NCBI GenBank assembly: GCA_045114745.1 | Contig: JBGULD010000005.1 | Location: 1,467-65,466, forward strand | Reading direction: 5' to 3' | From: Bacilli bacterium | Lineage (GTDB): Bacteria; Bacillota_I; Bacilli_A; RFN20; CAG-826 | DNA length: 64,000 nucleotides | Position numbers and translations under genes: made by a program | Notes under the pieces: generated by a model | What the model was told of the DNA's origin: nothing | The model's input: only the letters and a program-made list of their open reading frames with translations | The model's database searches: none | Shown here: piece by piece, positions 1-64,000 of the stretch | Position numbering within the stretch: the first letter of the stretch is position 1 | Layout of the letters: each line of letters opens with the position of its first letter

Positions 1-436
1 CATAGGAAATCCATTCTCTAATACGGGAGAATTCCACTTGAGATAATGGTCTATTTAATAATTCTTCGAATGTTCCATAAACATTGTTAATCATATCGCT
101 AACCTTTTTGGATTTCATACTCTCTTCTTCAAATGAAGAAGTCATTTGGAATTCACGATATAATTTTTGTTTTAGTGGATCTAATGTGGTAACTGTTTTC
201 TTACCTTGTGTGATGTATTCAATGAATCCACGAGTTAATAATGCAGAAAGGATTTTATCGATATCTTTGATATCTAAAGTCATTTTTAAAGACAATAAAT
301 CCGCAGTCACAAAAGGATTGCCTTGACCGATTAAATGGTCAATCATAAAAATCACCGCAAGTTCATCTTCACGAATCTTGAGTTTTTTATAACTTTCAAG
401 TAATAAAAATCTAAAATCTATAGCTTCGGAAATCAT
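1..436 (-). CDS. DnaD-domain replication initiation / helicase-loading accessory protein; the 3' end runs off the window
   Basis: Not in the ORF track because it runs off the edge. Manual minus-strand translation from the ATG at 436 gives MISEAIDFRFLLLESYKKLKIREDELAVIFMIDHL...NRPLSQVEFSRIREWISY. It has a winged-helix-like N-terminus and a DnaD-type C-terminal repeat (LSxxExxxIxxW). The tracked ORF 84..326 (+) is its antisense shadow. Confidence 0.55.
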   Translation of the reverse strand, partial: MISEAIDFRFLLLESYKKLKIREDELAVIFMIDHLIGQGNPFVTADLLSLKMTLDIKDIDKILSALLTRGFIEYITQGKKTVTTLDPLKQKLYREFQMTSSFEEESMKSKKVSDMINNVYGTFEELLNRPLSQVEFSRIREWISY

Positions 437-442
437 GTGCTA

Positions 443-1126
443 TTACTCTATCACATCTAAAAGATGTTTGATATTATAATCTTCAAATTTTTGCATTATT
501 AATGCTTTATCGTTTGATTTGATCTTTTTGATGTCTTGTCTGACTTTATCAATATTGAGTTTTTCAATAAGGGAAATATTATCTTTAATTGCAATGTCCA
601 ATTCACTATCGATGGTCAAATTAAAATCGATAGAAAACCGCAACGCACGGATAATTCTCATTGGATCTTCTTTTAACCTATTTTGTGGATTTCCCACCAT
701 TCTCAAAATACGCTTTTCGGCATCTTTATTTCCACCGACGTAATCGATGACTTTTAAATCCTTGTCGAGGTATAAAGCATTGATGGTAAAGTCTCTTCTT
801 TTCACATCCACGCTTAGGTCTTTGATGAACTTGATTTCTCCTGGATGTCTGGAGTCTAAATATTCATCTTCTTCTCTCATTGTGGTGATATCAAATTTGA
901 GCCCATCAACTTTAATAGAAACACTACCGAATCTTTCAAAAGTATAGTTTGCTTCCTTTAAGAATTTCTTCATCTGACTAGGCGTGGCGTCAGTAACCGC
1001 ATCCATATCAGTTAGTTCGATATCAAAAAGATAGTCTCTCACTGTTCCACCGACGAGGTATAAAGAGTAGCCATTATCGTTAAATAACTTATTCAGTTTT
1101 TGATATGTTTGTAATGCTTCGTTCAT
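443..1126 (-). CDS. Class-II tRNA nucleotidyltransferase / poly(A) polymerase family protein, unusually short (head + neck only)
   Basis: The 227-aa ORF carries LYLVGGTVRDYLFDIELTDMDAV (GGxVRD plus DxD catalytic carboxylates), RRDFTINALY and EDPMRIIRALRF motifs. No body/tail domain follows. Confidence 0.8.
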   Translation of the reverse strand: MNEALQTYQKLNKLFNDNGYSLYLVGGTVRDYLFDIELTDMDAVTDATPSQMKKFLKEANYTFERFGSVSIKVDGLKFDITTMREEDEYLDSRHPGEIKFIKDLSVDVKRRDFTINALYLDKDLKVIDYVGGNKDAEKRILRMVGNPQNRLKEDPMRIIRALRFSIDFNLTIDSELDIAIKDNISLIEKLNIDKVRQDIKKIKSNDKALIMQKFEDYNIKHLLDVIE

Positions 1127-1190
1127 GGTTATCTAATTATATATTAATTTGATATAAAAAATAAGAGACTCAATAGTCCCTTATTCTTAC

Positions 1191-1475
1191 TTATTTATTT
1201 AATTTTGCTTTAAGTGATTTCGCTAATTTGAATGTCACTGTTTGGCTTTCTTGGATGGTGATTCTGGTGTGTTTCTTTGGATCGGTTCCATCTCTTCTTT
1301 TTCTCATCTTAGGAGTGAATGAACCGAAGTTTGTAATGTTAACTTCTCTTCCTTCTAAGACAGCCTTTTCAATTAAATCGAAGGCGACTTCAATTGCGCT
1401 TTCAGCATCCTTTTTGCTGATGTGCGCTTTTTCAGCGACCTGTTCAATGAGGTCACGCTTGTTTAATTTTTGCAT
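1191..1475 (-). CDS. hup: HU-family DNA-binding protein
   Basis: MQKLNKRDLIEQVAEKAHISKKDAESAIEVAFDLIEKAV...NFGSFTPKMRKRRDGTDPKK shows an HU/IHF fold signature. The start is taken at the internal Met (residue 10 of the tracked ORF), giving 94 aa. Confidence 0.85.
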   Translation of the reverse strand: MQKLNKRDLIEQVAEKAHISKKDAESAIEVAFDLIEKAVLEGREVNITNFGSFTPKMRKRRDGTDPKKHTRITIQESQTVTFKLAKSLKAKLNK

Positions 1476-1510
1476 ATTGTTTTCCCCTTTTAAAACTAGC
1501 ACTTATTATA

Positions 1511-2821
1511 TCATTGTTTTCTATTTCTCACTACGAGATTAATTGGTGTTCCTTCAAAGTTGAATGTTTCTCTTAATCTATTCTCAAGATACCGTAGGTA
1601 TGAGAAGTGCATCCACTCGGAATTATTCACAAATAAGACGATGGTTGGAGGTGCAGTAGATACTTGAGAACAATATAGTATTTTAATTCTCCCTCCGTTG
1701 AAGTTTGGACTTTGATTCATCATCTGAGCATCTTGCATCACATCATTTAATAAAGAGGTCTTTACTCTTGTGTGATAAGCTTGATGGACAAGTTCTAATG
1801 TTTCAAATATGGTATTGATTCTTTGTTTCTTTAGTGCGGAGACAAAGCATATCGGTGCATAATCTAAAAACTTATATTCTTGTCTAATCCATTTAGTCAT
1901 TTCACTTGTGGTATTTGTCTGTTTATCAACAAGATCATATTTGTTAACAACAATGATAATGGCTTTATGTAAATCAGTCGCATAGCTGATGACGTGTTTA
2001 TCTTGTTCAGTAATACCTTCTTTACCATCTAACACGAGTAAGACAATTTCACTTCTTTCAATCGCTTTAAGTGCGCGTATTGCAGAATATTTATCAATGG
2101 CTTCAAAGATTTTGCCTTTCTTTTTTAATCCCGCTGTATCAATAACGATGTACTGTTTATCACCCTTAGTAAATGGGGTATCAATTGAGTCTCTAGTGGT
2201 ACCAGAAATATTAGAAACAATAACGCGATCTTGATTCAAAATTGCATTTACTAATGAAGACTTTCCGACATTAGGTCTACCGACCATACAGAAGGTAATT
2301 TTCTCTTCATCAATAACTTCAGAATTCTCTGGTAAATGTTTCACAATTTCGTTTAATAAATCACCGATTCCAATACCATGTGCACCGGAAACAACAATCG
2401 GTTCACCAAGGCCTAAACCATAGAATTCTTGGGCATCAGAAATGTGACTTCCTTCATCAATTTTATTAACCGCTAGGATGATTGGTTTTTTAACCTTATA
2501 TAGCATCTTACTAACCACTCTATCATCCGCGGTAATTCCGACTTTTCCATCCGCGACAAAAACAATGACATCCGCTTCTTCAATAGCGATTTCAACTTGT
2601 GTTCTTATCTGTTCTTGGAAAGGACGGTTGGCGATTTCAATACCGCCTGTATCAATTAAAGAAAAGCTATGGCCAAGCCATTCGCATTTTCCATATAATC
2701 TATCTCTAGTGATGCCCGCTTCATCATCAACGATTGCGTGGCGTTCACCAATCATACGATTAAAAATCGTTGATTTACCAACGTTAGGAGATCCAACTAT
2801 TGCCACAATGCCATTAGGCAT
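1511..2821 (-). CDS. der: Ribosome-biogenesis GTPase Der (EngA), with two tandem GTPase domains
   Basis: Two G1 motifs are present (GSPNVGKST and GRPNVGKSS), plus DTGG/DTAG and NKID/NKYD motifs. The start is moved to MPNGIVAIVG (ATG at 2821), which overlaps the cmk stop by 8 nt. The tracked N-terminal extension lies inside cmk. Confidence 0.9.
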   Translation of the reverse strand: MPNGIVAIVGSPNVGKSTIFNRMIGERHAIVDDEAGITRDRLYGKCEWLGHSFSLIDTGGIEIANRPFQEQIRTQVEIAIEEADVIVFVADGKVGITADDRVVSKMLYKVKKPIILAVNKIDEGSHISDAQEFYGLGLGEPIVVSGAHGIGIGDLLNEIVKHLPENSEVIDEEKITFCMVGRPNVGKSSLVNAILNQDRVIVSNISGTTRDSIDTPFTKGDKQYIVIDTAGLKKKGKIFEAIDKYSAIRALKAIERSEIVLLVLDGKEGITEQDKHVISYATDLHKAIIIVVNKYDLVDKQTNTTSEMTKWIRQEYKFLDYAPICFVSALKKQRINTIFETLELVHQAYHTRVKTSLLNDVMQDAQMMNQSPNFNGGRIKILYCSQVSTAPPTIVLFVNNSEWMHFSYLRYLENRLRETFNFEGTPINLVVRNRKQ

Positions 2822-3497
2822 TGCCTTCGGCCTCCTTTTGTTTGATCTTCTTATCGATAATTTCGATAACCGCATTAACGACTTCATCGACAGACATAAA
2901 TGAAGTATCTAAAAGAATAGAATCCGCTGCCGGTTTAAGTGGAGCGAAATCTCTATGAGAATCGATATAATCTCTCTTTCTCACATCTTCTTCAATTTCT
3001 TCTAATGTACATGGAATGCCTTTGGCGACATTCTCGTCATATCTACGTATAGCGCGTGTTTCTACGCTCGCGATTTGGAAAATCTTCACGTCTGCGTTAG
3101 GTAACACGTATGTGCCTATGTCACGACCATCCATAATGACAGAGTGTTTTCCCGCCATCGCTCTTTGTTGGTCAACTAAGAATAAACGGATATCTTTATA
3201 AGAAGCAATATATGAAACATTACCAGAAACTCTAGGTTCACGAATTGGTTTGGTAATATCGATGTCATTACATAAAACAATTCCGCCTGGTCTTAATTTA
3301 ATTCTCACTTCGGGAATTAATGCTACGCATTCAGCTTCATTTTGGCAGTTTACACCTTTTTCCATGCAGTACCATGTGAAAGCACGATACATCGCGCCTG
3401 TGTCGATGTATGTGTAACACTTAATTTCAGCTACCTTTTTAGCAACAGTAGATTTTCCAGCAGCGGCTGGTCCATCAATAGCAACAGAGATTTTCAT
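2814..3497 (-). CDS. cmk: Cytidylate kinase
   Basis: MKISVAIDGPAAAGKSTVAKKVA provides the P-loop, DTGAMYR is present, and the size of 227 aa fits. The conserved cmk-der gene order is seen. Confidence 0.9.
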   Translation of the reverse strand: MKISVAIDGPAAAGKSTVAKKVAEIKCYTYIDTGAMYRAFTWYCMEKGVNCQNEAECVALIPEVRIKLRPGGIVLCNDIDITKPIREPRVSGNVSYIASYKDIRLFLVDQQRAMAGKHSVIMDGRDIGTYVLPNADVKIFQIASVETRAIRRYDENVAKGIPCTLEEIEEDVRKRDYIDSHRDFAPLKPAADSILLDTSFMSVDEVVNAVIEIIDKKIKQKEAEGNA

Positions 3498-3507
3498 AAA
3501 TACACTC

Positions 3508-3795
3508 CTATTTAAATACTAAAACCGCAAATACGATTATTCCCGCCACAACAAGAGCTAAACCTAATCCGATTAAAACGTATTTAAGAATAGTTCTTCT
3601 TTTGGCTTTTCTGACATAGATTTCTTCATCCTCTTCTTCCACAAGAGCTTCCATTACTTGGTCCATAGGAAGAGTGGATGTCGTCTCAAAATGGGAAGGA
3701 TTTCCTTCATTTGTTGACTCTTCAATAACAGGGGAATCCTCTTTAATTAAAGAGTTGCGATATTCTTTAAATTTTTGAATTCTTGAGGTTCCCAT
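3508..3795 (-). CDS. Small hypothetical membrane protein (acidic N-terminal half, single C-terminal TM helix)
   Basis: The 95-aa ORF ends in ILKYVLIGLGLALVVAGIIVFAVLVF. I recognise no family. Confidence 0.5.
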   Translation of the reverse strand: MGTSRIQKFKEYRNSLIKEDSPVIEESTNEGNPSHFETTSTLPMDQVMEALVEEEDEEIYVRKAKRRTILKYVLIGLGLALVVAGIIVFAVLVFK

Positions 3796-3878
3796 ATAAA
3801 CTTATCTTTTTTTATTTTATAAAAATTGATTATTATTTTGTAGTAAAAAATAAGTTTTTTGAAAATAGCCAACAATTA

Positions 3879-3907
3879 TTGAAACAAACACTCTAATAAG
3901 ATATAAT
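3879..3907 (+). promoter_or_regulatory. Sigma-A-type promoter for the ferredoxin gene
   Basis: TTGAAA (3879-3884), a 17-nt spacer and TATAAT (3902-3907), followed by the AAGGAGG RBS at 3922-3928. Confidence 0.5.
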
Positions 3908-3936
3908 TCAAGCATAAACCTAAGGAGGAAATTTCG

Positions 3937-4116
3937 ATGGCCAAAAAGAAAGTCAGACTAGATCAAAGTCTTTGCATCGGTTGTGGTTGCTGCGCAGGCA
4001 CATATCCAGATGATTTCAGAATTGGTGACTCCGGCTTAGCAGAAGTCGTTGCAGAAACCGCAGAAGAAGACGCCGTCAGTATCTGCCCTGTTGGTGCAAT
4101 CTCCATTGAGGAGTAA
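3937..4116 (+). CDS. Small 4Fe-4S ferredoxin (59 aa)
   Basis: Below the ORF-track size cutoff. Manual translation gives MAKKKVRLDQSLCIGCGCCAGTYPDDFRIGDSGLAEVVAETAEEDAVSICPVGAISIEE, with a CxxCxxC...CP cluster motif. A strong AAGGAGG RBS sits 8 nt upstream. The tracked ORF 3963..4172 (-) is antisense to it. Confidence 0.8.
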   Translation: MAKKKVRLDQSLCIGCGCCAGTYPDDFRIGDSGLAEVVAETAEEDAVSICPVGAISIEE

Positions 4117-4124
4117 AGATATTT

Positions 4125-4154
4125 AAAAACTAGGTTCAATGACCTAGTTTTTTT
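4125..4154. terminator. Bidirectional rho-independent terminator shared by the ferredoxin (+) and ribU (-) genes
   Basis: AAAAACTAGGT-tcaatg-ACCTAGTTTTTTT is a 7-bp stem flanked by an A-run and a T-run. The ribU stop codon lies inside the stem. Confidence 0.7.
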
Positions 4155-4848
4155 GTTGCCCAATTCTATCAATAATTCTATGTAGTCTCTTATATAAGAG
4201 AAATGTTATTACAACCACAATTGCATCCTTCATCGCATTAAACGGTAATCCCACAAAGAAGAAGAATGTCCATCCTAATGAAGTTACATTTGGATTTGCG
4301 GCCCGACACATATTTAATATGACTTGTTTTGGCCACCCCATCATAAAGATATAGAAATCTAATATTAAGAACGAAGTAATAAGCGCTGATCCAATAACTT
4401 GGATAACGGTTGCTATAAGCAAACCGATTAAAGCACCCTTAATACTTCTGTTTTTCTTATAGATAATGGCGGCAGGTATTACAAACAAAGATGAATAGAT
4501 GAAATCCGCTAGTTCACCAACCATCATTGTGTTACTCATCGGTAATTTAACAATAGTCTTTATCAAGATGACAAAGAAACCACTTAATGGACCATAAGCA
4601 AACCCAGCGATTAAAGCAGGAACTTCATCGAAGTGGAATTCTAAAAATGCAGGGAAGAATGGAACGGAGAATTTAAGGCCTGGAACAAGGTATAAAATTA
4701 TCGACATTGCGGCAAATAAGCCGGTTCTTGCAATGAATTTGGTGGTAATTGGACTCTTTTTGCCAATTAATTTGGATAAACAAAACACACCTGCAATAAG
4801 CGCAAATGCGATAGCTATTACCAATCTCGTTAAGTCAAATTTATCCAT
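4144..4848 (-). CDS. ribU: ECF-transporter substrate-specific (S) component, riboflavin type
   Basis: The 234-aa protein is polytopic with about 6 TM segments. It lies directly downstream of an FMN riboswitch, which supports riboflavin specificity. Confidence 0.75.
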   Translation of the reverse strand: MDKFDLTRLVIAIAFALIAGVFCLSKLIGKKSPITTKFIARTGLFAAMSIILYLVPGLKFSVPFFPAFLEFHFDEVPALIAGFAYGPLSGFFVILIKTIVKLPMSNTMMVGELADFIYSSLFVIPAAIIYKKNRSIKGALIGLLIATVIQVIGSALITSFLILDFYIFMMGWPKQVILNMCRAANPNVTSLGWTFFFFVGLPFNAMKDAIVVVITFLLYKRLHRIIDRIGQQKN

Positions 4849-4855
4849 AAAAAAT

Positions 4856-4990
4856 AGGCCTAGTCCAAGGCCTTGAAAAAAACTTCTTTCATCCAGACTT
4901 TACTGTCGCCGCTTGAATCTCACAAGCTCATGCCTTTCGGCTCGTGGGGTATACCACCGGTCGCGTTATTCGCTGCCCTGAAGCAAGTTT
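4856..4990 (-). promoter_or_regulatory. FMN riboswitch (RFN element) with a hairpin expression platform
   Basis: The minus strand reads CAGGGCAGCGAATAACGCGACCGGTGGTATACCCCACGAGCC...GAGATTCAAGCGGCGACAGTAAAGTCTGGATGAAAGAAG. This matches conserved RFN core segments (AGGGC..GAA..CCGGTGGTA..CGAGCC.....GACAGTAAAGTCTGGATG.AAGAAG). A hairpin AGGCC-n8-GGCCT plus a U-run (4856-4873) sits immediately before the ribU ATG. Confidence 0.85.
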
Positions 4991-5008
4991 AATTATACCC
5001 CTATTTTC

Positions 5009-5710
5009 TTATAATGGTAGTTTTTTAATATCGCTATATTGGCGAGGATACTTTTTGTTAGTTTCTTTGTCCTTACGAATATAGATAATTGCTCTTTTTT
5101 CTTGTGATTCTGGAAGTGTCAATTCAAAGATATGATCAATTGAACAACCTAACTTTTTAAATGCATTTAGAGAGTCATTAATTTCCTCTTCATATTTATC
5201 ACCTTTAAGAGCAATAAATGTGCTACCCACTTTTAACATTGGAATGATTAATTCAAGGAGAATATTTAAAGAGGCAACCGCTCTAGCGGTAGCAAAATCA
5301 AATTTGTTTCTATTGTTTCTAGCGTAGTCTTCCGCTCTATCGCTAACACCATGAATCATAAGATTATTTGCTGAAGCAAATTCTTTCAAATAATCGACTT
5401 TCTTTTTTGTGGAATCTAATAAAGTAACATTAGCATCTTTAGCTAAAATTCTTATTACCATTCCTGGGAAACCAGCACCTGTTCCGACATCAATGATTGA
5501 TTTATTATCTAAATCTAATTCGTATAAAGAAAGTGCGGAATCAAAAATCATTTTTTCCACAAATTGTTCTCTATCTTTAATCGCGGTTAGATTAAATTTT
5601 TCATTCTCAGATAATGTCGATTCCATTAACGTCATCAAAAGATTTAATTGTTCTTGGTCACAACTAATATCGTACTTTTGTAATTGTTCAAATAATTGTT
5701 CTTTGTTCAT
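5009..5710 (-). CDS. rsmG: 16S rRNA (guanine527-N7)-methyltransferase RsmG (GidB)
   Basis: The SAM-binding motif IIDVGTGAGFPGMVI is present, the size is 233 aa, and the gene sits immediately downstream of mnmG in the conserved gidA-gidB order. Confidence 0.9.
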   Translation of the reverse strand: MNKEQLFEQLQKYDISCDQEQLNLLMTLMESTLSENEKFNLTAIKDREQFVEKMIFDSALSLYELDLDNKSIIDVGTGAGFPGMVIRILAKDANVTLLDSTKKKVDYLKEFASANNLMIHGVSDRAEDYARNNRNKFDFATARAVASLNILLELIIPMLKVGSTFIALKGDKYEEEINDSLNAFKKLGCSIDHIFELTLPESQEKRAIIYIRKDKETNKKYPRQYSDIKKLPL

Positions 5711-5712
5711 AA

Positions 5713-7578
5713 CTAAATCTTCTTTTTAATGTTCAAAATAAGGATGGAAATATCAGCGGGATTAACACCAGAAATACGAGAGGCTTGTCCAATGGTTAAA
5801 GGTTGCACCTTGTTTAACTTACTTCTAGCTTCAAGTGCTAAACCATCCATATGTAAATAATCTATACCAGAAGGAATCTTCATTGCGTCTAGTTTAGCCA
5901 TACCTTCTGCTTCTTTGATTTGTTTGATGATATATCCCTCATATTTAGCGATCACTTCAATCTCCTCAACTGTGGACTCATCAAGTGAAAAACCTTCTAG
6001 TTCTTGGATAAATTTTGAAATTTCTGAATATTTTACATTTGGACGCTTCAATAATTCAAAAGCTTGAACGCCGCCCTTGAGTTCGTTAAAACCAAGGCTG
6101 GTGATGTAATCTTCTACTTCTTTTCTCTTACCTAAATAGACACTCTTTAAAATATCTGTGACGTTTTGAATGTCGGCTTTCTTCTTCAAAAATCTTTGAT
6201 ATCTATCTTCTTTGATTAAACCTACTTGATGTCCAATTTCAGTTAATCTTAAATCTGCGTTATCATGACGCAATAATAATCTAAATTCAGCACGAGATGA
6301 CATTAAACGATATGGTTCTAATGTGCCCTTGGTCACTAAGTCATCAATCATAACACCAATATAGGATTGGTCTCTTCTTAATATAAGCGGTTCTTTGCCT
6401 TCAATCTTCAAACAGGCATTTATGCCTGCCATTAAACCAAGACCAGCCGCTTCTTCATATCCAGAGGTACCACAAATCTGACCACCGATATATAAGCCCG
6501 GCCATTTTTTAAGTTCTAATGTTGGGCCATATTCTTCTGGAACGATTAAATCATATTCAATTGCATAGGCATATTTTAAGAAAACAGCATTTTCAAATCC
6601 TGGTAATGATCTCACCATTTCTTCTTGGACTTCTCTAGGCATAGATGTCGAGAAGCCTTGGACATAAATGGAATCTGTATAACGTGATTCTGGTTCTAAG
6701 AACAATTGGTGTCTTTCTTTATCCGCGAAATTAACAATCTTTGATTCAATAGAAGGACAATATCTTGGACCAACACCAGTAATCAAACCAGAATACATCG
6801 CTGAATCTTTTAAGTGTTCACGAATAATATCGTGCGTATGAGGAGTCGTATAAATTAAGTAACAAGGAATTTGTTCTTCAACTGGAATAAACTCATTTGT
6901 TTCATAAGAGAAGGCTAAACGGCCTTTTGTGCCCGGTTGAATGCTTCCCTTGGTAAAATCTATGGAGTCCGCTTTTATGCGCGGAGGCGTGCCTGTTTTA
7001 AACCTTGTTGTCTCAATTCCCATGCTTCTTAGATATGGAGATAATCCTAAAGAAGGTTTTTCACCATCTGGACCTTCATCTAAAACTTCATTACCGCGGA
7101 AGATTTTACTTTCCATATATGTTCCTGTTGTTAAGATTACTGCTTTAGCAGTATATTCTTGTCCATCTTCAGTCTTAACACCAAAAACATGTTTATCATC
7201 ATGAAGTAAGGAAACAACCATTCCTTCTTTCACAGTTAAATGTTCTGTATTTAAAGTGAGTTGTTGTAAATAATCTGGATATTCTAATTTATCTTGTTGC
7301 GCTCTTAGACATTGAACACCAGGACCTTTTCCAGTATTTAACATCTTCATTTGTAAATAATGGTGGTCGGCAGCTTTTCCCATCATGCCACCGAGAGCAT
7401 CGATTTCTCTAACAACAATACCTTTTGCGGATCCACCAATAGACGGATTACAAGGCATGTTACCCATTTTCTTGAAGTTGATGGTAAGCAAAAGTGTCTC
7501 ATGCCCCATGTGAGCACAAGCAAAAGCGGCTTCTAGACCGGCATGACCACCACCGACAACAATCACTTCGTAATCCAT
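5713..7578 (-). CDS. mnmG: tRNA uridine 5-carboxymethylaminomethyl modification enzyme MnmG (GidA)
   Basis: [20 protein letters not shown] provides the FAD motif. GPRYCPSIE and FLEPE motifs are present. Size is 621 aa. Confidence 0.95.
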   Translation of the reverse strand: MDYEVIVVGGGHAGLEAAFACAHMGHETLLLTINFKKMGNMPCNPSIGGSAKGIVVREIDALGGMMGKAADHHYLQMKMLNTGKGPGVQCLRAQQDKLEYPDYLQQLTLNTEHLTVKEGMVVSLLHDDKHVFGVKTEDGQEYTAKAVILTTGTYMESKIFRGNEVLDEGPDGEKPSLGLSPYLRSMGIETTRFKTGTPPRIKADSIDFTKGSIQPGTKGRLAFSYETNEFIPVEEQIPCYLIYTTPHTHDIIREHLKDSAMYSGLITGVGPRYCPSIESKIVNFADKERHQLFLEPESRYTDSIYVQGFSTSMPREVQEEMVRSLPGFENAVFLKYAYAIEYDLIVPEEYGPTLELKKWPGLYIGGQICGTSGYEEAAGLGLMAGINACLKIEGKEPLILRRDQSYIGVMIDDLVTKGTLEPYRLMSSRAEFRLLLRHDNADLRLTEIGHQVGLIKEDRYQRFLKKKADIQNVTDILKSVYLGKRKEVEDYITSLGFNELKGGVQAFELLKRPNVKYSEISKFIQELEGFSLDESTVEEIEVIAKYEGYIIKQIKEAEGMAKLDAMKIPSGIDYLHMDGLALEARSKLNKVQPLTIGQASRISGVNPADISILILNIKKKI

Positions 7579-8975
7579 TAACCAACACTACCTTCCATAT
7601 CCATCTTGATAAGTTGATTAAGTTCGACAGCATATTCCATTGGGAGTTCTCTTGAGAATGGTTCAATAAATCCCATGATAATCATTTGTGTCGCTTCTTT
7701 TTCATTAATACCACGACTCATTAAATAGAATAATTGTTCTTCACTAATCTTACTGACGGTCGCTTCATGTTCAATAAATGAAGTATTATTTCTCACTTCA
7801 TTTGTGGGGATTGTATTACTACGTGATAATTCATCCAAAATCAAAGTATCGCATTCAACGTGACTACGACAATTCTTCGCGCCTTCTTTATGTCTAACAG
7901 TGCCGCGGTAATTTGCGACACCACCATTTTTCACAATTGACTTAGAAATAATCGTGGATGTTGTATCATCCGCTTCATGGATCATTCTCGCACCAGCATC
8001 TTGATATTGATTCTTACCAGCAACAGCAATTGATATACATGTACCCTTAGCACCTCTACCTTTTAAAATACAAGCTGGATATTTCATATTTGTTTGGCTA
8101 CCGATATTACCATCAATCCATTCCATTTGGGCATCTTCATAACAAACCGCTCTCTTGGTTACGAGATTTACGATATTTGTGGACCAGTTTTGTACAGTTG
8201 AATAACGGCATTTACCACCTTTTAAGACAATGATTTCAACTACTGCAGCATGTAAGCTTTCTTTACTATATGTTGGTGCGGTACAACCTTCCACGTAATG
8301 GACATCAGCACCTTCATCGACAATGATTAAAGTTCTTTCAAATTGACCGGATTTTTCGTTATTAATTCTGAAATAACTCTGCAAAGGTTTATCCAAATGC
8401 ACATTTTTCGGAACATAAATGAAACTTCCGCCAGACCAAACTGCCCCGTTTAAAGCGGAAAATTTATTGTCAGCGATTGGTACCACTGTACCGAAATATT
8501 TCTTAAATAAATCTGGGTATAATTTGAGAGCCATATCTGTGGAAAGGAAGATCACGCCTTTATCAGATATCTCTTTTAACATGTTGTGATAAACAACTTC
8601 AGATTCATATTGAGTGGAAACACCAGAAAGATATTTTTGTTCGGCTTCAGGAATACCTAATTTAGTAAATGTATTCTTAATAGTCTCCGGAACTTCATCC
8701 CAACTTTGAACTTCTTTTTTACTTGGTCTAGTGAAATATGTATAAGAATCAAAATCTAAATAGGAAAGATCAGGTCCGAATTTGGGAAGAGGCATCGCTT
8801 TAAACGCTCTTAAAGCTTTGAGTCTAAACTCAAGCATCCATTCTGGCTCGTTTTTTAAACGAGAAATCTCTTTAACGATATCTTCATTAAGTCCGACATC
8901 AGTCTTTAAAATAGAGACATCTTCGTCTTTAAAACCGTATTTATAATCTTCTTGGAATTTAATATCGTCGACCAT
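7578..8975 (-). CDS. sufB: Fe-S cluster assembly scaffold protein SufB
   Basis: The 465-aa ORF is highly SufB-like ([47 protein letters not shown]). It is the last gene of the sufCDSUB arrangement. Confidence 0.95.
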
Positions 8976-8976
8976 T

Positions 8977-9405
8977 TTATTTACCTTTTAAGATTTTGTC
9001 CGCAGCATTCCAACCAATAGTGGCGCATCTAATCCTTGCCGCTTGTTTAGATGTATTGATGAAAACGATAGCTTCTTCTAAAACATCTTCATCAAATGGT
9101 TTTTCATGAATCATGTTGTCGTATTGAAGGAGGATGTTTCTTGCTTCTTCAATATTCTTACCTTTTAATAAGTCACACATGATATCAGTACTAGAAGTAG
9201 AAATAGTACAAGCCACTCCATCAAAACATGCATCAATTACGATATTATTTTCTATTAGTAGAAAAATATCTAAATCATCAATGCAATTATCGGAATGCAT
9301 ATGGACTTTTTCAAATTTATCAGATGTTGGTTGATGCTTATTAAGAGGATTTGAATAATGATCCATAATAATTTGACGCATCATATCATTAGTTAAAGTA
9401 GGCAT
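8977..9405 (-). CDS. sufU: SufU/IscU-like sulfur-transfer (zinc-dependent) scaffold protein
   Basis: The 142-aa ORF carries [26 protein letters not shown] and [10 protein letters not shown], which are the SufU Cys/Asp ligand motifs. It lies between sufS and sufB. Confidence 0.85.
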
Positions 9406-10618
9406 CTAAAATATCTCCTCCATTGATTAAAGCATCGATCAAAGCATCGATATCTTCTTTACTTGTATATAAATATGTAGACATACGACATGTCGCTACA
9501 CATCCTAAATAATCATTTAAAATCTTCGCGCAGTGTTGACCACTTCTAATGGCGATACCTTTACTATTTAATAAGGTTGCTTCATCTTGGGCAAAGATAC
9601 CTTTTTTATTAAAGGTAATAATGCCGTTTTTCGCATTCTTATTATAAATAATAATGTCATCACATTTTTCTAATTTTGATATTGCATATTCGCATAATTC
9701 TTGATCGTGTTTATGAATATTATCCATACCGATAGATTCTAAGAATTCCACGGCGGCTTTCAATCCTAAAATGCCAGCGATATTTTGTGTTCCTGCTTCA
9801 AATCTCATCGGTGGTTCATATGGAACCATTTCAATATCTTTATTAAAGGAGACATTCATACCTCCTCCAACAAAATATGGCCACATTTTCTCTAATAGAG
9901 AATATTTACCCACTAAACAACCGATGCCGGTAGGACCGCACATCTTATGTCCAGAGAATGTTAAGAAGTCGGCATCTAAATCTTTGAAGTCGACTTTCAT
10001 ATGTGGAACGGATTGAGCGCCATCGACGACGAGGATCGCGCCATGAGAGTGGGCAATCTTTGCGAATTCTTTGATATCAACAATATTGCCTAAAACATTA
10101 CTGACTTGAGCAACGGAGATTACTCTAGCTTTATCTGTAATAATCTTTTTAAGATTGTCGACAGATAAACATCCATTTTCATCTAAAGGAATGAACTTAA
10201 TGACCGCACCAGTTAAATGAGAGACTTCATACCATGGTAATAAGTCGGAAGCGTGTTCCGCTTCGCTTAATAATATTTCATCCCCTTCCTTAAGGAACTG
10301 GAATCCATAAGATAAAGCAATAAGGTTTAATGACATCGTGTCACCAGAAGTAAAGACGACTTCATTAGGTTCGGCATTAATAAATCTAGCAATAGTTTCT
10401 CTTGTCTCTTGAACCTTCTTATCCATATTGAATAACAAGTCATAATCACCTCTATGGTGATTCGCAGTTTCTTCAGAATAATACTTAACTGTGGCATCAA
10501 TAACACATTGAGGCTTAAATGTCGTAGAAGCATTATCTAAATAGACAAGGGGTTTGCCTTGCATCTTTTTATCTTTTAACATGGGGAATAGTTCGCGAAT
10601 CTTATAAACGTCGTACAT
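9389..10618 (-). CDS. sufS: Cysteine desulfurase SufS (class V aminotransferase)
   Basis: SGHKMCGPTGIG contains the PLP lysine, and RSGQHCA is the active-site Cys loop. The start is taken at the ATG at 10618, directly after the sufD stop. The alternative upstream start at 10639 would overlap sufD. Confidence 0.9.
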   Translation of the reverse strand: MYDVYKIRELFPMLKDKKMQGKPLVYLDNASTTFKPQCVIDATVKYYSEETANHHRGDYDLLFNMDKKVQETRETIARFINAEPNEVVFTSGDTMSLNLIALSYGFQFLKEGDEILLSEAEHASDLLPWYEVSHLTGAVIKFIPLDENGCLSVDNLKKIITDKARVISVAQVSNVLGNIVDIKEFAKIAHSHGAILVVDGAQSVPHMKVDFKDLDADFLTFSGHKMCGPTGIGCLVGKYSLLEKMWPYFVGGGMNVSFNKDIEMVPYEPPMRFEAGTQNIAGILGLKAAVEFLESIGMDNIHKHDQELCEYAISKLEKCDDIIIYNKNAKNGIITFNKKGIFAQDEATLLNSKGIAIRSGQHCAKILNDYLGCVATCRMSTYLYTSKEDIDALIDALINGGDILDAYFN

Positions 10619-10619
10619 A

Positions 10620-11438
10620 CTATATCGTCTTCCCTTCAATTAACTCTTCAATCTGATATTTAATCTCATCATCAGTAAATCCTTTAAGAATTGGTTTTAA
10701 ATAACCAAGGGTAATGATGCGTTTTGCCTCGTCTTCAGTAAGACCACGAGAGGTTAAATAAAAGATGTGTTCATCATTTATTTTTCCGACCACGGCAGCG
10801 TGGCTGGCTTCGATATCATTCTCATCAATTTTCAAAATTGGCTTGGCAACACCGTTACTAAGTTCATCAAAGACCATGATTTTGGCGTTTTGATGGGCTT
10901 TAGAACCATGTGAACCCTTAACGATTTGGCAAATTCCAGAGAAAACTAGTCTTCCATTATCTCTGCAGACCCCATAATTATCCATTTGAGCATATGTATT
11001 AATGGCGTTATGGTAGACAGAGACATCGAATTCTTTATTATCTTGGTTCATGCTAAGTGAAGCGAGATGCCAGTCACATGTGGCATATTCTTTATTCAAA
11101 TTAACGATGACTTCCGCTTTGACGTGGCCAGTAATAAAATCGGCAAAATATCCAGAAAAAGTGGATTTATATCCGACATTTGCGGTGATTTTGCATTGTT
11201 TTGTCTCTTTATAATCTAAAATTGCGACATTCACATAGGAGTTATCTTCAATATCAATATGGAGATGTTTGTCACTAGTTAAATTAATAACGGAGACATC
11301 AACATGAGAATCATTTTTAACTAATAGGAAAACATCGTTATCAGTATTAGCTAAATTCAAGACAAATAAGTCAGGTGTATTAGCCTGAATAACGTATTTA
11401 TTATCCTTATTTTTAGTTAAAATGGTCTCGTTAATCAT
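10620..11438 (-). CDS. sufD: Fe-S assembly protein SufD (short form)
   Basis: The 272-aa ORF lies between sufC and sufS. The C-terminus EASHAAVVGKINDEHIFYLTSRGLTEDEAKRIITLGYL is the SufB/SufD family signature. Confidence 0.8.
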   Translation of the reverse strand: MINETILTKNKDNKYVIQANTPDLFVLNLANTDNDVFLLVKNDSHVDVSVINLTSDKHLHIDIEDNSYVNVAILDYKETKQCKITANVGYKSTFSGYFADFITGHVKAEVIVNLNKEYATCDWHLASLSMNQDNKEFDVSVYHNAINTYAQMDNYGVCRDNGRLVFSGICQIVKGSHGSKAHQNAKIMVFDELSNGVAKPILKIDENDIEASHAAVVGKINDEHIFYLTSRGLTEDEAKRIITLGYLKPILKGFTDDEIKYQIEELIEGKTI

Positions 11439-12256
11439 TATTTAATAGCTTCCTTGACTGCACAGGTGCCAATCGAGACGGAATTCATGTTATTTTCTTC
11501 CTTCATGATCTCAATTCCGAGCTCAGTTTTGATAAATTCATAACCGGTTTGATCGATCTTTTTGATATAGCTTGGATCGCCATCAATGGCCACTCTTCCG
11601 TTCACGATGACAACAGCTCTTGTAGGTTGAATTAAATCGAACAACCTAGCGTAGTGAGAAATGACTAAAAATCCAATGCCTTTTGCCTGTTCTTTTTTAA
11701 TGACATCAGCCACGACTTGAATGGCATCGACATCTAAACCAGAATCGATCTCATCAAGCATAGCGATTTTGGGTTCCAAAAGCATTAGTTGGAGAATCTC
11801 ATTTCTCTTCTTTTCACCACCAGAAAATCCTTCATTTAAAGATCTGGTAGCAAGGTCAAAAGGCATCTTCAATTCTTTGGTTGCGCCATTGATTAATTTA
11901 TAGAATTGATAGGTCGTAACTTTCTTCTCGCTTTTAGCGTTAACTGCAGCACGTAAAAAATCACTATTGATAACACCAGGTATTTCTGAGGGATTTTGCA
12001 TACCGAGGAAAAGACCTAATCTAGCTCTTTCATCAGTGGTTAATTTTAAAACATCAATATCATCAAAAAAGATGCTGCCTTTTGTGACGATATATTTTGG
12101 ATGACCCATAATGACATTTAGTAATGTTGATTTACCATGTCCATTAGGTCCCAAAACGGCAACGGTTTCATTTTCCTTTATAGTAAGGTCAATTCCTTTG
12201 AGGATTTCCTTACCATCTACCTCAGCGTGTAGGTTTTTAATAACTAGTGTTGACAT
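11438..12256 (-). CDS. sufC: Fe-S assembly ATPase SufC
   Basis: It has Walker A GPNGHGKST, the ABC signature FSGGEKKRNE and Walker B IAMLDEIDSGLD. It is the first gene of the suf operon. Confidence 0.95.
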   Translation of the reverse strand: MSTLVIKNLHAEVDGKEILKGIDLTIKENETVAVLGPNGHGKSTLLNVIMGHPKYIVTKGSIFFDDIDVLKLTTDERARLGLFLGMQNPSEIPGVINSDFLRAAVNAKSEKKVTTYQFYKLINGATKELKMPFDLATRSLNEGFSGGEKKRNEILQLMLLEPKIAMLDEIDSGLDVDAIQVVADVIKKEQAKGIGFLVISHYARLFDLIQPTRAVVIVNGRVAIDGDPSYIKKIDQTGYEFIKTELGIEIMKEENNMNSVSIGTCAVKEAIK

Positions 12257-12449
12257 ATCTATTTACCTCAGACCGCGTACTATTCTACATATACGCAAAA
12301 GCAATTTCAATTAATACGATAATTTATTTGAGCAAACTCATACCATAAATCCTTTACTAAGTAAGGTAGTTCAAAATGTTGTTGCATTAAAAATCAATAA
12401 TATTTAAAATATTACCGCTATTATTCAGTAGAAGGAGTAAAACGAGAAC

Positions 12450-14435
12450 ATGAAAAAAAGTAAACTATCACTCGGATTAGTTACTAGTTTCATTGCATCA
12501 ATGGCTTTGACTGCATGTGGTTCCGATGTTACAAAAAATAAGACAAACATCGTTGATTTCACAGGCTATGATGGAAGCAACTTATCTGTCCTTATAGATG
12601 AAATCTATGAAGACTATATGAAGAGTTCCACAGGTATTGCCAAATACTATGATCAAGTCATGGAAGTTCTTATTCGTAATGCTTTCCAACAAGATAAGAC
12701 TGGAAGCAAAACTGAAGGTAACGGCTTATCAGGCGTTAAGAAGAACTATAACCAAATTGTCAATGAAGCTAAAGACAATGTTAAGGGTGCCAAGCAAACT
12801 GCTAAACAAAACGCAGAAACCAATGGCACAAGCTATAAGACAGAATGGCAATCTGTTCTTAAAGAAAAGAATGTAAAGGATGAAGAAGAACTTCTCCAAT
12901 ATTACATTTATCAATTAGAAAAAGAAGAAATCGAAGATTGGTACTTCGACAAACACGAAGATGAACTCAAACAAGAATATCTTGGTGTTAAAGGTGATGG
13001 CACAATCGCCGAAAGCAAAGTATCATCCAGATTCCCATATCACATCCGTCATATCTTAGTTAAAGTCGAAGACGGTGCGAAAGAATTTGCCCGTGGCACA
13101 ATTGATGCTGATAAAGCCAAATTATTATCTAGCGCAGTGCAATTACTCGCCGAAGGTAATATGACATTTGGTGAAGTCGCTCAAAAGAAGAGCGAAGATG
13201 GTTCATCTTCCTCCTATGGTGACGTCGGTATCATGGACAACAAAATTGAAAGCGGCAAATTAGGCATGGTCAACGAATTCCAATTAGGAATTTATGCATA
13301 TGACGCGATTAGAAAGAACGCTACTAACGCGGTCATCGAAAAAGGTTTAGGTTTAGACAAGAAAGCGGATATCAAAAACAACAAAACCACAAGAGAATTC
13401 TTAGAAGCTAGAGGCATTGTAGAAATTCCTTATTCTGTCTTTAAAGAATTAGGTGATGTCGCTGACTTAGAAGCTAACGCGCAAAGCGGTTTAGCTGTTG
13501 AAGAAGGTAAGGCTGCTGTTTATCCAAGAAATATTCTTTGGAATACTTACTTAAATAACCACAGCATTTTTGTCATTACCAATGGTAAACGTGCTGCAGT
13601 CGATGCTATCTCCGCGGTTGACGTTGCTAAATTAGATCCAACCACAAATGCGGCTGGTTATCTCGATGGCGAAGATCCAGATTATAAGCCACATCAACAA
13701 GCTGGTGAATCAGTTGCTGATTACAACACCAGATGTGAAGAAGAAAAGATTGATTATAATAATCTTCAAGGTGATGTCTTAACTGGTAGACCTGGATTTA
13801 TGACCAAGGCCACAGAATTTACCGGTTTAGACGAACAAGTCTTATGCGATGAAAACGGTAACGTTATCATCGGTGTTCGTAGCGAATTCGGTATCCACTT
13901 AATGGTGGTTCAAAAATCTATTTTTGATTTCACCGCTGATGCGGAAAAAGTCAGATTAGAAGACTACTATACAACCGCTATTCCAGGTGATTCTGATTAT
14001 CCAAAATATGCTGACGGAAGCGAAAAAGAAACATATGTTAACTTCATTAGTTCTGTCAATAAATCAGAATATAACACCCGTGCGGATGCTGTTAGAACCG
14101 CGATTAAAGGTTTTGATAAAACATATGACTATCGTTTATATGAACACTTAAGAGATAATTCCGGTATCAACCTTGAAAACGAAAGCACCAAAAAACTCTT
14201 AGAAAGTATCAATGATTACATTGCTATTCAAAGAGAAAAGAACGCTAACGATCAAACTGATGGTTTAGAAGATGTCTGGCAAACCTATGTTGAATTATTA
14301 CAAACACAAGATTACTTCAGACACATCGAATCCGCTAACAGCCGTTTAGTCCCAGAAGGATGTAAGATTGCCTTCACCAAGACTGGCGTTGCTGATACCG
14401 AATACAAAGAAGGAGGTAAATGTTATGTCAAATAA
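12450..14435 (+). CDS. Large surface lipoprotein with a PpiC/parvulin-type peptidyl-prolyl isomerase (PrsA-like) domain
   Basis: A signal peptide and lipobox are present (SMALTAC-G). Parvulin-like segments are RFPYHIRHILVKVEDG, GDVGIMDN, MVNEFQLGIY and FGIHLMVVQK. A GAAGGAG RBS lies upstream. Confidence 0.7.
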   Translation: MKKSKLSLGLVTSFIASMALTACGSDVTKNKTNIVDFTGYDGSNLSVLIDEIYEDYMKSSTGIAKYYDQVMEVLIRNAFQQDKTGSKTEGNGLSGVKKNYNQIVNEAKDNVKGAKQTAKQNAETNGTSYKTEWQSVLKEKNVKDEEELLQYYIYQLEKEEIEDWYFDKHEDELKQEYLGVKGDGTIAESKVSSRFPYHIRHILVKVEDGAKEFARGTIDADKAKLLSSAVQLLAEGNMTFGEVAQKKSEDGSSSSYGDVGIMDNKIESGKLGMVNEFQLGIYAYDAIRKNATNAVIEKGLGLDKKADIKNNKTTREFLEARGIVEIPYSVFKELGDVADLEANAQSGLAVEEGKAAVYPRNILWNTYLNNHSIFVITNGKRAAVDAISAVDVAKLDPTTNAAGYLDGEDPDYKPHQQAGESVADYNTRCEEEKIDYNNLQGDVLTGRPGFMTKATEFTGLDEQVLCDENGNVIIGVRSEFGIHLMVVQKSIFDFTADAEKVRLEDYYTTAIPGDSDYPKYADGSEKETYVNFISSVNKSEYNTRADAVRTAIKGFDKTYDYRLYEHLRDNSGINLENESTKKLLESINDYIAIQREKNANDQTDGLEDVWQTYVELLQTQDYFRHIESANSRLVPEGCKIAFTKTGVADTEYKEGGKCYVK

Positions 14436-16239
14436 TAAAGGTTTTAAGAGAATTCTTGCCGTTGCTCTCCTTTCCACAATCGGTTTAGTCGCTTGTAATA
14501 ACGAAGTTCAAGCCAAACCAGCTAACTATGATGACCAACTCCTCACCTTCACTGATAATACTGATGAGATTTATCATAACTTAGTGAGCATCATTGATGA
14601 TGCATACCGTGATGGCACATTAGCCAGTGCTGTCTTAGACAAAGTCTTATACACCTATTCTGTCTCTGTCTTTGGTAGATACAACCGTGTCGCCAAACCA
14701 TATAACTTAGGCGAAGAAGAAATCACCTTAAAAGAAGCTGTCAACAACATCGAAAATGGTGACAAAGCTCTCGCTGATAAGTTCATTGAAAAACATAAAG
14801 CATACTGGACCACCGACAACGATGGTAACCGTGTGACCACAGATGACGCAAAGACTAGAGAATATGAACGTGTCAAAGCGAAATGGAAAACTATCGAAGA
14901 TAGAATTGCCAGAAACTTCTATTCTGACATCTCCGGTGGTTCCTATAGCACCAGAGGATATTTCGATGAAAAGAAATATATCTCATCTTTAAGAACTCAA
15001 CTCCGCAAAGTCTTATGGGGTGACGATCTTACCGCTTACACCAAAGAAAGCGATAAATTAGTCATCACACCAGACGTCAGAGAAGAAGAAGTCTTCACCA
15101 AAGTAGTTACCACTAAGGCTGCGGTTGATACCACATACTTACATAGACAAAACTACCAAGATGTTGCTTCTTATACTCTTGCTACTGCGGAAAAATTAGA
15201 AGAAGCCAAAGCCACTTATGTGGAAGATGAAATCATCCCCACCATTTATCGTTCATTATTAATCGAACAATATTTGTTAGATGAATCCTATAACTCCATC
15301 TCCCGTAGTGCGGCTAGAAAAGTCAATGTCTTATCTATTTCCACAAATAGTAATAACGACAAAGCCGCTGACTATTTAATGAAATATTTCGTTAGAAATA
15401 AAATCAGTGGCGCTAAAGGTAATGCAATCACCTTAGCGGACTTCAATGCTGCGAGTAACGCCTACAAAGGCACACCTGAATCTCAAGATTATATTTATGG
15501 TGCTGGCGGTGTTAACGAAGTCTTCCCAGGCGCTTTCCCAGAAAAGACATTAACATATGATGGTGATAACTATACATATTATGTCGGTACTGACTATGGC
15601 GATATGATGGCCAACTTTGCCAAAATCAAAGATAACCTCAACATTACTGATACCGCTTTAGAAAGCGATTTCACTGGCAGCTATTCCTACACCGCAGGTG
15701 TCGGTAGAGAAATCAAAGAAAACGAAATCAGAGCTAAATCATACGTTACAGATGGTTGGTTCGTAAGAGAAAACTCGATCGGTGATTTACCAGATTCCAT
15801 TAAGAACCGTTTAGTGGAAATCGGTGTCGCTAACGTCTTAGATAATGAATCTACAGTCGACCGTTATGCAGAAGCTGAATACAAAGTTCCTGAAAACGAA
15901 AGTAAATTAGTGGCCAAAATCAATGGTGCTTATTACTTAAAAGTGGCGAGCAAACAAGCGGGCGCCAACGAAAAAGATGACATCCTCTTCTACGAAGGTG
16001 GTAAATACTATGTCGTCCAAATCGAAGAAGCCGTTTCTCACTCTAAATTATCTAAAGAATCAGAAAAATACGCTGCTGATAAGAAAGAAGAAATCATCAA
16101 CGAAGTCGCAAGACTAATCGGTGAAAACGATACTTATAAGAACTTATCAACCAAGCACTGGTTAAAAGAAGCTGCTTTGAAATACCATGACACAAAGGTC
16201 TACGACTATTTCAAAGAAAATTATCCAGATTTGTTCTAA
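14425..16239 (+). CDS. Large surface lipoprotein, apparent distant paralogue of the upstream lipoprotein
   Basis: The start is moved to MSNNKGFKRILAVALLSTIGLVAC-N, which has a signal peptide and lipobox. A GGAGG RBS lies inside the end of the upstream gene, giving an 11-nt overlap. I saw no clear catalytic parvulin motif. Confidence 0.65.
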   Translation: MSNNKGFKRILAVALLSTIGLVACNNEVQAKPANYDDQLLTFTDNTDEIYHNLVSIIDDAYRDGTLASAVLDKVLYTYSVSVFGRYNRVAKPYNLGEEEITLKEAVNNIENGDKALADKFIEKHKAYWTTDNDGNRVTTDDAKTREYERVKAKWKTIEDRIARNFYSDISGGSYSTRGYFDEKKYISSLRTQLRKVLWGDDLTAYTKESDKLVITPDVREEEVFTKVVTTKAAVDTTYLHRQNYQDVASYTLATAEKLEEAKATYVEDEIIPTIYRSLLIEQYLLDESYNSISRSAARKVNVLSISTNSNNDKAADYLMKYFVRNKISGAKGNAITLADFNAASNAYKGTPESQDYIYGAGGVNEVFPGAFPEKTLTYDGDNYTYYVGTDYGDMMANFAKIKDNLNITDTALESDFTGSYSYTAGVGREIKENEIRAKSYVTDGWFVRENSIGDLPDSIKNRLVEIGVANVLDNESTVDRYAEAEYKVPENESKLVAKINGAYYLKVASKQAGANEKDDILFYEGGKYYVVQIEEAVSHSKLSKESEKYAADKKEEIINEVARLIGENDTYKNLSTKHWLKEAALKYHDTKVYDYFKENYPDLF

Positions 16240-16245
16240 TTCATT

Positions 16246-16272
16246 AAGGAGGTCTAAACAACCTCCTTTTTT
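16246..16272 (+). terminator. Rho-independent terminator of the lipoprotein pair
   Basis: AAGGAGGT-ctaaaca-ACCTCCTTTTTT. Confidence 0.75.
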
Positions 16273-16309
16273 GGTGTATAATATTCTATAAGAATAGAGG
16301 TCTATTTAT

Positions 16310-16723
16310 ATGCACGAAAAAGATGTCTTTTGTAAAATCATTGATGGGGAAATCCCCTGCTATAAACTATACGAGGATGATGATGTTCTCGCCTTCCTTG
16401 ATATATCTCAAGTCACCAAAGGTCACGCACTTGTAGTTAGTAAGAAACACTTTGAAAACTTCTTATCCACTCCACAAGAAATCATGCACAAGGTCATGGA
16501 TGTCGCCCAAAGAATCGGACAAGTCGATATCAAACTCTTAGGGGCTAGGGGAGTTAACATCTTATCTAACTGTTATCCCGCCGCGGGACAAAGTGTCATG
16601 CACTTCCATGTCCATGTCATACCAAGGTATGGAGAGGGTGAAGGATTTGAAATCCAGATGAAAAATAACTCCGAAGGACTCAATCTCCCCACCATCGCTG
16701 AACAAATTAAGATTAATTTATAA
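16310..16723 (+). CDS. HIT-family (histidine triad) nucleotide hydrolase
   Basis: CIFCKI-like CKIIDGEIP is present together with the histidine triad HFHVHVIP. Size is 137 aa. Confidence 0.9.
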   Translation: MHEKDVFCKIIDGEIPCYKLYEDDDVLAFLDISQVTKGHALVVSKKHFENFLSTPQEIMHKVMDVAQRIGQVDIKLLGARGVNILSNCYPAAGQSVMHFHVHVIPRYGEGEGFEIQMKNNSEGLNLPTIAEQIKINL

Positions 16724-16733
16724 TTAAAGCATC

Positions 16734-16759
16734 AAAAAAGGCCGTTTCAGGCCTTTTTC
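16734..16759. terminator. Bidirectional terminator between the HIT gene (+) and yhaM (-)
   Basis: AAAAAAGGCC-gtttca-GGCCTTTTTC. Confidence 0.7.
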
Positions 16760-16774
16760 TATAATTATTAATAA

Positions 16775-17713
16775 TTATTCCTTCGGCTTATAAATCATGC
16801 GATTATCAAGCGGAAATACCTTATTAGAGAATTCTCCAGGTTTCACACCCTCTAATGCTTTTGTGGCAATCACCATTTTGCTATCCAAATTATCAATTAA
16901 TGATAATAAGAGGGCCTCTTTAGTCATTGGTAAGATAGGTGAACCAAATTCCGCATAGCCGTGATGAGATAAGACCATATGTTCTAATAATAATGGAACT
17001 TCACTGGTGATCTTAAGTCCTTCCGCCGCTCTTCTAATTTCACTGACCATGATGGAAATATGGCCTAATAGTTTTCCTTCTAAGGAATATTTATAAATCA
17101 CTGGTCCTTCAAATTCGATGGTTTTACCCATGTCATGGAGTAAGATACCAGTTAATAAGATATCTTTATCAACATCACCATAGTAATCAGCTAGATAAAC
17201 ACCGAGATCCGCCATCGAGATGGTATGCATTAATAATCCAGAGGCATAATCGTGATGCACGCTGACCGCTGCGGGATAATCAAATAGTTTGGGAGATAAT
17301 CTTTTAATTAAATAATCCAATATCTTGCGGCAATCTTCATTTTTAATGCTTTCCACGTGCGCATTAAATCTTTTAATTAATTCTTCTTTAGGAATTGGAG
17401 GTTTTTTAATAAATCTAGCGACATCAATTTCTTCCACATCGACATTTCTACCAGCGATGATCTTCATCTGTAATGCTTCGCGATATTTTAAAACATCAGC
17501 GTCGATAGAAACTACCGCACCAACGACATATAAAGATTCATCTTCACTAGTGGCTTCCCACTTCTTCGCGTTAATACTACCCGAAGAATCTCTTAATTCT
17601 AAATTCATATATGCCGCGCCGGCATTATTGACACATTTTGCGCTACTAGCGACGAGGAATTGACCGCTAATGCGTTCTCCATCAACTAATTCAGAAATCA
17701 TTTTCATAACCAC
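16775..17713 (-). CDS. yhaM: 3'-5' exoribonuclease YhaM-like (OB-fold + HD domain)
   Basis: The 312-aa ORF has an N-terminal OB-fold-like segment. The HD domain is marked by LLHDMGK and HHG. The size and architecture are typical of YhaM. Confidence 0.75.
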   Translation of the reverse strand: MVMKMISELVDGERISGQFLVASSAKCVNNAGAAYMNLELRDSSGSINAKKWEATSEDESLYVVGAVVSIDADVLKYREALQMKIIAGRNVDVEEIDVARFIKKPPIPKEELIKRFNAHVESIKNEDCRKILDYLIKRLSPKLFDYPAAVSVHHDYASGLLMHTISMADLGVYLADYYGDVDKDILLTGILLHDMGKTIEFEGPVIYKYSLEGKLLGHISIMVSEIRRAAEGLKITSEVPLLLEHMVLSHHGYAEFGSPILPMTKEALLLSLIDNLDSKMVIATKALEGVKPGEFSNKVFPLDNRMIYKPKE

Positions 17714-18497
17714 TATCCTCCCACATTTTCATAATCTCATTTAATTTGTAGCCCTTACTACGTAAAGAACTAACAACTTTATTTTTCAGTTCATATCCAT
17801 GATAGTTTCTTTGATAACGGATATAGACCTTATTAAAATCTTTTTCTAATTTATCTTTCTCTTCTTTTGGTTTCCCACTTTTAACATGGTTAGATACTTC
17901 CATGGCGATATCATTATCAAAACCTAAAGATAATAACGCTTTATAAACATGTTGTCTTTTTTGTTCATAAGCATATTTATCATATTTTCTTTCTAATTTC
18001 GGAAGATTGTTCATCGCTTTCTTTTTTTCTAATGAATAAGGAAAATTATTCATCGGAATATTTTCTAAGAAGATACCTTTATTTAATAATTCTTGGATAA
18101 TCTTATTCTTACCGATATTTCTTTCGTTACCATATTCTATATGGTCAAGGATGAGCATCTTATCGTTAATCAAATCATTTTCTTTTAAAGATTTAATCAC
18201 TCTATCCACATCGGATTTCTTTCCTTCTTTTGCATATAACTTCTCTCTCATCTTCCATTCGGAATAATGACCTTTTCTTAATAAAGATAAGGCATATTTC
18301 ATCAATGAAGCGGAAGCATTAAATTGTTCAATTTCTTTAATCTCTTTATAAGATACTTCCTTACCTTTATATAAATAAAAGCTCGCTAAAACTTCACTCA
18401 CACAAGTGAGCTTGCTCTTATCTTCAAAAGAGATAACCACATTCTTTTTATTAACTTTAATTTTAGAGATAATCTTACCAGAACTTTTTGAGGGCAC
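17691..18497 (-). CDS. recX: RecX-family regulatory protein
   Basis: RecX-like three-helix repeats are present (YALSLLRKGHYSEWKMREKLYAKEG...VDRVIKSLKENDLINDK). The start is reassigned to the GTG at 18497, which is preceded by GGAGG 9 nt upstream. The tracked 335-aa ORF start at 18698 lies deep inside the upstream GT4 gene. Confidence 0.65.
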   Translation of the reverse strand: MPSKSSGKIISKIKVNKKNVVISFEDKSKLTCVSEVLASFYLYKGKEVSYKEIKEIEQFNASASLMKYALSLLRKGHYSEWKMREKLYAKEGKKSDVDRVIKSLKENDLINDKMLILDHIEYGNERNIGKNKIIQELLNKGIFLENIPMNNFPYSLEKKKAMNNLPKLERKYDKYAYEQKRQHVYKALLSLGFDNDIAMEVSNHVKSGKPKEEKDKLEKDFNKVYIRYQRNYHGYELKNKVVSSLRSKGYKLNEIMKMWEDSGYENDF

Positions 18498-19650
18498 GGT
18501 TATAGACCTCCATAATGTTATCGTAGAACTTATCAATCGAATATTTATCCACTGTTTGATAAGCGCGATCAATAATTGCTTTTCTTCCTTCATTAGATAA
18601 AGCGAATATTCTCTCCGCTTTTTCCACAAACGATTCTTCATCAGTAAAGAAGAATCCGGTTTGACCATCAGTGATTGTATCCGCAAGGTTTGTATCAAAT
18701 CTCGCTAAAACAATCGCTCCTGAAGCCATGGCTTCCATAAATGTTAAACCTTGGGTTTCGGTAATAGAAGCGGATGTATATATATCTGCTAGATGATAAT
18801 AGAAAGGCACCTCTAAAGCGGGAACCTTACCGATGAAGTCCACTTTATCGGATATATGTAATTCATGAGTTAATAATTCTAATTCCTGTCTTTGTGGTCC
18901 ATCACCAACGACGAGCATCTTGGTGTCCATCTCTGGATGTTTTTCTAAGAATTTAGCAAAACCTCTAATGGAATAATCCATGCTCTTTTCTTGGGCGACA
19001 CGACCTAATAAGAGGAACACTTTCGTGTTTTCATTAATACCGTGTTCTTCTTTAAAGACTTTTTGTCTTTCTTTATCAATATTCTTTTCATCGAAGATGG
19101 AGAAATCAATTCCGGTCGGAACAACATTAACATAGATATCACTACCGATTGATCTCATATATTCTTTAGTCTTCATTGATGGAGTGATAAATTCGGTACA
19201 ATTCTTCGCGACGGTTTTTGCGTATCCTCTCATCGCTTTTTTACCAATGCGGTCCATTAATCCATGGACGACATAATATGTATAGTCTTCATAAGCGGTG
19301 TGATAGGTATATACTTGTGGCACTTTAAGTTGTCTAGCGGCAATACGGGCAAATTGACCGATACCGATATCGGTTTGGTTATGGATTAACTGCACACCAA
19401 AATCTTTTAAGATTTTCACAATCTTGCGGTTATATAATCCGGTTAAACGATATCCATATATTCTTTTGATTTCTAGTCCAGGAACATGGATAATCCCGTC
19501 TTTATATTCTAATTTGCCATCATCAGTTCTCGGAGTCACTACAACAACATCATGACCATGGTCTTTTAATGTCTTCACAAGATTATATGCGGAAGTAGAA
19601 ACACCATTGATAAATGGAGGATATGTATCAGTAAATATCGCGATCTTCAT
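18475..19650 (-). CDS. GT4-family glycosyltransferase, diacylglycerol glycolipid-synthase-like
   Basis: MKIAIFTDTYPPFINGVSTS is an N-terminus typical of GT4 glycolipid synthases of the Acholeplasma MGS type. The C-terminal ETQGLTFMEAMASG contains the EX7E motif. Confidence 0.75.
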   Translation of the reverse strand: MKIAIFTDTYPPFINGVSTSAYNLVKTLKDHGHDVVVVTPRTDDGKLEYKDGIIHVPGLEIKRIYGYRLTGLYNRKIVKILKDFGVQLIHNQTDIGIGQFARIAARQLKVPQVYTYHTAYEDYTYYVVHGLMDRIGKKAMRGYAKTVAKNCTEFITPSMKTKEYMRSIGSDIYVNVVPTGIDFSIFDEKNIDKERQKVFKEEHGINENTKVFLLLGRVAQEKSMDYSIRGFAKFLEKHPEMDTKMLVVGDGPQRQELELLTHELHISDKVDFIGKVPALEVPFYYHLADIYTSASITETQGLTFMEAMASGAIVLARFDTNLADTITDGQTGFFFTDEESFVEKAERIFALSNEGRKAIIDRAYQTVDKYSIDKFYDNIMEVYNRALKKFW

Positions 19651-21083
19651 TATATGGAATCATCCTCATCTTTGATGTCGACTTCACTATATTCATGCTC
19701 ATTGACTCTCGCGGGAGCTTCTTCCGGATTTCTCTTTCCCTTTTCTTGTGGAGTATCTTTCTTCTTCACTTTTAATTTCTCTAAAATAGCTTTACGAGAT
19801 AAAGTGGTTGTTTGAATAAGAGCCTCAACCTCTTCTTTACGCATGATATATGTTTCATTTTGTAAGGCAACAAATGTTTCCCTATTAGGCACATCGCCAC
19901 GCTTGGTAACTTCTTCTTTTGGAGATGCGCGGTAGAACGCTGTGGTGAAACCTGCCGCGATGATAGGAATAATAAATGTAATACTTCTCCAAAGTAATAA
20001 CGCGGAAGCGGTCAAGGAATAAGAACTCTTATCGGAAATATAATAGAATCCTTTGGAAGGATCGACTTCGTCGTAGAATAACTTCACAAAGAAGTATTCG
20101 GAAACACCCGCACTACCAGGAAGAGGAATTAAACCAGTAATCATCTGGTGATAATTGCCTAAGAAGACACTATCCCAGAAATAATTAATCCCGCGGTGTT
20201 CACTACCCAAGGCTAGTCCGCAGAAATATGGAACGGAGAATTTAAGTGTCATATAAATCGCAAAACACACCGCGATTAAAATAAAGAATGGGATGTTAGT
20301 CCATAATCTTCTAAATTCAATTTTGAAGTTTTCGACGTGGATTCTTAAATTCTCTCTTGTCTTATCTGCATTCTTAATAATCTTAATCTTATGAAAGATA
20401 GCGATGACTGGTCCCATAATAAAATTATGGAATCCATGCCAGTACGCCATGAGAAGCACTAATAAGATAACGGAGACATTTAGAATAAAACCTAAGATCG
20501 TTAATAGTAATGGAGGGATTTGGATATTTAAAACATCGATGCTAATCACTAAAGGTGGTATCGACATAATAAGATCAAATTTCATCACAAAGGCTAAGAT
20601 ACCATAGATAATAAGAACGATTTGGAAGACGATAGAATACATCGCTAAAGCACTAACGGCAGAAGAAATATGTAAGCCTTGTTTCTTATAGGTATAGGCT
20701 TGCATAATTTGACCACCACTAGCACCTGGAGTCACGGCATTATAAAAGACACCGATTTGATCAACCGCGAGAGCTTGATGGAAATGATATCTTCTCGTAT
20801 ATAGACGCGCGAAACAAAAAAGAATGAAACTGCGAATAATAATTGTGCCCGCCATAACGGCTAAGATGATTAATAACCATCTCACATCGGAGTTCACTAA
20901 GTTATTCCAAATAACATCGACTTTACCCCAAGTAGTTAAAACAATAGACAAAGCGGTAACAATTAAAACGAAGGCGATGTTAAGTATATACTTAATCGCG
21001 CTTTTCTTTCCTTTTTTCTTTCCCGTTTTTTTATCTAATTCGTATTGTTCAACTTTTTTCTGTAATTCTTCAGAATTGGCCAT
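19650..21083 (-). CDS. UPF0104 / lysylphosphatidylglycerol-synthase-TM-region-like (flippase-like) membrane protein
   Basis: The 477-aa polytopic membrane protein carries GASGGQ and PGSAGVSE motifs typical of the family. It is translationally abutted to the GT4 gene, with the stop and start sharing 19650. Confidence 0.6.
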   Translation of the reverse strand: MANSEELQKKVEQYELDKKTGKKKGKKSAIKYILNIAFVLIVTALSIVLTTWGKVDVIWNNLVNSDVRWLLIILAVMAGTIIIRSFILFCFARLYTRRYHFHQALAVDQIGVFYNAVTPGASGGQIMQAYTYKKQGLHISSAVSALAMYSIVFQIVLIIYGILAFVMKFDLIMSIPPLVISIDVLNIQIPPLLLTILGFILNVSVILLVLLMAYWHGFHNFIMGPVIAIFHKIKIIKNADKTRENLRIHVENFKIEFRRLWTNIPFFILIAVCFAIYMTLKFSVPYFCGLALGSEHRGINYFWDSVFLGNYHQMITGLIPLPGSAGVSEYFFVKLFYDEVDPSKGFYYISDKSSYSLTASALLLWRSITFIIPIIAAGFTTAFYRASPKEEVTKRGDVPNRETFVALQNETYIMRKEEVEALIQTTTLSRKAILEKLKVKKKDTPQEKGKRNPEEAPARVNEHEYSEVDIKDEDDSI

Positions 21084-21180
21084 AGCAAGTAAATTATATC
21101 ACATATGAATACATTTCCGTTATTCATATGAAAATATATTTAATTAACTTTTTCGCTATTTTTATCTCTATGACACTAGA

Positions 21181-21207
21181 GAAAAACAAAACGGAGACAT
21201 AGTCTCC
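21181..21207 (-). terminator. Rho-independent terminator after the aminotransferase operon
   Basis: The minus strand reads GGAGAC-tat-GTCTCC followed by GTTTTGTTTTTC, immediately after the stop at 21210. Confidence 0.75.
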
Positions 21208-21209
21208 AT

Positions 21210-22427
21210 TTAGTTCTTCATTAGTGTTTCTATTTTGACACTTAACACGATGATATGCGCCGCATCTTTAATATCGTTAACATTTAATAATGATGGGGCA
21301 ATTCTAATATGAGAATTGTTTGGATCAATATGATATGGATAAGCACATCCGGCATCCGTTAATGTTAGCCCCATATCTTTACATCTCTTCACCACTTCTT
21401 TAGCGATGCCATTAGTGAACATTGATATAAAATATCCACCTCGAGGAGAAGTAGTATCAGCTAGACCATTTAATTCTTCTTTTAAATATTTTTCTAATAA
21501 TTCAAATTTTGGTCTTAATATATCTGCGTGTTTCTTCATGTGTTCTTCGATATTTTCTTTATTCTTAAAGAATGTAGCGTGTAACATCTGATTAACTTTA
21601 TTCGCAGATATATATTGGATACTTAGTTGTTTTTTAATATGTTCAATATTGTTATCACTTGTCGCACAACAAGAGATGCCCGCGCCAGCGAAAGTCATCT
21701 TAGATGTGGATGCAAAGACATATATTATGTCTTGATTATGATATTTCACACATTTTTGATATAGATTAGGAAGGACATGTTTTTCATCGTATAAGTGATG
21801 ACAAATATATGCTTCATCAACATATAATCTAAAATCTTCAGCGGAGGGTTTTAGCTTGGCTAATCTATCAATCACTTCCTCGGAATAAATAATACCTGTC
21901 GGATTAGAATAAATAGGCACTAACCAGATACCTTTCACTGATGGATCTTTGATATATTCTTCAATCATATCCATATCAGGACCATATTCATTCATTGGGA
22001 TATTGATCATCTCAATACCAAAATATTCACATATAGAAAAGTGCCTATCATATCCAGGAACTGGACATAACCATTTAATCTTCTCTAATTTGCACCACGG
22101 AGTACTTCCATTCACTCCATGAGTCATACTTCTAGAGATAAAGTCATACATGATTCTTAAAGAAGAATTGCCATAGACAATAAAGTTCTTGCTAGGGATA
22201 TCTAAGATAGAAGAAAACATCTCTTTAGCGTCTTCTATACCAGTTAGACCACCATAGTTACGGACATCAATATTATCTTTGGAGATATAGTTATCTAATG
22301 ACTTAATTAAATCATTTGATAAATCAAGTTGTTCCTTACAGGGTTTACCTCTTGATATATCAATAGATAAATGTCTTTCACATATATCTTCATATTCTTT
22401 TAATAAGGTTTTTAATTCATTATCCAT
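21210..22427 (-). CDS. PLP-dependent aminotransferase (class I/II fold)
   Basis: The 405-aa ORF has SRGKPCKEQLDL at the N-terminus, YSNPTG, and STSKMTFAGAGIS, a PLP-lysine-type motif. Confidence 0.7.
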   Translation of the reverse strand: MDNELKTLLKEYEDICERHLSIDISRGKPCKEQLDLSNDLIKSLDNYISKDNIDVRNYGGLTGIEDAKEMFSSILDIPSKNFIVYGNSSLRIMYDFISRSMTHGVNGSTPWCKLEKIKWLCPVPGYDRHFSICEYFGIEMINIPMNEYGPDMDMIEEYIKDPSVKGIWLVPIYSNPTGIIYSEEVIDRLAKLKPSAEDFRLYVDEAYICHHLYDEKHVLPNLYQKCVKYHNQDIIYVFASTSKMTFAGAGISCCATSDNNIEHIKKQLSIQYISANKVNQMLHATFFKNKENIEEHMKKHADILRPKFELLEKYLKEELNGLADTTSPRGGYFISMFTNGIAKEVVKRCKDMGLTLTDAGCAYPYHIDPNNSHIRIAPSLLNVNDIKDAAHIIVLSVKIETLMKN

Positions 22428-22437
22428 ATCAATAATT

Positions 22438-23109
22438 CTATAATTGCCAATTTATGTTTTCTTTAAGTATCTTGGAGGGACTACCACCAATAACAACATT
22501 GGGATGATCCTTAAAGCTTTTAGTTACTAACGAGTTACAGGCAACAACTGAATCGTTATCTATATAGCTTCCTTTTAACATATTGACTCCATAAGCAATC
22601 CAAACATGATTACCAATATAGATAGGATTTCTTTCTATGTTGTTCTCATTAGTGTCTTTATTAAATATTTGATGACCATCTGCATCTTGAAGATGAACAT
22701 TCCATCCACCAATGACATCATCGCCAATTTTTATATTAGTGTTACAAGCAATAAAGAAGTTTTGATTAAAGTGAACCCCTTTACCAAATTCAATAACACC
22801 ATTATCGCCACATCTAATAGATACACCTTTGGAGAATCCACAACCACCGTTAAAGATAACTTTAGATCCTTTTTTCACTATCCAATATGAATGTCTATTA
22901 GGTTCCACACCAAAGACACCTTCACCACAACCTAATTTGATTAATCCAAATTTAGGCTTGGTATTAATAACTACTGTACCTCTATGTAGTTGTCTAATCT
23001 TAAATCTCCAACCTAATAAAATTGGTAACTTAATACCAGTTGAAAACTTAAATAGTCTGAGATTGAAATATATAGTTTTTAATAAATTAACTCTGAATAT
23101 ATTTGGCAT
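22438..23109 (-). CDS. Left-handed beta-helix (hexapeptide-repeat) acyl/acetyltransferase
   Basis: Hexapeptide-like repeats are present (IKIGDDVIGGWNVHL, IYIGNHVWIAYGVNMLKGSYIDNDSVVACNSLV). Size is 223 aa. Confidence 0.7.
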   Translation of the reverse strand: MPNIFRVNLLKTIYFNLRLFKFSTGIKLPILLGWRFKIRQLHRGTVVINTKPKFGLIKLGCGEGVFGVEPNRHSYWIVKKGSKVIFNGGCGFSKGVSIRCGDNGVIEFGKGVHFNQNFFIACNTNIKIGDDVIGGWNVHLQDADGHQIFNKDTNENNIERNPIYIGNHVWIAYGVNMLKGSYIDNDSVVACNSLVTKSFKDHPNVVIGGSPSKILKENINWQL

Positions 23110-23124
23110 AGGAATAGTTTAATA

Positions 23125-24267
23125 TTATTGCATCTTTTTTAATGCCTCAACAAATATCTTTAATCTCTCCATACTTGTTGCATAACTTATTCTAATATGT
23201 CCCTCACCACTATCACCGAATGCGGTTCCGGGAACAACAAGGACATTATATTCGTGTAGCATCTTTAAACAAAAGTCTCTAGAAGACATTTTGAAGCGTT
23301 TTATTGATGGGAATAAGTAGAATGCACCACGTGCATCAAAACACTCGATATTGAGCTCTTTAAATGACTTTAAGAGATACTCTCTTCTACGATTATATTC
23401 TTCAACCATATATAACATATCAGGAATACATTTATCTAATGCCGCGATTGCACCATATTGTGCACTAGTAGGAGCACTAAGCATGATATGTTGTTGAATC
23501 TTTAATATCTCATCAAGAATGAATTTAGGAGCACAAACATATCCTAATCTCCATCCAGTCATTGCAAAGGCTTTGGAGAATCCTGATATTAATATTGTTC
23601 TTTCTTTCATATTAGGTAATGAAGCGATTGAACAATGCTTGCTACCATAAGTAAGTTCAGCATATATTTCATCAGATATGATATATAAGTCATTATCTAA
23701 TATCAAAGGAACAATAGCCTCTAATTCTTCTTTTGTCATAATAGCCCCTGTGGGGTTATTAGGATAAGAGAGGAATACCGCTTTGGTTTTAGGTGTTATA
23801 TATTTCTTTAGTAGTTCAGGAGTTAACTTATATTCGTTCTTATCACTTAATTCTATAACTTCTGCTTTGCCACCACACATTTCTATATCAGGAACATAAC
23901 AAATATATGTTGGTTCAGTAACGATGATTTCATCTCCAGGATTAATAATGCTCATTAACGCCGCGAGGATGCCTTGAGATGATCCCGCAGTTAATATCAT
24001 TTCATCTTTATCATAATGAACATCAAATCTATTTTTTAGATAATTAGATATCTTTTCTCTTAATATAGGTAGACCCTGATTAGATGTATAGAATGTCTTA
24101 CCTTCATCTAATGATTCCTTTGCAGCATCAATAACAGGTTTTGGTGTTACAAAATCAGGTTCGCCCACACCTAATGAAACGATATCTGGTCTTTCGGAAG
24201 CATAATTAAAGAACTCTCTGATACCAGAGGGTTTCATATTAGAAATAAGAGAAGATATTTTTTTCAT
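23125..24267 (-). CDS. Class-I PLP-dependent aminotransferase (AspC/PatA-like)
   Basis: The 380-aa ORF carries SYPNNPTG and SGFSKAFAMTGWRLGY (PLP lysine), with an arginine near the C-terminus (IRISYA). Confidence 0.85.
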   Translation of the reverse strand: MKKISSLISNMKPSGIREFFNYASERPDIVSLGVGEPDFVTPKPVIDAAKESLDEGKTFYTSNQGLPILREKISNYLKNRFDVHYDKDEMILTAGSSQGILAALMSIINPGDEIIVTEPTYICYVPDIEMCGGKAEVIELSDKNEYKLTPELLKKYITPKTKAVFLSYPNNPTGAIMTKEELEAIVPLILDNDLYIISDEIYAELTYGSKHCSIASLPNMKERTILISGFSKAFAMTGWRLGYVCAPKFILDEILKIQQHIMLSAPTSAQYGAIAALDKCIPDMLYMVEEYNRRREYLLKSFKELNIECFDARGAFYLFPSIKRFKMSSRDFCLKMLHEYNVLVVPGTAFGDSGEGHIRISYATSMERLKIFVEALKKMQ

Positions 24268-24329
24268 ATTAATAAATTAGAGGTAATTCTTGTGTTTATC
24301 AAGAATAAACCAAAACATATTTTACAAAA

Positions 24330-24899
24330 TCAGTATTTATAGTTTTCGACATATTCAATAAATTCTTTAATGTTGGATTCTGATAGCGGTAAACATTTCA
24401 ACATTGTTATAACTTCATTGTATTTTAAAGCAAGCAGTTTCAGATATTGCGCTGGTTTATGATTTGAAACATCAATTTTAAAACCATGCTTTTTAAAAAC
24501 TTCATCCATATTTGGATAAAAATATATAGGAACAATATATCCACCCTTTCCCCACCAATAGGATGAGAAGATTTCTCCATTTTTATATTTTTCAAAAAGT
24601 TCGTCTGGAGTATCATCTTTATCCATGATAGAAAAGATTTTATGATCCAAAATTCCTTTTTTCTTATCAATCTTTAAGCAATCCTTAAATTTTGTTTTAT
24701 AATCCGCTATCGTGGGAAAATGCGCCGACAAATAATCGTTAATAGTATTAATAATAATCGAATTTCTTCCATTCTTTTCTGAAAGAGGATTCAACGACTT
24801 GTGAGTCTTTACTTGAATCTGTTTAACAAGTATTTGTTCGCATTCGCCGTGGCAAATGGTTGAACATGGATGATAATGTATCTTTCTATTTCTTTTCAT
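24330..24899 (-). CDS. TOPRIM/RloB-like small protein, partner of the upstream ATPase
   Basis: The 189-aa product is counted from the ATG at 24899; the tracked start at 24905 is TTG. STICHGECEQILV resembles the xCEGxxTE TOPRIM glutamate motif of RloB/DUF4435 proteins, and FSIMDKDDTPDE resembles their DxD motif. A Cys/His cluster HYHPCSTICHGEC is also present. The gene overlaps the 3' end of the ATPase gene. Confidence 0.45.
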   Translation of the reverse strand: MKRNRKIHYHPCSTICHGECEQILVKQIQVKTHKSLNPLSEKNGRNSIIINTINDYLSAHFPTIADYKTKFKDCLKIDKKKGILDHKIFSIMDKDDTPDELFEKYKNGEIFSSYWWGKGGYIVPIYFYPNMDEVFKKHGFKIDVSNHKPAQYLKLLALKYNEVITMLKCLPLSESNIKEFIEYVENYKY

Positions 24900-26214
24900 G
24901 TTCAATAATATCCACGATATATTTCATGGAGAAAAAACCTGTTTGAGGTACTCCTCCATATAGTCCCTTTAAATATTGACCAACCACATCGGTTCCACTT
25001 TGTATTTGTCTACCAAAAACATCCAAAGAATAAGAAACAACCTGATCATATTTTTCGTCTCTATCTAAAAGATAAATATATTTCTTATTAATATTTTTTA
25101 ATAATAAGGTATTGTGTGTAGTAACGATCAATTGTCCTTTAACATCGTTTCCTAAAGAATCAAAAATAGCCTTCAAGAGAATATCATTGATTCCGGAATC
25201 AATTTCATCAATCACAACAATGTTGTCGTTGGCAACGATTTCATAAAAAGTGGGGAACAATTCTAATAGTTTTTTTGTTCCGGTAGAAGCTAGACTATAA
25301 GGAACTCGAGATTCATTTTCACCACCGCCTTCCACGAAGACAAGATTATATGTTCTGCTATTATCGGAAGACACTTCAATATCATAATCCACCCTATTAA
25401 TGTTCGAATAAATAGAAGTAAAAAACATCGACAAGGCTGTCTTTGTATTTTCTAATTGTTGTTTCATAGAATCAAAATAATTACCGTATACCAAAATAGG
25501 TAACATATTTGAATCATATTTGAACATTACTGGGAAATTGGTTGTCTCTTTAAAAACATGCAACTTCTCTAACTCAAACATGAATGCTCTAATGGTTTTG
25601 GAAATATTTCTATTGCCATAAGTTCCATCAATTTCTCCATATACAGAATTGATGCACGCCAAAAGAGTGTGCTTGCCAGAATACATTTTGAATCTTTCAG
25701 AGATTAAACTCTTAAGTTCTTCAGAGAAGAAATGGGCATCACTCAAATCAGCATTTCCGTATCTATCCATGCCAAAACCTAAATCGCCATTAATAAATAA
25801 CTTTTCTTCCACAATAGAAGAACTATCAAAGGCAAGGCGATAATCAAATTTGTCATTGCCAACAAAGCATTCGTATTTGGCCCTCATATTATCTTTAGAA
25901 CCAATCTTTTTATAAATGCTTATATATTCAGGTGCACTATATAAAAAGTCATCGTTAACATAAAGTCTATTGATTTGATTTTGCAAATTAGATATTCCAT
26001 TTCCAAGAAACTGATTCGAGAATTTAGTACTAGCAATGGAGTTCTTTACTTTATTAAGTAATCTAAAAGCATCCACTACTGTTGATTTTCCAATAGCGTT
26101 TTCACCATAGATAACCGCAACATTCTTTGCACTTTTCTCGGCTTTGTTTTGATGCAAATCAAATTCAAAATGTTTGAAGGATTTAAAGTTGTCTAAAACA
26201 ATTTTACTAAACAT
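24886..26214 (-). CDS. ABC-type (AAA_21/AAA_15-like) ATPase of defence-island type
   Basis: Walker A is YGENAIGKST. ASTGTKKLLEL is signature-like, Walker B is VVIDEIDSGIND, and VTTHNTLLL is H-loop-like. There is no transmembrane or transport partner. An AAAGAGGA RBS is present. Confidence 0.75.
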   Translation of the reverse strand: MFSKIVLDNFKSFKHFEFDLHQNKAEKSAKNVAVIYGENAIGKSTVVDAFRLLNKVKNSIASTKFSNQFLGNGISNLQNQINRLYVNDDFLYSAPEYISIYKKIGSKDNMRAKYECFVGNDKFDYRLAFDSSSIVEEKLFINGDLGFGMDRYGNADLSDAHFFSEELKSLISERFKMYSGKHTLLACINSVYGEIDGTYGNRNISKTIRAFMFELEKLHVFKETTNFPVMFKYDSNMLPILVYGNYFDSMKQQLENTKTALSMFFTSIYSNINRVDYDIEVSSDNSRTYNLVFVEGGGENESRVPYSLASTGTKKLLELFPTFYEIVANDNIVVIDEIDSGINDILLKAIFDSLGNDVKGQLIVTTHNTLLLKNINKKYIYLLDRDEKYDQVVSYSLDVFGRQIQSGTDVVGQYLKGLYGGVPQTGFFSMKYIVDIIEHEKK

Positions 26215-26240
26215 GGCATGTTCCTCTTTTATGCATATTT

Positions 26241-26268
26241 AGTATATATTATTTCAGACAATTTACAA
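26241..26268 (-). promoter_or_regulatory. Candidate sigma-A promoter of the ATPase/TOPRIM-like pair
   Basis: The minus strand reads TTGTAA, a 16-nt spacer and TATACT, about 25 nt upstream of the ATG at 26214. Confidence 0.35.
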
Positions 26269-26551
26269 CAATATTTGCTGTTTTTTACTAAGTTTTTTAG
26301 CTTTTAATGTGTATATCGGTTAAACAAACAATATCATATTAAATGGCCGCATCATCAAAATTCTTGCAAAAGAAAGAAATAAAAAATGACTTTACATAAT
26401 TTATGTAAGTCACACATTATCTATTCTTGAACTTTGTTTTTTGATTATATTGATAAAATTGTTAACACTTTTTAGAATTAAAGTGTATCATAATAGTAGG
26501 CCCGAGGATATCTCGCGCGGTAAAAGAGGGAGCGTCTCCCCTTTTATTTTT

Positions 26552-27433
26552 TTATCTTTCCCATTTAGCAGGGAATTTGCGTAATCCCACCATCTTTCCG
26601 CTTCTATTACAAACAATCTTATTTTTGACTATTTCAAAATCTTTACCCTCTGTCCCAAATCGCATATAACGATAAATAGGATATGAACATAAATCAGCCA
26701 TTTCTATGCCAGGATATGCAAAAGCTCCGTCGTCAGATACTTTATGATTGAAAAACGCATCCACAAAATAGCGCTTTAGTACATTTTTCTTTGTGCTTTT
26801 ACAACCAGTTATATTTATTATCTTATAGATGTGTTTGTATAGTGATTTGTCTTCATTTTTGCCTCTAGATTCAAAAACAAGAGCTATTTTTTTATTTCGT
26901 TTAACATTCTTATATAAGCACTCAAGAATAATATCGAAAGCAACTTCGTAAGGATCGTATTTATAGTTTTGTTTGACATAAGAATACAAATCAAACGTCA
27001 CAGAAATAATTTTGCTTTTTATCATGCTTATAACGCTCGAAAGAGAATCTAAAAATTTATTGTATTTTTTCGCGGTTCCAAAATTAAATGGGCCCACTCT
27101 TTTGGCGATGTCTCTGTTGTGAAGAACAACTGGCGATTCCACCTTTTTAAAATACTGGTTTTTCAATTTTGCTATTAATTGCTTTGAAAATTCATACTCA
27201 CTCTTTGAAAATAAACAACAAGTTAAAGTGAAATATCTTCTGTTTTCATCTACTGGTTTGTTTGTAACAACGGATTTAAACATTTGTAAAATTGCGCTTG
27301 CGGAACCATTTTCATCAAAACAAGCAACATAGTCATATTTATTGTCAAAAGATGTAAATTCTTTTAGTGGTGTTTTGGATACAATTTCTTCCCAGTTTTT
27401 CATATCTAAAACTTTATCACAATAAAAGTACAC
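26552..27433 (-). CDS. DUF3800-like protein
   Basis: VACFDENGS resembles the N-terminal xxDESG motif. VVLHNRDI and GIEMADLCSYPIY resemble the central H..D and C-terminal ADL motifs of DUF3800. The start is uncertain: GTG at 27433 or ATG at 27403. The hairpin GGGAG-cgt-CTCCC at 26527-26541 lies just downstream. Confidence 0.55.
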   Translation of the reverse strand: MYFYCDKVLDMKNWEEIVSKTPLKEFTSFDNKYDYVACFDENGSASAILQMFKSVVTNKPVDENRRYFTLTCCLFSKSEYEFSKQLIAKLKNQYFKKVESPVVLHNRDIAKRVGPFNFGTAKKYNKFLDSLSSVISMIKSKIISVTFDLYSYVKQNYKYDPYEVAFDIILECLYKNVKRNKKIALVFESRGKNEDKSLYKHIYKIINITGCKSTKKNVLKRYFVDAFFNHKVSDDGAFAYPGIEMADLCSYPIYRYMRFGTEGKDFEIVKNKIVCNRSGKMVGLRKFPAKWER

Positions 27434-27472
27434 TATGACATAAAATAATAAAAATGCGTTGCAACAATCCTA

Positions 27473-27880
27473 CTAAGACAGCTTATTTGCAGCATCGAAA
27501 ATATCGTCAATAATACCATTTGGTAATTCGGTGAAGAAATAAAGCGTTCCTGCTTGGTTAGTAGGCATACTTCCGTTATGTGGATTTTTATCTAAAAAAC
27601 TTTTTTGTCTTTTATCATCATCTGATATTGAGTAATGTGAATAAAGTCTGATAGAACGCTTAAGTATATAAGGCTCAATTTTATAATTATCCAGATAGTT
27701 TCTTACTAAAAAGGCCGCTTTATCCATATCACATTGATAAAATCTACCAGCAACTTTCCCGTCTGGTGTTTTAAATTTATCAGCATTTAAGGCAACATCG
27801 ATAAAGGACTTACACAAAATATAAAACTCTTCATTTGAGAAATCCGATGGAACTTGTTTTAAAAAGTCTTCTTTTGTCAT
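27473..27880 (-). CDS. Hypothetical 135-aa protein (no recognisable family), upstream partner of the DUF3800-like gene
   Basis: The start is assigned to the ATG at 27880 (MTKEDFLKQV...), which has AAGGAG 7 nt upstream. The tracked start at 27931 is TTG and lies inside the repeat-module edge. A 39-nt gap separates it from the next gene. Confidence 0.55.
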   Translation of the reverse strand: MTKEDFLKQVPSDFSNEEFYILCKSFIDVALNADKFKTPDGKVAGRFYQCDMDKAAFLVRNYLDNYKIEPYILKRSIRLYSHYSISDDDKRQKSFLDKNPHNGSMPTNQAGTLYFFTELPNGIIDDIFDAANKLS

Positions 27881-27929
27881 GCACATTCTCCTTAAAAACA
27901 TTATACATTTTTGCTTTTGTCTTCTAAAC

Positions 27930-28120
27930 AACTTGCACTTCTTTCTTTTTTGATGGATTTATAGACACACAAGGAACAAGCACCACTATGAATAATAAAG
28001 ACAAGGTTATCTTTGATAAGAAACTCCCATACGAATATAACATCTGTCTTTATATCTTAGAAGAATTATGCGATAAGGGAATTATCAATGTTTTTGAGAT
28101 GACTGAAGCCATAATTCTTC
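27930..28120. repeat. Copy A of a roughly 190-bp duplicated divergent promoter/small-ORF module
   Basis: It aligns without indels to 31487..31677 and is roughly nine-tenths identical by eye. The alignment includes a perfect run TACGAATATAACATCTGTCTTTATATCTTAGAAGAATTATGCGATAAGGGAATTATC. Confidence 0.9.
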
Positions 28121-28152
28121 TAAGAAAGAAATACAAAAAATGCCTGTTATAA
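27988..28152 (+). CDS. Small conserved ORF (54 aa) inside repeat copy A
   Basis: Manual translation gives MNNKDKVIFDKKLPYEYNICLYILEELCDKGIINVFEMTEAIILLRKKYKKCLL. It is a paralogue of the N-terminal 42 aa of ORF 31545..31781. The nucleotide differences between copies keep the frame open. AAGGAA lies upstream. Confidence 0.4.
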   Translation: MNNKDKVIFDKKLPYEYNICLYILEELCDKGIINVFEMTEAIILLRKKYKKCLL

Positions 28153-28392
28153 GTATCTATGGTAAAAAAAGACAATAATTCCAGCGACTAAAAAGTAAGG
28201 AAAAGAACTAATAAAAGAAGCTGGTCCGAAACACAACCTAAAATCCACACTCACCTTTGGCGAGTGTTAGAACCTTCCATGTCTAATGCGAGCCATATGA
28301 TGTTTTTTGGTCTTACATATTATTTCATTTTTAACAAATATAATAATCAATTAAATGGATATTAGAGATCGTTTTTGTGGTACAAATAAAAA

Positions 28393-29511
28393 TTATTTGA
28401 TTTCAATAAATGAAATCTGCTTTTTTATTTTTAAGTTGGTGACAATTGTGTTTCTTTTTAGTTCAGGATATCTATATCTCTCATAAGCATTCAACAGTTT
28501 AGATACATTCATCTCAAGTTTTTGTAATTCTCTATTTTGTGTTTTTTTGTCGCCAAATCTTGAATAACAAATATATAAATTTATCTGCTTCGCCGTTTCT
28601 TTCCATTGGTGGCCATAGTTTTGCTTATAAAAGAAATCGCACATATCAAATAGTTCAAAGAAATATGGGTAATCTTGTTCCCCTAGTGAGTGCCCATAAA
28701 TAATTATTGCCTGAACGCCTTTCCTATCAAAATCATAACTGAAATCAACATCCAGTTTTCGCCATTCTTTGCTTAATTCAAAAATATCATTATCCTTTAT
28801 GCTTTGCCCTGTTGAATCATATCCTACGACAATTTTGGTATTGAGAGTTCCGTGAACATTCGCTTCACAACAGTATTTAGAAGAATCAATGGTGGTATAG
28901 TTAAAATCTATAATCTGTAATAAATAGTCTTTATTAACTGGACAGGCAGCGATAATTTTATCAACCATTTGTTCTTGAAGCTTTATATAATCGTTCTGCC
29001 TTCCAAGCCTTCTTTTAAGATATTTAATTAAGTCACTTTCAAGTTCATCCAAATCTTCAGATAAGATTTTCTTAATTGTTGAATAATCAAACTTTTGTCC
29101 GTCTTTTACCCTTCTATATAAAAGACCATCAATTCTTAATTGAATAGTATCTTTGATATTATAGTTGGAGCTTGGTAAATGGCTTTTATATATCTTTGAA
29201 ATCATTTCCTCTTCAGTTGCTATTTTCTTAACAAAACCTTCAACATCCATCCAGTTTGGATTTTTATAATCCACCGCTCTAAAAAATCCTGCATAATCGC
29301 GTTCTCTATAAAAACGCAATTTAAGTAATAAGTAAAGCAAATTATCACCATTGTATTGTTTTGACTTATCAAGCACACATTTTTCAAAGAAATTAGAAAA
29401 AGATGATTTTAACCCTAAGTGCATATCAAAACCATTCCCAAGCACTAAGACGTTGTGTGTTTTTGCAAACAAATCGATTACTTTATTTATTTTATTTTGA
29501 TCCATTTTCAT
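28393..29511 (-). CDS. AbiH-like abortive-infection family protein
   Basis: The N-terminus NVLVLGNGFDMHLGLKSSFSNFF matches the characteristic AbiH signature (GNGFD..hGl.tsY.dF). IIIYGHSLGEQDYPYF matches the C-terminal GHSL..D motif. Size is 372 aa. Confidence 0.7.
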   Translation of the reverse strand: MKMDQNKINKVIDLFAKTHNVLVLGNGFDMHLGLKSSFSNFFEKCVLDKSKQYNGDNLLYLLLKLRFYRERDYAGFFRAVDYKNPNWMDVEGFVKKIATEEEMISKIYKSHLPSSNYNIKDTIQLRIDGLLYRRVKDGQKFDYSTIKKILSEDLDELESDLIKYLKRRLGRQNDYIKLQEQMVDKIIAACPVNKDYLLQIIDFNYTTIDSSKYCCEANVHGTLNTKIVVGYDSTGQSIKDNDIFELSKEWRKLDVDFSYDFDRKGVQAIIIYGHSLGEQDYPYFFELFDMCDFFYKQNYGHQWKETAKQINLYICYSRFGDKKTQNRELQKLEMNVSKLLNAYERYRYPELKRNTIVTNLKIKKQISFIEIK

Positions 29512-29567
29512 GTTCTTTTGTTTTGTTTAAGTGATTGTGCTCCCAATAACAAAAAGCTTTGAATCAA

Positions 29568-29720
29568 TTATCTATCATCTTTTGGTTTTGGATTTGGGTT
29601 TGAGGGATATTTATCTGGATCGATGTTTTTGTGGCTATCGTGAATGGTAATGTTTTTATTATCAGAATTTGGGACACTATAGTTCTCTCTTATCGGTTTT
29701 TTTACTTTTGTATCAGGCAT
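29568..29720 (-). CDS. Possible 50-aa hydrophilic ORF translationally coupled to the upstream membrane-protein gene
   Basis: Manual translation gives MPDTKVKKPIRENYSVPNSDNKNITIHDSHKNIDPDKYPSNPNPKPKDDR. Its ATG at 29720 overlaps the upstream TGA (ATGCCTGA). The sequence is low complexity and has no homology support. Confidence 0.25.
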   Translation of the reverse strand: MPDTKVKKPIRENYSVPNSDNKNITIHDSHKNIDPDKYPSNPNPKPKDDR

Positions 29721-30309
29721 AATTAATTCCCTTCCTTTTCAAATAATATGCAGATTCTAAACTGCGATAATATTTTTGAACGACACTATTACGTGGATGC
29801 TTATTTAAAAACAATTTCATACAATATTTAGATGATAAATAAAACATATTCTTAAAAACTTTAATATAGTTATATAGTTTTTCTTTATCTTCTATTGTTA
29901 CCGAATCATTCAAATGTTTTTTTCTAAAATTCATATAATTGTTTTCTATTTTAAGAAATCTATATGCAAAACACTTTTTCTTTTCTTCTACATCATCACA
30001 CTTAATACAACCAAATTCTTCTAGATATTTATATCTATTGGCCACACCATAATAATATAGTCTATTAAAGCCAGTTAATAATTCTTCTTCAGTAGCAATT
30101 ATTCCTTTCATATCACGAAATGACCCACTATCAAGGATTTCATAGGCATCATTAATAAAAGACAATATCCCTTTTGTGTTATCAAAAAAGAAATCAATAT
30201 TGGCTTTATTATGTTGCCTAATTGCAAAATATAGCGAAATAAAAGCAATAACCATTGATATACAAGCAATAGATATTGAGATAATTGAAGTAACTACATC
30301 TGTTTGCAT
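29713..30309 (-). CDS. Hypothetical single-pass membrane protein (N-terminal TM helix + about 160-aa helical cytoplasmic domain)
   Basis: The TM helix is VVTSIISISIACISMVIAFISLYFAI, followed by a Lys/Tyr-rich soluble domain. I recognise no family. TATAAT lies 6 nt upstream of the ATG and there is no SD, so the transcript may be leaderless. Confidence 0.5.
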   Translation of the reverse strand: MQTDVVTSIISISIACISMVIAFISLYFAIRQHNKANIDFFFDNTKGILSFINDAYEILDSGSFRDMKGIIATEEELLTGFNRLYYYGVANRYKYLEEFGCIKCDDVEEKKKCFAYRFLKIENNYMNFRKKHLNDSVTIEDKEKLYNYIKVFKNMFYLSSKYCMKLFLNKHPRNSVVQKYYRSLESAYYLKRKGINYA

Positions 30310-30450
30310 ATAGTTATTATAAATCAGTAGAGCAAAGATGTCTTTAAAGTACTATTAAATCCATCATTAAATCATTTTAAAATTCATTGGTCCAAGCTAA
30401 TATCGCCGTCTTTTATCGACTATGCGATGTCAGAGCACCATTGTCGCTCT

Positions 30451-31458
30451 CTATTTTGATTCTTTCAATTCTTCTTTAAAATCTTTCACGGCTTTTTCTA
30501 GTTGCTTCGCATCACTTGAAAAAACATATTTATACGAGCAAGCCACACTATTTCTATTAGAAGCTTTTAATCCGGCATTAGAATAAACATTAAATTGTGT
30601 GCATTCACAATCTGTTCTTTCATAAAACTTTCTTTTGTCTGACATGATAAGCAAGAGTCTTTTAGATAGCGGAACCTCGACCACCATCCCGTATGTTGCA
30701 AGGGATGGAGGAAACATTGGCATTATTTCTTCTGTTGGACACAAGTTTAATAATTTATCAGTTAAGAACAGGGTTCCTCTATCAAAGAAAACAAATTGCC
30801 AAGTATAATTGAAGAAAATGTTCGTCATTTTATCAATAAGTTCTTTATTAATAATGGCGGAAATATGAAATAATCTTTTTTGTTCTTTTGTATAAGAGAT
30901 GGTTAAATTTTCCGGCTTAATATGGATGCCACCAAACTGTGCCATAATAGCCGTTGTTTGTTTAACCATTGAAACTCTCATTTCATCATAAAAATCTCTA
31001 ACATATTTTGTTTTGATGTGATGCAGTGCCAAAAGATGGGCAAACTTGGCCTTATTAACATCATCTAATAGAATTCTTTTTCCTTCTTTTGCATTTTTGA
31101 TTGTTTGTGATATTAATTCTCTGAATTCTGGTTCATATTGATTACTATACAAGTCATCAACAGCATATTCTAAATCTTCTTTTTCTTCCTTTGACATTTC
31201 AGATATCGGTTTAAATCCATCTTTTATAGAGGCTTCATCAATCTTTCTCTTTTCTTGATCATCTGAGCGATTATAAATATCTACTATTCCGAGATTGAAA
31301 AAATAGTTTTCTTCGCCAACATCTTGAATATCGCTCCAATAAAACTTATCAGTGTCTTTATTATAAACATACAATTTTTCATTCTTGGTGCAAAAATTCT
31401 TAAAATAGTGTTGAGATATATAGTGTTGCTTTTTGGCTCTGGTTTTTTTCCTTGACAT
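30451..31458 (-). CDS. DUF4238-like protein
   Basis: The N-terminus KKQHYISQHYFKNF matches the DUF4238 signature (HyvPqfyLrnF). Size is 335 aa. Confidence 0.6.
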   Translation of the reverse strand: MSRKKTRAKKQHYISQHYFKNFCTKNEKLYVYNKDTDKFYWSDIQDVGEENYFFNLGIVDIYNRSDDQEKRKIDEASIKDGFKPISEMSKEEKEDLEYAVDDLYSNQYEPEFRELISQTIKNAKEGKRILLDDVNKAKFAHLLALHHIKTKYVRDFYDEMRVSMVKQTTAIMAQFGGIHIKPENLTISYTKEQKRLFHISAIINKELIDKMTNIFFNYTWQFVFFDRGTLFLTDKLLNLCPTEEIMPMFPPSLATYGMVVEVPLSKRLLLIMSDKRKFYERTDCECTQFNVYSNAGLKASNRNSVACSYKYVFSSDAKQLEKAVKDFKEELKESK

Positions 31459-31486
31459 AAATTGTATCTTAATTTTACAACAAAAC

Positions 31487-31677
31487 TACTTGAACTTCTC
31501 GCTTTTTTGATGGATTTATAGACACATAAGGAACGGGCACCTCTATGCACAATAAAGGCAAGGTTATCTTTGATAAAAAACTCCTATACGAATATAACAT
31601 CTGTCTTTATATCTTAGAAGAATTATGCGATAAGGGAATTATCGATGCTTTTGAGATGACTGAAGCCTTAATCCCTC
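31487..31677. repeat. Copy B of the duplicated divergent promoter/small-ORF module
   Basis: It is collinear with 27930..28120. Weaker homology patches continue downstream (GGCGAGTGTT and GAGCCATnTnnTGTTTT in both copies). Confidence 0.9.
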
Positions 31678-31781
31678 GGCGAGTGTTTACCAAACAAAAA
31701 GACTCACATTTCAACATAATTGAAACACGAGCCATGTATTGTTTTAAAAGAAAAGAAAAGCGGAATCCCGCTATTTCTTGA
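31545..31781 (+). CDS. Small ORF (78 aa) inside repeat copy B, paralogue of 27988..28152
   Basis: MHNKGKVIFDKKLLYEYNICLYILEELCDKGIIDAFEMTEAL is conserved with copy A, and the C-terminus then diverges. Its 3' end runs through the terminator and stop codon of the convergent epimerase gene, so the true length is doubtful. Confidence 0.35.
   Translation: MHNKGKVIFDKKLLYEYNICLYILEELCDKGIIDAFEMTEALIPRRVFTKQKDSHFNIIETRAMYCFKRKEKRNPAIS
31741..31772 (-). terminator. Rho-independent terminator of the ugd-HEPN-epimerase transcription unit
   Basis: The minus strand reads GCGGGATTCCGC followed by TTTTCTTTTCTTTT, overlapping the TAG stop at 31771-31773. Confidence 0.7.
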
Positions 31782-32797
31782 TATAGAAACTATAATACCA
31801 TTCCGCAAAACGTCTTAATCCATCTCTAAGACTTGTGGATGGTTTATAACCAAAATCTCTTTCTAAATCACTTGTATCTGCATATGTAACAGGAACATCG
31901 CCTTTTTGCATTGGCGCCAATTTCTTGTGAGATTCGAAATCATAATCTTTAGGAAGTACATCCGCTTTAACGAGTTCTTCAGATAATATCTGTACGAAAT
32001 CTAATAGGTTTTCTGGATTATTATTACCAATGTTATAAATCTTATACGGAGGAATTGGTAAACCATCTTCTCCATCATGTTTCACTGGAGGTTTATCCAT
32101 CACTCTTATAACGCCTTCAACAATATCATCTACATAAGTGAAATCTCTTTTACAATTACCATAATTAAAGATTTCAATAGTTTCACCTTTAATTAACTTA
32201 TTAGTAAAACTAAAGTACGCCATATCTGGTCTTCCCATAGGACCATATACAGTAAAGAATCTTAATCCAGTTGTTGGGATGTTATATAACTTAGAATAAG
32301 CATGCGCTAGTAATTCATTAGACTTTTTGGTCGCAGCATATAAACTAACTGGATTATCTACTTTATCGTCTGTAGAAAATGGAACTTTAACATTGCCACC
32401 ATAAACGGATGATGAAGATGCATACACTAAGTGTTTAACTGGATGATATCTACATGCTTCTAATATGTTATAGAATCCAATAATATTTGATTGAATATAA
32501 ACATCAGGATGATCAATTGAATATCTAACACCCGCTTGAGCCGCTAAGTTGACAACAATATCAAAATAATATTCATTAAATAACTTATCTAAAAATGCTT
32601 TATCGGATATATCACCTTTAACAAATGTAAAGTTCTTAAAAGAAGATAACATTTTGAGTCTTTCATTTTTTTAAAGACACATCATAATAATCATTAAGGT
32701 TATCTAAACCAATAATGTCATAATCTGTGATTTCTAATAATTTTTTACATAGAAACGCACCTATAAATCCTGCAGCGCCTGTAATGAATATTTTCAT
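31771..32797 (-). pseudogene. UDP-glucuronate 4-epimerase-like NAD-dependent epimerase, interrupted by a frameshift in an A7 tract
   Basis: The ATG at 32797 gives [44 protein letters not shown] and then TGA. Removing one A from the A7 run (T7 on the plus strand, 32666-32672) restores ...[26 protein letters not shown]..., continuous with tracked ORF 31771..32652. That ORF carries YASSSSVYG and YAATK, the SDR catalytic motifs. Confidence 0.8.
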
Positions 32798-34149
32798 AAC
32801 GTATTCGAGGTTTGGTTTTTATCGTCTCCAGACAACTCTTCTGTTTTGAAATCACCAATGTGATTATTGACTATTTCATTGTAATAAATTGTATCTCGAA
32901 ATTGCAAAAATAATGGCCAGTTAATCAATTCGTTTGGTGTTTTGTCGGAGGAATATGATTGTTCAATTAATATGGCCGCATCTTTATAATTATCTAATAA
33001 AATTAGTTTAGCAATCTTGAACTGTATTTCAGCTGCACTAACATCAAATGTCGCAATTTCTTTATCAAAAGAATCATTTTGGCTTGAATATTTTAAAGAC
33101 AACAACAGATTAACCTTGGCAATCATTTTTGTAGCAAAATCAAGCTTTTTAGATGAAGAAAGAACCTTATAAACAAATGAAGTCAAAATATATTCTTTGT
33201 TGGCCAACTTTTCAAAATAATAATCCAGCAATTCATCAACATTGTTTTCAGAGGGTTTTTCTTTTTCCAACAGTTTAAAAACAATAAAAAACATTATTTT
33301 TTGAATATTAATAATATTTTCCGCAAAATACTCTTTGTCACACTTTAATGAAGTACCAATTTTGCACAATGATGATGGAATCGACTTCAAATACATTTGA
33401 TTCACAATTCCTTCGTTGTGAACAAATATGTTTCTTCTGTAGTATAATTCACAAAAGCGATCGAATAAATCTTTAATCTCTCCAAGGCATATTTTTTCTT
33501 TTTCGAAAATCTTTTTCGTGGTCTCAATCGAATCAAACATATCTGCTTCAACAATCTCATCAATTTGTTCATTTATAATTTCATCAACGTCCTTTCTAAT
33601 CAAGGATTGTAATGTTATTGTTTTTGAGCAGAAATATATGGATGGGTTATTGTGTATTAAAGCTGTATAGACGCACGAAAGAAATGACTCGTATGTGGAT
33701 ATCAAACTAGACAATATTGATTTTTGTAAACAAGAATACATATATCCATATTTTTTCATTATTCTTCTAGCAGTGGATGGCGAATATAGTTTTCGATCTT
33801 TAATTTCTTGATTAAAAACAAATTCAAATCCCATCTCTTTTTCGCTAAATGATAATTCTGAAAACAAATCAAAAAGCTTGTATTTTGAAGAAACGGGAGC
33901 ATTTTTAATCTCTTCCGCCCTTTCTTTTCTTTCTTTTTCGGTTTTGCATTTGTAAACAGAATTAAATAATGAAAGAATTTTGAAGGACGTTTCGTTGTTT
34001 TGTTTTTCTTTCGCAAAATTCTCTTTAATTGCTGCCAAATTAATTAAAAAATAGTCAAAGAGTTGTCCAATGTGCTCGGAAAAAGAAATGCAACAACTAA
34101 CTATTGCGTTTTTGAATTGTTCTTTGAAATCTTTATTGTCGTCTTTCAT
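32794..34149 (-). CDS. HEPN-motif protein (predicted RNase-type defence/toxin domain) with a large uncharacterised N-terminal region
   Basis: [14 protein letters not shown] contains the Rx4H HEPN catalytic motif (RNIFVH) in a helical context. The product is 451 aa from the ATG at 34149; the tracked start at 34155 is TTG. Its stop TGA overlaps the epimerase ATG (ATGA), and its start lies 7 nt after the ugd stop. Confidence 0.55.
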
Positions 34150-34155
34150 AAACAA

Positions 34156-35364
34156 TTAATCTCTCTTAAATAAATCCCTTGTATAGATTTTATCTTTAAC
34201 ATCATCTAAAGATGAATCATATCTATTAGCGATAATAACTTTGGATAATTTCTTAAATTCATCAAAGTCTTTAATAACTCTACATTTAAAGAATTCCTCT
34301 TCTTTTAATGTTGGTTCATAAATAACTATATCAACGCCTTTAGCTTGTAATCTCTTCATGACACCTTGAATAGAAGATGCTCTAAAGTTATCGGAACCAG
34401 ATTTCATAGTTAATCTATATATGCCAACGGTCACATCATCATGACCATCATTCTTATATCCCGCTTTTCTTAATACTTCATCACAAATGAATTGTTTTCT
34501 AGTTCTATTAGATTCCACTATCGCGGATATAAGATTCTCTGGTACATCTTCAAAGTTAGCTTTCAATTCTTTAGTATCTTTAGGCAAACAATATCCACCA
34601 TAACCAAAGGATGGATTATTATAGAAGTCTCCTATTCTAGGATCACCACATACACCTTTAATAATATCTAATGTATCTAGACCTTTGGTTTGGGCGAACG
34701 TATCTAATTCATTAAAATACGCTACTCTAAGCGCTAAATATGTATTAGCAAATAACTTAACGGCTTCCGCTTCAGTACATCCAAGAATATGTGTTTCTAT
34801 ATTCTCTTTAATGGCGCCTTCTTGAAGAAGCTTTGCAAATTCTTTCGCTTTAGATAAATAAGGTTCTTTTTTCTCAGGAACACCCACGACTATTCTTGAC
34901 GGATAAAGATTATCATATAGTGCTTTTCCCTCTCTTAAGAATTCAGGAGAAAAAAGAATCTTATCATATTGATATTTTTCTCTTACATATTTAGTAAATC
35001 CGACACCTACAGTGGATTTAACAATAATCCAAGCATTAGGATTAACTTTCTTAACTTGTTTAATAACTGATTCTACAGATGATGTATCAAACTTGTTGGT
35101 CACACTATCATAGTTTGTAGGGGTAGCAATGATAACTAATTCAGATTGCTTATAAGCACCATCACCATCTAATGTTGCTATTAAATCTAATTGTTTGTTT
35201 GCTAAATATTCTTCAATCTCTTTATCAATGATTGGAGATTTTTTGTTGTTAATTAAATTAACCTTAGATGTAACTACATCTACGGCATAAACTTTATTAT
35301 TTTGGGCTAAGATAATTGCATTACTTAGTCCAACATATCCGAGTCCAACAACAGAAATGAACAT
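34156..35364 (-). CDS. ugd: UDP-glucose 6-dehydrogenase
   Basis: [16 protein letters not shown] provides the Rossmann motif and [10 protein letters not shown] contains the catalytic Cys. Size is 402 aa. Confidence 0.9.
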
Positions 35365-35410
35365 ATTTAAACACCTTTATTTAATACAGTATAACAAAAG
35401 ACACTTGTTT

Positions 35411-35986
35411 TTAAATGTTGTATCTTTCGATAAAGTTGTTATATTCAATGTCTTTTATTTTTTTTGCGGGAACGCCAACCAATACGCAATGTCCCTCAGG
35501 AAAACTTTTGGTCACAACCGCATTCGCGCCAACGGCACTTTCATTGCCAATAATAATGTCTCCAAAAATTTTAGCTCCTGGTCCTATATAAACATTATCG
35601 CCAATGGTTGGGCAAAGGTCTGAAAAGCCAGCTTTAGTACCAATATTTACACCAACATGTATTCTGCAGTTTTTGCCAATTTTTGCTTTTGAATTAATGA
35701 TGATTGGTCCGCAATGAGGTAGAGAAAGACCTTCGGAACAAACATTCAAAGGAATTTGCCAACCATATTTTAAACGAGCCCTATTCAATTTAATTTTCAA
35801 AAAAAACTTAATGGGAGTGAAGAGAAATGATTTTTTGCAATTAACATAGTATTCACATTTTCTTAATATTTTTAGAAATTTAATAGTGTTATTGAAAAAG
35901 GGCCTGTTTATTCTTTTATAATCGTAATTATTTGACAAGCAGTCACACCTCAAGTAATATTTGTAATCCTTTTTGCTCTTAATCAT
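35411..35986 (-). CDS. Hexapeptide-repeat O/N-acetyltransferase (serine-acetyltransferase-like, polysaccharide-modifying)
   Basis: It has the typical N-terminus KSKKDYKYYLRCD and the LbH repeats IGKNCRIHVGVNIG...IGDNVYIGPGAKIFGDIIIGNESAVGANAVV. The start is taken at the internal Met (ATG at 35986) to limit overlap with the upstream gene. Confidence 0.75.
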   Translation of the reverse strand: MIKSKKDYKYYLRCDCLSNNYDYKRINRPFFNNTIKFLKILRKCEYYVNCKKSFLFTPIKFFLKIKLNRARLKYGWQIPLNVCSEGLSLPHCGPIIINSKAKIGKNCRIHVGVNIGTKAGFSDLCPTIGDNVYIGPGAKIFGDIIIGNESAVGANAVVTKSFPEGHCVLVGVPAKKIKDIEYNNFIERYNI

Positions 35987-37229
35987 TAGTCTGTCCTCTA
36001 TCGGAACTTTTGTTTTGCTCTTTTTTTCTATATCTAGTATAAACAATTATCACAATTGCCAAAGTAAAATTTATTAGTATGATTGAAGAAAAAATAATAA
36101 TGTCATCCTTGTCAAACCAACTAAATAATCCGTCCATTTTTTCGCCATTTGACGGATTTAGTTTTGCATTTTTGCACATCCCGTTCCACTTTTCTTTCAA
36201 ACTATAATATGAGTCTTTGCTTAGACCAATATATGAATTTCCATTTTTTGCATAATTAGAATAATCTAGTATTTTTGTATTAATCATTTCTTCTTCCGTG
36301 GCCTGTTTTTGAGCAATCCAGGTATTGAAAATGTTATAAACTGTAGATTGGACCGAACAATTTGATTTAGCTGCGCCAAAAGTAAGATATGCTTCTAAAA
36401 CATAAGACAAAAGATTTGCTGTTGCGCCATTTATGGTTTTGTTGACAACGCTAAAAGAATCATCTAAAGAAGTTGTTCCAACTTCATAACAAATGCCATA
36501 AGTCAATGAATCAATGGGAGATTCTTGATAAATTGTAAAATTATGATCAGCACAACTTGAAAGCCTTAAAAAGCTAATGGAGATTACTTCATATGGAATG
36601 TCAGCGTAATAGAGATTAAAAAGTGAGTGAGTGTTCTCAAACCGAACCATCTCTGTCATTTGCCATTGTCCATTAAAAAAGAATCCAATCGCGTTTTGAC
36701 ACGGCGAATTCCAATTATCGCTTGAATAAAATAATTCATTATTATTAGAAAGCCAAATTCTTTGCGTTTGATAAGTTGAACCTTTTTGTTCGTATTTTGT
36801 TCCAAAAAAACCAAATCCGCCCAGACTTGCATTTTGTTTATCGTTGTTACCCAAAATACTAATGTAATTGTAATTTTGCTTAGATAAATTATTGCCTCCG
36901 CTCATCCAAATGGTCTTATATTCAGGTTCATCATGTCCGCTCAAAAATAACTCAAAACCATAATCAGGATTTTCAAAAACCTCAATTGGAATCGGCTTCG
37001 AAACAGAAAATATATCATTTCCTACATTAATCATTTCGATATTTATATCTTGCCCATTGTTATAATGAAAAATCGAATTAATCCCAAGCGAACGAAATTG
37101 CTCATTTAAAGAGAAGTCAAAATAAATGGTTTTGCTTTCAATTTTTTCTTCTTTTGTTGTTGGAAAAAAAATTGAGCCAGCAAAACAAAGCGATTGTAAT
37201 AAAGAAAGAAACAAACAAATATTAAACAT
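35979..37229 (-). CDS. Hypothetical exported protein with a C-terminal membrane anchor, embedded in the polysaccharide locus
   Basis: The N-terminal signal-like segment is MFNICLFLSLLQSLCFAGS and the C-terminal TM is IIIFSSIILINFTLAIVIIVY followed by RYRKK. The body is Asn/Ser/Tyr-rich. I recognise no family. Confidence 0.5.
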   Translation of the reverse strand: MFNICLFLSLLQSLCFAGSIFFPTTKEEKIESKTIYFDFSLNEQFRSLGINSIFHYNNGQDINIEMINVGNDIFSVSKPIPIEVFENPDYGFELFLSGHDEPEYKTIWMSGGNNLSKQNYNYISILGNNDKQNASLGGFGFFGTKYEQKGSTYQTQRIWLSNNNELFYSSDNWNSPCQNAIGFFFNGQWQMTEMVRFENTHSLFNLYYADIPYEVISISFLRLSSCADHNFTIYQESPIDSLTYGICYEVGTTSLDDSFSVVNKTINGATANLLSYVLEAYLTFGAAKSNCSVQSTVYNIFNTWIAQKQATEEEMINTKILDYSNYAKNGNSYIGLSKDSYYSLKEKWNGMCKNAKLNPSNGEKMDGLFSWFDKDDIIIFSSIILINFTLAIVIIVYTRYRKKEQNKSSDRGQTND

Positions 37230-37245
37230 ATAAAAAAGATTGATA

Positions 37246-37875
37246 TTATTTTAAAATAATAGTTTTTGTAAATGGCAAACTATTATATTCAAGAAATTTA
37301 ATAGAATTATAGATATCGTTTTTAGTTGTAACATTTTGTTGACAAATCAAAAAAATGTAATCAATTTTTTCTGCTAGCAAAGCAATTTCCTTATGTTCTT
37401 TTATGGAAGGAAAAATAATTATTAAATTGTCAGCAGAGCGCGAATGCTCATCAATTATTTTTTGAAGGCCACCATCTTTAAAAGTCTTACCTGGATAAAT
37501 ATCTTTTTTTATTTCAATAAATCTTGATAATTTATCATTGTTTGGAGATGTAGATAGATATCCCGGCATACCAGACGATTCTTTTCCGGCGTTATTATTT
37601 TTTGAAATGATGCTTAAAAGACATGGGTTATAAAGATTTGCATCAATTACATATGCATTATTCCCATTGATTGAATATGTATCATAAAAAGCTTTGGCGA
37701 AAGACGCCGATAAATAATCGTCATCAACAGAAACAATAGCAATGACTTTAGATTGTGTTTCCAAAAACAAATCGTTTTGTAATTTTAATAATTTTTTATA
37801 TATTTTTGAATCGTTGCTAACGTTTAATAAATTATTTATTATTGCCTGTCTTTTGCGATTAGAAGTAATAAACAT
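37246..37875 (-). CDS. CpsD/CapB-like BY-kinase homologue lacking Walker A, A' and B motifs and the Tyr tail (predicted pseudokinase)
   Basis: KVIAIVSVDDDYLSASFAKAF...AYVIDANLYNP aligns with KVIxxTSxxPGEGKSTxxxNLA...LLIDxDxR of CpsD-type kinases. The GEGKS/T motif is replaced by DDYLSA, DxD by DAN, and the DTAP-type Walker B by IIFPS. There is no C-terminal tyrosine cluster. It lies directly downstream of the Wzz-like gene. Confidence 0.6.
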   Translation of the reverse strand: MFITSNRKRQAIINNLLNVSNDSKIYKKLLKLQNDLFLETQSKVIAIVSVDDDYLSASFAKAFYDTYSINGNNAYVIDANLYNPCLLSIISKNNNAGKESSGMPGYLSTSPNNDKLSRFIEIKKDIYPGKTFKDGGLQKIIDEHSRSADNLIIIFPSIKEHKEIALLAEKIDYIFLICQQNVTTKNDIYNSIKFLEYNSLPFTKTIILK

Positions 37876-37878
37876 ATC

Positions 37879-38556
37879 TCATCCACCTTTTGTAACATCC
37901 AAAACTTCTGAATTATAACCATAGAACAAAAGGTCTTTGTCATTATAAATCTTGTCGGAATAAACTTCATAAACAAAAGAGGCGGCAAAAGAAATAACCA
38001 GCCCAACAAACAAAGAGACCAAAACAATTTTTGTATCGCTGGTATTCTTATGCGGAACACTAGGTGGTGTCGTGATGGAGAGGGCGGAAAATTCCTTTGA
38101 AGTTGCCGGATCGTTTCTCAAGGCATCAACTGTGATATTGGCTAAGACAGAAAGAACGCTTTGAGTGCATCCTTTATCAGAAGATTGAAAATAAAAAGTT
38201 ACAGAAATAGAGTTTGTACCTAATGGGGCGAACGTAATACCAGAATATATTTCATCAAGAGTTATTTCATTTCCGTTGCTATGAGAAATAGATTCTTTTT
38301 TTAATTGCTCTGCGGTTTTGTTGATCGTTCCAGTGCTTTTTACATAACTTTGAATTGTTTCATAATTAGTTATGCTCATGATTGACGAACTTTTTGAAAT
38401 CGTAACAGAACTTTGGAATGTTTTTGGTAATACAAAAAAAGATACAATTAAAGAAACCCCTAAAATAGGAAGAAAAATCAATAGTATTAATTTGAATCGA
38501 CGAACGATTGTTAGATAGATTGTTCTAAAACCTATATTTCTTTCATAGTATTCCAT
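37879..38556 (-). CDS. Wzz/CpsC-like chain-length-determinant (polysaccharide co-polymerase) membrane protein
   Basis: The 225-aa protein has an N-terminal TM (LILLIFLPILGVSLIVSFFVL) and a C-terminal TM (IVLVSLFVGLVISFAASFVY) flanking an extracytoplasmic loop. It is paired with the CpsD-like gene. Confidence 0.7.
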   Translation of the reverse strand: MEYYERNIGFRTIYLTIVRRFKLILLIFLPILGVSLIVSFFVLPKTFQSSVTISKSSSIMSITNYETIQSYVKSTGTINKTAEQLKKESISHSNGNEITLDEIYSGITFAPLGTNSISVTFYFQSSDKGCTQSVLSVLANITVDALRNDPATSKEFSALSITTPPSVPHKNTSDTKIVLVSLFVGLVISFAASFVYEVYSDKIYNDKDLLFYGYNSEVLDVTKGG

Positions 38557-38648
38557 TAGTATCTTAATTATACTAATTTTTGTAAAAAATACTAGTTAAC
38601 TCTTTAAGTACATTTTGAAAGTGCGAAACCAACAAAATATAATTGGTT

Positions 38649-39734
38649 TTAAATACTGTGGTTTTCAAAAAAACCGCTCATTGATATTGTATCAAAATTG
38701 GAAAGAGGCAATTTGATTGGTCTACCAATCAATTGACTCTTATAAATCGCAAGAACAATTTCTAATGCATTTTTCCCAGCATGACCATCTATATATGGTG
38801 AATGATTATTTTTAATTGAGTCAATCATATCTCGATAAACCATTGTATGCCCATTTCCATAGACGTTAGATGTTTCTTCTTTGACTTTTTTGTTCTCTTC
38901 ATCCTCTTTAGATTGTTGTTTAAACTCCCAAATATCTATGTTGTTGCAAGAAGTGCCGCCTAATTTGACCGTTCCATTTTCACCGAAAATATACAAAGTT
39001 TCTTCAAGATTTTTGGGATATACATTTGTTGTTCCCTCTATTGTTCCTATAGATCCATTCTTAAATTTAATAACTGCCATCCCAATGTCTTCGCACTCCA
39101 AATAGTCATGAAAGCGATTCCTAATGGCTCCATAAACTTCTTCTACTTCATCACCCATCATCCATCTTAAAAGGTCTATTCCATGAATACATTGGTTCAT
39201 CAAAGCACCACCGTCACTTTTCCATTTTCCTCGCCAACTAGCTTGATCATAGTAGGACTTACCTCTGTTCCATCTAATATGGATCGATCCATGGGAAAGC
39301 TTGCCAAATTTATTTTCTTCAATTGCCTGTCTAACTTTTTGAACCGCAATGTTGAATCTATTTTGGTGACATACGCATAATTTAACATTATGCTCTTCCG
39401 CCATTTTTATCATTTTATCTGCAGCTTCAATAGACATGGCCATTGGTTTTTCAACAATTACATGTATATTATTTTGCAAAAAGAATAAGGCGATTTCTGC
39501 ATGGGATTCACTGTCAGTTGCTATAGCAACAAAATCTAAATTATGGTTTTCATACAACATTTTTTTATAGTCAGTATATTTTTTTATCGATAGTTTTAAA
39601 TCAGCTCTTGATAAGAGTTCATCTGTTTTTTTAATATCAAGATCGCATAGCGCGATTAAATTTAAATTGTTATTTATTATTGCTCGTAAATGGTTTATTG
39701 CAATTCTGCCACATCCAATAATAGCTACATTCAT
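38649..39734 (-). CDS. Gfo/Idh/MocA-family NAD-dependent sugar-nucleotide oxidoreductase (WbpB-like)
   Basis: MNVAIIGCGRIAINH provides the Rossmann motif and EKPMA is present. It is overlap-coupled to a DegT aminotransferase, as in WbpB/WbpE pairs. Confidence 0.75.
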   Translation of the reverse strand: MNVAIIGCGRIAINHLRAIINNNLNLIALCDLDIKKTDELLSRADLKLSIKKYTDYKKMLYENHNLDFVAIATDSESHAEIALFFLQNNIHVIVEKPMAMSIEAADKMIKMAEEHNVKLCVCHQNRFNIAVQKVRQAIEENKFGKLSHGSIHIRWNRGKSYYDQASWRGKWKSDGGALMNQCIHGIDLLRWMMGDEVEEVYGAIRNRFHDYLECEDIGMAVIKFKNGSIGTIEGTTNVYPKNLEETLYIFGENGTVKLGGTSCNNIDIWEFKQQSKEDEENKKVKEETSNVYGNGHTMVYRDMIDSIKNNHSPYIDGHAGKNALEIVLAIYKSQLIGRPIKLPLSNFDTISMSGFFENHSI

Positions 39735-40918
39735 TTCACTACCTCCATTGCTTCAAATAGTTTTTGAACAATATATTCTTTTTCTTCTTCGAACAGCTCG
39801 GGAAAAACCGGAATTGCAAATGTAGTTTTTGCAAGTTCTTCAGTTACCGGTAAATCACCTGGTTTGTATTTCAAATACGAAAATGCGCCCTGTAAATGAA
39901 GTGGAATTGGGTAATACACTCCACTTCCAACACCATTATCGTTTAGATATTTAATGATCGCATCGGCTTTTTTGTGTTTGAGAGCAAAAATATAATACGA
40001 ATGGAAACAATTTTCACCGACAAATGGTGTTATGTATTCACTATTTTTAAGAGCGTTGTAATAATAATTTGCATTATTTCTTCTTCTCTCAATAAATGAA
40101 TCTATATATCTGATTTTTTCTTTAAGAATTGCTGCTTGAATGGCATCCAATCTGGAATTATAACCAATTAAATAGTTGTAGTATTTTGTTTCGCCAATTG
40201 CAATATTTTTAGGTAGTTCCATTCCCTTTGAAGAAAGCTGGTGATTAAAAGTTAAGAGGCCGTCTCTTCCAGATCCATGGACTCTAAATGCACGACATGC
40301 TTTTGCTAAGGTTTCATCATCCGTTAAAATCATGCCCCCATCACCATCGCATCCCAAATTCTTTGTAGGAAAGAAAGAAAAACACGATATATCCCCGAGA
40401 ATATTCTTTCTTTCGCCACAATATTCTGTTCCAGTTGCTTGCGCGCAATCGGCAATAAGATACAAATTATGTTTTTTACATATTTTTTTAATTGAGTCCA
40501 TCTCGCAGCAATTACCATAGAAATGGACAATCAATACAGCCTTTGTTCTTGAAGTAATTGCGTTTTCAATGAGTCTGTGGTCAATGCAATATGTTTTTTT
40601 ATCAACGTCGACAAAAACAGGAGTTGCACCAACCGATGCTATACTTTCAGCCGTTGCAAAGAAAGTCCACGCAACCGTAATTACTTCATCACCACCGCCT
40701 ATATTAAGCGCCCTCAATGCGATAATCAACGCATCAGTCCCGTTTCCACACGAAATTCCGAACTTTGCCCCTTCGTATTTCGCAAATTCTAATTCAAAGT
40801 CTTCTACTTCTTTTCCGCCAATATAGTTGCCACTTCTCAAAACGCGCATCGCTGCTTGTTCATAATCATCTTTATGTTCAAGATGTTGCCTTTCAATGTT
40901 CATCAATTTAATGTTCAT
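39731..40918 (-). CDS. DegT/DnrJ/EryC1/StrS-family sugar aminotransferase (WbpE-like)
   Basis: The 395-aa ORF has FFPTKNLG (PLP lysine region) and a CGNGTDAL motif. Confidence 0.85.
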   Translation of the reverse strand: MNIKLMNIERQHLEHKDDYEQAAMRVLRSGNYIGGKEVEDFELEFAKYEGAKFGISCGNGTDALIIALRALNIGGGDEVITVAWTFFATAESIASVGATPVFVDVDKKTYCIDHRLIENAITSRTKAVLIVHFYGNCCEMDSIKKICKKHNLYLIADCAQATGTEYCGERKNILGDISCFSFFPTKNLGCDGDGGMILTDDETLAKACRAFRVHGSGRDGLLTFNHQLSSKGMELPKNIAIGETKYYNYLIGYNSRLDAIQAAILKEKIRYIDSFIERRRNNANYYYNALKNSEYITPFVGENCFHSYYIFALKHKKADAIIKYLNDNGVGSGVYYPIPLHLQGAFSYLKYKPGDLPVTEELAKTTFAIPVFPELFEEEKEYIVQKLFEAMEVVK

Positions 40919-42054
40919 ACTCTTTTTCTCTCTTTTATAAAACTATTATAGTCATCATTAATTCTTGAAAACACCTTAAACATATCGCACGTTTCTTCTG
41001 CAAAACGTCTGATTTCATTAATGACATCCTCCTTGTTTCTTTTTAAATAAACCGAATCATAAAAAGTAATTAGTTCATCAATATTAAATGATTCTTTCAG
41101 TTCATAGAAAAAGAATTTTGGGTTGTCATAAAAAACATCAAGCATTGTATCCGAGATTACAGGAATTCCTTTTGCTAGGTATTCTTTGCTTTTTAAGGTG
41201 CTACTACAGGTGATTCCGAGCTCTTTATTTGATAGCGAGGAGATGCCTAATTCGCACTCATTAAAAACGGCATCTAATTCTTCACCATACAATCTCCCAT
41301 AAAAAATAATATTATTAATACTTAATTCTTTGACAGTTTTAATATAATCTTGAAGCCTTGGGCCACTTCCTACTATATGAAAACAAACATCACGGGTTTT
41401 GTCATTTGACTCACTATAATAACGAATGGTGGCATCAATAATTTTGTCAACACCATGATAATCTTGAAGGGAAGCAACAAGCAACACATTAATACGATTC
41501 GAATAAGTCGGTTTTCTTGGAACAATACTCTTAACATTTGTGCCATTTGTTATTATTAAAGTATCAATACCAAATACTTTTTTCTCCATACAATCGATGA
41601 CAATCTTATAAACATAATTATGGAGATATTTATTGAAAAAGTATTTGATGTTGTTTTTTAAATTATTTTTTGGAACAAAAAAAGTTGGAATTTCCAAATA
41701 TAAACAATTCGATTTTTTAGATAAAAAGGTCAGTGCTTTAAAACCAAAAAAATCAAGAGCGCCATGCCTTATGTAAATAAAATCATACGACAATTTATTT
41801 TTTTTAATGAAACGAGCACACGCGACAAGTGTTCGATTATAATAACGAAAACCGCTTGAAATAAATTTGCAAAGATAATAACTTTTGGAATCATGCTGCA
41901 TAAAAACATCATGCCCATCAGTATAAATATAATCCACATCATTGCCACAAAAACGAAGACACTCAATGTGAGAATGTATTTTTTTCATAACACCATCGCT
42001 TTTTAACATTATTTCGGTGCTATTATAAACAGAAATATAAAGAACTTTTGACAT
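40915..42054 (-). CDS. Glycosyltransferase (GT-B fold, GT4-like)
   Basis: The 379-aa ORF has a C-terminal half with HIVGSGP, a STLKSKEYLAKGIPVIS-type nucleotide-sugar-binding region, and operon context. Confidence 0.6.
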   Translation of the reverse strand: MSKVLYISVYNSTEIMLKSDGVMKKIHSHIECLRFCGNDVDYIYTDGHDVFMQHDSKSYYLCKFISSGFRYYNRTLVACARFIKKNKLSYDFIYIRHGALDFFGFKALTFLSKKSNCLYLEIPTFFVPKNNLKNNIKYFFNKYLHNYVYKIVIDCMEKKVFGIDTLIITNGTNVKSIVPRKPTYSNRINVLLVASLQDYHGVDKIIDATIRYYSESNDKTRDVCFHIVGSGPRLQDYIKTVKELSINNIIFYGRLYGEELDAVFNECELGISSLSNKELGITCSSTLKSKEYLAKGIPVISDTMLDVFYDNPKFFFYELKESFNIDELITFYDSVYLKRNKEDVINEIRRFAEETCDMFKVFSRINDDYNSFIKERKRV

Positions 42055-42056
42055 TT

Positions 42057-43487
42057 TTATTCCTCGCTTTTCTTTAAAGAAACGAATAATTTAATAATTT
42101 TCTTACTGAATATTCCAAGAAGAATTAATACAAGTAATATTATGCCGTATCTAATATAACGATACGCATATAAATAACTGCTAAAAATAGAAACACACAA
42201 AACAACTGATGACAAAACGAGGATGAATTTCCAATTATAAATGTCTTCTTTAATAGCTGTTCTCATTGCCAAATAGTCAATCAAAGCTTGCACTAAATAA
42301 CATCCAAGAGTTGTATATCCAGCAGCAATATAACCAAATCGTCTGATAAATATAAAATTTAAAACTATATTCAAGGCCGCGGCCGTTACGCTTCCAAACA
42401 TTACACTTTTTGTTCTTTTGTAATAATATAAAATATTTGAATAAAGAAAGTATTGGACTTGAAAAAAGACACCGCCAACAATAGGAGGAATAACATAAAC
42501 AGCTTCCTCATATCCTTTGCTTCCCATAATCATCACCGCTTCAGGGGCTAATAATATTACAATAAAACATCCAACTGCAAAAACCAGCAAAACAGGAATA
42601 GAAACTTTTTTGATTGAGTCGAATTGCTGCTCTTTAAGCTTTTGAAAAGTATACGGCAAGAAAGAACTATCGACCGCACTCCAAATAATTAAAGCAATTG
42701 ATGCTATTGAATATGCAACACTATAATATGCCGTTGCCTCATCGGAAATTAAGTAAGAAATCATTATTTTATCAGAACTATTTAATAAATAAGATGATAG
42801 GTAGTGAGGAATGAGGGGCAAATTAAACAAAAGTACGCTTTTCCAATAATGAACATTAATCTTAAATTTTGAACTAACCGCCAAATAAATATAAAAACCT
42901 ATATGGATAGCGATTAAAACAATTTCTGCACCAAAAATTCTATAATAAAGATTCCCATCTCCCGTTTTGTTTAAAACAATTAAAATGGCAGGAACTGTTA
43001 ATGATAAAAGGGCTGATATGCATGACCAAAAAAATGTCCATTTATATTTATACTCAAATCTTTGTCTTACCAACCAAAAATTATATGCTGGCTGGAACAA
43101 AAAAGATACCATCATTAATATTAAAAATATTAAATCAATATTAAGAAAACTATTGATGATTGGATACAAACAAAAAAGGACCGCGGAAAAAGAAATAGTT
43201 ATAATGTTACTTAAAATTAACAAAGAAAACGAAAACTCATTTCTTTTTTTAGGGTTTTCCAAAAGACCTACATTAAAAACACCGTATGATAGGCAAAACA
43301 TTGCGATTATCCCAAAGATTTGTGACCATGTGTAATATACGCTGACTTTGCCGAATTCTTCCGCCGTCATCAATCTTGTGAAAATGGGCGTGGCAATGAA
43401 AGAAATGCCTTTAGTAACTAAACTTGCGATAAAAAATGCAAGAGTAGCTTTAACGCCTTTATGTAAATGAATCGCTTTTTTTGCCAT
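42057..43487 (-). CDS. wzx: Wzx-type oligosaccharide flippase (polysaccharide biosynthesis protein, MOP superfamily)
   Basis: The 476-aa protein has about 12-14 TM segments and the typical N-terminus KGVKATLAFFIASLVTKGISFIATPIFTRLM. Confidence 0.8.
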   Translation of the reverse strand: MAKKAIHLHKGVKATLAFFIASLVTKGISFIATPIFTRLMTAEEFGKVSVYYTWSQIFGIIAMFCLSYGVFNVGLLENPKKRNEFSFSLLILSNIITISFSAVLFCLYPIINSFLNIDLIFLILMMVSFLFQPAYNFWLVRQRFEYKYKWTFFWSCISALLSLTVPAILIVLNKTGDGNLYYRIFGAEIVLIAIHIGFYIYLAVSSKFKINVHYWKSVLLFNLPLIPHYLSSYLLNSSDKIMISYLISDEATAYYSVAYSIASIALIIWSAVDSSFLPYTFQKLKEQQFDSIKKVSIPVLLVFAVGCFIVILLAPEAVMIMGSKGYEEAVYVIPPIVGGVFFQVQYFLYSNILYYYKRTKSVMFGSVTAAALNIVLNFIFIRRFGYIAAGYTTLGCYLVQALIDYLAMRTAIKEDIYNWKFILVLSSVVLCVSIFSSYLYAYRYIRYGIILLVLILLGIFSKKIIKLFVSLKKSEE

Positions 43488-43510
43488 TATTAAACCACTT
43501 TCAAATTAGT

Positions 43511-44704
43511 TTATATTCGAATATAAACATATTCACACTTTTTCTCATTATTGATTCTGCTGTTAAAAATACCAACTTTGCTCATTTCTTTTAAAGAAAT
43601 GAAAGCAAATAGCCAAAAAGTAAAATAAACCCAATAATCGCCAGAAAACAGCAAAACAATAATTGAGGTTGCTAACAAATACAAATAATAGTTATTTCTT
43701 TGTTTATAAATCGATGATAGACATACGTAAATACTTGCAATCAAAAAACACAATCCAAGCAAGCCAAAATCGAGAACAACACTCAAAAATATATTATGTG
43801 TATAGCCTTCTAAAGCGTGCGTCGATGAATAAGTACCAATCCCTATTCCAAATATAAAATCAAATGGTGAGTATTCATACAAAACCGAAAAGAAGATATT
43901 GCTTCTTCCATTGCTAATGCCAACACTGGACTTAATGAGTGAATATGTTTTTTCTATAAAAGATATTCGCCCAGGGAACGAATTATGTATCCAAATAACA
44001 ATACTCTCAAAATTTAGAACAAAAAGTAAAAAGGAAATAATGAGGATAATAAATATTATCCTAAATACCTTATTTTTTAAGTATCTACCAAAAAACAAAA
44101 ACAAGAAAATTACAAAACAAAAGACGGGCCCCCTAGAACCCTTGGCTACTAATAAAAATAGCAAAAAAGAGAAAATCAATATTTTAATAATCAGGAAAAC
44201 AATTTTTTGTTTTTCAAATAATAAAAAGAAAGAGGAAATGAGGATTGGTAATATGAGATACCCAAAAGAGAAAGAGTTATCTATATAAAACTTATTTGTA
44301 ATCAAAAAAGTTATTAACCAAGTTATTCCAACAATCAAAGAAATTCTAAAAAAAGTCGATTCTTTAAAAGTACAAAAAGAATATGCGAAAGCACAAAAAC
44401 CATAAATAATAAATGATTCAAAAACACTTTTAGTGGTATATGTATTGTTGATTAAAAAAGATAATAAAAAATACAGAAGAATAATGATAAAAAATATTGA
44501 GTGATTAAAAATATTATTTTTTTTGAAAAATAAAAGAGAAAAGACGGCACCTAATCCTAAAAGAATTTTAAATGGAATTGTAGAACTGAATAAATTTTGA
44601 CTAATCTCTAAAAAATGTTGAGAAAAAAATAGAAAAGATAACAAAATCGATCCTAGAAGGGAAGAAATATTGGTTTTGCTATAAACAAATAATGGTTTAA
44701 CCAT
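43511..44704 (-). CDS. wzy: Wzy-type polymerase / O-antigen-ligase-like membrane protein
   Basis: The 397-aa protein is highly hydrophobic and Phe/Ile/Leu-rich, with a loop (AKGSRGP) typical of the O-antigen ligase/polymerase family. It is adjacent to wzx. Confidence 0.65.
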   Translation of the reverse strand: MVKPLFVYSKTNISSLLGSILLSFLFFSQHFLEISQNLFSSTIPFKILLGLGAVFSLLFFKKNNIFNHSIFFIIILLYFLLSFLINNTYTTKSVFESFIIYGFCAFAYSFCTFKESTFFRISLIVGITWLITFLITNKFYIDNSFSFGYLILPILISSFFLLFEKQKIVFLIIKILIFSFLLFLLVAKGSRGPVFCFVIFLFLFFGRYLKNKVFRIIFIILIISFLLFVLNFESIVIWIHNSFPGRISFIEKTYSLIKSSVGISNGRSNIFFSVLYEYSPFDFIFGIGIGTYSSTHALEGYTHNIFLSVVLDFGLLGLCFLIASIYVCLSSIYKQRNNYYLYLLATSIIVLLFSGDYWVYFTFWLFAFISLKEMSKVGIFNSRINNEKKCEYVYIRI

Positions 44705-45599
44705 ATTTTTTTCTCCATCTTAAAAATAATATAAAACCAAAAGGATATAATAGTTTAACAGCAAAAAAGCCGTCACATTTTTCTATTATTTGTTTTCTTG
44801 AAAAGCCGGCAAATTTACCATAGCAAACAAATAGAAGGCTTTTTTTAATAACTATTGATAGTTTATATTTGCGTTTTTTGTCGTGATAAAAAAACATTTT
44901 TGAATTAAGCATGCCGCCAATAGGGTTGCTTATTCTCATTTTAATTCCAGATTTGGTTAACCCATCAGATAGATAATCACAATAATACAAAACTTCATTT
45001 ATATATATAGCATCAAACTCTCTAGCAATTGAATTCCACAAAAAACCTTCCCCTATAAATTTTTCTCCATTTATTTCTGGAAAAGAATATTTCAAAAAAA
45101 CTTTAGTTTTGACAATTTCAAAACAGTCGCCAGTTATTCCTTTATTTAATCTTTCGAAATGGTTTGCTTTCCATTCATTTTTTGGAAAAAACTTTGTTAC
45201 CGGTTTGTTGGATGACATTTCTCCTTTTAAAAAAGACAAAACGGCAATGGTAGGATCGGTTTTATATTTTTCCCAATATTTTAAGATAGTATCGATACAG
45301 TTATCAGGTAATAAATCATCACTATCAACTATGCAAAGATAGTCTGTTTTTAAAAACTGTTGTGAATAATTTAGAGCGGTGTGTTTCCCTCCATTTGTTT
45401 TATAAACATATTGATAGTTAACAATTCTCTTATCAAACTTTTCCTTAACGAAATCGGCTAAGTTATCTGTACTTCCATCATCAACAACAAGCCAAACAAA
45501 AGATTTGTTTGTTTGTTTAGACAAATTTAAATATAGTCTATGAAGCAATTCTTTTCTATTATAAACCGGTGTAACGATTGTTATTTTTTCATTTTCCAT
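44697..45599 (-). CDS. GT2-family glycosyltransferase
   Basis: ITIVTPVYNRKELL and VVDDGSTD at the N-terminus, plus a DSDD (DxD) motif. Confidence 0.85.
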   Translation of the reverse strand: MENEKITIVTPVYNRKELLHRLYLNLSKQTNKSFVWLVVDDGSTDNLADFVKEKFDKRIVNYQYVYKTNGGKHTALNYSQQFLKTDYLCIVDSDDLLPDNCIDTILKYWEKYKTDPTIAVLSFLKGEMSSNKPVTKFFPKNEWKANHFERLNKGITGDCFEIVKTKVFLKYSFPEINGEKFIGEGFLWNSIAREFDAIYINEVLYYCDYLSDGLTKSGIKMRISNPIGGMLNSKMFFYHDKKRKYKLSIVIKKSLLFVCYGKFAGFSRKQIIEKCDGFFAVKLLYPFGFILFLRWRKKYG

Positions 45600-45609
45600 A
45601 TATCTATAA

Positions 45610-46743
45610 TTATAAGTTATTTCTTTTTACATGTTGTTTTTTTAAAACAATGGAAGAATAATAATCCTCAAGCCAGCGAACAGAATAATTGATATTGTAA
45701 TTGCTGTTTTCAAGTGCTAATTTATTATTTCTTTTTGTGAGGTCAGCTTCAAGGATCGATTTGGCCCACAAATTGTAATCCGTTAACGATAAATAAATAC
45801 AGGAGTCGGTTATATCGACTTCTTTTGTAATTGAGTCACTAAGAAAACATTTGGTCCCTGACGCTTGTGCCTCCACAACGGATAAAGGTAGTCCTTCCCA
45901 AATGGATGGAAGAACAAAGGCATCAAAGGCTTGTAAAATATCATTTACATTTTTCACCATGCCTGTAAATAAAATATGATTAGCAATACCGGAATCAATA
46001 GCTTTTTTTTCAATCTCTTTGCGCTGTTTTCCATCGCCAATCCAAATAAAAAATATTTTTTTATTATAAGATAGAAGATCGTTAATTATTTGTAACGTTC
46101 CGATCGGATTCTTTGGTTCGGTAAAGTTGCAAATAGTACCAGCAACAATTGTTTCTTCATTGATTCCTAGTTCGAGCCTTATTCTTTTTCGCACATCATT
46201 ATCAAAAACAAAGCTATCAACATCTATTGCATTTGTTAATACATCGTATTCTTTCTTTTTATATATCCACTCTCCCGCATCTTTTGAACAAGCTAAACAA
46301 TAATCAGATTTTTGTTCAATTCTTTTGGCGAGCACAGATTTTATGACTTTTTTAAAAGAATTAATATTTGTTGGGGAACTATGAATGTGACCAATGGTAG
46401 TAATTCCATATTTTTTTGCAATACTAAAATATATTGGAGAAATTGTAAAAAAATGACCATGGATGATATCGATATCGGAATTTGTTTTAAAAAAGTCATT
46501 CCACCACTTTTTATAAAAAAAATAGTTCAATACTGTAATATGAGGCGCAGTATATATCTTTGAACCGGACTTTTTAATCTCGTCCTCATATAGTCCTTCT
46601 TCCTTTGTGTGTTTAACAAAATCGATTTGAAATCTGTTCTTATCTATTTTTCTAAATAGATTTAAAAACATAGTTTCCGAACCACCACTATTTAGTGTTG
46701 AAAAAACACATATGACCCTAATTTTATTATTTGCTGTCATCAA
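45610..46743 (-). CDS. GT4-family glycosyltransferase
   Basis: The 377-aa ORF has the C-terminal PSIWEGLPLSVVEAQASG (EX7E) motif. Confidence 0.8.
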   Translation of the reverse strand: MMTANNKIRVICVFSTLNSGGSETMFLNLFRKIDKNRFQIDFVKHTKEEGLYEDEIKKSGSKIYTAPHITVLNYFFYKKWWNDFFKTNSDIDIIHGHFFTISPIYFSIAKKYGITTIGHIHSSPTNINSFKKVIKSVLAKRIEQKSDYCLACSKDAGEWIYKKKEYDVLTNAIDVDSFVFDNDVRKRIRLELGINEETIVAGTICNFTEPKNPIGTLQIINDLLSYNKKIFFIWIGDGKQRKEIEKKAIDSGIANHILFTGMVKNVNDILQAFDAFVLPSIWEGLPLSVVEAQASGTKCFLSDSITKEVDITDSCIYLSLTDYNLWAKSILEADLTKRNNKLALENSNYNINYSVRWLEDYYSSIVLKKQHVKRNNL

Positions 46744-47635
46744 TAATAATCTTTTCTCCTAATTTTGTTTCCCATTCCTCTGGTTTCATTGGCCAAAAAC
46801 CTCCACCATGAAAGAATGTATATTCTCCAAAATAAACTTTTTCATCTATTTCATATAAATCAATTCTAACAAACGGAATCCCTTTAGATAATTCTTGAGC
46901 GACTTCGACCATTCTATTGAAGTTCTTTGGTTTACTAATGGTCTTATCTGAATTCGGATGTATATTTTGAATATCAAGGTGATTAAAATTCATATCATAG
47001 AAATCAAATCTACAATCTGTATTTCTATCTGATGCGATAAACATGATTTCAGCCTTACCATTAAAGCAAAAAAACTTATAGTCTTTAAGTCCTTCACCAT
47101 CCGCTTGTTTCATAAGTCGTTCGGCCATTATTTGTGGTTTCACCTTTTTATATGGGTACTCTCTTCCTATGGCATAGATGTTTGTTTTTAATCTTGAATT
47201 ATAAAACTTCTTCAAATATTTATGATCTATTTTATCTTTATCACGAACAATGGTAACACTGCTAGAATCGTGATTGCATTTAAGAACAAATTCGTTTGGT
47301 AACGAATCAAAATCTATATCTTCATATTTTTCCCAATGGCCCAAAATATCGAAACATATGTCCTCACCAATTTTGCTGTTAACAATGTCCCTAACTTTTA
47401 TTTTGTCAACATAATTAGAATATTCCCAGTTAATCATGTGTAGTTTTAGCCAATTTTGTTTATCGCAAAATGTGACCGGTTTTTTTAAATTGAGTTTTTT
47501 TCCTGTTTTAATCCAGAAAACGATTTTTAAATATAAATAAGATGGAATAAATCTAAAAAATGAAATAAATTTTAATCTTCTTTCTTGGTTCTTAAAAACT
47601 TTTTTATAATTTATAAATTCTTTAAACGTACTCAT
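46727..47635 (-). CDS. TupA-like ATP-grasp amidoligase
   Basis: DYKFFCFNGKAEIMFIASDR and VRIDLYEIDEKVYFGEYTFFHGGG are typical of the TupA-like ATP-grasp family. The start is at the ATG at 47635, in an ATGA overlap with the upstream epimerase stop. Confidence 0.7.
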   Translation of the reverse strand: MSTFKEFINYKKVFKNQERRLKFISFFRFIPSYLYLKIVFWIKTGKKLNLKKPVTFCDKQNWLKLHMINWEYSNYVDKIKVRDIVNSKIGEDICFDILGHWEKYEDIDFDSLPNEFVLKCNHDSSSVTIVRDKDKIDHKYLKKFYNSRLKTNIYAIGREYPYKKVKPQIMAERLMKQADGEGLKDYKFFCFNGKAEIMFIASDRNTDCRFDFYDMNFNHLDIQNIHPNSDKTISKPKNFNRMVEVAQELSKGIPFVRIDLYEIDEKVYFGEYTFFHGGGFWPMKPEEWETKLGEKIIIDDSK

Positions 47636-48609
47636 AATAAATTCTTTTTGTACCAATCAATCGCCTGTTCAAGACCTTTTTCAAAATTATATTCAGGATT
47701 ATAACCTAGATATTTTTTGGCTTTAGAAATATCGGCGTTACTGTGTTTTATATCACCTTTTCTTTCGGGGCCGAAAATCGGTTGCAAATCTGTTTTTAAA
47801 AGCGATGCAATGCTGTTATAAACATCAATGAGATATTCTCTGCCACCAAAAGCAATATTATAAACCCTGCCCGCGGCTTCGTGGCCGGCAAGACAAGCTT
47901 TCAAATTTGCCTCTATGACATTTTCGATATATGTAAAATCTCTTGATTGTTTTCCATCGCCGTTAATTGTTGGCCGCTCATTATGAAGTAATTGTTTAAT
48001 AAATCTTGGAATTACTGCCGCATAAGCTCCATTGGGATCCTGTCTTCGACCAAAAACATTAAAATATCTAAGCCCATAAGTTTCGAGCCCAAAATGCATT
48101 GTATATTGTTTGGCCCACTCCTCATCGCACATCTTTGTCAAAGCGTAAGGAGAGAGCAAATTTCCTTCCTTGCCTTCTCTTTTTGGTAATTCTTCTTCAT
48201 CACCGTAAACACTACTAGAGGAAGCGTAAACAAACTTTTTAACCCCTGACAATCTAGCCGCTTCCATCATATTTAAAGTTCCCAAAATATTATTTTGGCA
48301 ATAAAAAACTGGCAATTCTAAACTTCTCGGAACGCTGCCCCAGGCCGCTTGGTGCAAAACAAAATCAATGCCTCGACACGCTTTTAAACAATCTTCAATA
48401 TTTTTAACATCGCCACAAATAAATTCATAATTTTTATTCTCGATGAACATGTCGACATTTTCTTTTTTTCCTGTCGAAAGATCGTCAAGGCAGCGAACTT
48501 TATATCCCATATTTAAAATGGCTTCACATAAATTTGAACCAATAAAACCTGCGCCACCAGTAACCAAAAAAACAGTATTCTTAGGAAAAATCAAATCTTT
48601 ATAACCCAT
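47632..48609 (-). CDS. NAD-dependent UDP-sugar (UDP-GlcNAc/UDP-GlcNAcA) 4-epimerase, TviC/WbpP-like
   Basis: VFLVTGGAGFIGSNL is present, with ASSSSVYG and YALTK forming the SDR catalytic triad. It is paired with a TviB/WbpO/WbpA-like dehydrogenase. Confidence 0.8.
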   Translation of the reverse strand: MGYKDLIFPKNTVFLVTGGAGFIGSNLCEAILNMGYKVRCLDDLSTGKKENVDMFIENKNYEFICGDVKNIEDCLKACRGIDFVLHQAAWGSVPRSLELPVFYCQNNILGTLNMMEAARLSGVKKFVYASSSSVYGDEEELPKREGKEGNLLSPYALTKMCDEEWAKQYTMHFGLETYGLRYFNVFGRRQDPNGAYAAVIPRFIKQLLHNERPTINGDGKQSRDFTYIENVIEANLKACLAGHEAAGRVYNIAFGGREYLIDVYNSIASLLKTDLQPIFGPERKGDIKHSNADISKAKKYLGYNPEYNFEKGLEQAIDWYKKNLL

Positions 48610-48610
48610 C

Positions 48611-49930
48611 TCATAGTCTCCAGTATCTATATCCCAATTCTATCAATTGTTTTTTATCTCTAGATCCCTTAACATCAATGATAATGTTTTTTGAATTATC
48701 TAAATCTTTGAACATTTTTTGTATCTCATCATTAGATAGTTGGCTAAACTGCGTGTGCATGACAGCAATAATTAAGCAATCCAAATCAACCAGGGAAGAA
48801 ATACTAACTAAATCAATATCATAAAACCGCTTCACGTCGACCGAATCGGCAACAGGATCACAAACAATAGGATTAATTCCATATTCTTTCAATTCTTTTA
48901 TGATATCATAAACTTTACTATTTCTTACATCTGGGCAATTTTCTTTAAAAGTAATGCCAAGAATACCGATTTTAGATTCCTTAATATACTTATTGGCTTT
49001 AATTAATTGCTTAACGGTTTGTTCGGCAACATATTTGCCCATATCATCATTGATTCTTCTTCCGGCAAGAATAACTTGTGAATGATATCCAAATTGCTCA
49101 GCGCGATAAGTTAAATAATATGGATCAATACCAATACAATGCCCTCCGACTAAACCAGGTCTAAACGGAAGAAAATTCCATTTCGTTCCTGCTGCTTCCA
49201 AAACTTCCAATGTATCAATTCCCATTTTATTAAAAATAATCGAGAGTTCATTCATAAATGCAATATTAATGTCTCGTTGCGAATTCTCAATAACTTTAGC
49301 TGCTTCAGCAACTTTTATAGAGCTAGCTCTATGAACACCGGCTTTAACAACTATCTCGTAAACATGAGCAATTTCATCTAAAGAATCTTCGTCTATTCCA
49401 GACACTATTTTTTTAATTGTTGTTAGTCTATGTATTTTATCTCCAGGATTTATTCTTTCTGGGGAATAACCGACCTTAAAATCAACACCGCATTTTAAAC
49501 CCGATTCTTTTTCTAAAATCGGAACACAAATTTCTTCCGTGACCCCCGGATAAACTGTAGACTCATAAACGACAATAGACCCTCTTCTTAGGTTGCGTCC
49601 AACAATTGTTGAAGAACTTATCACCGGTATTAAATCAGGTGTCGTGTCATCATTTACTGGTGTGGGGACCGCAACAATAATAAACTTTGCTTCTTTGAGT
49701 TTAGTTTCATCGTGAGTCCATTCAACATTTGATTTTCTAATTTCGTCGTCGCCAACTTCTTTTGTTGGATCCTCGCCTCTAATATATGCCTCAACCTTTT
49801 CTTTATTGATGTCGAAGCCAATAACGTTTATATATTTAGAAAATTCAACAGCGATTGGCATTCCGACATATCCAAGACCCACCAATGCTAACTTTTCTTT
49901 TTTTTCGATTATCGAATTATATATTCCCAT
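48611..49930 (-). CDS. UDP-N-acetyl-hexosamine 6-dehydrogenase (nucleotide-sugar dehydrogenase, TviB/WbpA/WbpO-like)
   Basis: The 439-aa ORF has LALVGLGYVGMPIA (Rossmann motif) and GLVGGHCIGIDPYY (catalytic Cys). Confidence 0.8.
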   Translation of the reverse strand: MGIYNSIIEKKEKLALVGLGYVGMPIAVEFSKYINVIGFDINKEKVEAYIRGEDPTKEVGDDEIRKSNVEWTHDETKLKEAKFIIVAVPTPVNDDTTPDLIPVISSSTIVGRNLRRGSIVVYESTVYPGVTEEICVPILEKESGLKCGVDFKVGYSPERINPGDKIHRLTTIKKIVSGIDEDSLDEIAHVYEIVVKAGVHRASSIKVAEAAKVIENSQRDINIAFMNELSIIFNKMGIDTLEVLEAAGTKWNFLPFRPGLVGGHCIGIDPYYLTYRAEQFGYHSQVILAGRRINDDMGKYVAEQTVKQLIKANKYIKESKIGILGITFKENCPDVRNSKVYDIIKELKEYGINPIVCDPVADSVDVKRFYDIDLVSISSLVDLDCLIIAVMHTQFSQLSNDEIQKMFKDLDNSKNIIIDVKGSRDKKQLIELGYRYWRL

Positions 49931-49956
49931 TGTGATACTCCTTATTTTAAAACATC

Positions 49957-51057
49957 TTATTTATTATTATAGATTTTATTAATTAGATTAATATACAAAC
50001 TTATAATTATATTTCTATCAAATTCTTTTTCCATTTTATGTCTTCCATTTAATCCCATTTCGATTTTTTTGTCGTGAGGTAAATTAATGAATGACTCTAC
50101 GGCATCCAAAAGCGATTCTTCGTTTTTTGGTTCGAATCCAATTCCAGAAAAACCATCATCAAATGTTTCTTTACATCCAGGAACTAAACTGGCTAAAATC
50201 GGTCTCCCGCAAGCGGCGGTTTCTAGAAGAACATTTGACATTCCTTCATGATATGAAGGATGTACCGTTGCATTGGACTGTTTAATAATATCGTGAATAT
50301 CATTTCTTTGACCTAAAAAGTTAATAATATTCAAATCTACCGCATTTTTAATCTTTTTTTCGTAATCATCTTCCAAAGGACCAACTAATGTGAAAGTAAC
50401 ATTGTCATATTTTTTTCTAATTGCGCTCGCGGCATACAATAATTCATCAATTCCTTTATCCTTAAGAATTCTCCCTATCGTAACGAAAGAGATCTTGCCA
50501 TTATCTTCTGGATATTTTTCATAGGGGTTTTCAATAAGATTGATTCCAGAACCTGGAATAATCACACTATTTGATATTGGGTTTAAAATGTTCTTTTCTT
50601 TAAAAAGATATTGATTTGCCTTATTTTGGAAAAAAACAGTATTTGCTTTTTTGATTCCTTTTTTATAAAGAAAAAGGGTTATTTTGGAAATAAATCCACC
50701 ATTTTCTATAGCATTTCCCAATCCAGTAACATTAACGATATAAGGAATGTTTTGTCGTTGACAAGCAATGCCACCATAAATATTGGGTTTAATTGTATAT
50801 GTTAACACAACATCGGGTTTTATTTTTTTAATGATTTTTTTATAAAAAAACATTAATTTTAAGTCAACGAACGGATTTTTTCCATGTCTACTTATTTTTG
50901 TATCTATAAAATCGCAACCCTTTTCTTGAAAAAAATTAACGTTTTCGCCATAAGGAAGCGAAAGAAAAACTTCATTGTTTTTTAGTAATTCAAAAATTAA
51001 TTCTTTCCTAAAACGATAAAGGCCAACATCATTATTTGCTAATATTAATATTTTCAT
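49957..51057 (-). CDS. GT4-family glycosyltransferase
   Basis: MKILILANNDVGLYRFRKEL and the C-terminal PSYHEGMSNVLLETAACG (EX7E) motif. Confidence 0.8.
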   Translation of the reverse strand: MKILILANNDVGLYRFRKELIFELLKNNEVFLSLPYGENVNFFQEKGCDFIDTKISRHGKNPFVDLKLMFFYKKIIKKIKPDVVLTYTIKPNIYGGIACQRQNIPYIVNVTGLGNAIENGGFISKITLFLYKKGIKKANTVFFQNKANQYLFKEKNILNPISNSVIIPGSGINLIENPYEKYPEDNGKISFVTIGRILKDKGIDELLYAASAIRKKYDNVTFTLVGPLEDDYEKKIKNAVDLNIINFLGQRNDIHDIIKQSNATVHPSYHEGMSNVLLETAACGRPILASLVPGCKETFDDGFSGIGFEPKNEESLLDAVESFINLPHDKKIEMGLNGRHKMEKEFDRNIIISLYINLINKIYNNK

Positions 51058-51641
51058 TTAATTTTCTTTACCGGGACACCAACATATGTTCCGCCATCAT
51101 TTATTGACTTCAAAACAAGTGAACCCGCTCCTATTATCGCATTTTGACAAATTGAAATATTGTTTATTATATTTGAACCAAGTCCAACAAATACATTTGA
51201 TCCAATCGTTACATTTCCTCCAGTTTTGGCACCAACAGAAATGTGCGTGTTTTCTCCAATATGATTATCATGTTCTATGATTGAACCACTATTAATAATG
51301 CAATGTTTTCCAATTTTGCTTCCTGAATTAATTACAGCATTTGGCATAACAACTGTGCCGTCTCCGATTTTGACGCTCGGCGAAATAATAGAAGATGGGT
51401 GAATGGCGGTGTGCCAATTAACTTTTATTTTTGACAGCTTTGTTCTAAGAACAAAATCTCCTACGCCTATTACAAAAAAGCAATCAGAATACAAACCATA
51501 GCTAGAAATAGGACCAGCTGCATCTTTGTTATTTTTGTCATCATCTAACATTGCAATGACATCATTTCCTTCTGCAATGATAATGTCTTTAATAACATGA
51601 GCATGGCCGCCCGCTCCAAAAATGACAATCTTTTTCTTCAT
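51054..51641 (-). CDS. NeuD/PglD-family sugar N/O-acetyltransferase
   Basis: It has an N-terminal Rossmann-like KKIVIFGAGGHAHVI followed by C-terminal LbH repeats. Size is 195 aa. Neighbours are PglC/PglE-like genes. Confidence 0.8.
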   Translation of the reverse strand: MKKKIVIFGAGGHAHVIKDIIIAEGNDVIAMLDDDKNNKDAAGPISSYGLYSDCFFVIGVGDFVLRTKLSKIKVNWHTAIHPSSIISPSVKIGDGTVVMPNAVINSGSKIGKHCIINSGSIIEHDNHIGENTHISVGAKTGGNVTIGSNVFVGLGSNIINNISICQNAIIGAGSLVLKSINDGGTYVGVPVKKIK

Positions 51642-51644
51642 ATA

Positions 51645-52316
51645 TTATTTTCCTTTAAACTCTTCTGTTGTAGCACATTGGTTGTGATTGATTCCTTTTC
51701 GAGAAAAAACCACAAAAACCGTTTTAAATATTATACTTACATCACCAAATAAAGAAATATGTTTAGTATAATAAACATCCAATTCAAATTTATGTTCCCA
51801 AGATAGAGCGTTTCTTCCATTGACTTGAGCAAGACCAGTCAATCCAGGTCTAACGTCATGTCTATGTTTTTGCTCTTCAGTATATCTAGCAAGATATTGA
51901 ACCAACAAAGGACGCGGACCAACAATACTCATATTACCAATGAAAATGTTGAATAATTCCGGTAATTCATCTAAACTTGTTTTTCTTAAAAATTTTCCAT
52001 ATTTAGTGAGACGTTTTTCATCACTTAAATAATTGCCGTTTTCATCTTTTTCGCAAGTCATGCTTCTATATTTGATGAGTTTAAATATTTTTTCTTTTTT
52101 ACCTGGTCTTTCTTGAACAAAGAATGGATTGCCCTTCATTGTGATAGAACCAACAATAATTAAGACAACCATTAATGGAGACAAAACAAGTATCGCCAAA
52201 AAGCTCAATAAAATATCGTAAAATCTTTTAAAAAATGGTTTATAAAAAAGAATGGATAAAAGCACCCAAATAATAATAGATCCTAACACTATGGCTAATA
52301 TCCAATACCATTCCAT
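51645..52316 (-). CDS. Small monotopic phosphoglycosyl transferase (bacterial sugar transferase, PglC/WbaP-C-terminal type)
   Basis: FKLIKYRSM, TSLDELPELFN, MSIVGPRP and RPGLTGLAQV motifs are present. Size is 223 aa. Confidence 0.85.
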   Translation of the reverse strand: MEWYWILAIVLGSIIIWVLLSILFYKPFFKRFYDILLSFLAILVLSPLMVVLIIVGSITMKGNPFFVQERPGKKEKIFKLIKYRSMTCEKDENGNYLSDEKRLTKYGKFLRKTSLDELPELFNIFIGNMSIVGPRPLLVQYLARYTEEQKHRHDVRPGLTGLAQVNGRNALSWEHKFELDVYYTKHISLFGDVSIIFKTVFVVFSRKGINHNQCATTEEFKGK

Positions 52317-52321
52317 ATCAA

Positions 52322-53521
52322 TTATTCAAAACATGCTCGGATGAGTTCTATTACTCTATCCTGCTCCTCTTTTGTCATTTTATTATCGGAAGGAAGACAT
52401 AGTCCTCTTTCAAATATATCTTCATTAACTGCTTGTTCATTAACTTTAACAAAAGCTCTACCACTATAAATAGGTTGCATATGCATTGGTTTCCAAATTG
52501 GTCTGCCTTCAGCATCATGCTCCGCTAAAACATCTAAGATTTCAGTTGGACATGTTTTACCATGTTCCTTAACATATGTTGCCTTTAGCTCAGTTCTTTC
52601 TTGCTTACACATCGCTTCTTTATTGATGGTTAAACAAGATAACCAATAGTTTGGTTCACTATTGACTTCATCAAATGGGTTCATTTGAATTGGTAAATCT
52701 TTAAGACCTTCTTTATATCTAAGATAAATAGCTTTCTTTTGAGCAATATGTTCATCTAAATGAGGAAGTTGCCCTCTAATAACACCAGCGATAACATTAC
52801 TAAGTCTATAGTTATATCCCATATCAACATGTTGATACCAAGGAGCCGGTTCTCTTGATTGAGTGGACCACTTTCTCACTTTTTTAGCCAAATCAATATC
52901 ATTAGTTAATAACATACCACCACAAGAACCGGTGATAATCTTATTACCGTTGAAGGAAATAACATTCCAATCACCAAAGGATCCGGTTTGTCTTCCTTTA
53001 TAAGTCGCGCCAAAGGATTCCGCGGCATCTTCGATGAGTATGGCGTTATGTTTATCACAGACCGCTTTGATTTCATCAATTTTGCCTGGTGTGCCATATA
53101 AATGAGCCACCACCACGACTTTTACTTGAGGATATAATTCAAAGGCCTTAGCCAAGGCGTTTGGATCCATATTCCAAGTATCTCTTTCAGAGTCGACGAA
53201 TATCTGAATACCACCTTCGTATGAAATTGGATTGACTGTCGCACTAAATGTCATGTCAGAACAAAAGACGTAGTCACCTTGTTTGATACCCGCTAATTTC
53301 ATCGCTAAATGTAACGCGGATGTTCCACAAGAAAGACCTACTGCGTATTTAACACCAATCTTTTCAGCGCATTCTTTTTCAACTTCATCTATGTTTTTAC
53401 CAACTGTTGACATCCAGTTAGTATCATATGCTTCTTGAACATATTTAATTTCTTCACCATGCATCGTCGGTGAACTGAGATAGATATGCTTATCTAACGG
53501 TTTAATATCTTTGCAAAACAT
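52322..53521 (-). CDS. DegT-family sugar aminotransferase (PglE-like)
   Basis: The 399-aa ORF has CGTSALHLA and ISFNGNKIITGSCGG (PLP lysine region). Confidence 0.85.
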   Translation of the reverse strand: MFCKDIKPLDKHIYLSSPTMHGEEIKYVQEAYDTNWMSTVGKNIDEVEKECAEKIGVKYAVGLSCGTSALHLAMKLAGIKQGDYVFCSDMTFSATVNPISYEGGIQIFVDSERDTWNMDPNALAKAFELYPQVKVVVVAHLYGTPGKIDEIKAVCDKHNAILIEDAAESFGATYKGRQTGSFGDWNVISFNGNKIITGSCGGMLLTNDIDLAKKVRKWSTQSREPAPWYQHVDMGYNYRLSNVIAGVIRGQLPHLDEHIAQKKAIYLRYKEGLKDLPIQMNPFDEVNSEPNYWLSCLTINKEAMCKQERTELKATYVKEHGKTCPTEILDVLAEHDAEGRPIWKPMHMQPIYSGRAFVKVNEQAVNEDIFERGLCLPSDNKMTKEEQDRVIELIRACFE

Positions 53522-53537
53522 ATATCATTTCTACCTC

Positions 53538-54161
53538 CTAACTTTGTTTTCCTTCGATGACATCTTTTTGTGAGATCACACTACCAATTGTTTTAAAGAT
53601 AATTTTTATATCAAGCCATAAGCTGAATTGATGCAAATAATATGCATCTAATCTCACCTTTTCTTCTACTGTTATTGTGTCCCTTCCATTTAACTGTGCC
53701 CAACCCGTTAATCCCGGTCTAATGATTTCAACATCATTATTATTTCTTCCTTCAATTAAATCTAATTGACTCCATAAGGCAGGTCTAGGCCCAATAAATG
53801 ACATATGTCCCACAAATACATTAAATAGCTGTGGTAATTCATCTATAGATGTTTTTCTAATGAATTTACCAAACTTGGTAATGTATTTGTTTGGATTCTC
53901 CAATAAATGTGTTGGTAAATCACTTGGAGTGTTTTTATTCATGCTTCTAAATTTTAGAATCAAGAACTCTTTATTATTCTTTCCCATTCTTCTTTGTCTA
54001 AAGACAGGGAATGCTTTTGTATCTATCCACACAATGATTCCGATAATAAATAAGAATGGAGATAAGATGAGGATAGATATGAATGAGAACAAGACATCGA
54101 ACAATCTCTTAAATGGGAGATATATCTTTTGTCTTGTTGTTAATACACCATTACTTTTCAT
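53538..54161 (-). CDS. Second small monotopic phosphoglycosyl transferase
   Basis: LILKFRSM, TSIDELPQLFN, MSFIGPRP and RPGLTGWAQL motifs are present. Size is 207 aa. It is a paralogue of 51645..52316. Confidence 0.85.
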   Translation of the reverse strand: MKSNGVLTTRQKIYLPFKRLFDVLFSFISILILSPFLFIIGIIVWIDTKAFPVFRQRRMGKNNKEFLILKFRSMNKNTPSDLPTHLLENPNKYITKFGKFIRKTSIDELPQLFNVFVGHMSFIGPRPALWSQLDLIEGRNNNDVEIIRPGLTGWAQLNGRDTITVEEKVRLDAYYLHQFSLWLDIKIIFKTIGSVISQKDVIEGKQS

Positions 54162-56028
54162 CTTTGTCTTCTTTTATTGAATAAGTCGTAATTAACTTAG
54201 ACAATAACTCTTTAACATCTTTTGTTTCTTCCATATCAAATACTTGTGAAATGGTAGAAACATCTTCTTCTAATTTCTCATTCGCAGATTCTTTGGGTTC
54301 AATAAAAATCTTTTTATTCTCGGTTTGTTGTTGATGTTCGGTATCCAACAATAATTCTTCGAATAATTTTTCTCCTGGTCTTAAACCGGTCTCTACGATT
54401 TCGATATCAACATATGGGACTAAACCGGCTTGTCTAATTAGTCTTTCAGCAAGATTGATAATTTTAACTGGTTTACCCATATCTAAAATAAATATTTCTC
54501 CACCTGTCGCATATAATCCGCATTGAAGGATTAAAGATACTGCTTCAGGGATTGTCATGAAGTATCTAATAATGTTTTTATCGGTAATTGTGATTGGTCC
54601 GCCTTCTTCAATTTGTTTCTTGAATAATGGGACTACACTACCATTAGATCCTAAAACATTACCAAATCTCACTGCGGCATAAGCAGTATTCTTGGACTTC
54701 TCTGCAAAGTATTGAATGATGGTTTCCGCAAAACGTTTGGTGGCACCCATAACATTTGTGGGTCTAACAGCTTTATCTGTAGAAACCAAAACCATCTTCT
54801 TAACACCATACTTATCCGCAAGTCTTGCAACATTATAAGTTCCAATAACATTGGTTCTAATTGCTTCTGCAGGACTATCTTCCATTAATGGAACATGCTT
54901 ATACGCTGCGGCATGATAAATATAGTCTGGTTTGTATTTTTTAATAATTTGTTCCACTCTAACTTCGTTATATGTAGAACCAATTAATGTAACCAACTTT
55001 ACACCCTTAATCTTTTCATTCCTTATTTTTCTAACCAATTCTTGTTGAATGTCGTATGTAGAATTCTCATAAATATCAAAAAGAATAATTGTCGATGGGT
55101 GTGTTTTAAATATTTGTCTTACTAATTCAGATCCGATAGAACCACCAGCGCCAGTTACCATAACTGTTTTACCATTTAACATTTGAGTGACTTCATGGTT
55201 GTCCAATTGAACTGGTTCTCTACAAAGTAAATCATCAAGGTCAACATCAATAATTCTTATATCGTTTGGCCCTTGCATTTCACTTAATAATGGCATTCTT
55301 CTTACTCTTACATTGCTTCTAGAAAGAAGATCAATTATTTCGTGAAGCCTTTCTTCTTTTAAATGAGCGATTGCGATGATGACTTCTTCTATTTGATAAA
55401 AATCGATTATTTTATTTATATCATTAATGGGTCCTTTAACGGGGATGTTAGAAAACATACCGCCTATTTTGTTCTTATCATCATCCACCAAAACGACAAT
55501 ATTGTGTTTATTGGATTTATTGAATTTACTATCATCCACAACGATTTTCGCCGCAGAGCCGGCTCCAATAACTAATGTTCTTACGGCATTGGGGGATTTT
55601 GCCCTTTCACCAAACATTTTTAACAATCGAGGAGCAAATCTCTCTGAAATCATTAAAATAGCCATCATCGCTGTGGCGATTGCCCAGCTAAATAATTCTT
55701 GCCATTGGAAGAATAAAAATTTGTTAGGAACGGCAACTATACATACTAATCCAATGATAGATATCGCAAACGAAATTATTCCAACTTTTAAGGCATCAAC
55801 AATTGAGAAATTTGCTGACAAGATATTATAAACTTTAAATATAAAGAAAAAGACAATATGAAGTAAGGCAAGGACTCCACCATAAATAAAAATGCTGATT
55901 CTTTGAACTTCAGTAAAAGAGGAGAAGCCAACTACTCCAGAATATCTAAAAGTAAATAGACCAAATCCAAATGCCAAGATAGCATCAAATAATATATAAA
56001 CTAATTTAATCCAAAACTTTCTCGTCAT
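54151..56028 (-). CDS. Membrane-anchored UDP-GlcNAc 4,6-dehydratase (CapD/PglF/WbpM-like polysaccharide biosynthesis protein)
   Basis: The 625-aa protein has an N-terminal block of 4 TM segments, two Rossmann segments (LVIGAGSAA and VTGAGGSIGSEL) and STDKAV. Confidence 0.85.
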   Translation of the reverse strand: MTRKFWIKLVYILFDAILAFGFGLFTFRYSGVVGFSSFTEVQRISIFIYGGVLALLHIVFFFIFKVYNILSANFSIVDALKVGIISFAISIIGLVCIVAVPNKFLFFQWQELFSWAIATAMMAILMISERFAPRLLKMFGERAKSPNAVRTLVIGAGSAAKIVVDDSKFNKSNKHNIVVLVDDDKNKIGGMFSNIPVKGPINDINKIIDFYQIEEVIIAIAHLKEERLHEIIDLLSRSNVRVRRMPLLSEMQGPNDIRIIDVDLDDLLCREPVQLDNHEVTQMLNGKTVMVTGAGGSIGSELVRQIFKTHPSTIILFDIYENSTYDIQQELVRKIRNEKIKGVKLVTLIGSTYNEVRVEQIIKKYKPDYIYHAAAYKHVPLMEDSPAEAIRTNVIGTYNVARLADKYGVKKMVLVSTDKAVRPTNVMGATKRFAETIIQYFAEKSKNTAYAAVRFGNVLGSNGSVVPLFKKQIEEGGPITITDKNIIRYFMTIPEAVSLILQCGLYATGGEIFILDMGKPVKIINLAERLIRQAGLVPYVDIEIVETGLRPGEKLFEELLLDTEHQQQTENKKIFIEPKESANEKLEEDVSTISQVFDMEETKDVKELLSKLITTYSIKEDKDEK

Positions 56029-56112
56029 ATCTACTCAGTATTTTGATTTTATATATTTAACGTGCGTATGTAAAGTGTAAACGCACATAAACGCATGTAT
56101 AAATATAAATAA

Positions 56113-56136
56113 ATCCCCCAATATTTTTGGGGGAAT
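56113..56136 (-). terminator. Rho-independent terminator downstream of tRNA-Leu
   Basis: The minus strand reads TCCCCCAA-aaata-TTGGGGGA followed by TTTATTTATATTT. Confidence 0.65.
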
Positions 56137-56177
56137 CTTGATATTTATAATAATATAATTATTATAATTTACTGTCT

Positions 56178-56261
56178 GGTGCACCTAGCAGGAATCGAAC
56201 CTGTACGAGTTGCCTCACTAGATCCTAAGTCTAGCGCGTCTGCCAGTTCCGCCATAGGTGC
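56178..56261 (-). tRNA. tRNA-Leu (anticodon UAG), class II with a long variable arm and an encoded CCA end
   Basis: The minus strand reads GCACCTATGGCGGAACTGGCAGACGCGCTAGACTTAGGATCTAGTGAGGCAACTCGTACAGGTTCGATTCCTGCTAGGTGCACCA. The acceptor stem is GCACCTA/TAGGTGC. The anticodon stem CTAGA/TCTAG encloses the loop CTTAGGA. The T-loop is GGTTCGATTCC. Confidence 0.9.
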
Positions 56262-56325
56262 AGCGATATTATTTAATAATAATTGAGTTATGGTTTCAAG
56301 TAATTTTACAATAATGAGTATTAAT

Positions 56326-56754
56326 ATGAAAAAGATAATATTTGTTTGTCATGGGAATATATGTCGTTCCCCCGCTGCGGAATACATTATGAAGAAATTA
56401 TCTTCTGATTTTATCGTCATCAGTCGAGCCACTTCTTATGAAGAAATCGGGAACGATATATATCCTCCGATGAAAAGAGAATTAATAAAAAACAATATTC
56501 CTTTTGATAGACATTACGCATCAAGGATTACTTATGAAGAATATGTTGACGCGGATTATATCTTCTATATGGATGATGAAAACTATTATTCATTAGTGAA
56601 TAGATTTGGTAATTCAGATAAGATATTACCTATCTATAAATACACTTCTTCTATTAATGAAATCGAAGATCCCTGGTATACAGGAAGATTTGATGTTGTC
56701 TTTAGACAAATAAAAGAATGTCTCATCGACATTCTCCATAATATAGATAAATAA
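56326..56754 (+). CDS. Low-molecular-weight protein-tyrosine phosphatase
   Basis: MKKIIFVCHGNICRSPAAE contains the CX5R(S) P-loop, and a DPWY-type Asp loop (EDPWYTG) is present. The start is moved to the ATG at 56326. Confidence 0.85.
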   Translation: MKKIIFVCHGNICRSPAAEYIMKKLSSDFIVISRATSYEEIGNDIYPPMKRELIKNNIPFDRHYASRITYEEYVDADYIFYMDDENYYSLVNRFGNSDKILPIYKYTSSINEIEDPWYTGRFDVVFRQIKECLIDILHNIDK

Positions 56755-56761
56755 TAATTAT

Positions 56762-57811
56762 TTAATCATTCTCTCTATTATATTCAAATTCGTAGATATT
56801 GAGATAATAGTTACCTGATGAATATAGATGTCCATCCTCACTAATGGCGATGTTTTCAAATTCATCATAAATGCCATAGATACCTAGGTCTTGGAAATCT
56901 TTTACTATTGTGTGTTCTCTTAAATCCACGACTCTCATCTTTGGTTTATCTTCTTCAACATCTTTCTTATGGAAAGAGAATGTTTGATATAAATATCCAT
57001 TAGAGATAAATCCACCTTGCGTTGCGGTTTCTGCTGGTAAGGTAAATTTATCAACAGCATCTTCAATATTGAGTTCCACTTCCGCTAGGCGGTAATCGGG
57101 CATATAAAAAGCATAATATTGAAGAGTGTTAGGTTCACCATCTTTGCTTCTTCTATAAGAATTAAGTGTGTATCCACCATAATAGAGAATACCTTCTTCA
57201 TAATCATAATAAGAATTCGGGAAATATAATTCTTTACCTTTGGGCCAAGTCAAAGTAAGTTTTTGAACTTGTTCAATTTGATATTGTCCCCCTCTTTGAT
57301 AGATATGATATCCAATCGTTGAGTGAACAGGAGCATTCTCCATAGAGATATAAAGGATTGGATATTTATCTCTGGAAGAATAGAAGGTATCACCAAAGAA
57401 GATGGTGTTACAGTGATAATCAGTGTTGACCGCATTTGTGTGGATGACATCTTCTAACTTCTTAGTGTTCATATCATAGACGAGAATAACTTCAAAGTTA
57501 TTAGAGCATAAGAAATAATAATTCTCATAGCATGTCGCCCCTTGATAATTACCAAAGCTCGATGCATCAGCGATTTTAAATAACTTCTTAATCTCTTTAA
57601 TCTCAAACTCTTCAGCATCCACTTGGACATCATTACCAAAGTAATAGAGATTCTCATATAACTTATTACCTTTGAATAAATACCTACCGGTATATATCAA
57701 AGAAGGAATGAGAATAGATAAAGTAATATAGACCGGGAATTTATTTAAAAATCCCCAAACCTTATGAAGGAAGTTCTTCATCTTGTTTTCTGTCTTCGGT
57801 TTCTGTTCCAT
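56762..57811 (-). CDS. Hypothetical membrane-anchored protein with a Tyr/Asn-rich beta-type ectodomain
   Basis: An N-terminal TM (FPVYITLSILIPSLIY) is followed by about 300 aa rich in Y/N/G/F. I recognise no family. The start is uncertain (57811 or 57781), and either choice overlaps the upstream gene. Confidence 0.5.
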   Translation of the reverse strand: MEQKPKTENKMKNFLHKVWGFLNKFPVYITLSILIPSLIYTGRYLFKGNKLYENLYYFGNDVQVDAEEFEIKEIKKLFKIADASSFGNYQGATCYENYYFLCSNNFEVILVYDMNTKKLEDVIHTNAVNTDYHCNTIFFGDTFYSSRDKYPILYISMENAPVHSTIGYHIYQRGGQYQIEQVQKLTLTWPKGKELYFPNSYYDYEEGILYYGGYTLNSYRRSKDGEPNTLQYYAFYMPDYRLAEVELNIEDAVDKFTLPAETATQGGFISNGYLYQTFSFHKKDVEEDKPKMRVVDLREHTIVKDFQDLGIYGIYDEFENIAISEDGHLYSSGNYYLNIYEFEYNREND

Positions 57812-58454
57812 CAGTCAAAAACACTCCTTCCTTCGTTTTAATATGTATATATCTCACTGCGCGTAAGACCATGATAAATGTAAAGGTATAGATCAAGAAT
57901 TCAAATCCCCAGGAACCATATAAGAAGAAACGGTTAAAGAAGGCTAGTTTCATAATCGTTCTAGTTCCCGCAAGATAAGCGAATACTTTAGAAGAAATAA
58001 ATAACGCTAAGAAGGCAATAAGAATGAATAAAGCATTCTTCTTACCAGTCTTTAAGTTATGTGCATCAAAGAAGAGATAACATCCATGGAAGAATAATAG
58101 ATAGAAGATACATAGCAATATATCATTGCTCCAATCTAATCCCTTACCTAAAGCCACATAAAATTGATTCGTCGATGTCTCACATAATAATTGAATAAAA
58201 TGGGTCACCGCGAAGATGATGATTGAATAGAAACAATATCTAAATGATTGATTAAGAGGCCTAATGATAAATAGGGCTCCAAAATATGATAAATAGGTAA
58301 GATATTTTAAATATTTAAAATAACGGAAGAAACGAGGCACACCATTAATCGATGTGGCGAAATTAAGTGTGGAGATAATTAACACTATTTGGCCAATCAT
58401 AAAAATAAGAAAGGCGATTTGGAATAGTTTTAATTCTTTCTTCTTATCTTCCAT
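57762..58454 (-). CDS. Hypothetical polytopic membrane protein (about 6 TM)
   Basis: The 230-aa protein has repeated hydrophobic segments. I recognise no family. Confidence 0.5.
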   Translation of the reverse strand: MEDKKKELKLFQIAFLIFMIGQIVLIISTLNFATSINGVPRFFRYFKYLKYLTYLSYFGALFIIRPLNQSFRYCFYSIIIFAVTHFIQLLCETSTNQFYVALGKGLDWSNDILLCIFYLLFFHGCYLFFDAHNLKTGKKNALFILIAFLALFISSKVFAYLAGTRTIMKLAFFNRFFLYGSWGFEFLIYTFTFIMVLRAVRYIHIKTKEGVFLTDGTETEDRKQDEELPS

Positions 58455-58501
58455 AACATAACTATAATATCAAAACCAAAATAGTTTATATAAATATATT
58501 T

Positions 58502-58795
58502 CTATTTCTTTAACAAATCTAAATATACTTTATCAACAATATCTTTAATCTCATCAGGATCTTCTGAATCTACTAGTAACATCGCTTTCGCGTTAGGATA
58601 AGGAATATGTTCTTTTAATTTTAAAGAGAGATTAGATTCAGTTTTCTTAATAAGAAATCTATTATCATAAATTCCTCCAAAGATGATGTCATTCTTGTAA
58701 AGAATATATTCACCCATCATCTTCTTATAAGAGATACCGTCTACCTCTCTTAATAGTTCTAATATAAACACCAAATAATCTTTTGAACTGGCCAT
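58502..58795 (-). CDS. TfoX N-terminal-domain protein
   Basis: The 97-aa ORF has YKKMMGEYILYKNDIIFGGIYDNRFLIK, typical of the TfoX_N fold. Confidence 0.65.
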   Translation of the reverse strand: MASSKDYLVFILELLREVDGISYKKMMGEYILYKNDIIFGGIYDNRFLIKKTESNLSLKLKEHIPYPNAKAMLLVDSEDPDEIKDIVDKVYLDLLKK

Positions 58796-58875
58796 AATAA
58801 TCTCTATTCATCACGTATCACAAAAACAATAGAAGAATCCATTTCTAAATAATATCTATATAAAAGTATTAATAA

Positions 58876-60150
58876 TTATTTATAAGTACCGTAACCCGCA
58901 ATCGCGTCATCGATTGATGCTCCACCGATATAAGCATCAAATGTTTTTCTCACTTGTGTATCAGCGTCACTGCTCAAACCGATTGTGTAGTTATAGAAGA
59001 CGCGGTTGTCTTTTAAGACATCTTTAAATGAATTAAATAATTTATCATCACCTAATGTCACTGCTGGGGAGATTTGTCTCTTATTAGAGGACATTTCATT
59101 TAAAGCTTGAGATCTAATTAAGAATCTCATGAACTCATTAGTCATTTGTAAGTTCTTGCTATTCTTATTAACTGCAAAGGATAAGGTAATTGTGTTGAAG
59201 TAATAACCACTATTATTGGTGGTTGGAATTGGTTGGAAGCTATATTTAAATGGATTAGCTTGATAATCTTCGGATTTTGCTTCTCTCTTGTTACTACCAG
59301 ATAATCTATTAACTTCGGTAAAGATCATTGGAACATCACCTTTATAGAATCTTAAACAGATACTATCGGTATTATCCTTAGCGATTTCTTCGACACATTT
59401 AGTCTTATCAATAAAGTTATGGCTCATAAAGTCACCGGCTTTTTCTAAGCCACTTCTAATATAAGAACCCGCACTGGCTTGTAAGCTATTTAAAGCGTCC
59501 ACTGCTTCTTTATTGCCATTAATTGTGGATAAGAAATATGGGAAATATAAAGAATATAAAGATGCTTTATAACTCATAACAGGACTTGTATAGCCAAGAC
59601 CTTTTAAGGAATCACAAACGCTAATTAATTCTTCATATGTTTTAGGAATGGATAAACCGTGTTTCGCAAATAAATCTTCATTGACCATCATGCCATATGC
59701 ATTAGTGAAGATTGGCACAAATGGAACATGTCCATCTTTATCTTTATAGACAAGACCTTCTCTAACCATCGACATATCAATGCGATATTCCGGATTTGAT
59801 AAGTCTTCCGCAACTTCAAATAATTTCGTATAACGGGAATCGCTTTCCCATCCTGCGGAAACGAAATAAATATCAGGCGCACTATCGGAAGCAAATAAGT
59901 CGTTAATGACCGCTTCTTTTGTGTAGTTATCAACCTTTTCGTAACGGATTTCCACATTTGGATAAAATTCATTGAATTTATTAATCTGTTCATCAAGGGC
60001 TTCAAAGTTATCGTAATGTCCTTTGACAGTGATAGAACATTCCGTCTCTTTATCATAGGCTGGTACAAAGGCATTTTTATCTTTTTTACCACATCCCGAA
60101 AGTGATAACGCTAAGATAGCACCAAAAATCAAAACTCTTCTTTTTTTCAT
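58876..60150 (-). CDS. ABC-transporter-type extracellular solute-binding lipoprotein (family 1, carbohydrate-type), with no adjacent permease or ATPase
   Basis: A signal peptide and lipobox are present (ALSLSGC-G). Size is 424 aa, with SBP_bac_1-like composition. Confidence 0.7.
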   Translation of the reverse strand: MKKRRVLIFGAILALSLSGCGKKDKNAFVPAYDKETECSITVKGHYDNFEALDEQINKFNEFYPNVEIRYEKVDNYTKEAVINDLFASDSAPDIYFVSAGWESDSRYTKLFEVAEDLSNPEYRIDMSMVREGLVYKDKDGHVPFVPIFTNAYGMMVNEDLFAKHGLSIPKTYEELISVCDSLKGLGYTSPVMSYKASLYSLYFPYFLSTINGNKEAVDALNSLQASAGSYIRSGLEKAGDFMSHNFIDKTKCVEEIAKDNTDSICLRFYKGDVPMIFTEVNRLSGSNKREAKSEDYQANPFKYSFQPIPTTNNSGYYFNTITLSFAVNKNSKNLQMTNEFMRFLIRSQALNEMSSNKRQISPAVTLGDDKLFNSFKDVLKDNRVFYNYTIGLSSDADTQVRKTFDAYIGGASIDDAIAGYGTYK

Positions 60151-60284
60151 AGTGTTTCTCCCTAATATTCAGTTCTTTTTTTCATTTTAATATATTTAGT
60201 CAATTTCTTTAATAGAGTATTTATTACACCGTTTTTTCATTCTCAGTGTTTTTTTATTTATAAATATAGGATAATAAAACTACG

Positions 60285-62849
60285 ATGAATATTTTCAAAA
60301 ACCATAAATTTGTCTCGTTCTTTATTATCAGCATTAACGTTTTATTCGTTGCTGGTTTAGCTTTTGGCGAATGGGAATATATCCATTCCACAAGAAGACA
60401 AACCGTCGAAGCTAATAAAGAGAGTTTTGTCGGTGCTAATACCTCTTTAGCGAGTATGACTAGTAACTATCTCGTCGGAGAGAGTCACTTATGTCGTTCT
60501 TGGTCTAATTATTTACATAATAATTCTCTTACCATGAGTGAAGCGATTGATTTCGTCGACCACTCCATCACCGATAAGGACATCATGGCCCATATCGTTA
60601 ATAGTGAAACTAAAAAGGGCTATTCCACACAAGGACATACTTCTAATCCCGATTTAAAAGAAGTCGATTATAGCGATTATTTCCTTTCTAGCGTCACCTA
60701 TTCCGATAATACGGGTGTCAAAACTTCCCCTCAATATAACAATCCTGTTAACGCTAAACCATCAATCGCTTTCTACACCGAAATCAAACTAAAGAATTCT
60801 TTAGATCCTGAAAAACAAGATAATGCTTTCTTGCTCCGTGTCGTTCCGATTAGTAACTTAGAAGCCAAGTGGACATTCCCAAGCAGCTTTGAACATTTAG
60901 ACGTCGCGATTATTGATAATTCTTCAGATGATAACGCGGGTGCGTATATCTTCCACCACAGTGCTTATAAAGGTAAGACATTCTTTGAATATTATAGTTC
61001 CTATAATTTGCCTAAAGAATCCGCGTTAAACGCTTTGAAACAAGAGATGGCGAATAACCAAGGCACTTTAACGATGAAAGATTCCCATCGTAAAGAAGTG
61101 TTTGTTTCCTATTCCCAAATCCCCGATCCAGAAAAGCATACGAAGTGGACAATCATCACTTCGATACCAATGCAGGATATCACTGATGTGAAGACTGACT
61201 GGTTAACCATTTCTATTATCGGTTTTGGTTTAGGTATTTTATTTGTCATCGACTTAGTTATTCTTCTCTTATTAAATAAAAACTTACAAGAAACCGCGAA
61301 GCTCGCAGATTCGGCGAATAAAGCCAAGACTGACTTCTTAAGTACGATGTCTCACGATATTAGAACCCCAATGAACGCGATTGTCGGTCTCACTCATATC
61401 GCTTCTAAAGAAAAGAAGAATCCAGAATCGACGCAAGATGCCTTAAAGAAGATTGATTTAGCGAGTAGTCACCTATTAACTTTAATCAACGATATTTTAG
61501 ATATATCTAAAGTCGAAAGTGGTAAACTCACAATCAATCCACTATCATTCTCCATCGTTGATACATTTGAAAACTTAGTGAATATCTCTCAACCGATGGT
61601 TAAAGCCAAGAATATTGACTTTAGCTTTAGAACACATGGTTTTGAGCATGAATGGTTATATGCTGATAAATTAAGATTAAGTCAAATCTTCACTAATCTA
61701 TTAAGCAATGCTTTGAAATATACCGAAGAAAACGGTAAGGTCGAAGTCGATATCAAAGAATTACCAAGTGAAAAAGAAGGCTATGTCAAATTAGTCTATC
61801 AAGTCGCGGATACCGGTATCGGTATGTCGCAAGAATATATCGATAAGATGTATGAACCATTCACCAGAGCCACTGATAGCCGTATTAATTCTATTCAAGG
61901 TACTGGTTTAGGTTTAACTATCACCAAACAAATGGTGGACCTTATGGGTGGCACAATCGAATGTCAAAGTGAAGTCGGTAAAGGCACTACTTTCACCGTC
62001 ACTATCGATTTACCAATTGATGATAAACCAAACGAAGAAATGGTCCTTCCAGAAATGAATATCCTCGTTGTCGATGATGATGAAATATTATTAAAGACCG
62101 CGGAAGAGACATTAAATTCTTTAGGCGCGAAGACATTTACATCCACGACTGGCAAAGACGCAATTAATTTAATTAAAGAACATAAAGATGATCCGTTCAA
62201 AGTCATCATCGTAGACTGGAAGATGCCTGATATGAATGGTTTAGACTTAGCGAAGAAGATTAAACAAATTGACCATAACGATATACCAATCATTCTCATA
62301 TCCGCCTATGACTGGTCAGAAATTGAAGAAGAAGCTAAAGATTCAGGCATTAACGGCTTTGTCTTTAAACCATTATTTAGAAGCAAAATCTATCAAAAGA
62401 TTATCGATTTACTCAACCATCGCGATTCCAAAGATATTAATGAAATCGATGAGATGAAATTCCCCGGAACCAGAATCCTCATCGTTGAAGATAACGATAT
62501 TAACTGGGAAATTATCTCTACTTTATTAAGCGCACACGAAATAACATGCGAACGCGCAGAGAATGGTAAGGTTGCTTATGACATCATCTTAGAGGATGAA
62601 TATGAAAGTCCATATGATTTAATCTTTATGGATATTCAAATGCCGGTCATGAATGGTTTAGACGCAACTAGAGCAATCAGAAAGATTGATTCCGAATACG
62701 CAAAGAATGTTCCGATTATCGCCATGACCGCAGATGCGTTCTCCGAAAACGTCGCTGAATGTTTAGCAGCGGGAATGAACGGACACTTAGCTAAACCAAT
62801 CGATTTAAAACTAGTTCTCTCTGAGATTCGCAAGATTAAAAAGAACTAA
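60285..62849 (+). CDS. Hybrid sensor histidine kinase with two C-terminal receiver domains
   Basis: Two TM segments flank an extracytoplasmic domain of about 280 aa. The H-box is FLSTMSHDIRTPMNAI. N and G boxes are present (NLLSNALKYT, DTGIGM, GTGLGLTI). REC1 is ILVVDDDE...VDWKMPDMNG...FKP and REC2 is ILIVEDNDIN...FMDIQMPVMNG...AKP. Confidence 0.9.
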   Translation: MNIFKNHKFVSFFIISINVLFVAGLAFGEWEYIHSTRRQTVEANKESFVGANTSLASMTSNYLVGESHLCRSWSNYLHNNSLTMSEAIDFVDHSITDKDIMAHIVNSETKKGYSTQGHTSNPDLKEVDYSDYFLSSVTYSDNTGVKTSPQYNNPVNAKPSIAFYTEIKLKNSLDPEKQDNAFLLRVVPISNLEAKWTFPSSFEHLDVAIIDNSSDDNAGAYIFHHSAYKGKTFFEYYSSYNLPKESALNALKQEMANNQGTLTMKDSHRKEVFVSYSQIPDPEKHTKWTIITSIPMQDITDVKTDWLTISIIGFGLGILFVIDLVILLLLNKNLQETAKLADSANKAKTDFLSTMSHDIRTPMNAIVGLTHIASKEKKNPESTQDALKKIDLASSHLLTLINDILDISKVESGKLTINPLSFSIVDTFENLVNISQPMVKAKNIDFSFRTHGFEHEWLYADKLRLSQIFTNLLSNALKYTEENGKVEVDIKELPSEKEGYVKLVYQVADTGIGMSQEYIDKMYEPFTRATDSRINSIQGTGLGLTITKQMVDLMGGTIECQSEVGKGTTFTVTIDLPIDDKPNEEMVLPEMNILVVDDDEILLKTAEETLNSLGAKTFTSTTGKDAINLIKEHKDDPFKVIIVDWKMPDMNGLDLAKKIKQIDHNDIPIILISAYDWSEIEEEAKDSGINGFVFKPLFRSKIYQKIIDLLNHRDSKDINEIDEMKFPGTRILIVEDNDINWEIISTLLSAHEITCERAENGKVAYDIILEDEYESPYDLIFMDIQMPVMNGLDATRAIRKIDSEYAKNVPIIAMTADAFSENVAECLAAGMNGHLAKPIDLKLVLSEIRKIKKN

Positions 62850-62880
62850 ACATAACCCTCTAATCAGAGGGTTATGTTTT
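62848..62880 (+). terminator. Rho-independent terminator of the histidine kinase gene
   Basis: CATAACCCTCT-aatc-AGAGGGTTATG followed by TTTT. Confidence 0.8.
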
Positions 62881-62942
62881 AAACTTTTCAGTTGTCCACA
62901 AATTATAAATGGCTCACAAAAATAAAAGAGAGAAACACTCTC

Positions 62943-63209
62943 TCAATTATCATCGTAATGAGACCACATAGAATGAATAACAATTGTGTTAATTTCTTTG
63001 TGAACTTTATAAACTAGTCTATGCTGAAGATTTATTCTTCTAGAATAATATCCATTTAAATCTCCAACAAGTTTCTCATAACTAGGTGGTGTTTGGAAAG
63101 GATTTGTGGCGATCAGATTTAATAGTTTTTTAACTCTTTCTTCTAATCCGGCACTCTTGAGTAGTTTTTTGTCTTTTTCAGCGTTCTTAGTGAATTTAAT
63201 AATCCACAT
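62943..63209 (-). CDS. yoeB: YoeB/Txe-family type II toxin (mRNA interferase)
   Basis: NPFQTPPSYEKLVGDLNGYYSRRINLQHRLVYKV...WSHY is the YoeB/Txe signature. The start is at the Met just after the antitoxin stop. Confidence 0.85.
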   Translation of the reverse strand: MWIIKFTKNAEKDKKLLKSAGLEERVKKLLNLIATNPFQTPPSYEKLVGDLNGYYSRRINLQHRLVYKVHKEINTIVIHSMWSHYDDN

Positions 63210-63211
63210 TA

Positions 63212-63463
63212 TTACCACTCTTCATTTGGATTATAAGTAGACATTTTTTCTATATCTTCTTTTTCGCCTTGTTTAATCTTTTCCACCAAACCTTTTTGAG
63301 ATACCAAATAAATGGTTTCTAGCATCGCGTTGTATTCAGCTTCAGAAATAATAACTGCGTTACCGTTTTTTGTGCTCACAACAATAGAGTCATTGTACTC
63401 AATGACATTATCAATAGAACTGAAAAGTTTTTTTCTTAAAACAGAAATATTTGTGACTGCCAT
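63212..63463 (-). CDS. yefM: YefM/Phd-family type II antitoxin
   Basis: The 83-aa ORF has an N-terminus ISVLRKKLFSSIDNVIEYNDSIVVSTKNGNAVIISEAEYNAMLETIYL typical of Phd/YefM. An AGGAGG RBS is present. It lies immediately upstream of yoeB. Confidence 0.85.
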   Translation of the reverse strand: MAVTNISVLRKKLFSSIDNVIEYNDSIVVSTKNGNAVIISEAEYNAMLETIYLVSQKGLVEKIKQGEKEDIEKMSTYNPNEEW

Positions 63464-63497
63464 AAGTATTTCCTCCTAATATTATTATATACAAATA

Positions 63498-63537
63498 TTG
63501 TACGTTATCAAGTACACTTGTACACTTTTATGTACCA
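63498..63537 (-). promoter_or_regulatory. Candidate yefM-yoeB operator/promoter with four TGTAC/GTAC core repeats
   Basis: TTGTACGTTATCAAGTACACTTGTACACTTTTATGTACC has GTAC cores at 63500, 63512, 63520 and 63532, with spacings of 12, 8 and 12 nt. It includes a full TGTACA hexamer. It lies directly upstream of a TATAAT-like element and the yefM RBS. Confidence 0.55.
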
Positions 63538-63561
63538 TTAATATGGTGTTATATATTTTAA

Positions 63562-63591
63562 TAAAAAAGCCACATTTTTTTAATGCGGCTT
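63562..63591 (-). terminator. Rho-independent terminator after the partial surface-protein gene
   Basis: The minus strand reads AAGCCGCAT-taaaaaa-ATGTGGCTT (one mismatch) followed by TTTTTATT. A second strong hairpin lies at 63601-63626 (AGTAGTGC...GCACTACT). Confidence 0.6.
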
Positions 63592-63638
63592 GTTTATCAA
63601 AGTAGTGCCTCTTTCGGAGCACTACTAATTATTCATAA

Positions 63639-64000
63639 TTATTGATGTTTTCTTTTCTTAATAGCAATAACAACACCAATGGCACTTATAGAAATAAGAG
63701 AAACAGAAACAATAGTAATGATAATTGTGTTATTATTTGGCGCTTCGGCGATAAAAGAACTGGGGGCGGTATTCGTTACTAACATATAGCCGTTTGCTTC
63801 TGTATCAATATGGTATCCATTAGCCTCAGCCCATTTGCTTAAACGATCTTTAGCGGCGACGATATCTGGATCATCAGAGTTATTAAAAATCTGTCTAATA
63901 TATGTTGCGGTTATATTTGTTTTATTATATTCCGCCATCGCATCAGCGAAATAATGATGTTCACTATCCTTACACCATCCTTTGTTTTCGGTATAAACGT
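63639..64000 (-). CDS. C-terminal part of a membrane-anchored surface protein; the 5' end lies outside the window
   Basis: The tracked ORF starts at the Met at 63938, but the frame stays open upstream to the window edge (...YTENKGWCKDSEHHYFADA-MAEYNK...). The C-terminal TM is IIITIVSVSLISISAIGVVIAI followed by KKRKHQ. Confidence 0.5.
   Translation of the reverse strand, partial: VYTENKGWCKDSEHHYFADAMAEYNKTNITATYIRQIFNNSDDPDIVAAKDRLSKWAEANGYHIDTEANGYMLVTNTAPSSFIAEAPNNNTIIITIVSVSLISISAIGVVIAIKKRKHQ

Follow-up and report, generated by a model that had tools for sequence, protein, structure and literature searches.

Two overlapping genes lie on the reverse strand of the window, that is, of the whole stretch of 64,000 nucleotides analyzed here, the first encoding an ABC-type ATPase and the second a small protein of predicted effector function (Table 1). 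The ORF of the small protein could also be read from an alternative TTG at 24905, giving 191 residues instead of the 189 that follow from the ATG, and it is from the ATG that the homologues align. The initial annotation had described an overlap of 14 nucleotides between the 442-residue gene and an ORF of about 189 codons, and this overlap is confirmed, suggesting translational coupling of the ATPase and the small protein. In the 337-nt intergenic region 5' of the ATPase gene, promoter-like matches show no excess over the shuffled expectation. Also, a scan for terminator-like sites gave four, against 0.7 expected. The hairpin 3' of the upstream DUF3800 gene, which on the minus strand reads GGGAGACGCTCCC followed by the T-rich tail TCTTTT, probably ends that gene; if so, the pair would form a transcription unit of its own. 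The neighboring genes encode aminotransferases, DUF3800, AbiH and DUF4238 proteins, and capsule functions. With DUF3800, AbiH, and DUF4238, the pair sits in a defense island, and no helicase or RT gene adjoins it.

Table 1. Features of the two-gene locus, in positions of the window.
Feature	Position	Strand	Remarks
189-aa RloB/AbiLii-like, putatively Toprim-derived protein	24330..24899	-	Predicted effector; 22 kDa
Overlap of ATPase stop and partner start, 14 nt	24886..24899	-	Read from sequence, ATG start
AbiLi-like ABC-type (AAA_15/AAA_21) ATPase	24886..26214	-	442 aa; predicted sensor/regulator subunit
Shine-Dalgarno-like AGAGGA	26222..26227	-	7 nt 5' of the ATPase ATG; read from sequence
Promoter-like site TTGTAA-16-TATACT	26241..26268	-	Consensus scan match only; tentative
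GC-rich hairpin then T-run, terminator-like	26524..26545	-	Directly after the upstream DUF3800 gene

The ATPase carries all the motifs that the initial annotation had read in it, being the Walker A GENAIGKST (residues 37-45), a signature-like ASTGTKK (residues 309-315), the Walker B VVIDEIDSG (residues 333-341), and the H-loop TTHN (residues 365-368). Their core is invariant, with G37, E38, N39, G42, K43, S310, G312, D336, E337, D339, G341, and H367 unchanged in nine partner ATPases of 24-61% identity. The HMM scans proposed at that stage as a check on the ATPase gave AAA_21 (8.7e-17) and AAA_15 (2.7e-9) in Pfam and, in PADLOC, AbiLi (PDLC02335) as the top match by far (1.7e-41, 140 bits), whereas the AriA model scored 76 bits below it (4.8e-18, 64 bits). 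The same ranking holds beyond the window, AbiLi being the best PADLOC model for all partner ATPases tested (four others range from 1e-38 to 1e-45), with a lead over AriA of at least 60 bits. On these motifs and scores, the window protein is an AbiLi-like ATPase with intact ATP-binding and hydrolysis motifs, and a domain scan found no further effector domain in it.

The AriA match, together with the two-gene design of ATPase and Toprim-like protein that both have in common, could be taken to mean that the pair is a true PARIS system (AriA/AriB) triggered by Ocr-type anti-restriction proteins. We consider this highly improbable because, besides the preference for AbiLi in this and the other partner ATPases alike, the small protein has only 189 residues and no DUF4435 or AriB match, and the profile homology described below is to RloB/AbiLii. 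PARIS membership was rejected on these grounds. The PARIS/RloAB-style module that had been proposed at first survives as a minimal form of the design that AbiL, RloAB, and PARIS share, not as PARIS itself, and of the two the pair stands closer to AbiL.

The small protein of the window has no match in Pfam, NCBIfam, PHROGs, or PADLOC, with neither AbiLii nor RloB reached at E<=0.1 in Pfam and PADLOC, and it fails each of the models for RloB (PF13707), DUF4435, DUF4276, and the PADLOC AbiLii and AriB. A six-frame search of the window's own genome with PF13707 and PDLC02337 gave no match, and no DUF4276 members were found in 301 genomes of the phylum. Searches with 123 relatives were nearly as silent: nothing meaningful appeared in Pfam, NCBIfam, or PHROGs, neither the window protein nor any relative matched PF14491 or the PADLOC AriB, and PADLOC matches were limited to weak ones with AbiLii, mad4 (three members), and HEC-01B. 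AbiLii was the commonest model by far, matched weakly by 16 of the 123 members (best 2.3e-4). Thus, of the model searches first suggested for this protein, those with PF13707 and PF14491 came back empty, and the PADLOC search pointed, through the relatives, to AbiLii.

In a profile-profile comparison by hhalign, with reversed and shuffled controls, the 123-member family was set against a sample of 30 RloB/AbiLii proteins. The local mode gave a probability of 89.3% (E 2.1e-6) and the global mode 92.8% (E 5.6e-8), collinear over about 166 columns, with the controls at 0.6% or less. A first comparison with a cruder RloB alignment had reached a probability of only 36%; the rise to 89-93% came with a larger L-INS-i alignment, for which the reversed and shuffled controls serve as a check. 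Against PDB sequences, the family profile found zero matches at E<=10. Moreover, AF2 models of two family members (pLDDT of 92.4 for the window protein and 96.7 for the other) show a beta-alpha-beta-alpha core, for which Foldseek found in BFVD a viral "RloB-like protein" (E 1.4e-3, probability 0.99, TM 0.48). Against the PDB, the same two confident models found nothing at E<=1e-3, the best E being 0.017; Toprim regions of the type IIA enzymes (topoisomerase II/IV and gyrase) recur among these weak matches (E>=0.017), and no OLD, AriB, or GajA structure is among them; no Toprim fold is claimed on these PDB matches. By profile, the family is remotely homologous to RloB/AbiLii, and the early proposal of a small, divergent RloB/Toprim-like partner for the defense ATPase is supported by the hhalign, AbiLii, and Foldseek results together.

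Three motifs characterize the small protein, H17-G-x-x-E21, M-D93-x-D95, and P-N-M-D132, which in the family as a whole read HGxSE, MDxD, and PNL(E/D). In the alignment of 123 members, of 24% mean column identity, G18 is found in 121/121 members, E21 in 122/122, and D93 in 123/123; position 95 is Asp in 117 and Glu in six, position 132 is Glu or Asp in 122/123, and N176 is nearly invariant. At the end of beta-1, where a Toprim protein has the Glu of its EG motif, 120 of 121 members have His (H17), the sole exception (P0137) being a Glu in a canonical VCEGSCE. At such a low mean identity, the conservation of H17, G18, E21, D93, and D95 is far beyond chance. The hhalign alignment sets H17 against the EG Glu of RloB, E21 against TE, MDxD against fDxD, and TN against NPxT, and PNL(E/D) would be the equivalent of the CFE of SNPCFE, in a region aligned with low confidence. 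In the AF2 model, D93 and D95 stand at the C-terminal end of the strand 87-93, so the DxD at the end of beta-3 is present.

These results divide the initial reading of the active site. The motifs ICHGECEQ and IMDKDD, likened there to the catalytic Glu and the DxD, are both in the protein, and the acidic residues E21, D93, and D95 are conserved across the family, E21 corresponding to the second acidic residue (TE) of RloB; however, the position of the catalytic Glu is occupied by H17, and E19 is not conserved. The N-terminal Cys/His cluster proposed as a metal site fared worse. It is subfamily-specific, with C12 in 32/123 members, C16 in 57/123, and C20 in 26/123, H8 and H10 varying as well, and C12 and C16 lie within strand beta-1; as a family feature, it was rejected.

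Because the canonical catalytic Glu is missing, nuclease activity of the small protein cannot be assumed. It could be a catalytically dead Toprim relic that serves the ATPase purely as adaptor or regulator, perhaps as the subunit that confers specificity or binds the trigger. In that case, the toxic or defensive activity would lie elsewhere, or the ATPase would work alone. The replacement itself argues for this, given that mutation of the same Glu in AriB (E26A) abolishes activity (PMC12409363), and so does the lack of a significant structural match in the PDB to any active Toprim nuclease. Nonetheless, sequence drift is what one would expect of a relic, yet H17, G18, E21, D93, D95, E/D132, and N176 are nearly invariant, and the ATPase brings no other effector domain. 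His, moreover, is well able to bind a metal or to serve as a general base. We therefore hold the relic to be unlikely.

The same replacement admits a bolder explanation, which we regard as possible but doubtful, namely that the HGxSE family is a mechanistically distinct branch of the Toprim nucleases and a separate, undetected AbiL-like system widespread in gut Firmicutes and in the plasmids and prophages of these bacteria. If this were true, the His could serve as a general base in a metal-independent or single-metal cleavage of RNA leaving 2',3'-cyclic phosphate ends or, alternatively, could make the enzyme depend on a transition metal. The near-universal change from Glu to His, at the residue whose mutation kills AriB, amounts to a natural experiment on Toprim active sites.

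The family is widespread and consists of proteins of about 190 residues, which fall into at least 140 clusters when grouped at 50% identity. In every intact locus examined, an ATPase homologue (24-61% identity) lies immediately 5', with junctions that vary between overlaps of up to 26 nt and gaps of up to 19 nt, so the pairing in other genomes on which the first reading depended is borne out; decayed copies exist as well. Bacilli MAGs from gut and rumen carry copies, as do conjugative plasmids of Enterococcus faecalis (one pair lies at 39117-41075 of NZ_CP090559.1) and the temperate phage phi9805 of Oenococcus. The distribution of the pair is patchy: it is in five of 399 genomes of the phylum and is missing from the same-genus genome. 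The reach of the searches varied with the query, for a search for related loci with a narrow alignment returned only two, and tblastn with the window protein had no match in the phage and plasmid collections, where a more consensus-like member did find matches. The family profile, run against a set of 5.8 billion proteins, recovered the family itself and no named protein. Hence, the pair is a real conserved two-gene cassette that moves horizontally, in plasmids, prophage, and defense islands.

Such mobility could also indicate what is primarily an addiction or stabilization module of mobile elements, similar to a type II toxin-antitoxin pair, in which the ATPase would be the antitoxin and the Toprim-like protein the toxin, with no dedicated anti-phage role. 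The copies that E. faecalis conjugative plasmids and a temperate phage carry, and those lying beside integrases, fit this view, NetFlax classes pairs of AAA and TOPRIM_OLD proteins as toxin-antitoxin-like (PMC10440598), and PARIS formally acts like a toxin-antitoxin pair (PMC13064643). However, the neighbors are repeatedly defense genes (AbiH, CBASS, AbiEii, KAP NTPase, and SLFN_AlbA_2), and the window copy is chromosomal, with no recombinase nearby. Addiction as the primary function seems rather improbable to us, and one pair could fill both roles.

We therefore favor, with fair confidence, a self-contained module of two genes, of the AbiL/RloAB type and mobile by horizontal transfer, which probably serves phage defense. 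The gene structure, the pairing, the distant homology to RloB/AbiLii, the pattern of conserved residues, and the mobility are shown by the sequences, and we infer the defense role, the nuclease activity, its substrate, and the sensor-effector logic. The ATPase is probably cotranslated with the small Toprim-derived protein, and by analogy with PARIS, OLD, and AbiL, an ATPase oligomer would keep the small effector inactive and sense a phage cue. The effector, once activated, would be a metal-dependent endonuclease acting on tRNA/RNA or DNA, and the infection would be aborted. Its putative active site would have a near-invariant His where Toprim proteins end beta-1 with a Glu, with E21, D93, D95, and E/D132 kept.

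This matters for how such systems are counted. Rules that demand both components, in the style of PADLOC or DefenseFinder, would probably see an orphan AbiLi-like ATPase and miss the pair, given that the partner falls below the HMM thresholds. PGAP labels the partner a "hypothetical protein", and a family of at least 140 clusters is probably absent from censuses of defense systems. Judged by its sequence, the partner is an uncatalogued, His-variant Toprim-like family that no domain library names. The copies on the E. faecalis conjugative plasmids and in the Oenococcus prophage offer tractable systems for experiment.

[quoted passage not shown] The OLD family (P2 Old and GajA) and MADS3-4 share with the pair the AAA_15/21 ATPase clade and a Toprim-type effector, but OLD and GajA are single fused polypeptides with a canonical EGxxE Toprim, such fusion being the rule in OLD nucleases of classes 1-3 whether or not a helicase or RT partner goes with them, whereas separate ORFs are found here. 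PARIS (AriA and AriB), the one mechanistic template for which structures exist (PMC11464382, PMC12409363), likewise joins an ABC ATPase sensor to a separate Toprim effector. However, AriB is a DUF4435 Toprim of about 35 kDa with the canonical Glu E26, in contrast to a 22-kDa, RloB-like partner with His, and the ATPase resembles AbiLi more than AriA. RloA/RloB, from Campylobacter type I R-M loci (PF13707), also combines an AAA_21-type ATPase with an RloB-type protein. The differences are that no hsd genes are found around the pair in the stretch examined (21.2-35.4 kb of the window), that PF13707 misses the partner, and that the ATPases encoded 5' of canonical RloB genes show no more than a distant relationship (E 1e-12 to 1e-5). 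Against RloB/AbiLii in general, EGxxTE becomes HGxSE (His at that position is found in 0/29 sampled RloB), SNPCFE becomes PNL(E/D), and the length is about 190 residues versus mostly about 200-250 (range 175-288) in sampled RloB. In AbiL, from the Lactococcus lactis plasmid pND861 (AbiLi and AbiLii; PDLC02335/PDLC02337), an ABC ATPase is followed in the same order by a small Toprim-related protein. Although the window partner is below every AbiLii/RloB HMM threshold, the likeness to AbiL extends to the strong AbiLi match of the ATPase, the remote homology of the partner family to AbiLii/RloB, the placement of the two genes side by side in one orientation, the ATPase gene leading, and the mobile and defense-island contexts.

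The AbiLi-like ABC ATPase (442 aa) and the small protein (189 aa) encoded on the minus strand of the window form a conserved ATPase-partner module, related to AbiL/RloAB and found in mobile and defence contexts. The small protein has no match in Pfam, PADLOC, NCBIfam or PHROGs. It is not an orphan, given 13 close homologues (52-81% identity) and the 140 representative clusters at 50% identity recovered by exhaustive phmmer (E<=1e-3), almost all with a length of about 190 aa. The only name given to these proteins in the sources, where they are named, is 'hypothetical protein', and no paper on the family came up in a limited literature search.

All intact loci of the family that were examined carry an AbiLi-like ATPase gene directly upstream of the small gene, the two genes overlapping by up to 26 nt or being separated by up to 19 nt; a lack of co-occurrence in other genomes would have refuted the initial annotation. 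These loci include a rumen Bacilli MAG, adjoining CBASS; a metagenome contig, adjoining a KAP NTPase and capsule genes; a contig with AbiEii; contigs adjoining an integrase and HTH_17, or SLFN_AlbA_2; an NCBI genome, adjoining AbiH; an Erysipelotrichaceae MAG; genome G150; two conjugative Enterococcus faecalis plasmids (NZ_CP090559.1 39117-41075, which is L080 4001-5959, and LR962704.1); and the temperate Oenococcus phage phi9805 (gp41-gp40, L081 2139-4072). In the rumen MAG, the CBASS pair (SAVED effector and CD-NTase, L001 7330-9491) is immediately downstream of the module homologue. At locus L005, a second, different pair adjoins the homologue (3237-4870, plus strand). It consists of an AAA_21 ATPase (377 aa) and, overlapping it, a 167-aa ORF without Pfam match, and lies upstream of an AbiEii gene with two unannotated ORFs between. 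The L080 module, named 'AAA family ATPase' and 'hypothetical protein' by PGAP, adjoins a tyrosine recombinase and a Fic gene, and provides a culturable test system. The phi9805 pair sits between a transcriptional activator and DNA-packaging genes, its small gene being frameshifted in the C-terminal part (ORF of 167 aa, tblastn match in two pieces).

Moreover, ATPase and partner diverge in parallel across loci, which suggests that they co-evolve. The family is patchy, present in 5 of 399 phylum genomes and missing from the same-genus genome, and some copies are decayed. In one of these (G358:C2, L046/L048) in-frame stops interrupt the small gene and the ATPase is still open; in another (G255:C13, L047) only a 79-aa small-gene fragment is found, with no ATPase. 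A primarily addiction-type role of the pair, which would not exclude defence, is considered quite improbable.

In the window, the 14-nt overlap of the two ORFs initially reported is seen in the sequence, and a strong AGAGGA ribosome-binding site is read 7 nt 5' of the ATPase ATG; the two genes are probably translationally coupled. An in-frame TTG upstream of the small-protein ATG would give 191 aa instead. Based on the terminator-like hairpin and the promoter-like site, the latter a weak call, the pair looks like its own transcription unit. It opens a defence-type gene run (26552-31458, minus strand) that follows immediately on its upstream side and is flanked by an aminotransferase operon and by capsule genes. 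Also, UDP-glucose dehydrogenase and epimerase genes stand beside the module homologue in L004 (1-1646), as in the window (31771-35364, minus strand), suggesting a shared integration hotspot at the capsule-locus edge.

Features of the module and its upstream neighbourhood in the window
Feature	Position	Strand	Remark
Small-protein ORF, 189 aa	24330-24899	-	ATG start; ORF reading
ATPase ORF, 442 aa	24886-26214	-	ORF reading
Promoter-like site	26241-26268	-	weak promoter call
Terminator-like hairpin	26524-26545	-	ends upstream DUF3800 gene
DUF3800	26552-27433	-	
Unknown ORF, 152 aa	27473-27931	-	
AbiH	28393-29511	-	
Unknown ORF, 198 aa	29713-30309	-	
DUF4238	30451-31458	-	
Epimerase	31771-32652	-	
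ORF between epimerase and ugd, 453 aa	32794-34155	-	no Pfam match
ugd (UDP-glucose dehydrogenase)	34156-35364	-	

The ATPase motifs first quoted are all present, nine partner ATPases of 24-61% identity keep the core residues of these motifs without exception, and the active site is intact. An invariant C-terminal YLxGxYGGxP (residues 414-423), outside the classical ABC motifs, is common to the partner ATPases. In Pfam, the window ATPase matches AAA_21 (8.7e-17) and AAA_15 (2.7e-9). Its best PADLOC model is AbiLi (PDLC02335, 1.7e-41, 140 bits), with AriA (4.8e-18), mad3, PtuA and GajA far behind; four partner ATPases, taken from distant loci of the family, rank the models alike.

For the small protein, an alignment of up to 123 members (24% mean column identity) gives the consensus I-x-H-G-K-S-E ... 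F-K-I-F-x-I-M-D-x-D-D ... Y-I-x-P-I-Y-N-x-P-N-L-E ... T-N. Conserved positions are H17 (120/121), G18 (121/121), E21 (122/122), D93 (123/123), D95 (D in 117, E in 6), P124 (121/123), E/D132 (122/123) and N176 (119/123), the sole member without His17 being P0137, with a canonical VCEGSCE. The family carries a strongly constrained Toprim-like motif set with His replacing Glu: of the likeness to a catalytic Glu and DxD proposed initially, E21, D93 and D95 hold, whereas the Toprim Glu position is H17. The N-terminal Cys/His cluster noted at the same time is mainly a trait of the close subfamily of the window protein (C12 in 32, C16 in 57 and C20 in 26 of 123). Because Cys is patchy, C12 and C16 fall within strand beta-1, and H8 and H10 vary, a family-wide Cys/His metal cluster is not supported.

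RloB/AbiLii proteins were taken from same-phylum genomes with PF13707 (26/301 genomes) and PADLOC AbiLii (40/401), which match largely the same loci. Compared by hhalign with 30 of them, the 123-member family gave 89.3% probability in local mode (E 2.1e-6, 166 columns) and 92.8% in global mode (E 5.6e-8), against <=0.6% for one reversed and five column-shuffled controls; with a cruder RloB alignment used earlier, the probability was only 36%. The alignment is collinear and sets HGxSE opposite EGxxTE, so that H17 occupies the position of the Toprim Glu and E21 that of the invariant TE; MDxD is matched to fDxD, and TN near the C-terminus to NPxT. Of the sampled RloB proteins, 24 have E at the first acidic position, 3 have D and 2 have N; none has His. 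Around RloB SNPCFE hhalign is unsure, and we infer from the secondary-structure order (beta-4, N-x-P-x-x-E, helix) that PNL(E/D)132 would be the counterpart of this motif. Weak PADLOC AbiLii matches occur in 16/123 members, by far the most frequent model; Pfam Toprim-type families match 0/123, and the family profile found nothing among PDB sequences.

Two confident AF2 models (pLDDT 92.4 and 96.7) show a beta-alpha-beta-alpha core, in which beta-1 ends at H17 and beta-3 at D93/D95. Against viral models, Foldseek retrieved the phi9805 family member and then an 'RloB-like protein' (E 1.4e-3, probability 0.99). The small divergent RloB/TOPRIM-like partner proposed initially is upheld by the profile link, but neither model had a significant PDB match by Foldseek (best E 0.017); among these weak matches, Toprim regions of type IIA topoisomerase/gyrase and of retron Eco2 recur, and OLD, AriB and GajA structures are absent. 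That the partner would be a non-catalytic adaptor, the main rival reading, is judged unlikely.

To our knowledge, no template other than PARIS has a solved mechanism. In PARIS, the AriA hexamer sequesters AriB and frees it on sensing a trigger, AriB being a two-metal tRNase inactivated by E26A (PMC11464382, PMC12409363). By analogy, the reading we favour, with reasonable though not high confidence, is that the ATPase would act as sensor and restrainer and the small protein as nuclease effector. In such an effector, His17 could be a metal ligand or general base, and the substrate would be either tRNA/RNA or DNA.

Regarding the known systems, the partner falls outside the AbiLii/RloB sequence profiles and has no canonical Toprim Glu, and AbiL proper is rejected. 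PARIS is rejected as well, since the partner also falls outside the AriB profile and lacks that Glu, and AriA scores far behind AbiLi; the divergent or minimal variant once considered is upheld for the AbiL/RloAB/PARIS design at large. These differences place the window pair as a variant outside AbiL proper and PARIS, although it is predicted to work like AbiL, RloAB and PARIS alike.

Follow-up and report, generated by a model that had tools for sequence, protein, structure and literature searches.

Large serine integrases of phages and ICEs are accompanied by small recombination directionality factors, as in TP901-1 (Int/Orf7) and SPbeta (SprA/SprB). Tandem defence cassettes driven by a large serine recombinase (LSR) and adjoining SCCmec have already been described (PMC11470126), sedentary chromosomal integrons store defence cassettes (bioRxiv 10.1101/2024.07.02.601686), and small serine recombinases serve as markers of defence systems (PMC13552941). 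We analysed a 64-kb stretch of Bacilli DNA (the window) that holds a locus comparable to these systems. On balance, and with some reserve, we favour the reading that the window carries, in tandem, two decayed and separately acquired units belonging to a family of defence islands that are SCC-like and borne by an LSR.

An earlier note on this DNA had reported a segment of about 190 bp, duplicated without indels and about nine-tenths identical. A repeat search of the window confirmed the duplication and extended it by 4 nt to the left. The two copies of this module (M), at 27926-28120 and 31483-31677, align ungapped over 195 nt with 91% identity at a spacing of 3557 nt, and their longest perfect run, previously given as more than 50 nt, measured 57 nt (28030-28086 = 31587-31643). 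Since all remaining direct repeats in the window were at most 44 nt long and at most 77% identical, this repeat is not a chance match. Both plus-strand small ORFs (37 identities within the first 44 codons) and the different minus-strand cargo of each copy were found as claimed, while the weaker homology patches 3' of the copies proved to be parts of a recurrent palindromic element of about 65 bp, termed G. The features are:

24330-26331, minus strand: third defence unit, module-free; AbiLi-like AAA_21 ATPase (24886-26214; PADLOC AbiLi E=2e-41), 191-aa partner (24330-24905) and 117 nt upstream
26552-27931, minus strand: cargo A; 135/152-aa orphan (27473-27931; no match in PADLOC, PHROG or NCBIfam) and DUF3800 (26552-27433; Pfam E=1e-8)
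27926-28241, plus strand: module copy A, full extent; 62-nt 5' leader, small gene and first 26 recombinase codons
27988-28190, plus strand: small-protein gene of copy A; 54-aa open frame 27988-28152, frameshifted against the 66-aa consensus
28045-28135, plus strand: 26-nt inverted repeat within the small-gene sequence; arms at 28045-28070 and 28110-28135, separated by 39 nt
28166-28243, plus strand: LSR gene remnant, codons 3-28; overlaps the small-gene end in a different frame
28259-28300, plus strand: shortened G element; GGCGAGTGTT, 19 nt, GCGAGCCAT; between the recombinase remnant of copy A and the AbiH 3' end
28393-31458, minus strand: cargo B; DUF4238, 198-aa protein, 50-aa ORF and AbiH
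28393-29511, minus strand: AbiH (Pfam E=1e-18; PADLOC match)
29568-29720, minus strand: 50-aa ORF within cargo B
29713-30309, minus strand: 198-aa protein within cargo B
30451-31458, minus strand: DUF4238 (Pfam E=1e-20); a homologue 89% identical adjoins M in locus L056
31483-31677, plus strand: module copy B; leader and small-gene codons 1 to about 45, ending at M position 196
31545-31781, plus strand: 78-aa ORF of copy B; family homology limited to the first 44-46 codons
31675-31738, plus strand: G element; TCGGCGAGTGTTT, 38 nt, AAACACGAGCCAT; joined directly to the truncated copy B, with 33 nt between it and the epimerase stop codon
31771-32797, minus strand: NAD-dependent sugar epimerase, a polysaccharide-locus gene, frameshifted in the window; the module adjoins its 3' end

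We looked for a duplication confined to this genome and lacking varied cargo elsewhere, and found instead, in line with the earlier note's reading, a module that recurs beside variable genes. The 70 fetched loci (numbered with the prefix L), all from MAGs of uncultured rumen and gut Bacilli or Izemoplasmatales-like bacteria, contained 60 non-redundant copies of M, 55 of them with a common left boundary, and the search gave 174 protein clusters. In every one of the 60 copies the M strand was opposite to all flanking genes. Cargo types across the loci included AbiH, AbiEii, SAVED+AGS_C, SIR2_2, TIR_2, Fic, RelA_SpoT, ThsA_Macro, HEPN, YobI and SLFN, and the cargo left of M included AbiE, CBASS and Thoeris-like systems among others. 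M and its cargo lie within or next to a polysaccharide locus, where the right-hand neighbour varies (epimerase, GT4, acyltransferase or NTP-transferase); the epimerase occupies the equivalent position in L001, L017, L018, L047 and L066. In the L025 array, up to four modules alternate with cassettes over ~12 kb.

Intact M consists of a 62-nt leader (5' UTR) and a 66-aa gene whose final ~30 nt overlap the start of an LSR gene in another frame. Eight non-redundant loci carry an intact LSR of 548-561 aa downstream of M, and in L001, L003 and L008 M continues directly into a gene beginning MVKKTIIPATKK...RVCAYVRVSTDSEEQ. M forms the front of an operon of two genes, which encode the 66-aa protein and an overlapping LSR of 548-561 aa; the two genes appear to be co-transcribed. 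This plus-strand operon stands back to back with a minus-strand anti-phage block and, on its other side, meets a cell-surface polysaccharide gene 3' end to 3' end. Pfam detected a Resolvase domain (E=1e-27), a Recombinase domain (25.9 bits, cut-off 21.1) and a weak Zn ribbon. Of the proposed conserved head with a swappable payload, the recurrence and the link to recombination stood, whereas a free-standing promoter/operator unit gave way to an operon front end.

Copy A corresponds to M positions 2-261 (nhmmer) and is 88-94% identical to L001, L008, L003, L005, L050, L061 and L063 across 27926-28241 (blastn). Its family homology reaches 28241, past the reported repeat, and so takes in what is left of the small gene as well as 26 codons of the recombinase gene. 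By tblastn, the 66-aa consensus matches copy A with 82% identity over 27988-28188, and the remnant beyond it shows 81% identity to recombinase residues 3-28, aligned with L001, L005, L025 and L040. The frame is disrupted by two additional A at about 28134-28139 and one at about 28164-28170, leading to a premature TAA. Copy B with its left flank (30461-31672: DUF4238 gene, intergenic region and M) is 85% identical to L056, where a complete M continues into the recombinase; L056 shows the precursor state of copy B. The tail of the 78-aa ORF is a read-through of G and the epimerase terminator, and the same tail occurs in P0001-P0011. The alignments identify the 54-aa and 78-aa ORFs as a frameshifted and a truncated version, respectively, of the single 66-aa gene, and copies A and B as truncated operon relics, both recombinase genes having been lost from the window. 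Roughly half of all M copies, these two included, are truncated or frameshifted. Recombinase fragments in L013 and L019, and the last ~40 nt of the LSR gene retained beside the epimerase in L018, likewise look like internal-deletion relics.

The small gene is considered real because its diversity by codon position (0.084 / 0.047 / 0.201 over codons 2-44) differs as in a coding sequence, members only 35-45% identical still keep the residue pattern, and AlphaFold2 predicted a confident helical core. The codon pattern points to coding constraint and purifying selection. The predicted structure is a hairpin of two helices rather than the suggested HTH fold. Family searches revealed no detectable similarity to any family and no DNA-binding match, in line with the earlier statement that no family could be named. 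The inverted repeat inside the gene, found by repeat search and present in L050 too, has arms 88% complementary and an RNA fold of -27.5 kcal/mol (z = -5.1); covariation was sought in it and none was found. The protein may act as a recombination accessory or directionality factor.

Compared with SCC/SCCmec and its CcrAB/CcrC recombinases (PMC11470126), the family shares an LSR with tandem cassettes rich in anti-phage genes, which adjoin a chromosomal gene at its 3' end and often lack their own recombinase, and short conserved sequences in direct orientation at cassette junctions. A Ccr identity of the LSR was ruled out by NCBIfam scores of 64 bits (CcrB) and 49 bits (CcrC) against cut-offs of 900. 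Further differences are the target (a polysaccharide locus here, rlmH for SCC), the 66-aa gene that lies ahead of the recombinase gene and runs into it, the position of the operon at the unit end with a relic heading each cassette, and junction elements that are palindromes of 38 and 65 bp with at most a possible att role; mobility here is putative. With phage and ICE integrases the LSR shares its domain architecture and a neighbouring gene for a small protein of ~60 aa, but it is merely about 30-32% identical to phage LSRs, its small partner resembles no family, M is absent from IMG/VR and no phage genes lie nearby. The small serine recombinase markers (PMC13552941) are similarly linked to diverse defence genes; however, they are Pin/Gin-like, whereas here an LSR is paired with a small gene, and the relic of the operon's 5' part, rather than the recombinase, is the commonest marker.

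Truncated modules stop exactly at the left edge of one of two junction palindromes, G (~65 bp) at at least six operon positions or P (38 bp) at at least seven, a pattern not expected from simple random decay and one that counts against the favoured reading. The identical junction of M position 196 with G was found in L022, L024, L025 and L043. The inverted arms of G are imperfect, with ~11 bp in the full-length window element (31675-31738, nhmmer E=3e-14) and 14 bp in the longer-stemmed L003 and L012. In the shortened element, which lies 140 nt farther along in copy A, both arms match exactly, and its score is under the nhmmer threshold for full-length G. G and P may have a role at unit junctions.

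We propose that units of defence cargo, small gene and LSR would be swapped as blocks, the LSR moving them as Ccr recombinases move staphylococcal SCC cassettes, and that several would stack in tandem through repeated integration. The LSR gene would afterwards be deleted; the leader would survive together with the opening stretch of the small gene because a deletion farther left removes the cargo promoter and start codon. In the window, copy B heads unit B (DUF4238 > 198 aa > 50 aa > AbiH), which adjoins the epimerase gene, and copy A heads unit A (135-aa orphan > DUF3800), which adjoins unit B. Neither unit contains a working recombinase, and a working small protein is probably absent from both. 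In one strain pair, L063 and L065, cargo, module and LSR were exchanged as a block: identity reaches 99-100% in the polysaccharide flank, beginning ~120 nt ahead of the LSR stop codon, but only 90-95% in M-LSR, and the cargo is unrelated. This step falls within a conserved stretch of the LSR gene and could mark a homologous rather than a site-specific crossover. Across the loci compared, no att site, no conserved sequence past the LSR stop, no excision products and no empty sites were found, which also speaks against the proposal.

A 2.0-kb block containing the third unit (24332-26331) is 89% identical to L063 3842-5842, in another context there, with no module, G or P on either edge. Cassettes common to loci but without these elements at their edges count against movement of units by the LSR.

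Homologous recombination after DNA uptake would yield many of the same patterns if M, with or without the LSR gene, were merely a conserved stretch between a hypervariable defence island and the polysaccharide locus, the LSR being uninvolved and G and P carried terminators. We consider this unlikely. M is 88-95% identical at the nucleotide level versus 79-83% for neighbouring core genes, copy B is a mosaic (left flank like L056, right end like the L022/L024 lineage), the L063/L065 step fits such an exchange, G on the minus strand resembles a terminator hairpin by its score, and the hairpin of P is stable (z = -4.5). Yet passive exchange leaves unexplained why a recombinase operon occupies this spot in so many species, and does not account for the precision with which G and P begin at many positions in the operon, for arrays of four diverged modules, or for a single identical 66-aa protein that is indexed in 129 blocks of the collection and whose neighbour genes differ among the ten places displayed.

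Quite unlikely, in our view, is an integron-like platform in which a resident module-LSR operon captures cassettes at an upstream attI-like boundary and G and P serve as attC-like sites for excision and shuffling. As in integrons, the recombinase operon points away from an array of anti-phage cassettes that share one orientation and have imperfect palindromes at their 3' ends. Variable DNA starts from one sharp boundary in 55 of the 60 copies, G and P have exact left edges and follow stop codons by 13-35 nt in constant orientation between cassettes, even in module-free G-cargo-G arrangements (L012, L022, L045), and cassette order in L050 differs from that in L017. But integron recombinases are tyrosine enzymes and this one is a serine recombinase, G and P match neither the attC core motifs nor the R/L box pattern, and modules are repeated within arrays, unlike a single attI. 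In L063/L065 the LSR varies together with the cargo, so that it behaves as a component of the cargo block and not as a fixed platform. G and P are almost always missing from loci that have an intact or partial LSR (sole exception L003, with one G beside a divergent second module), certain shared cassettes lack G and P at both edges, and the cassettes are multi-gene operons, with promoter-like -10 boxes next to the cargo where several of the modules begin.

That M is kept at each cassette for a small protein regulating the divergent cargo promoter, the main reading of the earlier note, seems improbable. Purifying selection on the gene, its divergence from the cargo, with promoter-like elements back to back at the boundary, and the preferential retention of the left module part would fit. 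Against this, the -10 boxes of the cargo promoters fall immediately beyond the conserved M block, the gene overlaps and is apparently co-transcribed with the LSR gene, the predicted two-helix hairpin has no DNA-binding match, about half of the copies are disrupted, and adjacency to the cargo start explains the left-part retention. A simple local tandem duplication, suggested by two direct copies 3.5 kb apart, was rejected as virtually impossible, each copy being nearer to one in another genome (A to L008, 95.4%; B to L024, 93.1%; A to B, 90.7%; copies inside the L025 array, 84-94%), with unrelated flanks, differing truncation states and a widespread family.

The linkage of the recombinase gene to diverse defence genes makes it a possible bait for defence-gene discovery.

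A repeat search of the window found a direct repeat of 195 nt, at 27926-28120 and 31483-31677, with 91% identity and zero indels, whose longest perfect run measures 57 nt (28030-28086). The remaining direct repeats of the 64-kb window reach at most 44 nt and at most 77% identity. The earlier note had described an indel-free pair, roughly nine-tenths identical with a perfect run of more than 50 nt, and this is confirmed. The same applies to the plus-strand small ORF in each copy (54 and 78 aa, with the first 44 codons in common) and, by the gene map, to the position of each copy divergent from a different minus-strand cassette. We call the repeat the module. Minus-strand genes of polysaccharide synthesis extend over ~40 kb, and the block sits in their middle, with aminotransferases and an acetyltransferase to its left and an epimerase, a UDP-glucose dehydrogenase and chain-length/kinase-like genes to its right.

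Features of the repeat block in the window
27926-28120: copy A of the module (family homology to 28241)
Minus strand, back to back with copy A: cassette of a 135/152-aa orphan and DUF3800
28259-28300: shortened G palindrome, beyond copy A
31483-31677: copy B of the module
Minus strand, back to back with copy B: cassette of DUF4238, a 198-aa protein, a 50-aa ORF and AbiH
31675-31738: G palindrome, fused to copy B

The orphan cargo of the window gave no match in Pfam, PHROGs, NCBIfam or PADLOC. Rfam, run on 20-40 kb of the window at E<=1, returned nothing for the module or G, its sole match being a chance Histone3. In the NAD-dependent epimerase gene adjoining copy B (31771-32797), a 1-nt indel behind an A-run at ~32655-32665 breaks the reading frame (...SLKK-stop / MLSSFKNF...); the gene is unbroken in L001, L017 and L018, three of the 70 loci that we fetched. 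The window gene is a pseudogene, or else the break is a homopolymer error of the assembly. Between this gene and the UDP-glucose dehydrogenase gene lies a 453-aa orphan (32794-34155, minus strand) with zero matches in Pfam, PADLOC, PHROG and NCBIfam. Epimerase and dehydrogenase are immediate neighbours in L017, L018 and L061, and the orphan looks like a further inserted gene, one without a module.

Recurrence of the module beside varied cargo in other genomes, which the earlier note had raised, was found. A profile made from the two window ORFs detected 174 protein clusters (70-94% identity, 48-137 aa), and nhmmer detected 60 non-redundant DNA copies in the 70 fetched loci. The commonest protein length is 66 aa (MHNKDKVIFDKKLPYEYNICLYILEELCDKGVIDVFEMTEAIILLRKKYKMPVISIYGKKDNNSSD); the variable tails arise either from one and the same downstream DNA read in another frame or from read-through into junction elements. 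By peptide-pattern search, the module is present in 19 species-representative genomes, all MAGs and mostly ruminant, labelled Bacilli, Bacillales, 'Erysipelotrichaceae' or Staphylococcaceae, and one family member is labelled Candidatus Izemoplasmatales. An exact 57-mer scan of genome contigs gave no match, most copies differing at one codon, and a look-up of the window's own ORF protein (P0001) gave no record. A scan of IMG/VR found no small gene; as far as IMG/VR shows, the element is not phage-borne. Nucleotide identity between these genomes amounts to 79-83% for core genes and 88-95% for the module. Local duplication is ruled out as the origin of the window pair: copy A shares 95.4% identity with the L008 copy and copy B 93.1% with the L024 copy, against only 90.7% between A and B. 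Since outside copies are closer than A and B are to each other, and the four copies of the L025 array have diverged (84-94% mutual identity), the copies represent separate acquisitions.

Several further features accompany the module in the fetched loci. About 300 bp of extra conserved non-coding DNA lies upstream of it in L050 (9471-9770) and also in L001, L002, L004, L015, L017, L022, L025, L065, L066 and L070. Within this stretch lie recurring TGCAT motifs and an inverted repeat of 15 bp (AATCAGTTTGCATAT / ATATGCAAACTGTTT), and another, incomplete module copy (positions 2-105) often comes before it. In L064, an epimerase and a UDP-glucose dehydrogenase gene lie between two module copies (878-3805, 9940-10199), and polysaccharide genes can therefore take the 'cargo' position. 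A motif, GTCTTTAACGTACTGTA(A/G)TAATCC...AAATTATTCCGACTG, recurs in L050 (1735-1800 and 9395-9470), L008 (~8250-8330), L056 and L044 (~5760-5830), in the last just before a plus-strand 429-aa gene; it looks like solo IS ends within defence islands. An IS30-like (HTH_38) gene is present in L049.

The small gene shows the marks of a translated sequence. Among 27 non-redundant copies, diversity over codons 2-44 is 0.084, 0.047 and 0.201 at the first, second and third codon position. Such an excess at third positions marks coding constraint, and it rules out a mere conserved DNA element for these codons. It is not seen in codons 45-66, a stretch that partly overlaps the start of the downstream gene. 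In copy A, two A-run length changes lead to an early stop, and the differences between copies A and B are mostly non-synonymous, in keeping with relaxed constraint on relics.

Searched exhaustively by profile, 1.84 billion representative proteins yielded only 61 relatives of the small protein, all of 39-126 aa; at 35-45% identity, members retain the pattern xYN(I/L)...L.E....G(I/L)ID(I/V)F(E/D)..EA...LRK.Y.LP(V/I). There were zero matches in Pfam, PHROGs, NCBIfam and PADLOC. The AlphaFold2 model (mean pLDDT 74, core >90) predicts one helix over residues 15-29 and another over 35-48, and Foldseek found nothing significant for it in the PDB (best E 1.4). The earlier note was right that the protein has no nameable family, while the winged-helix or HTH fold that it had proposed looking for did not emerge from these two helices. 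The small gene also contains a 26-nt inverted repeat (arms 28045-28070 and 28110-28135, 23/26 complementary, 39-nt spacer) with an RNA fold z of -5.1. It occurs in L050 (9889-9979) as well, and its columns hardly vary among the aligned copies. Its arms encode the two predicted helices; no covariation was seen across aligned copies, and the repeat is missing from divergent paralogues at ~50% identity.

Where the locus is most complete, a second gene, beginning MVKKTIIPATKKLGKELIKEASPEHKLRVCAYVRVSTDSEEQ, comes after the 66-aa gene and overlaps its last ~30 nt in another frame. Residues 30-177 of one such protein (P0309) match the resolvase catalytic domain PF00239 (E=1e-27) and include the serine-nucleophile motif AYVRVSTDSEEQ; in the PDB, 3g13 matches best (E=2e-28). 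The Recombinase domain PF07508 reaches 25.9 bits (cut-off 21.1), and the zinc ribbon PF13408 is weak (19.5 bits, under its cut-off of 25.3). Given the Resolvase and Recombinase domains and the weak zinc ribbon, the gene encodes a large serine recombinase (LSR). Intact versions measure 548-561 aa, within the ~450-700 aa expected of LSRs, in which a Recombinase domain is joined by a C-terminal extension of zinc ribbon and coiled coil. They are ~30% identical to phage LSRs, and scores against the NCBIfam models XisF, CcrB and CcrC are far under the cut-offs. In the window, copy A retains 26 recombinase codons only (28166-28243, 81% amino acid identity), and copy B ends at module position 196.

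Is the recombinase nearly always decayed? A single 66-aa sequence, P0295, is indexed without any change in 129 collection blocks. Of the ten distinct contexts listed, seven carry an intact LSR and three LSR fragments, which corrects that idea. To the left of these contexts lie differing defence genes (AbiH, SIR2, ThsA-Macro, DUF2971 and others) and to the right differing polysaccharide genes. Only 2-8 nt separate the LSR stop from that of its neighbour in L001, L047, L066 and L068, and no conserved att-like sequence was found beyond the LSR stop in the loci compared. Two more tandem LSR genes (563 and 546 aa) occupy L067 1-2211 at the far end of an island whose near end is a module with its own LSR. 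In L049 (1793-3028), the single ORF P0121 (411 aa) is an in-frame fusion of the recombinase's N-terminal half with the C-terminal half of a group-1 glycosyltransferase.

Relics left by deletion are frequent, as in L013, L018 and L019. The left boundary of the module is identical in 55 of the 60 copies, whereas the right ends span module positions 88-261. Leftward deletions would remove the cargo's promoter and start codon, and rightward ones only the recombinase; given these effects, an intact left end beside many right truncations requires no function of the relic. That the module is a control head, its small protein or DNA regulating the cargo, finds little support. The observations of the earlier note stand, and its interpretation in part.

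What, then, is exchanged? Comparisons between loci speak for cargo, module and LSR changing hands together. L056 matches window positions 30461-31672 at 85%: the DUF4238 gene and the intergenic region are shared, and its complete module continues into the recombinase. Downstream of DUF4238, the two carry different genes. The L056 arrangement represents the precursor of the cassette B head. Copy B is a mosaic, since its right end (module ~185-196 plus G) comes from the L022/L024/L043 lineage. From ~120 nt short of the LSR stop, and on across 3 kb of polysaccharide genes to the right, L063 and L065 agree at 99-100%; across module and LSR they agree at only 90-95%, and further left they are unrelated. 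In this pair the exchanged block comprises cargo, module and most of the LSR. Because the identity step falls in a conserved part of the LSR gene, homologous crossover could have produced it.

Loci may also share a cassette that has neither module nor palindrome at its edges. Window positions 24332-26331 are 89% identical to L063 3842-5842, which has a different setting, beside housekeeping genes. This 2.0-kb block (24330-26331, minus strand) encodes an AAA_21 ATPase resembling AbiLi together with a partner of 191 aa, and neither edge carries module, G or P. Cassette order can differ as well, as between L050 and L017; in these two loci an AbiE pair (~76-81% identity) and an 887-aa AEP-TOTE helicase cassette (96%) stand in opposite order.

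Downstream of 23 of the 60 module copies lies a palindrome on the same strand, G in 11 cases and P in 12. G consists of TCGGCGAGTGTTT, N30-40 and AAACACGAGCCATRT (~65 bp), and P is a 38-bp palindrome of AAAGCGGTTACCnGGGAA, N5 and TTCCnGGGTAACGC. The weaker homology patches that the earlier note saw 3' of both window copies are real and correspond to G, full at 31675-31738 and shortened at 28259-28300. There is no P in the window, and neither G nor P at its other cassette edges (24268-24329, 26215-26551).

Copies of P in the fetched loci
L002: 16626
L004: 10191
L007: 10201
L010: 10134
L011: 8203
L014: 10105
L017: 10074 and 18292
L025: three copies
L029: two copies
L067: 4203

The two P copies of L017 bracket an 8.2-kb block of defence genes. 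Both palindromes have exact left edges and cut the operon at many positions, at least six different ones for G and at least seven for P. They are directly oriented at module junctions and occur also between cassettes, are missing at some shared cassette edges, and are confined to these islands within the fetched loci. Loci with an intact or partial LSR have no P and almost never G. G also cuts acetyltransferase genes, and lies 13-35 nt past the stop codon of the right-hand gene, ordinary polysaccharide genes included; by score it is terminator-like on the minus strand. P is predicted to fold into a stable hairpin.

Three candidates may account for these junctions: recombinase action on a true site and pseudo-sites, palindrome-stalled replication slippage, or one-ended insertion. 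Insertions of the MITE or REP type are ruled out, as the operon never resumes beyond G or P at any junction of the fetched loci, and the two palindromes keep to the islands there. By inspection, attC sites are ruled out too: the arms GGCGAGTGTTTG / CAAACACGAGCC (G) and GCGGTTACC / GGGTAACGC (P) misfit the R''/L''/L'/R' cores (RYYYAAC ... GTTRRRY).

In staphylococci, tandem SCC-like defence cassettes are moved by Ccr recombinases (PMC11470126), and the module family resembles these in behaviour. However, the module LSR is not a Ccr recombinase (64 bits for CcrB and 49 for CcrC, where the cut-offs are 900). SCC-type elements insert at the 3' end of rlmH, whereas module units lie in or beside polysaccharide loci, with epimerase, glycosyltransferase or acyltransferase neighbours. 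SCC has direct-repeat att sites for each tandem cassette; in the module family, directly oriented G or P accompany 23 of the 60 junctions and also separate cassettes, yet they are missing where the LSR is intact and at some shared cassette edges. Integrons, in turn, use the tyrosine recombinase IntI and attC sites, whereas the only recombinase present here is of the serine type and the arms of G and P lack the attC pattern.

On the best-supported reading, the window contains two units in tandem from a defence-island family with a small-gene and LSR operon at its core, the recombinase having been lost in both. Such recombinase-borne tandem defence cassettes are a known type, and in this family the LSR may be what moves them. 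Its undescribed components are the 66-aa protein family, the G palindrome and the P palindrome. We consider it unlikely that the module-LSR operon, its sharp upstream boundary and G and P together form a serine-recombinase gene-cassette system, an integron analogue of wall-less/low-GC Bacilli with the 66-aa protein as accessory or directionality factor. In such a system, anti-phage operons would be captured, expressed and shuffled beside the surface-polysaccharide locus, and G and P would be the cassette-end sites.

With or without the LSR, the 66-aa gene and its leader are an undescribed, abundant marker of hypervariable anti-phage arrays in uncultured rumen and gut Bacilli, hosts without genetic tools. 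The module can serve as bait for new defence genes, much of the cargo being without a family (in the window, the 135-aa, 198-aa and 453-aa proteins). Placed in or beside a surface-polysaccharide locus, the arrays bring two phage-facing traits side by side. If the recombinase moves the units, they would constitute an LSR-driven lineage of tandem defence cassettes outside staphylococci, and if the palindromes are recombination sites, a new mechanism of cassette capture without a tyrosine recombinase.

Follow-up and report, generated by a model that had tools for sequence, protein, structure and literature searches.

Four genes on the minus strand of an uncultured rumen bacterium lie between two copies of a direct repeat in the 64,000-nucleotide stretch of DNA analysed here (the window), and the families assigned to the first and last gene are supported, as is the defence flavour that a preliminary description had given to the block. 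The question raised by this arrangement is whether the genes form one anti-phage system or two or three stacked systems, a choice that the description left open. Our analysis favours stacking: the block is likely to consist of three independent modules, adjoining one another at a hotspot for cassettes within a defence island, rather than of one four-gene machine. All four open reading frames, as well as the intergenic gaps of 141 and 56 nt, were confirmed as originally described.

The DUF4238 and AbiH genes at the ends of the block

The DUF4238-family gene (30451-31458, minus strand, 335 aa) matches Pfam PF14022 at 74.4 bits (cut-off 27), with residues 10-317 covering profile positions 1-280 of 281. 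The protein had no match in PADLOC, PHROG or NCBIfam, a search against PDB sequences found nothing, and tblastn against a phage collection matched no record. Activity against T7 has been published for a lone DUF4238 gene found in P2-like prophages of E. coli (PMC9122126). Like this Rst_DUF4238 system from P2-like prophage hotspots (Rousset et al. 2022), the window gene matches the full length of the Pfam domain and occupies a variable hotspot; unlike the prophage gene, it is chromosomal and belongs to a low-GC, uncultured Bacilli lineage. Locus L022 shows that the behaviour of a single-gene cassette is possible: its DUF4238 gene, 20% identical to that of the window, is the only one between a copy of the repeat and a convergent gene. 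The window gene is probably a defence determinant of the single-gene, Rst_DUF4238 type, and this first module would act as a stand-alone member of the family that protects E. coli against T7.

At the other end, the AbiH-family gene (28393-29511, minus strand) encodes 372 aa, or 370 aa from the likelier start at 29505. Its product matches Pfam PF14253 at 68.6 bits (cut-off 30.9; residues 21-289, profile positions 1-247 of 260), so that both family assignments of the preliminary description are borne out. The protein is only a distant relative of the PADLOC AbiH model PDLC02345 (27.4 bits, E = 5.6e-7, in two stretches), shares 23-29% identity with genes annotated 'AbiH family protein' on plasmids of lactic acid bacteria, and falls in a clade found almost only in gut and rumen metagenomes. 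Its invariant residues are G25-N26-G27, D29 and N218-x-H220-G221. The nearest known system is AbiH of Lactococcus lactis (Prevots et al. 1996; Pfam PF14253; 'AbiH' in PADLOC and DefenseFinder). The window protein resembles the lactococcal one in its Pfam match, its N-terminal GNGFD motif, its length (about 350-370 aa), its occurrence as a single-gene unit in defence islands and its predicted sirtuin-like fold; it differs in being very distant and in lying directly behind the pair of middle genes.

The mechanism of AbiH had been called unknown, a dated view, as a 2026 review describes a single gene with a predicted sirtuin-like fold (PMC13064643) and our structural model weakly agrees. Using this model (pLDDT 85.9), Foldseek placed the SIR2 subunit of E. 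coli SIR2-HerA at ranks 1-4 (E-values between 8.7e-4 and 5.8e-3, probabilities between 0.66 and 0.92, the best E-value of 8.7e-4 having the probability of 0.92), with weak TM-scores of 0.26-0.33, and DSR2 at rank 17; a profile search against PDB sequences found nothing. The protein, as modelled, appears weakly SIR2-like, and it is probably a NAD-consuming effector, an NADase activity that we infer from the fold resemblance together with the conserved GNGxD and N-x-HG motifs. SIR2 NADases of known defence systems (SIR2-HerA, DSR1/DSR2 and Thoeris ThsA) are the best structural matches of the model and share its Gly-rich and N...HG motifs. Compared to these enzymes, with which the TM-score is only about 0.3, AbiH has no partner ATPase or sensor domain and its NADase activity is a predicted one. 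Most likely, this third module would be a stand-alone SIR2-like effector that degrades NAD+ on infection.

The membrane protein and its coupled small partner

The first of the two middle genes (29713-30309, minus strand) encodes a 198-aa protein whose only hydrophobic segment spans residues ~5-30 (Kyte-Doolittle 2.46), in agreement with the single N-terminal transmembrane (TM) helix described for it. The two genes had been called orphans. Neither window protein matches a known family in Pfam, PADLOC v2, NCBIfam or PHROGs, but the TM protein is no strict orphan: a full HMMER scan recovered a family of about 30 cluster representatives (190-243 aa, aligned over their full length), and was needed to do so, as a word-indexed search returned only the protein itself and one relative. 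Two alignments of the family were too diverse for use. Across 28 members, matches to known models were sporadic and reflected the TM helix, with one member matching Hol_Tox and two matching the CBASS '1TM' effector model.

The AlphaFold model of the TM protein is confident (pLDDT 93.8) and contains an all-helical domain, for which Foldseek searches of PDB and BFVD returned nothing beyond nonspecific similarity to helical bundles, with no match reaching E<0.4. Lysine and arginine counts flanking the helix are 0.25 before it and 3.5 after it (28 members), which leads us to predict an N-terminal anchor with the helical domain in the cytoplasm. No polar or catalytic residue is conserved across the family, which favours a structural, binding or pore-type role over that of an enzyme. 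Lactococcal AbiP and Sie2009 are membrane-anchored, single-pass Abi or exclusion proteins. The TM protein has in common with them, and with the CBASS '1TM' effector (PDLC00666), an N-terminal single TM anchor, a soluble domain of ~170 aa and a location in defence islands; it differs in matching none of them by sequence or profile and in always being accompanied by a translationally coupled small partner, which they do not have.

That partner (29568-29720, minus strand) is a hydrophilic, basic and proline-rich protein of 50 aa. Its ORF overlaps the TM gene by 8 nt at the junction ATGCCTGA, preceded by GGAAGGG, where the overlap of its ATG with the upstream TGA can be seen as the preliminary description had it. 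In all eight non-redundant family loci, the TM gene is followed by a small hydrophilic ORF of 50-69 aa whose start lies -14 to +12 nt from the TM stop codon, and the two genes form a translationally coupled, conserved pair. Both are under purifying selection, with dN/dS values of 0.15 for the TM gene and 0.13 for the small ORF in comparison with the 78%-identical locus L002. Its dN/dS of 0.13 and its recurrence behind the TM gene in eight of eight loci show that the 50-codon ORF is more than a chance reading frame. Common to the small proteins are a basic N-terminus (M-x-x-x-K-x-K-K-P) and a C-terminal tail that contains proline and has a charged end, acidic in four loci and lysine-rich in two.

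Two other identities for the pair were considered and rejected. An Rz/Rz1-like spanin pair was suggested by the N-terminal TM helix, the overlapping proline-rich small ORF and the phage-like Big_2 and HNH neighbours at L010. The small proteins have neither a signal peptide nor a lipobox Cys, the large domain is predicted to be cytoplasmic, and there are no viral matches. Large proteins encoded upstream of the TM gene in L008 and L010 might have been a third component; neither the window nor L002 nor L026 has them, and a signal peptide and a C-terminal segment are all that they share.

The link between the pair and defence is drawn from five informative contexts, four of which (the window, L002, L008 and L026) are defence or toxin-antitoxin islands. 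The neighbours include GmrSD and CBASS in L002, Gp49/HTH, Fic and AbiEii in L008, and AAA_13 and AAA_21+RloB in L026. The fifth context (L010-13) places the pair between large secreted Big_2 surface proteins, next to a homing endonuclease and with no recognised defence gene nearby. This last context would fit a passenger with no role in defence, for example a regulator tethered to the membrane, an accessory of the cell envelope, or a selfish addiction (toxin-antitoxin) pair of a kind that builds up in variable islands. Such a reading also draws on the polysaccharide loci that adjoin the islands, on the lack of a match between the window TM protein and any defence database model, and on the weak Hol_Tox and CBASS '1TM' matches in one or two of 28 members, which hint at a membrane toxin. 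It is opposed by the wealth of defence or toxin-antitoxin genes in four of the five contexts, and by searches of the IMG/VR, phage and plasmid collections (viral contigs by back-translated pattern scans), in which the pair was not found, so that a phage gene for lysis or exclusion seems an unlikely identity for it. We regard a non-defence passenger as possible, though we doubt it. Back-translated pattern scans of the genome collection also found no relatives of the TM protein.

The strict two-gene synteny, the purifying selection, the confident but unmatched fold and the mostly defence-related neighbours instead make the pair a candidate module of its own, and a concrete, cheaply testable one for defence or toxin-antitoxin function. 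We propose that this second module would be an autonomous two-gene unit in which the 198-aa protein is anchored in the membrane with its helical bundle in the cytoplasm. It may function as a membrane-tethered abortive-infection or toxin-antitoxin-like module, in which the small protein would hold the anchored one in check, or signal to it, and infection would unleash an activity at the membrane.

Linkage of the pair to its neighbours

The strongest case for a larger system can be made for the pair together with AbiH, beginning with the transcription signals. A promoter-like site precedes the TM gene (30316-30344, minus strand; AAGACA, a 17-nt spacer and TATAAT, 10 of 12 consensus positions). 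The TATAAT ends 6 nt before the TM ATG and there is no Shine-Dalgarno sequence, a layout that suggests a leaderless mRNA. In the 56-nt gap that separates the small ORF from AbiH, we found no terminator and no clear promoter or Shine-Dalgarno sequence. Downstream of AbiH, a terminator-like hairpin (28247-28267, minus strand; a 9-bp stem with an AAA loop, then GGAUUUUAGG) is present in both the MFE and centroid folds of positions 27926-28320 (minus strand); it was missed by a consensus terminator scan owing to its short T run. Going by these signals, the TM gene, the small ORF and AbiH are probably co-transcribed from the one promoter-like site in this lineage.

The only related locus, L002, shares one segment of about 1 kb with the window, which runs from 30353 to 29354 at 82% nucleotide identity. 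It begins 44 nt upstream of the TM gene and includes the promoter-like site, with the same spacing of 6 nt between TATAAT and ATG. There, a CBASS insertion has cut AbiH to 50 codons while leaving the TM gene and small ORF intact. The remaining N-terminal AbiH fragment has a dN/dS of 0.036, indicating strong purifying selection until a recent truncation.

If the three genes were one system in this lineage, with DUF4238 as a separate neighbour, the anchored protein and its partner could sense infection, or could localise and regulate the SIR2-like AbiH effector. Their contiguity, shared direction and joint presence in the homologous segment, the single promoter-like site and the purifying selection on the L002 fragment all speak for such a system. 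HMM searches over all 32 sequence sources speak against it. They found the TM gene and AbiH together only in the window (with the identical contig L001) and in L002, which is a single independent co-occurrence, whereas AbiH occurs alone in five contexts and the TM gene without AbiH in six. AbiH relatives with 41-70% identity are present without the pair in L003, L004, L005-7, L027/28 and L029-31, and follow unrelated genes in L003, L005-7, L027 and L029-31. In particular, the AbiH of L003 is 70% identical and follows unrelated genes, and its homology to that of the window sets in precisely at the start codon. Likewise, none of the six other contexts of the pair, outside the lineage of the window and L002, contains AbiH or DUF4238. 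The survival of an intact pair beside the truncated AbiH of L002 also counts against dependence. The window and L002 represent one evolutionary event, which by itself neither proves nor disproves a linkage of the TM gene, small ORF and AbiH. Taking these observations together, we consider a three-gene system unlikely. According to the preferred three-module arrangement, the second and third modules are probably co-transcribed in this lineage and would not depend on each other functionally.

A composite of all four genes, forming a repeat-flanked 3.6-kb cassette, is highly improbable. The genes are co-oriented and tightly packed between the repeat copies, and all four recur in L001. However, the L001 contig, which breaks off at the repeats, is 100% identical and does not count as independent evidence. 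The preliminary description had itself made co-occurrence in other genomes the touchstone for its composite cassette, and L001 is the sole other place where the four genes are found together. By that standard the four-gene composite fails, which leaves the conserved pair and a juxtaposition of the pair with AbiH that is confined to this lineage. DUF4238 lies outside the segment that is homologous between the window and L002, and is missing from L002, where GmrSD takes its place. The repeat-bounded segment of L002 contains GmrSD, the TM gene, the small ORF, the AbiH fragment, CBASS, two AAA_14 genes and Fic, and this difference in content indicates that the repeat-bounded units are not fixed systems. 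Moreover, DUF4238 and AbiH have each been documented as single-gene systems. The block should accordingly not be annotated as a new composite AbiH system, and is better recorded as a defence island in which one gene is a remote member of the DUF4238 family and another a remote, SIR2-like member of AbiH. Overall, the locus is an ordinary defence island with one new candidate two-gene module.

The flanking repeat and the cassette hotspot

The flanking repeat that had been claimed is real and present in two copies, with direct-repeat cores at 27926-28120 and 31483-31677 that are 91% identical. A search with nhmmer extended these to 27926-28181 (copy A, plus strand) and 31483-31687 (copy B, plus strand), and found only these two in the window. 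Each copy consists of an upstream region and the 5′ part of a conserved 66-codon ORF, whose reading direction is opposite to that of the cassettes. Relative to the intact ORF of L018 and L022, that of copy A carries a frameshift within an A run, and the ORF of copy B diverges after codon 42. Copy B lies directly downstream of an epimerase gene and directly upstream of DUF4238, and the repeat also follows a ugd-epimerase pair in L019 and L022.

The repeat matched no Rfam family and its ORF no Pfam family. We rejected an RNA element on the basis of the Rfam result, the modest folding z-scores (-2.2 and -2.6) and a codon-position pattern that points to a small gene. An attC-like recombination site was rejected as well, since the length of 200-250 nt and the ORF content do not fit. 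Among ORFs of 100 aa or more in the region 24330-34155, none has an integrase or recombinase domain. The island resembles P2/P4 defence hotspots and integron arrays in that variable, co-oriented and mostly defence-related cassettes occupy a conserved chromosomal position, with copies of a conserved sequence between them. It differs from integron arrays in the length of its repeat with an opposite-strand ORF, in having no attC-like hairpin site, and in the absence of a recombinase from the island. The three modules lie between copies of this conserved element, which probably supplies the homology for cassette exchange by homologous recombination.

A more far-reaching reading joins the pair and the repeat, and we put it forward only tentatively. 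It holds both that the TM gene and small ORF are an undescribed two-gene anti-phage system of abortive-infection or toxin-antitoxin-like type, with a membrane-anchored helical bundle under the control of a basic, proline-rich protein of ~50 residues, and that the 66-codon-ORF repeat is a new kind of recombination anchor, which shuffles defence cassettes where a polysaccharide operon ends in the genomes of rumen Bacilli.

The repeat is present in eight species-representative MAGs (rumen Bacilli/Izemoplasmatales), ahead of variable, mostly defence-related cassettes on the downstream side of a ugd-epimerase pair. The genes that follow it include HD+helicase, RT+ATPase, KAP NTPase, DUF4238, DUF2971 and AAA_13, and also glycosyltransferase genes. 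The repeat therefore offers a handle for mining variable cassettes in this uncultured rumen lineage, and a search by the repeat alone also recovered several unannotated cassettes.

Gene content and transcription signals of the block

Two direct repeat copies enclose four minus-strand genes, whose coordinates are exactly those of the preliminary description: a DUF4238 gene (30451-31458, 335 aa), a gene for a membrane protein, hereafter TM (29713-30309, 198 aa), a small ORF (29568-29720, 50 aa) and an AbiH gene (28393-29511, 372 aa). The gaps of 141 and 56 nt are confirmed, as is the overlap of the small ORF's start with the end of the TM gene at ATGCCTGA, where a GGAAGGG purine run precedes the start. 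The TM protein contains just one hydrophobic stretch, the N-terminal helix at residues ~5-30, and a Pfam scan puts DUF4238 (74.4 bits) and AbiH (68.6 bits) well over curated thresholds. The repeat copies share 91% identity (27926-28120 versus 31483-31677); a profile search of the window found these two only, reaching 27926-28181 (copy A) and 31483-31687 (copy B).

The block's best promoter-like site (AAGACA, 17-nt spacer, TATAAT; minus strand, 30344-30316) lies within a segment common to the window and L002, one of the sequence sources compared with it. Because only 6 nt separate its -10 box from the TM ATG, no Shine-Dalgarno sequence precedes that ATG, and the layout in L002 is identical, the sequence suggests that the TM mRNA is leaderless. 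Neither the DUF4238-TM gap nor the gap between the small ORF and AbiH contains a terminator-like site, while a 9-bp hairpin with a short U run (minus strand, 28247-28267) follows AbiH. On the basis of the promoter-like site, the uninterrupted interior and this hairpin, TM, the small ORF and AbiH probably share a single transcript in the window.

Probable stacked modules within a defence island

The block had been proposed as a candidate composite anti-phage cassette, or else as two or three stacked systems. We searched the 32 sequence sources, all translated in six frames, with HMMs and found the TM family and AbiH together solely in the window, the identical contig L001 and L002, and DUF4238 solely in the window and L022. 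Because of this occurrence pattern, the data does not support one four-gene composite.

L002 encodes the sole close relative of the TM protein (78% identical) in a search of 5.8 billion clustered proteins, and its gene order is GmrSD, TM, a 52-aa ORF, the first 50 codons of AbiH and a type II CBASS operon. Nucleotide homology with the window (82%) spans 30353 to 29354, from a point 44 nt ahead of the TM start to where CBASS replaces the remaining AbiH; DUF4238 lies outside the homologous segment. The TM-small ORF-AbiH trio represents a single evolutionary event. The AbiH remnant in L002 occupies 4633-4785, and the operon that replaced the rest (4974-8905) has four genes: a Sa_NUDIX effector, a SMODS cyclase, an E1/E2-like ThiF protein and a JAB protein. 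The remnant has a dN/dS of 0.036, and its truncation is therefore recent.

We consider it likely that the block consists of three stacked modules within a defence island, rather than a composite AbiH system; the defence-island part of the original reading is thus retained and the composite part is not. The predicted joint transcript of TM, the small ORF and AbiH fits either simple stacking or a functional link between them in this lineage; such a link seems improbable.

The closest relatives of AbiH occur in varied contexts. Homology between L003 (AbiH 70% identical) and the window starts exactly at the AbiH start codon, with three unrelated genes upstream in L003. The L004 contig (66%) begins 70 nt upstream of AbiH and has an AAA_14/DUF4143 gene downstream, while the genes upstream of AbiH are an AAA_14 pair in L005-7 (47%), an nSTAND3 NTPase, a kinase and a 97-aa ORF in L027 (45%), and an FRG-domain gene in L029-31 (41%). 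Since the window protein scores just 27 bits with the PADLOC AbiH model, it is a distant AbiH, and we regard it as a new member of a known single-gene family. AbiH was described as a single lactococcal gene, and a 2026 review notes a resemblance to sirtuins and that it may deplete NAD+ (PMC13064643). Within the window protein's clade, G25-N26-G27, D29, N218, H220 and G221 are invariant. For the AlphaFold model (pLDDT 85.9), the best four PDB matches all come from the E. coli SIR2-HerA defence complex, namely its SIR2 subunit (E 8.7e-4, probability 0.92); DSR2 and the sirtuin Hst2 rank lower among the matches. TM-scores are just ~0.3 and a profile search found no match among PDB sequences, so that a SIR2/NADase assignment of the modeled protein is plausible but weakly supported.

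DUF4238 is likewise a new, distant member of a known single-gene family. Strong resistance to T7 is conferred by a lone DUF4238 gene of a P2-like prophage hotspot in E. coli (PMC9122126), and in L022 a 276-aa DUF4238 gene, 20% identical to that of the window, stands alone between the repeat and a convergent gene.

A conserved pair of TM protein and small ORF

The sole new element of the block is the pair formed by the TM gene and the small ORF. When 1.84 billion representatives were scanned in full with HMMER, ~30 TM-family clusters emerged, 190-243 aa long and alignable over their whole length, and DNA was available for eight non-redundant loci (window, L002, L008/9, L010-13, L014, L015/16, L017 and L026). 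In all eight, a hydrophilic ORF of 50-69 aa begins between -14 and +12 nt from the TM-gene stop, although the L015/16 contig ends 23 codons into it. The next genes in L017 are convergent; therefore, the small ORF is the last gene of the unit. A basic N-terminus (M-x-x-x-K-x-K-K-P) is common to the small proteins, as is a proline-bearing C-terminal tail whose charged end is acidic in four loci but lysine-rich in two others; Cys is nearly absent and they carry no signal peptide. Comparing the window with L002 gives dN/dS values of 0.15 (TM) and 0.13 (small ORF). By these sequence comparisons, the pair behaves as a conserved unit.

Across 28 TM-family members, K/R residues average 0.25 before the helix and 3.5 after it, and an N-out, C-in topology is therefore predicted. 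No polar residue is invariant in the family, the near-invariant positions being Leu and Phe only. The TM protein's AlphaFold model is all-helical and confident (pLDDT 93.8) and has no significant structural match in PDB or BFVD. Neither protein of the window matches a Pfam, PADLOC, NCBIfam or PHROG family, and Pfam and PADLOC scans of the 28 members gave sporadic matches only, caused by the helix. No family member was found in IMG/VR or in phage or plasmid collections.

Five contexts of the pair are informative. Its neighbors are DUF4238, AbiH, the AbiLi-like ATPase and DUF3800 in the window; GmrSD, CBASS, AAA_14 and Fic in L002; a Gp49/HTH toxin-antitoxin pair, Fic and DUF6088 with AbiEii in L008; and AAA_13 and AAA_21 with RloB in L026. 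In L010-13, they are instead large secreted Big_2 proteins and a homing endonuclease. The pair makes a good candidate for a membrane-associated module of two genes, of either the defence or the toxin-antitoxin kind; we consider it doubtful that the pair is a genuine anti-phage system.

The repeat element and its variable cassettes

An exact 23-mer of the repeat was found in eight species-representative MAGs, all from uncultured Bacilli, most explicitly ruminant, and labeled Bacillales, Erysipelotrichaceae or Staphylococcaceae. Repeat copies are 85-95% identical across at least eight species, compared to ~80% for the adjacent ugd and epimerase genes. The element occurs in one to three copies per 8 kb, always in the orientation of the genes after it, and a ugd-epimerase pair precedes it in L019 and L022, as in the window. 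The downstream cassettes differ greatly between loci and are mostly defence genes: an HD protein and SF1 helicase (L018), an unknown gene with a reverse transcriptase and AAA_15 ATPase (L019), a KAP NTPase (L021), DUF4238 (L022), DUF2971 (L023) and an AAA_13 ATPase (L025); L024 has glycosyltransferase and oxidoreductase genes.

Comparison of both window copies with L018-L025, L002 and L003 shows that the element comprises the 5' portion of a conserved 66-codon ORF (MHNKDKVIFDKKLPYEYNICLYILEELCDKGVIDVFEMTEAIILLRKKYKMPVISIYGKKDNNSSD) together with the sequence upstream of it. The ORF runs opposite to the cassettes and is intact in L018, L022 and L024, and its variation falls mostly at the third codon position (58 minor-allele cells, against 28 at position 1 and 25 at position 2). 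Its protein falls in a 267-member cluster (90% identity), where one entry, from a Candidatus Izemoplasmatales MAG, carries the annotation hypothetical protein; neither ORF nor repeat matches Pfam or Rfam. Element copies are truncated at varying points, and both window copies are damaged, A being frameshifted and B diverging after codon 42. The island encodes no recombinase. We infer that this conserved small gene and its upstream region would supply homology for cassette exchange.

Directly downstream of copy A (26552-27931, minus strand), a DUF3800 protein (293 aa) preceded by a 134-152-aa ORF with no family match looks like another hotspot cassette. At the other end of the island (24330-26214, minus strand), a 442-aa ABC/SMC-type ATPase (PADLOC AbiLi, 140 bits) probably forms an AbiL/PARIS-like two-gene system with a 191-aa ORF that matches no family and is overlapped by the end of the ATPase gene.

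Between the UDP-glucose dehydrogenase and epimerase genes, which are directly adjacent in L019, the window has a 453-aa ORF (32794-34155, minus strand) for which Pfam, PADLOC, NCBIfam and PHROG gave no match; this is a second variable insertion site of the same locus. The NAD-dependent epimerase gene itself (31771-32797, minus strand), intact in L019 and L022 (339 aa), is split into pieces of 44 and 293 aa by a frameshift in an A7 run near 32655-32665 (SLKK* versus SLKEARLE); a pseudogene, a phase-variable tract and a sequencing error are all possible readings. Defence islands also stand beside UDP-glucose dehydrogenase or other polysaccharide-synthesis genes in the gut and rumen metagenome contigs L027 and L029-L031 (AbiH clade) and L008 (TM pair), and the end of a surface-polysaccharide locus may be a recurrent defence hotspot in gut and rumen bacteria. 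Elsewhere in the window, an FMN riboswitch (4877-4989, minus strand, 79 bits) and a tRNA-Leu gene (56177-56261, minus strand) are ordinary features unrelated to the block.
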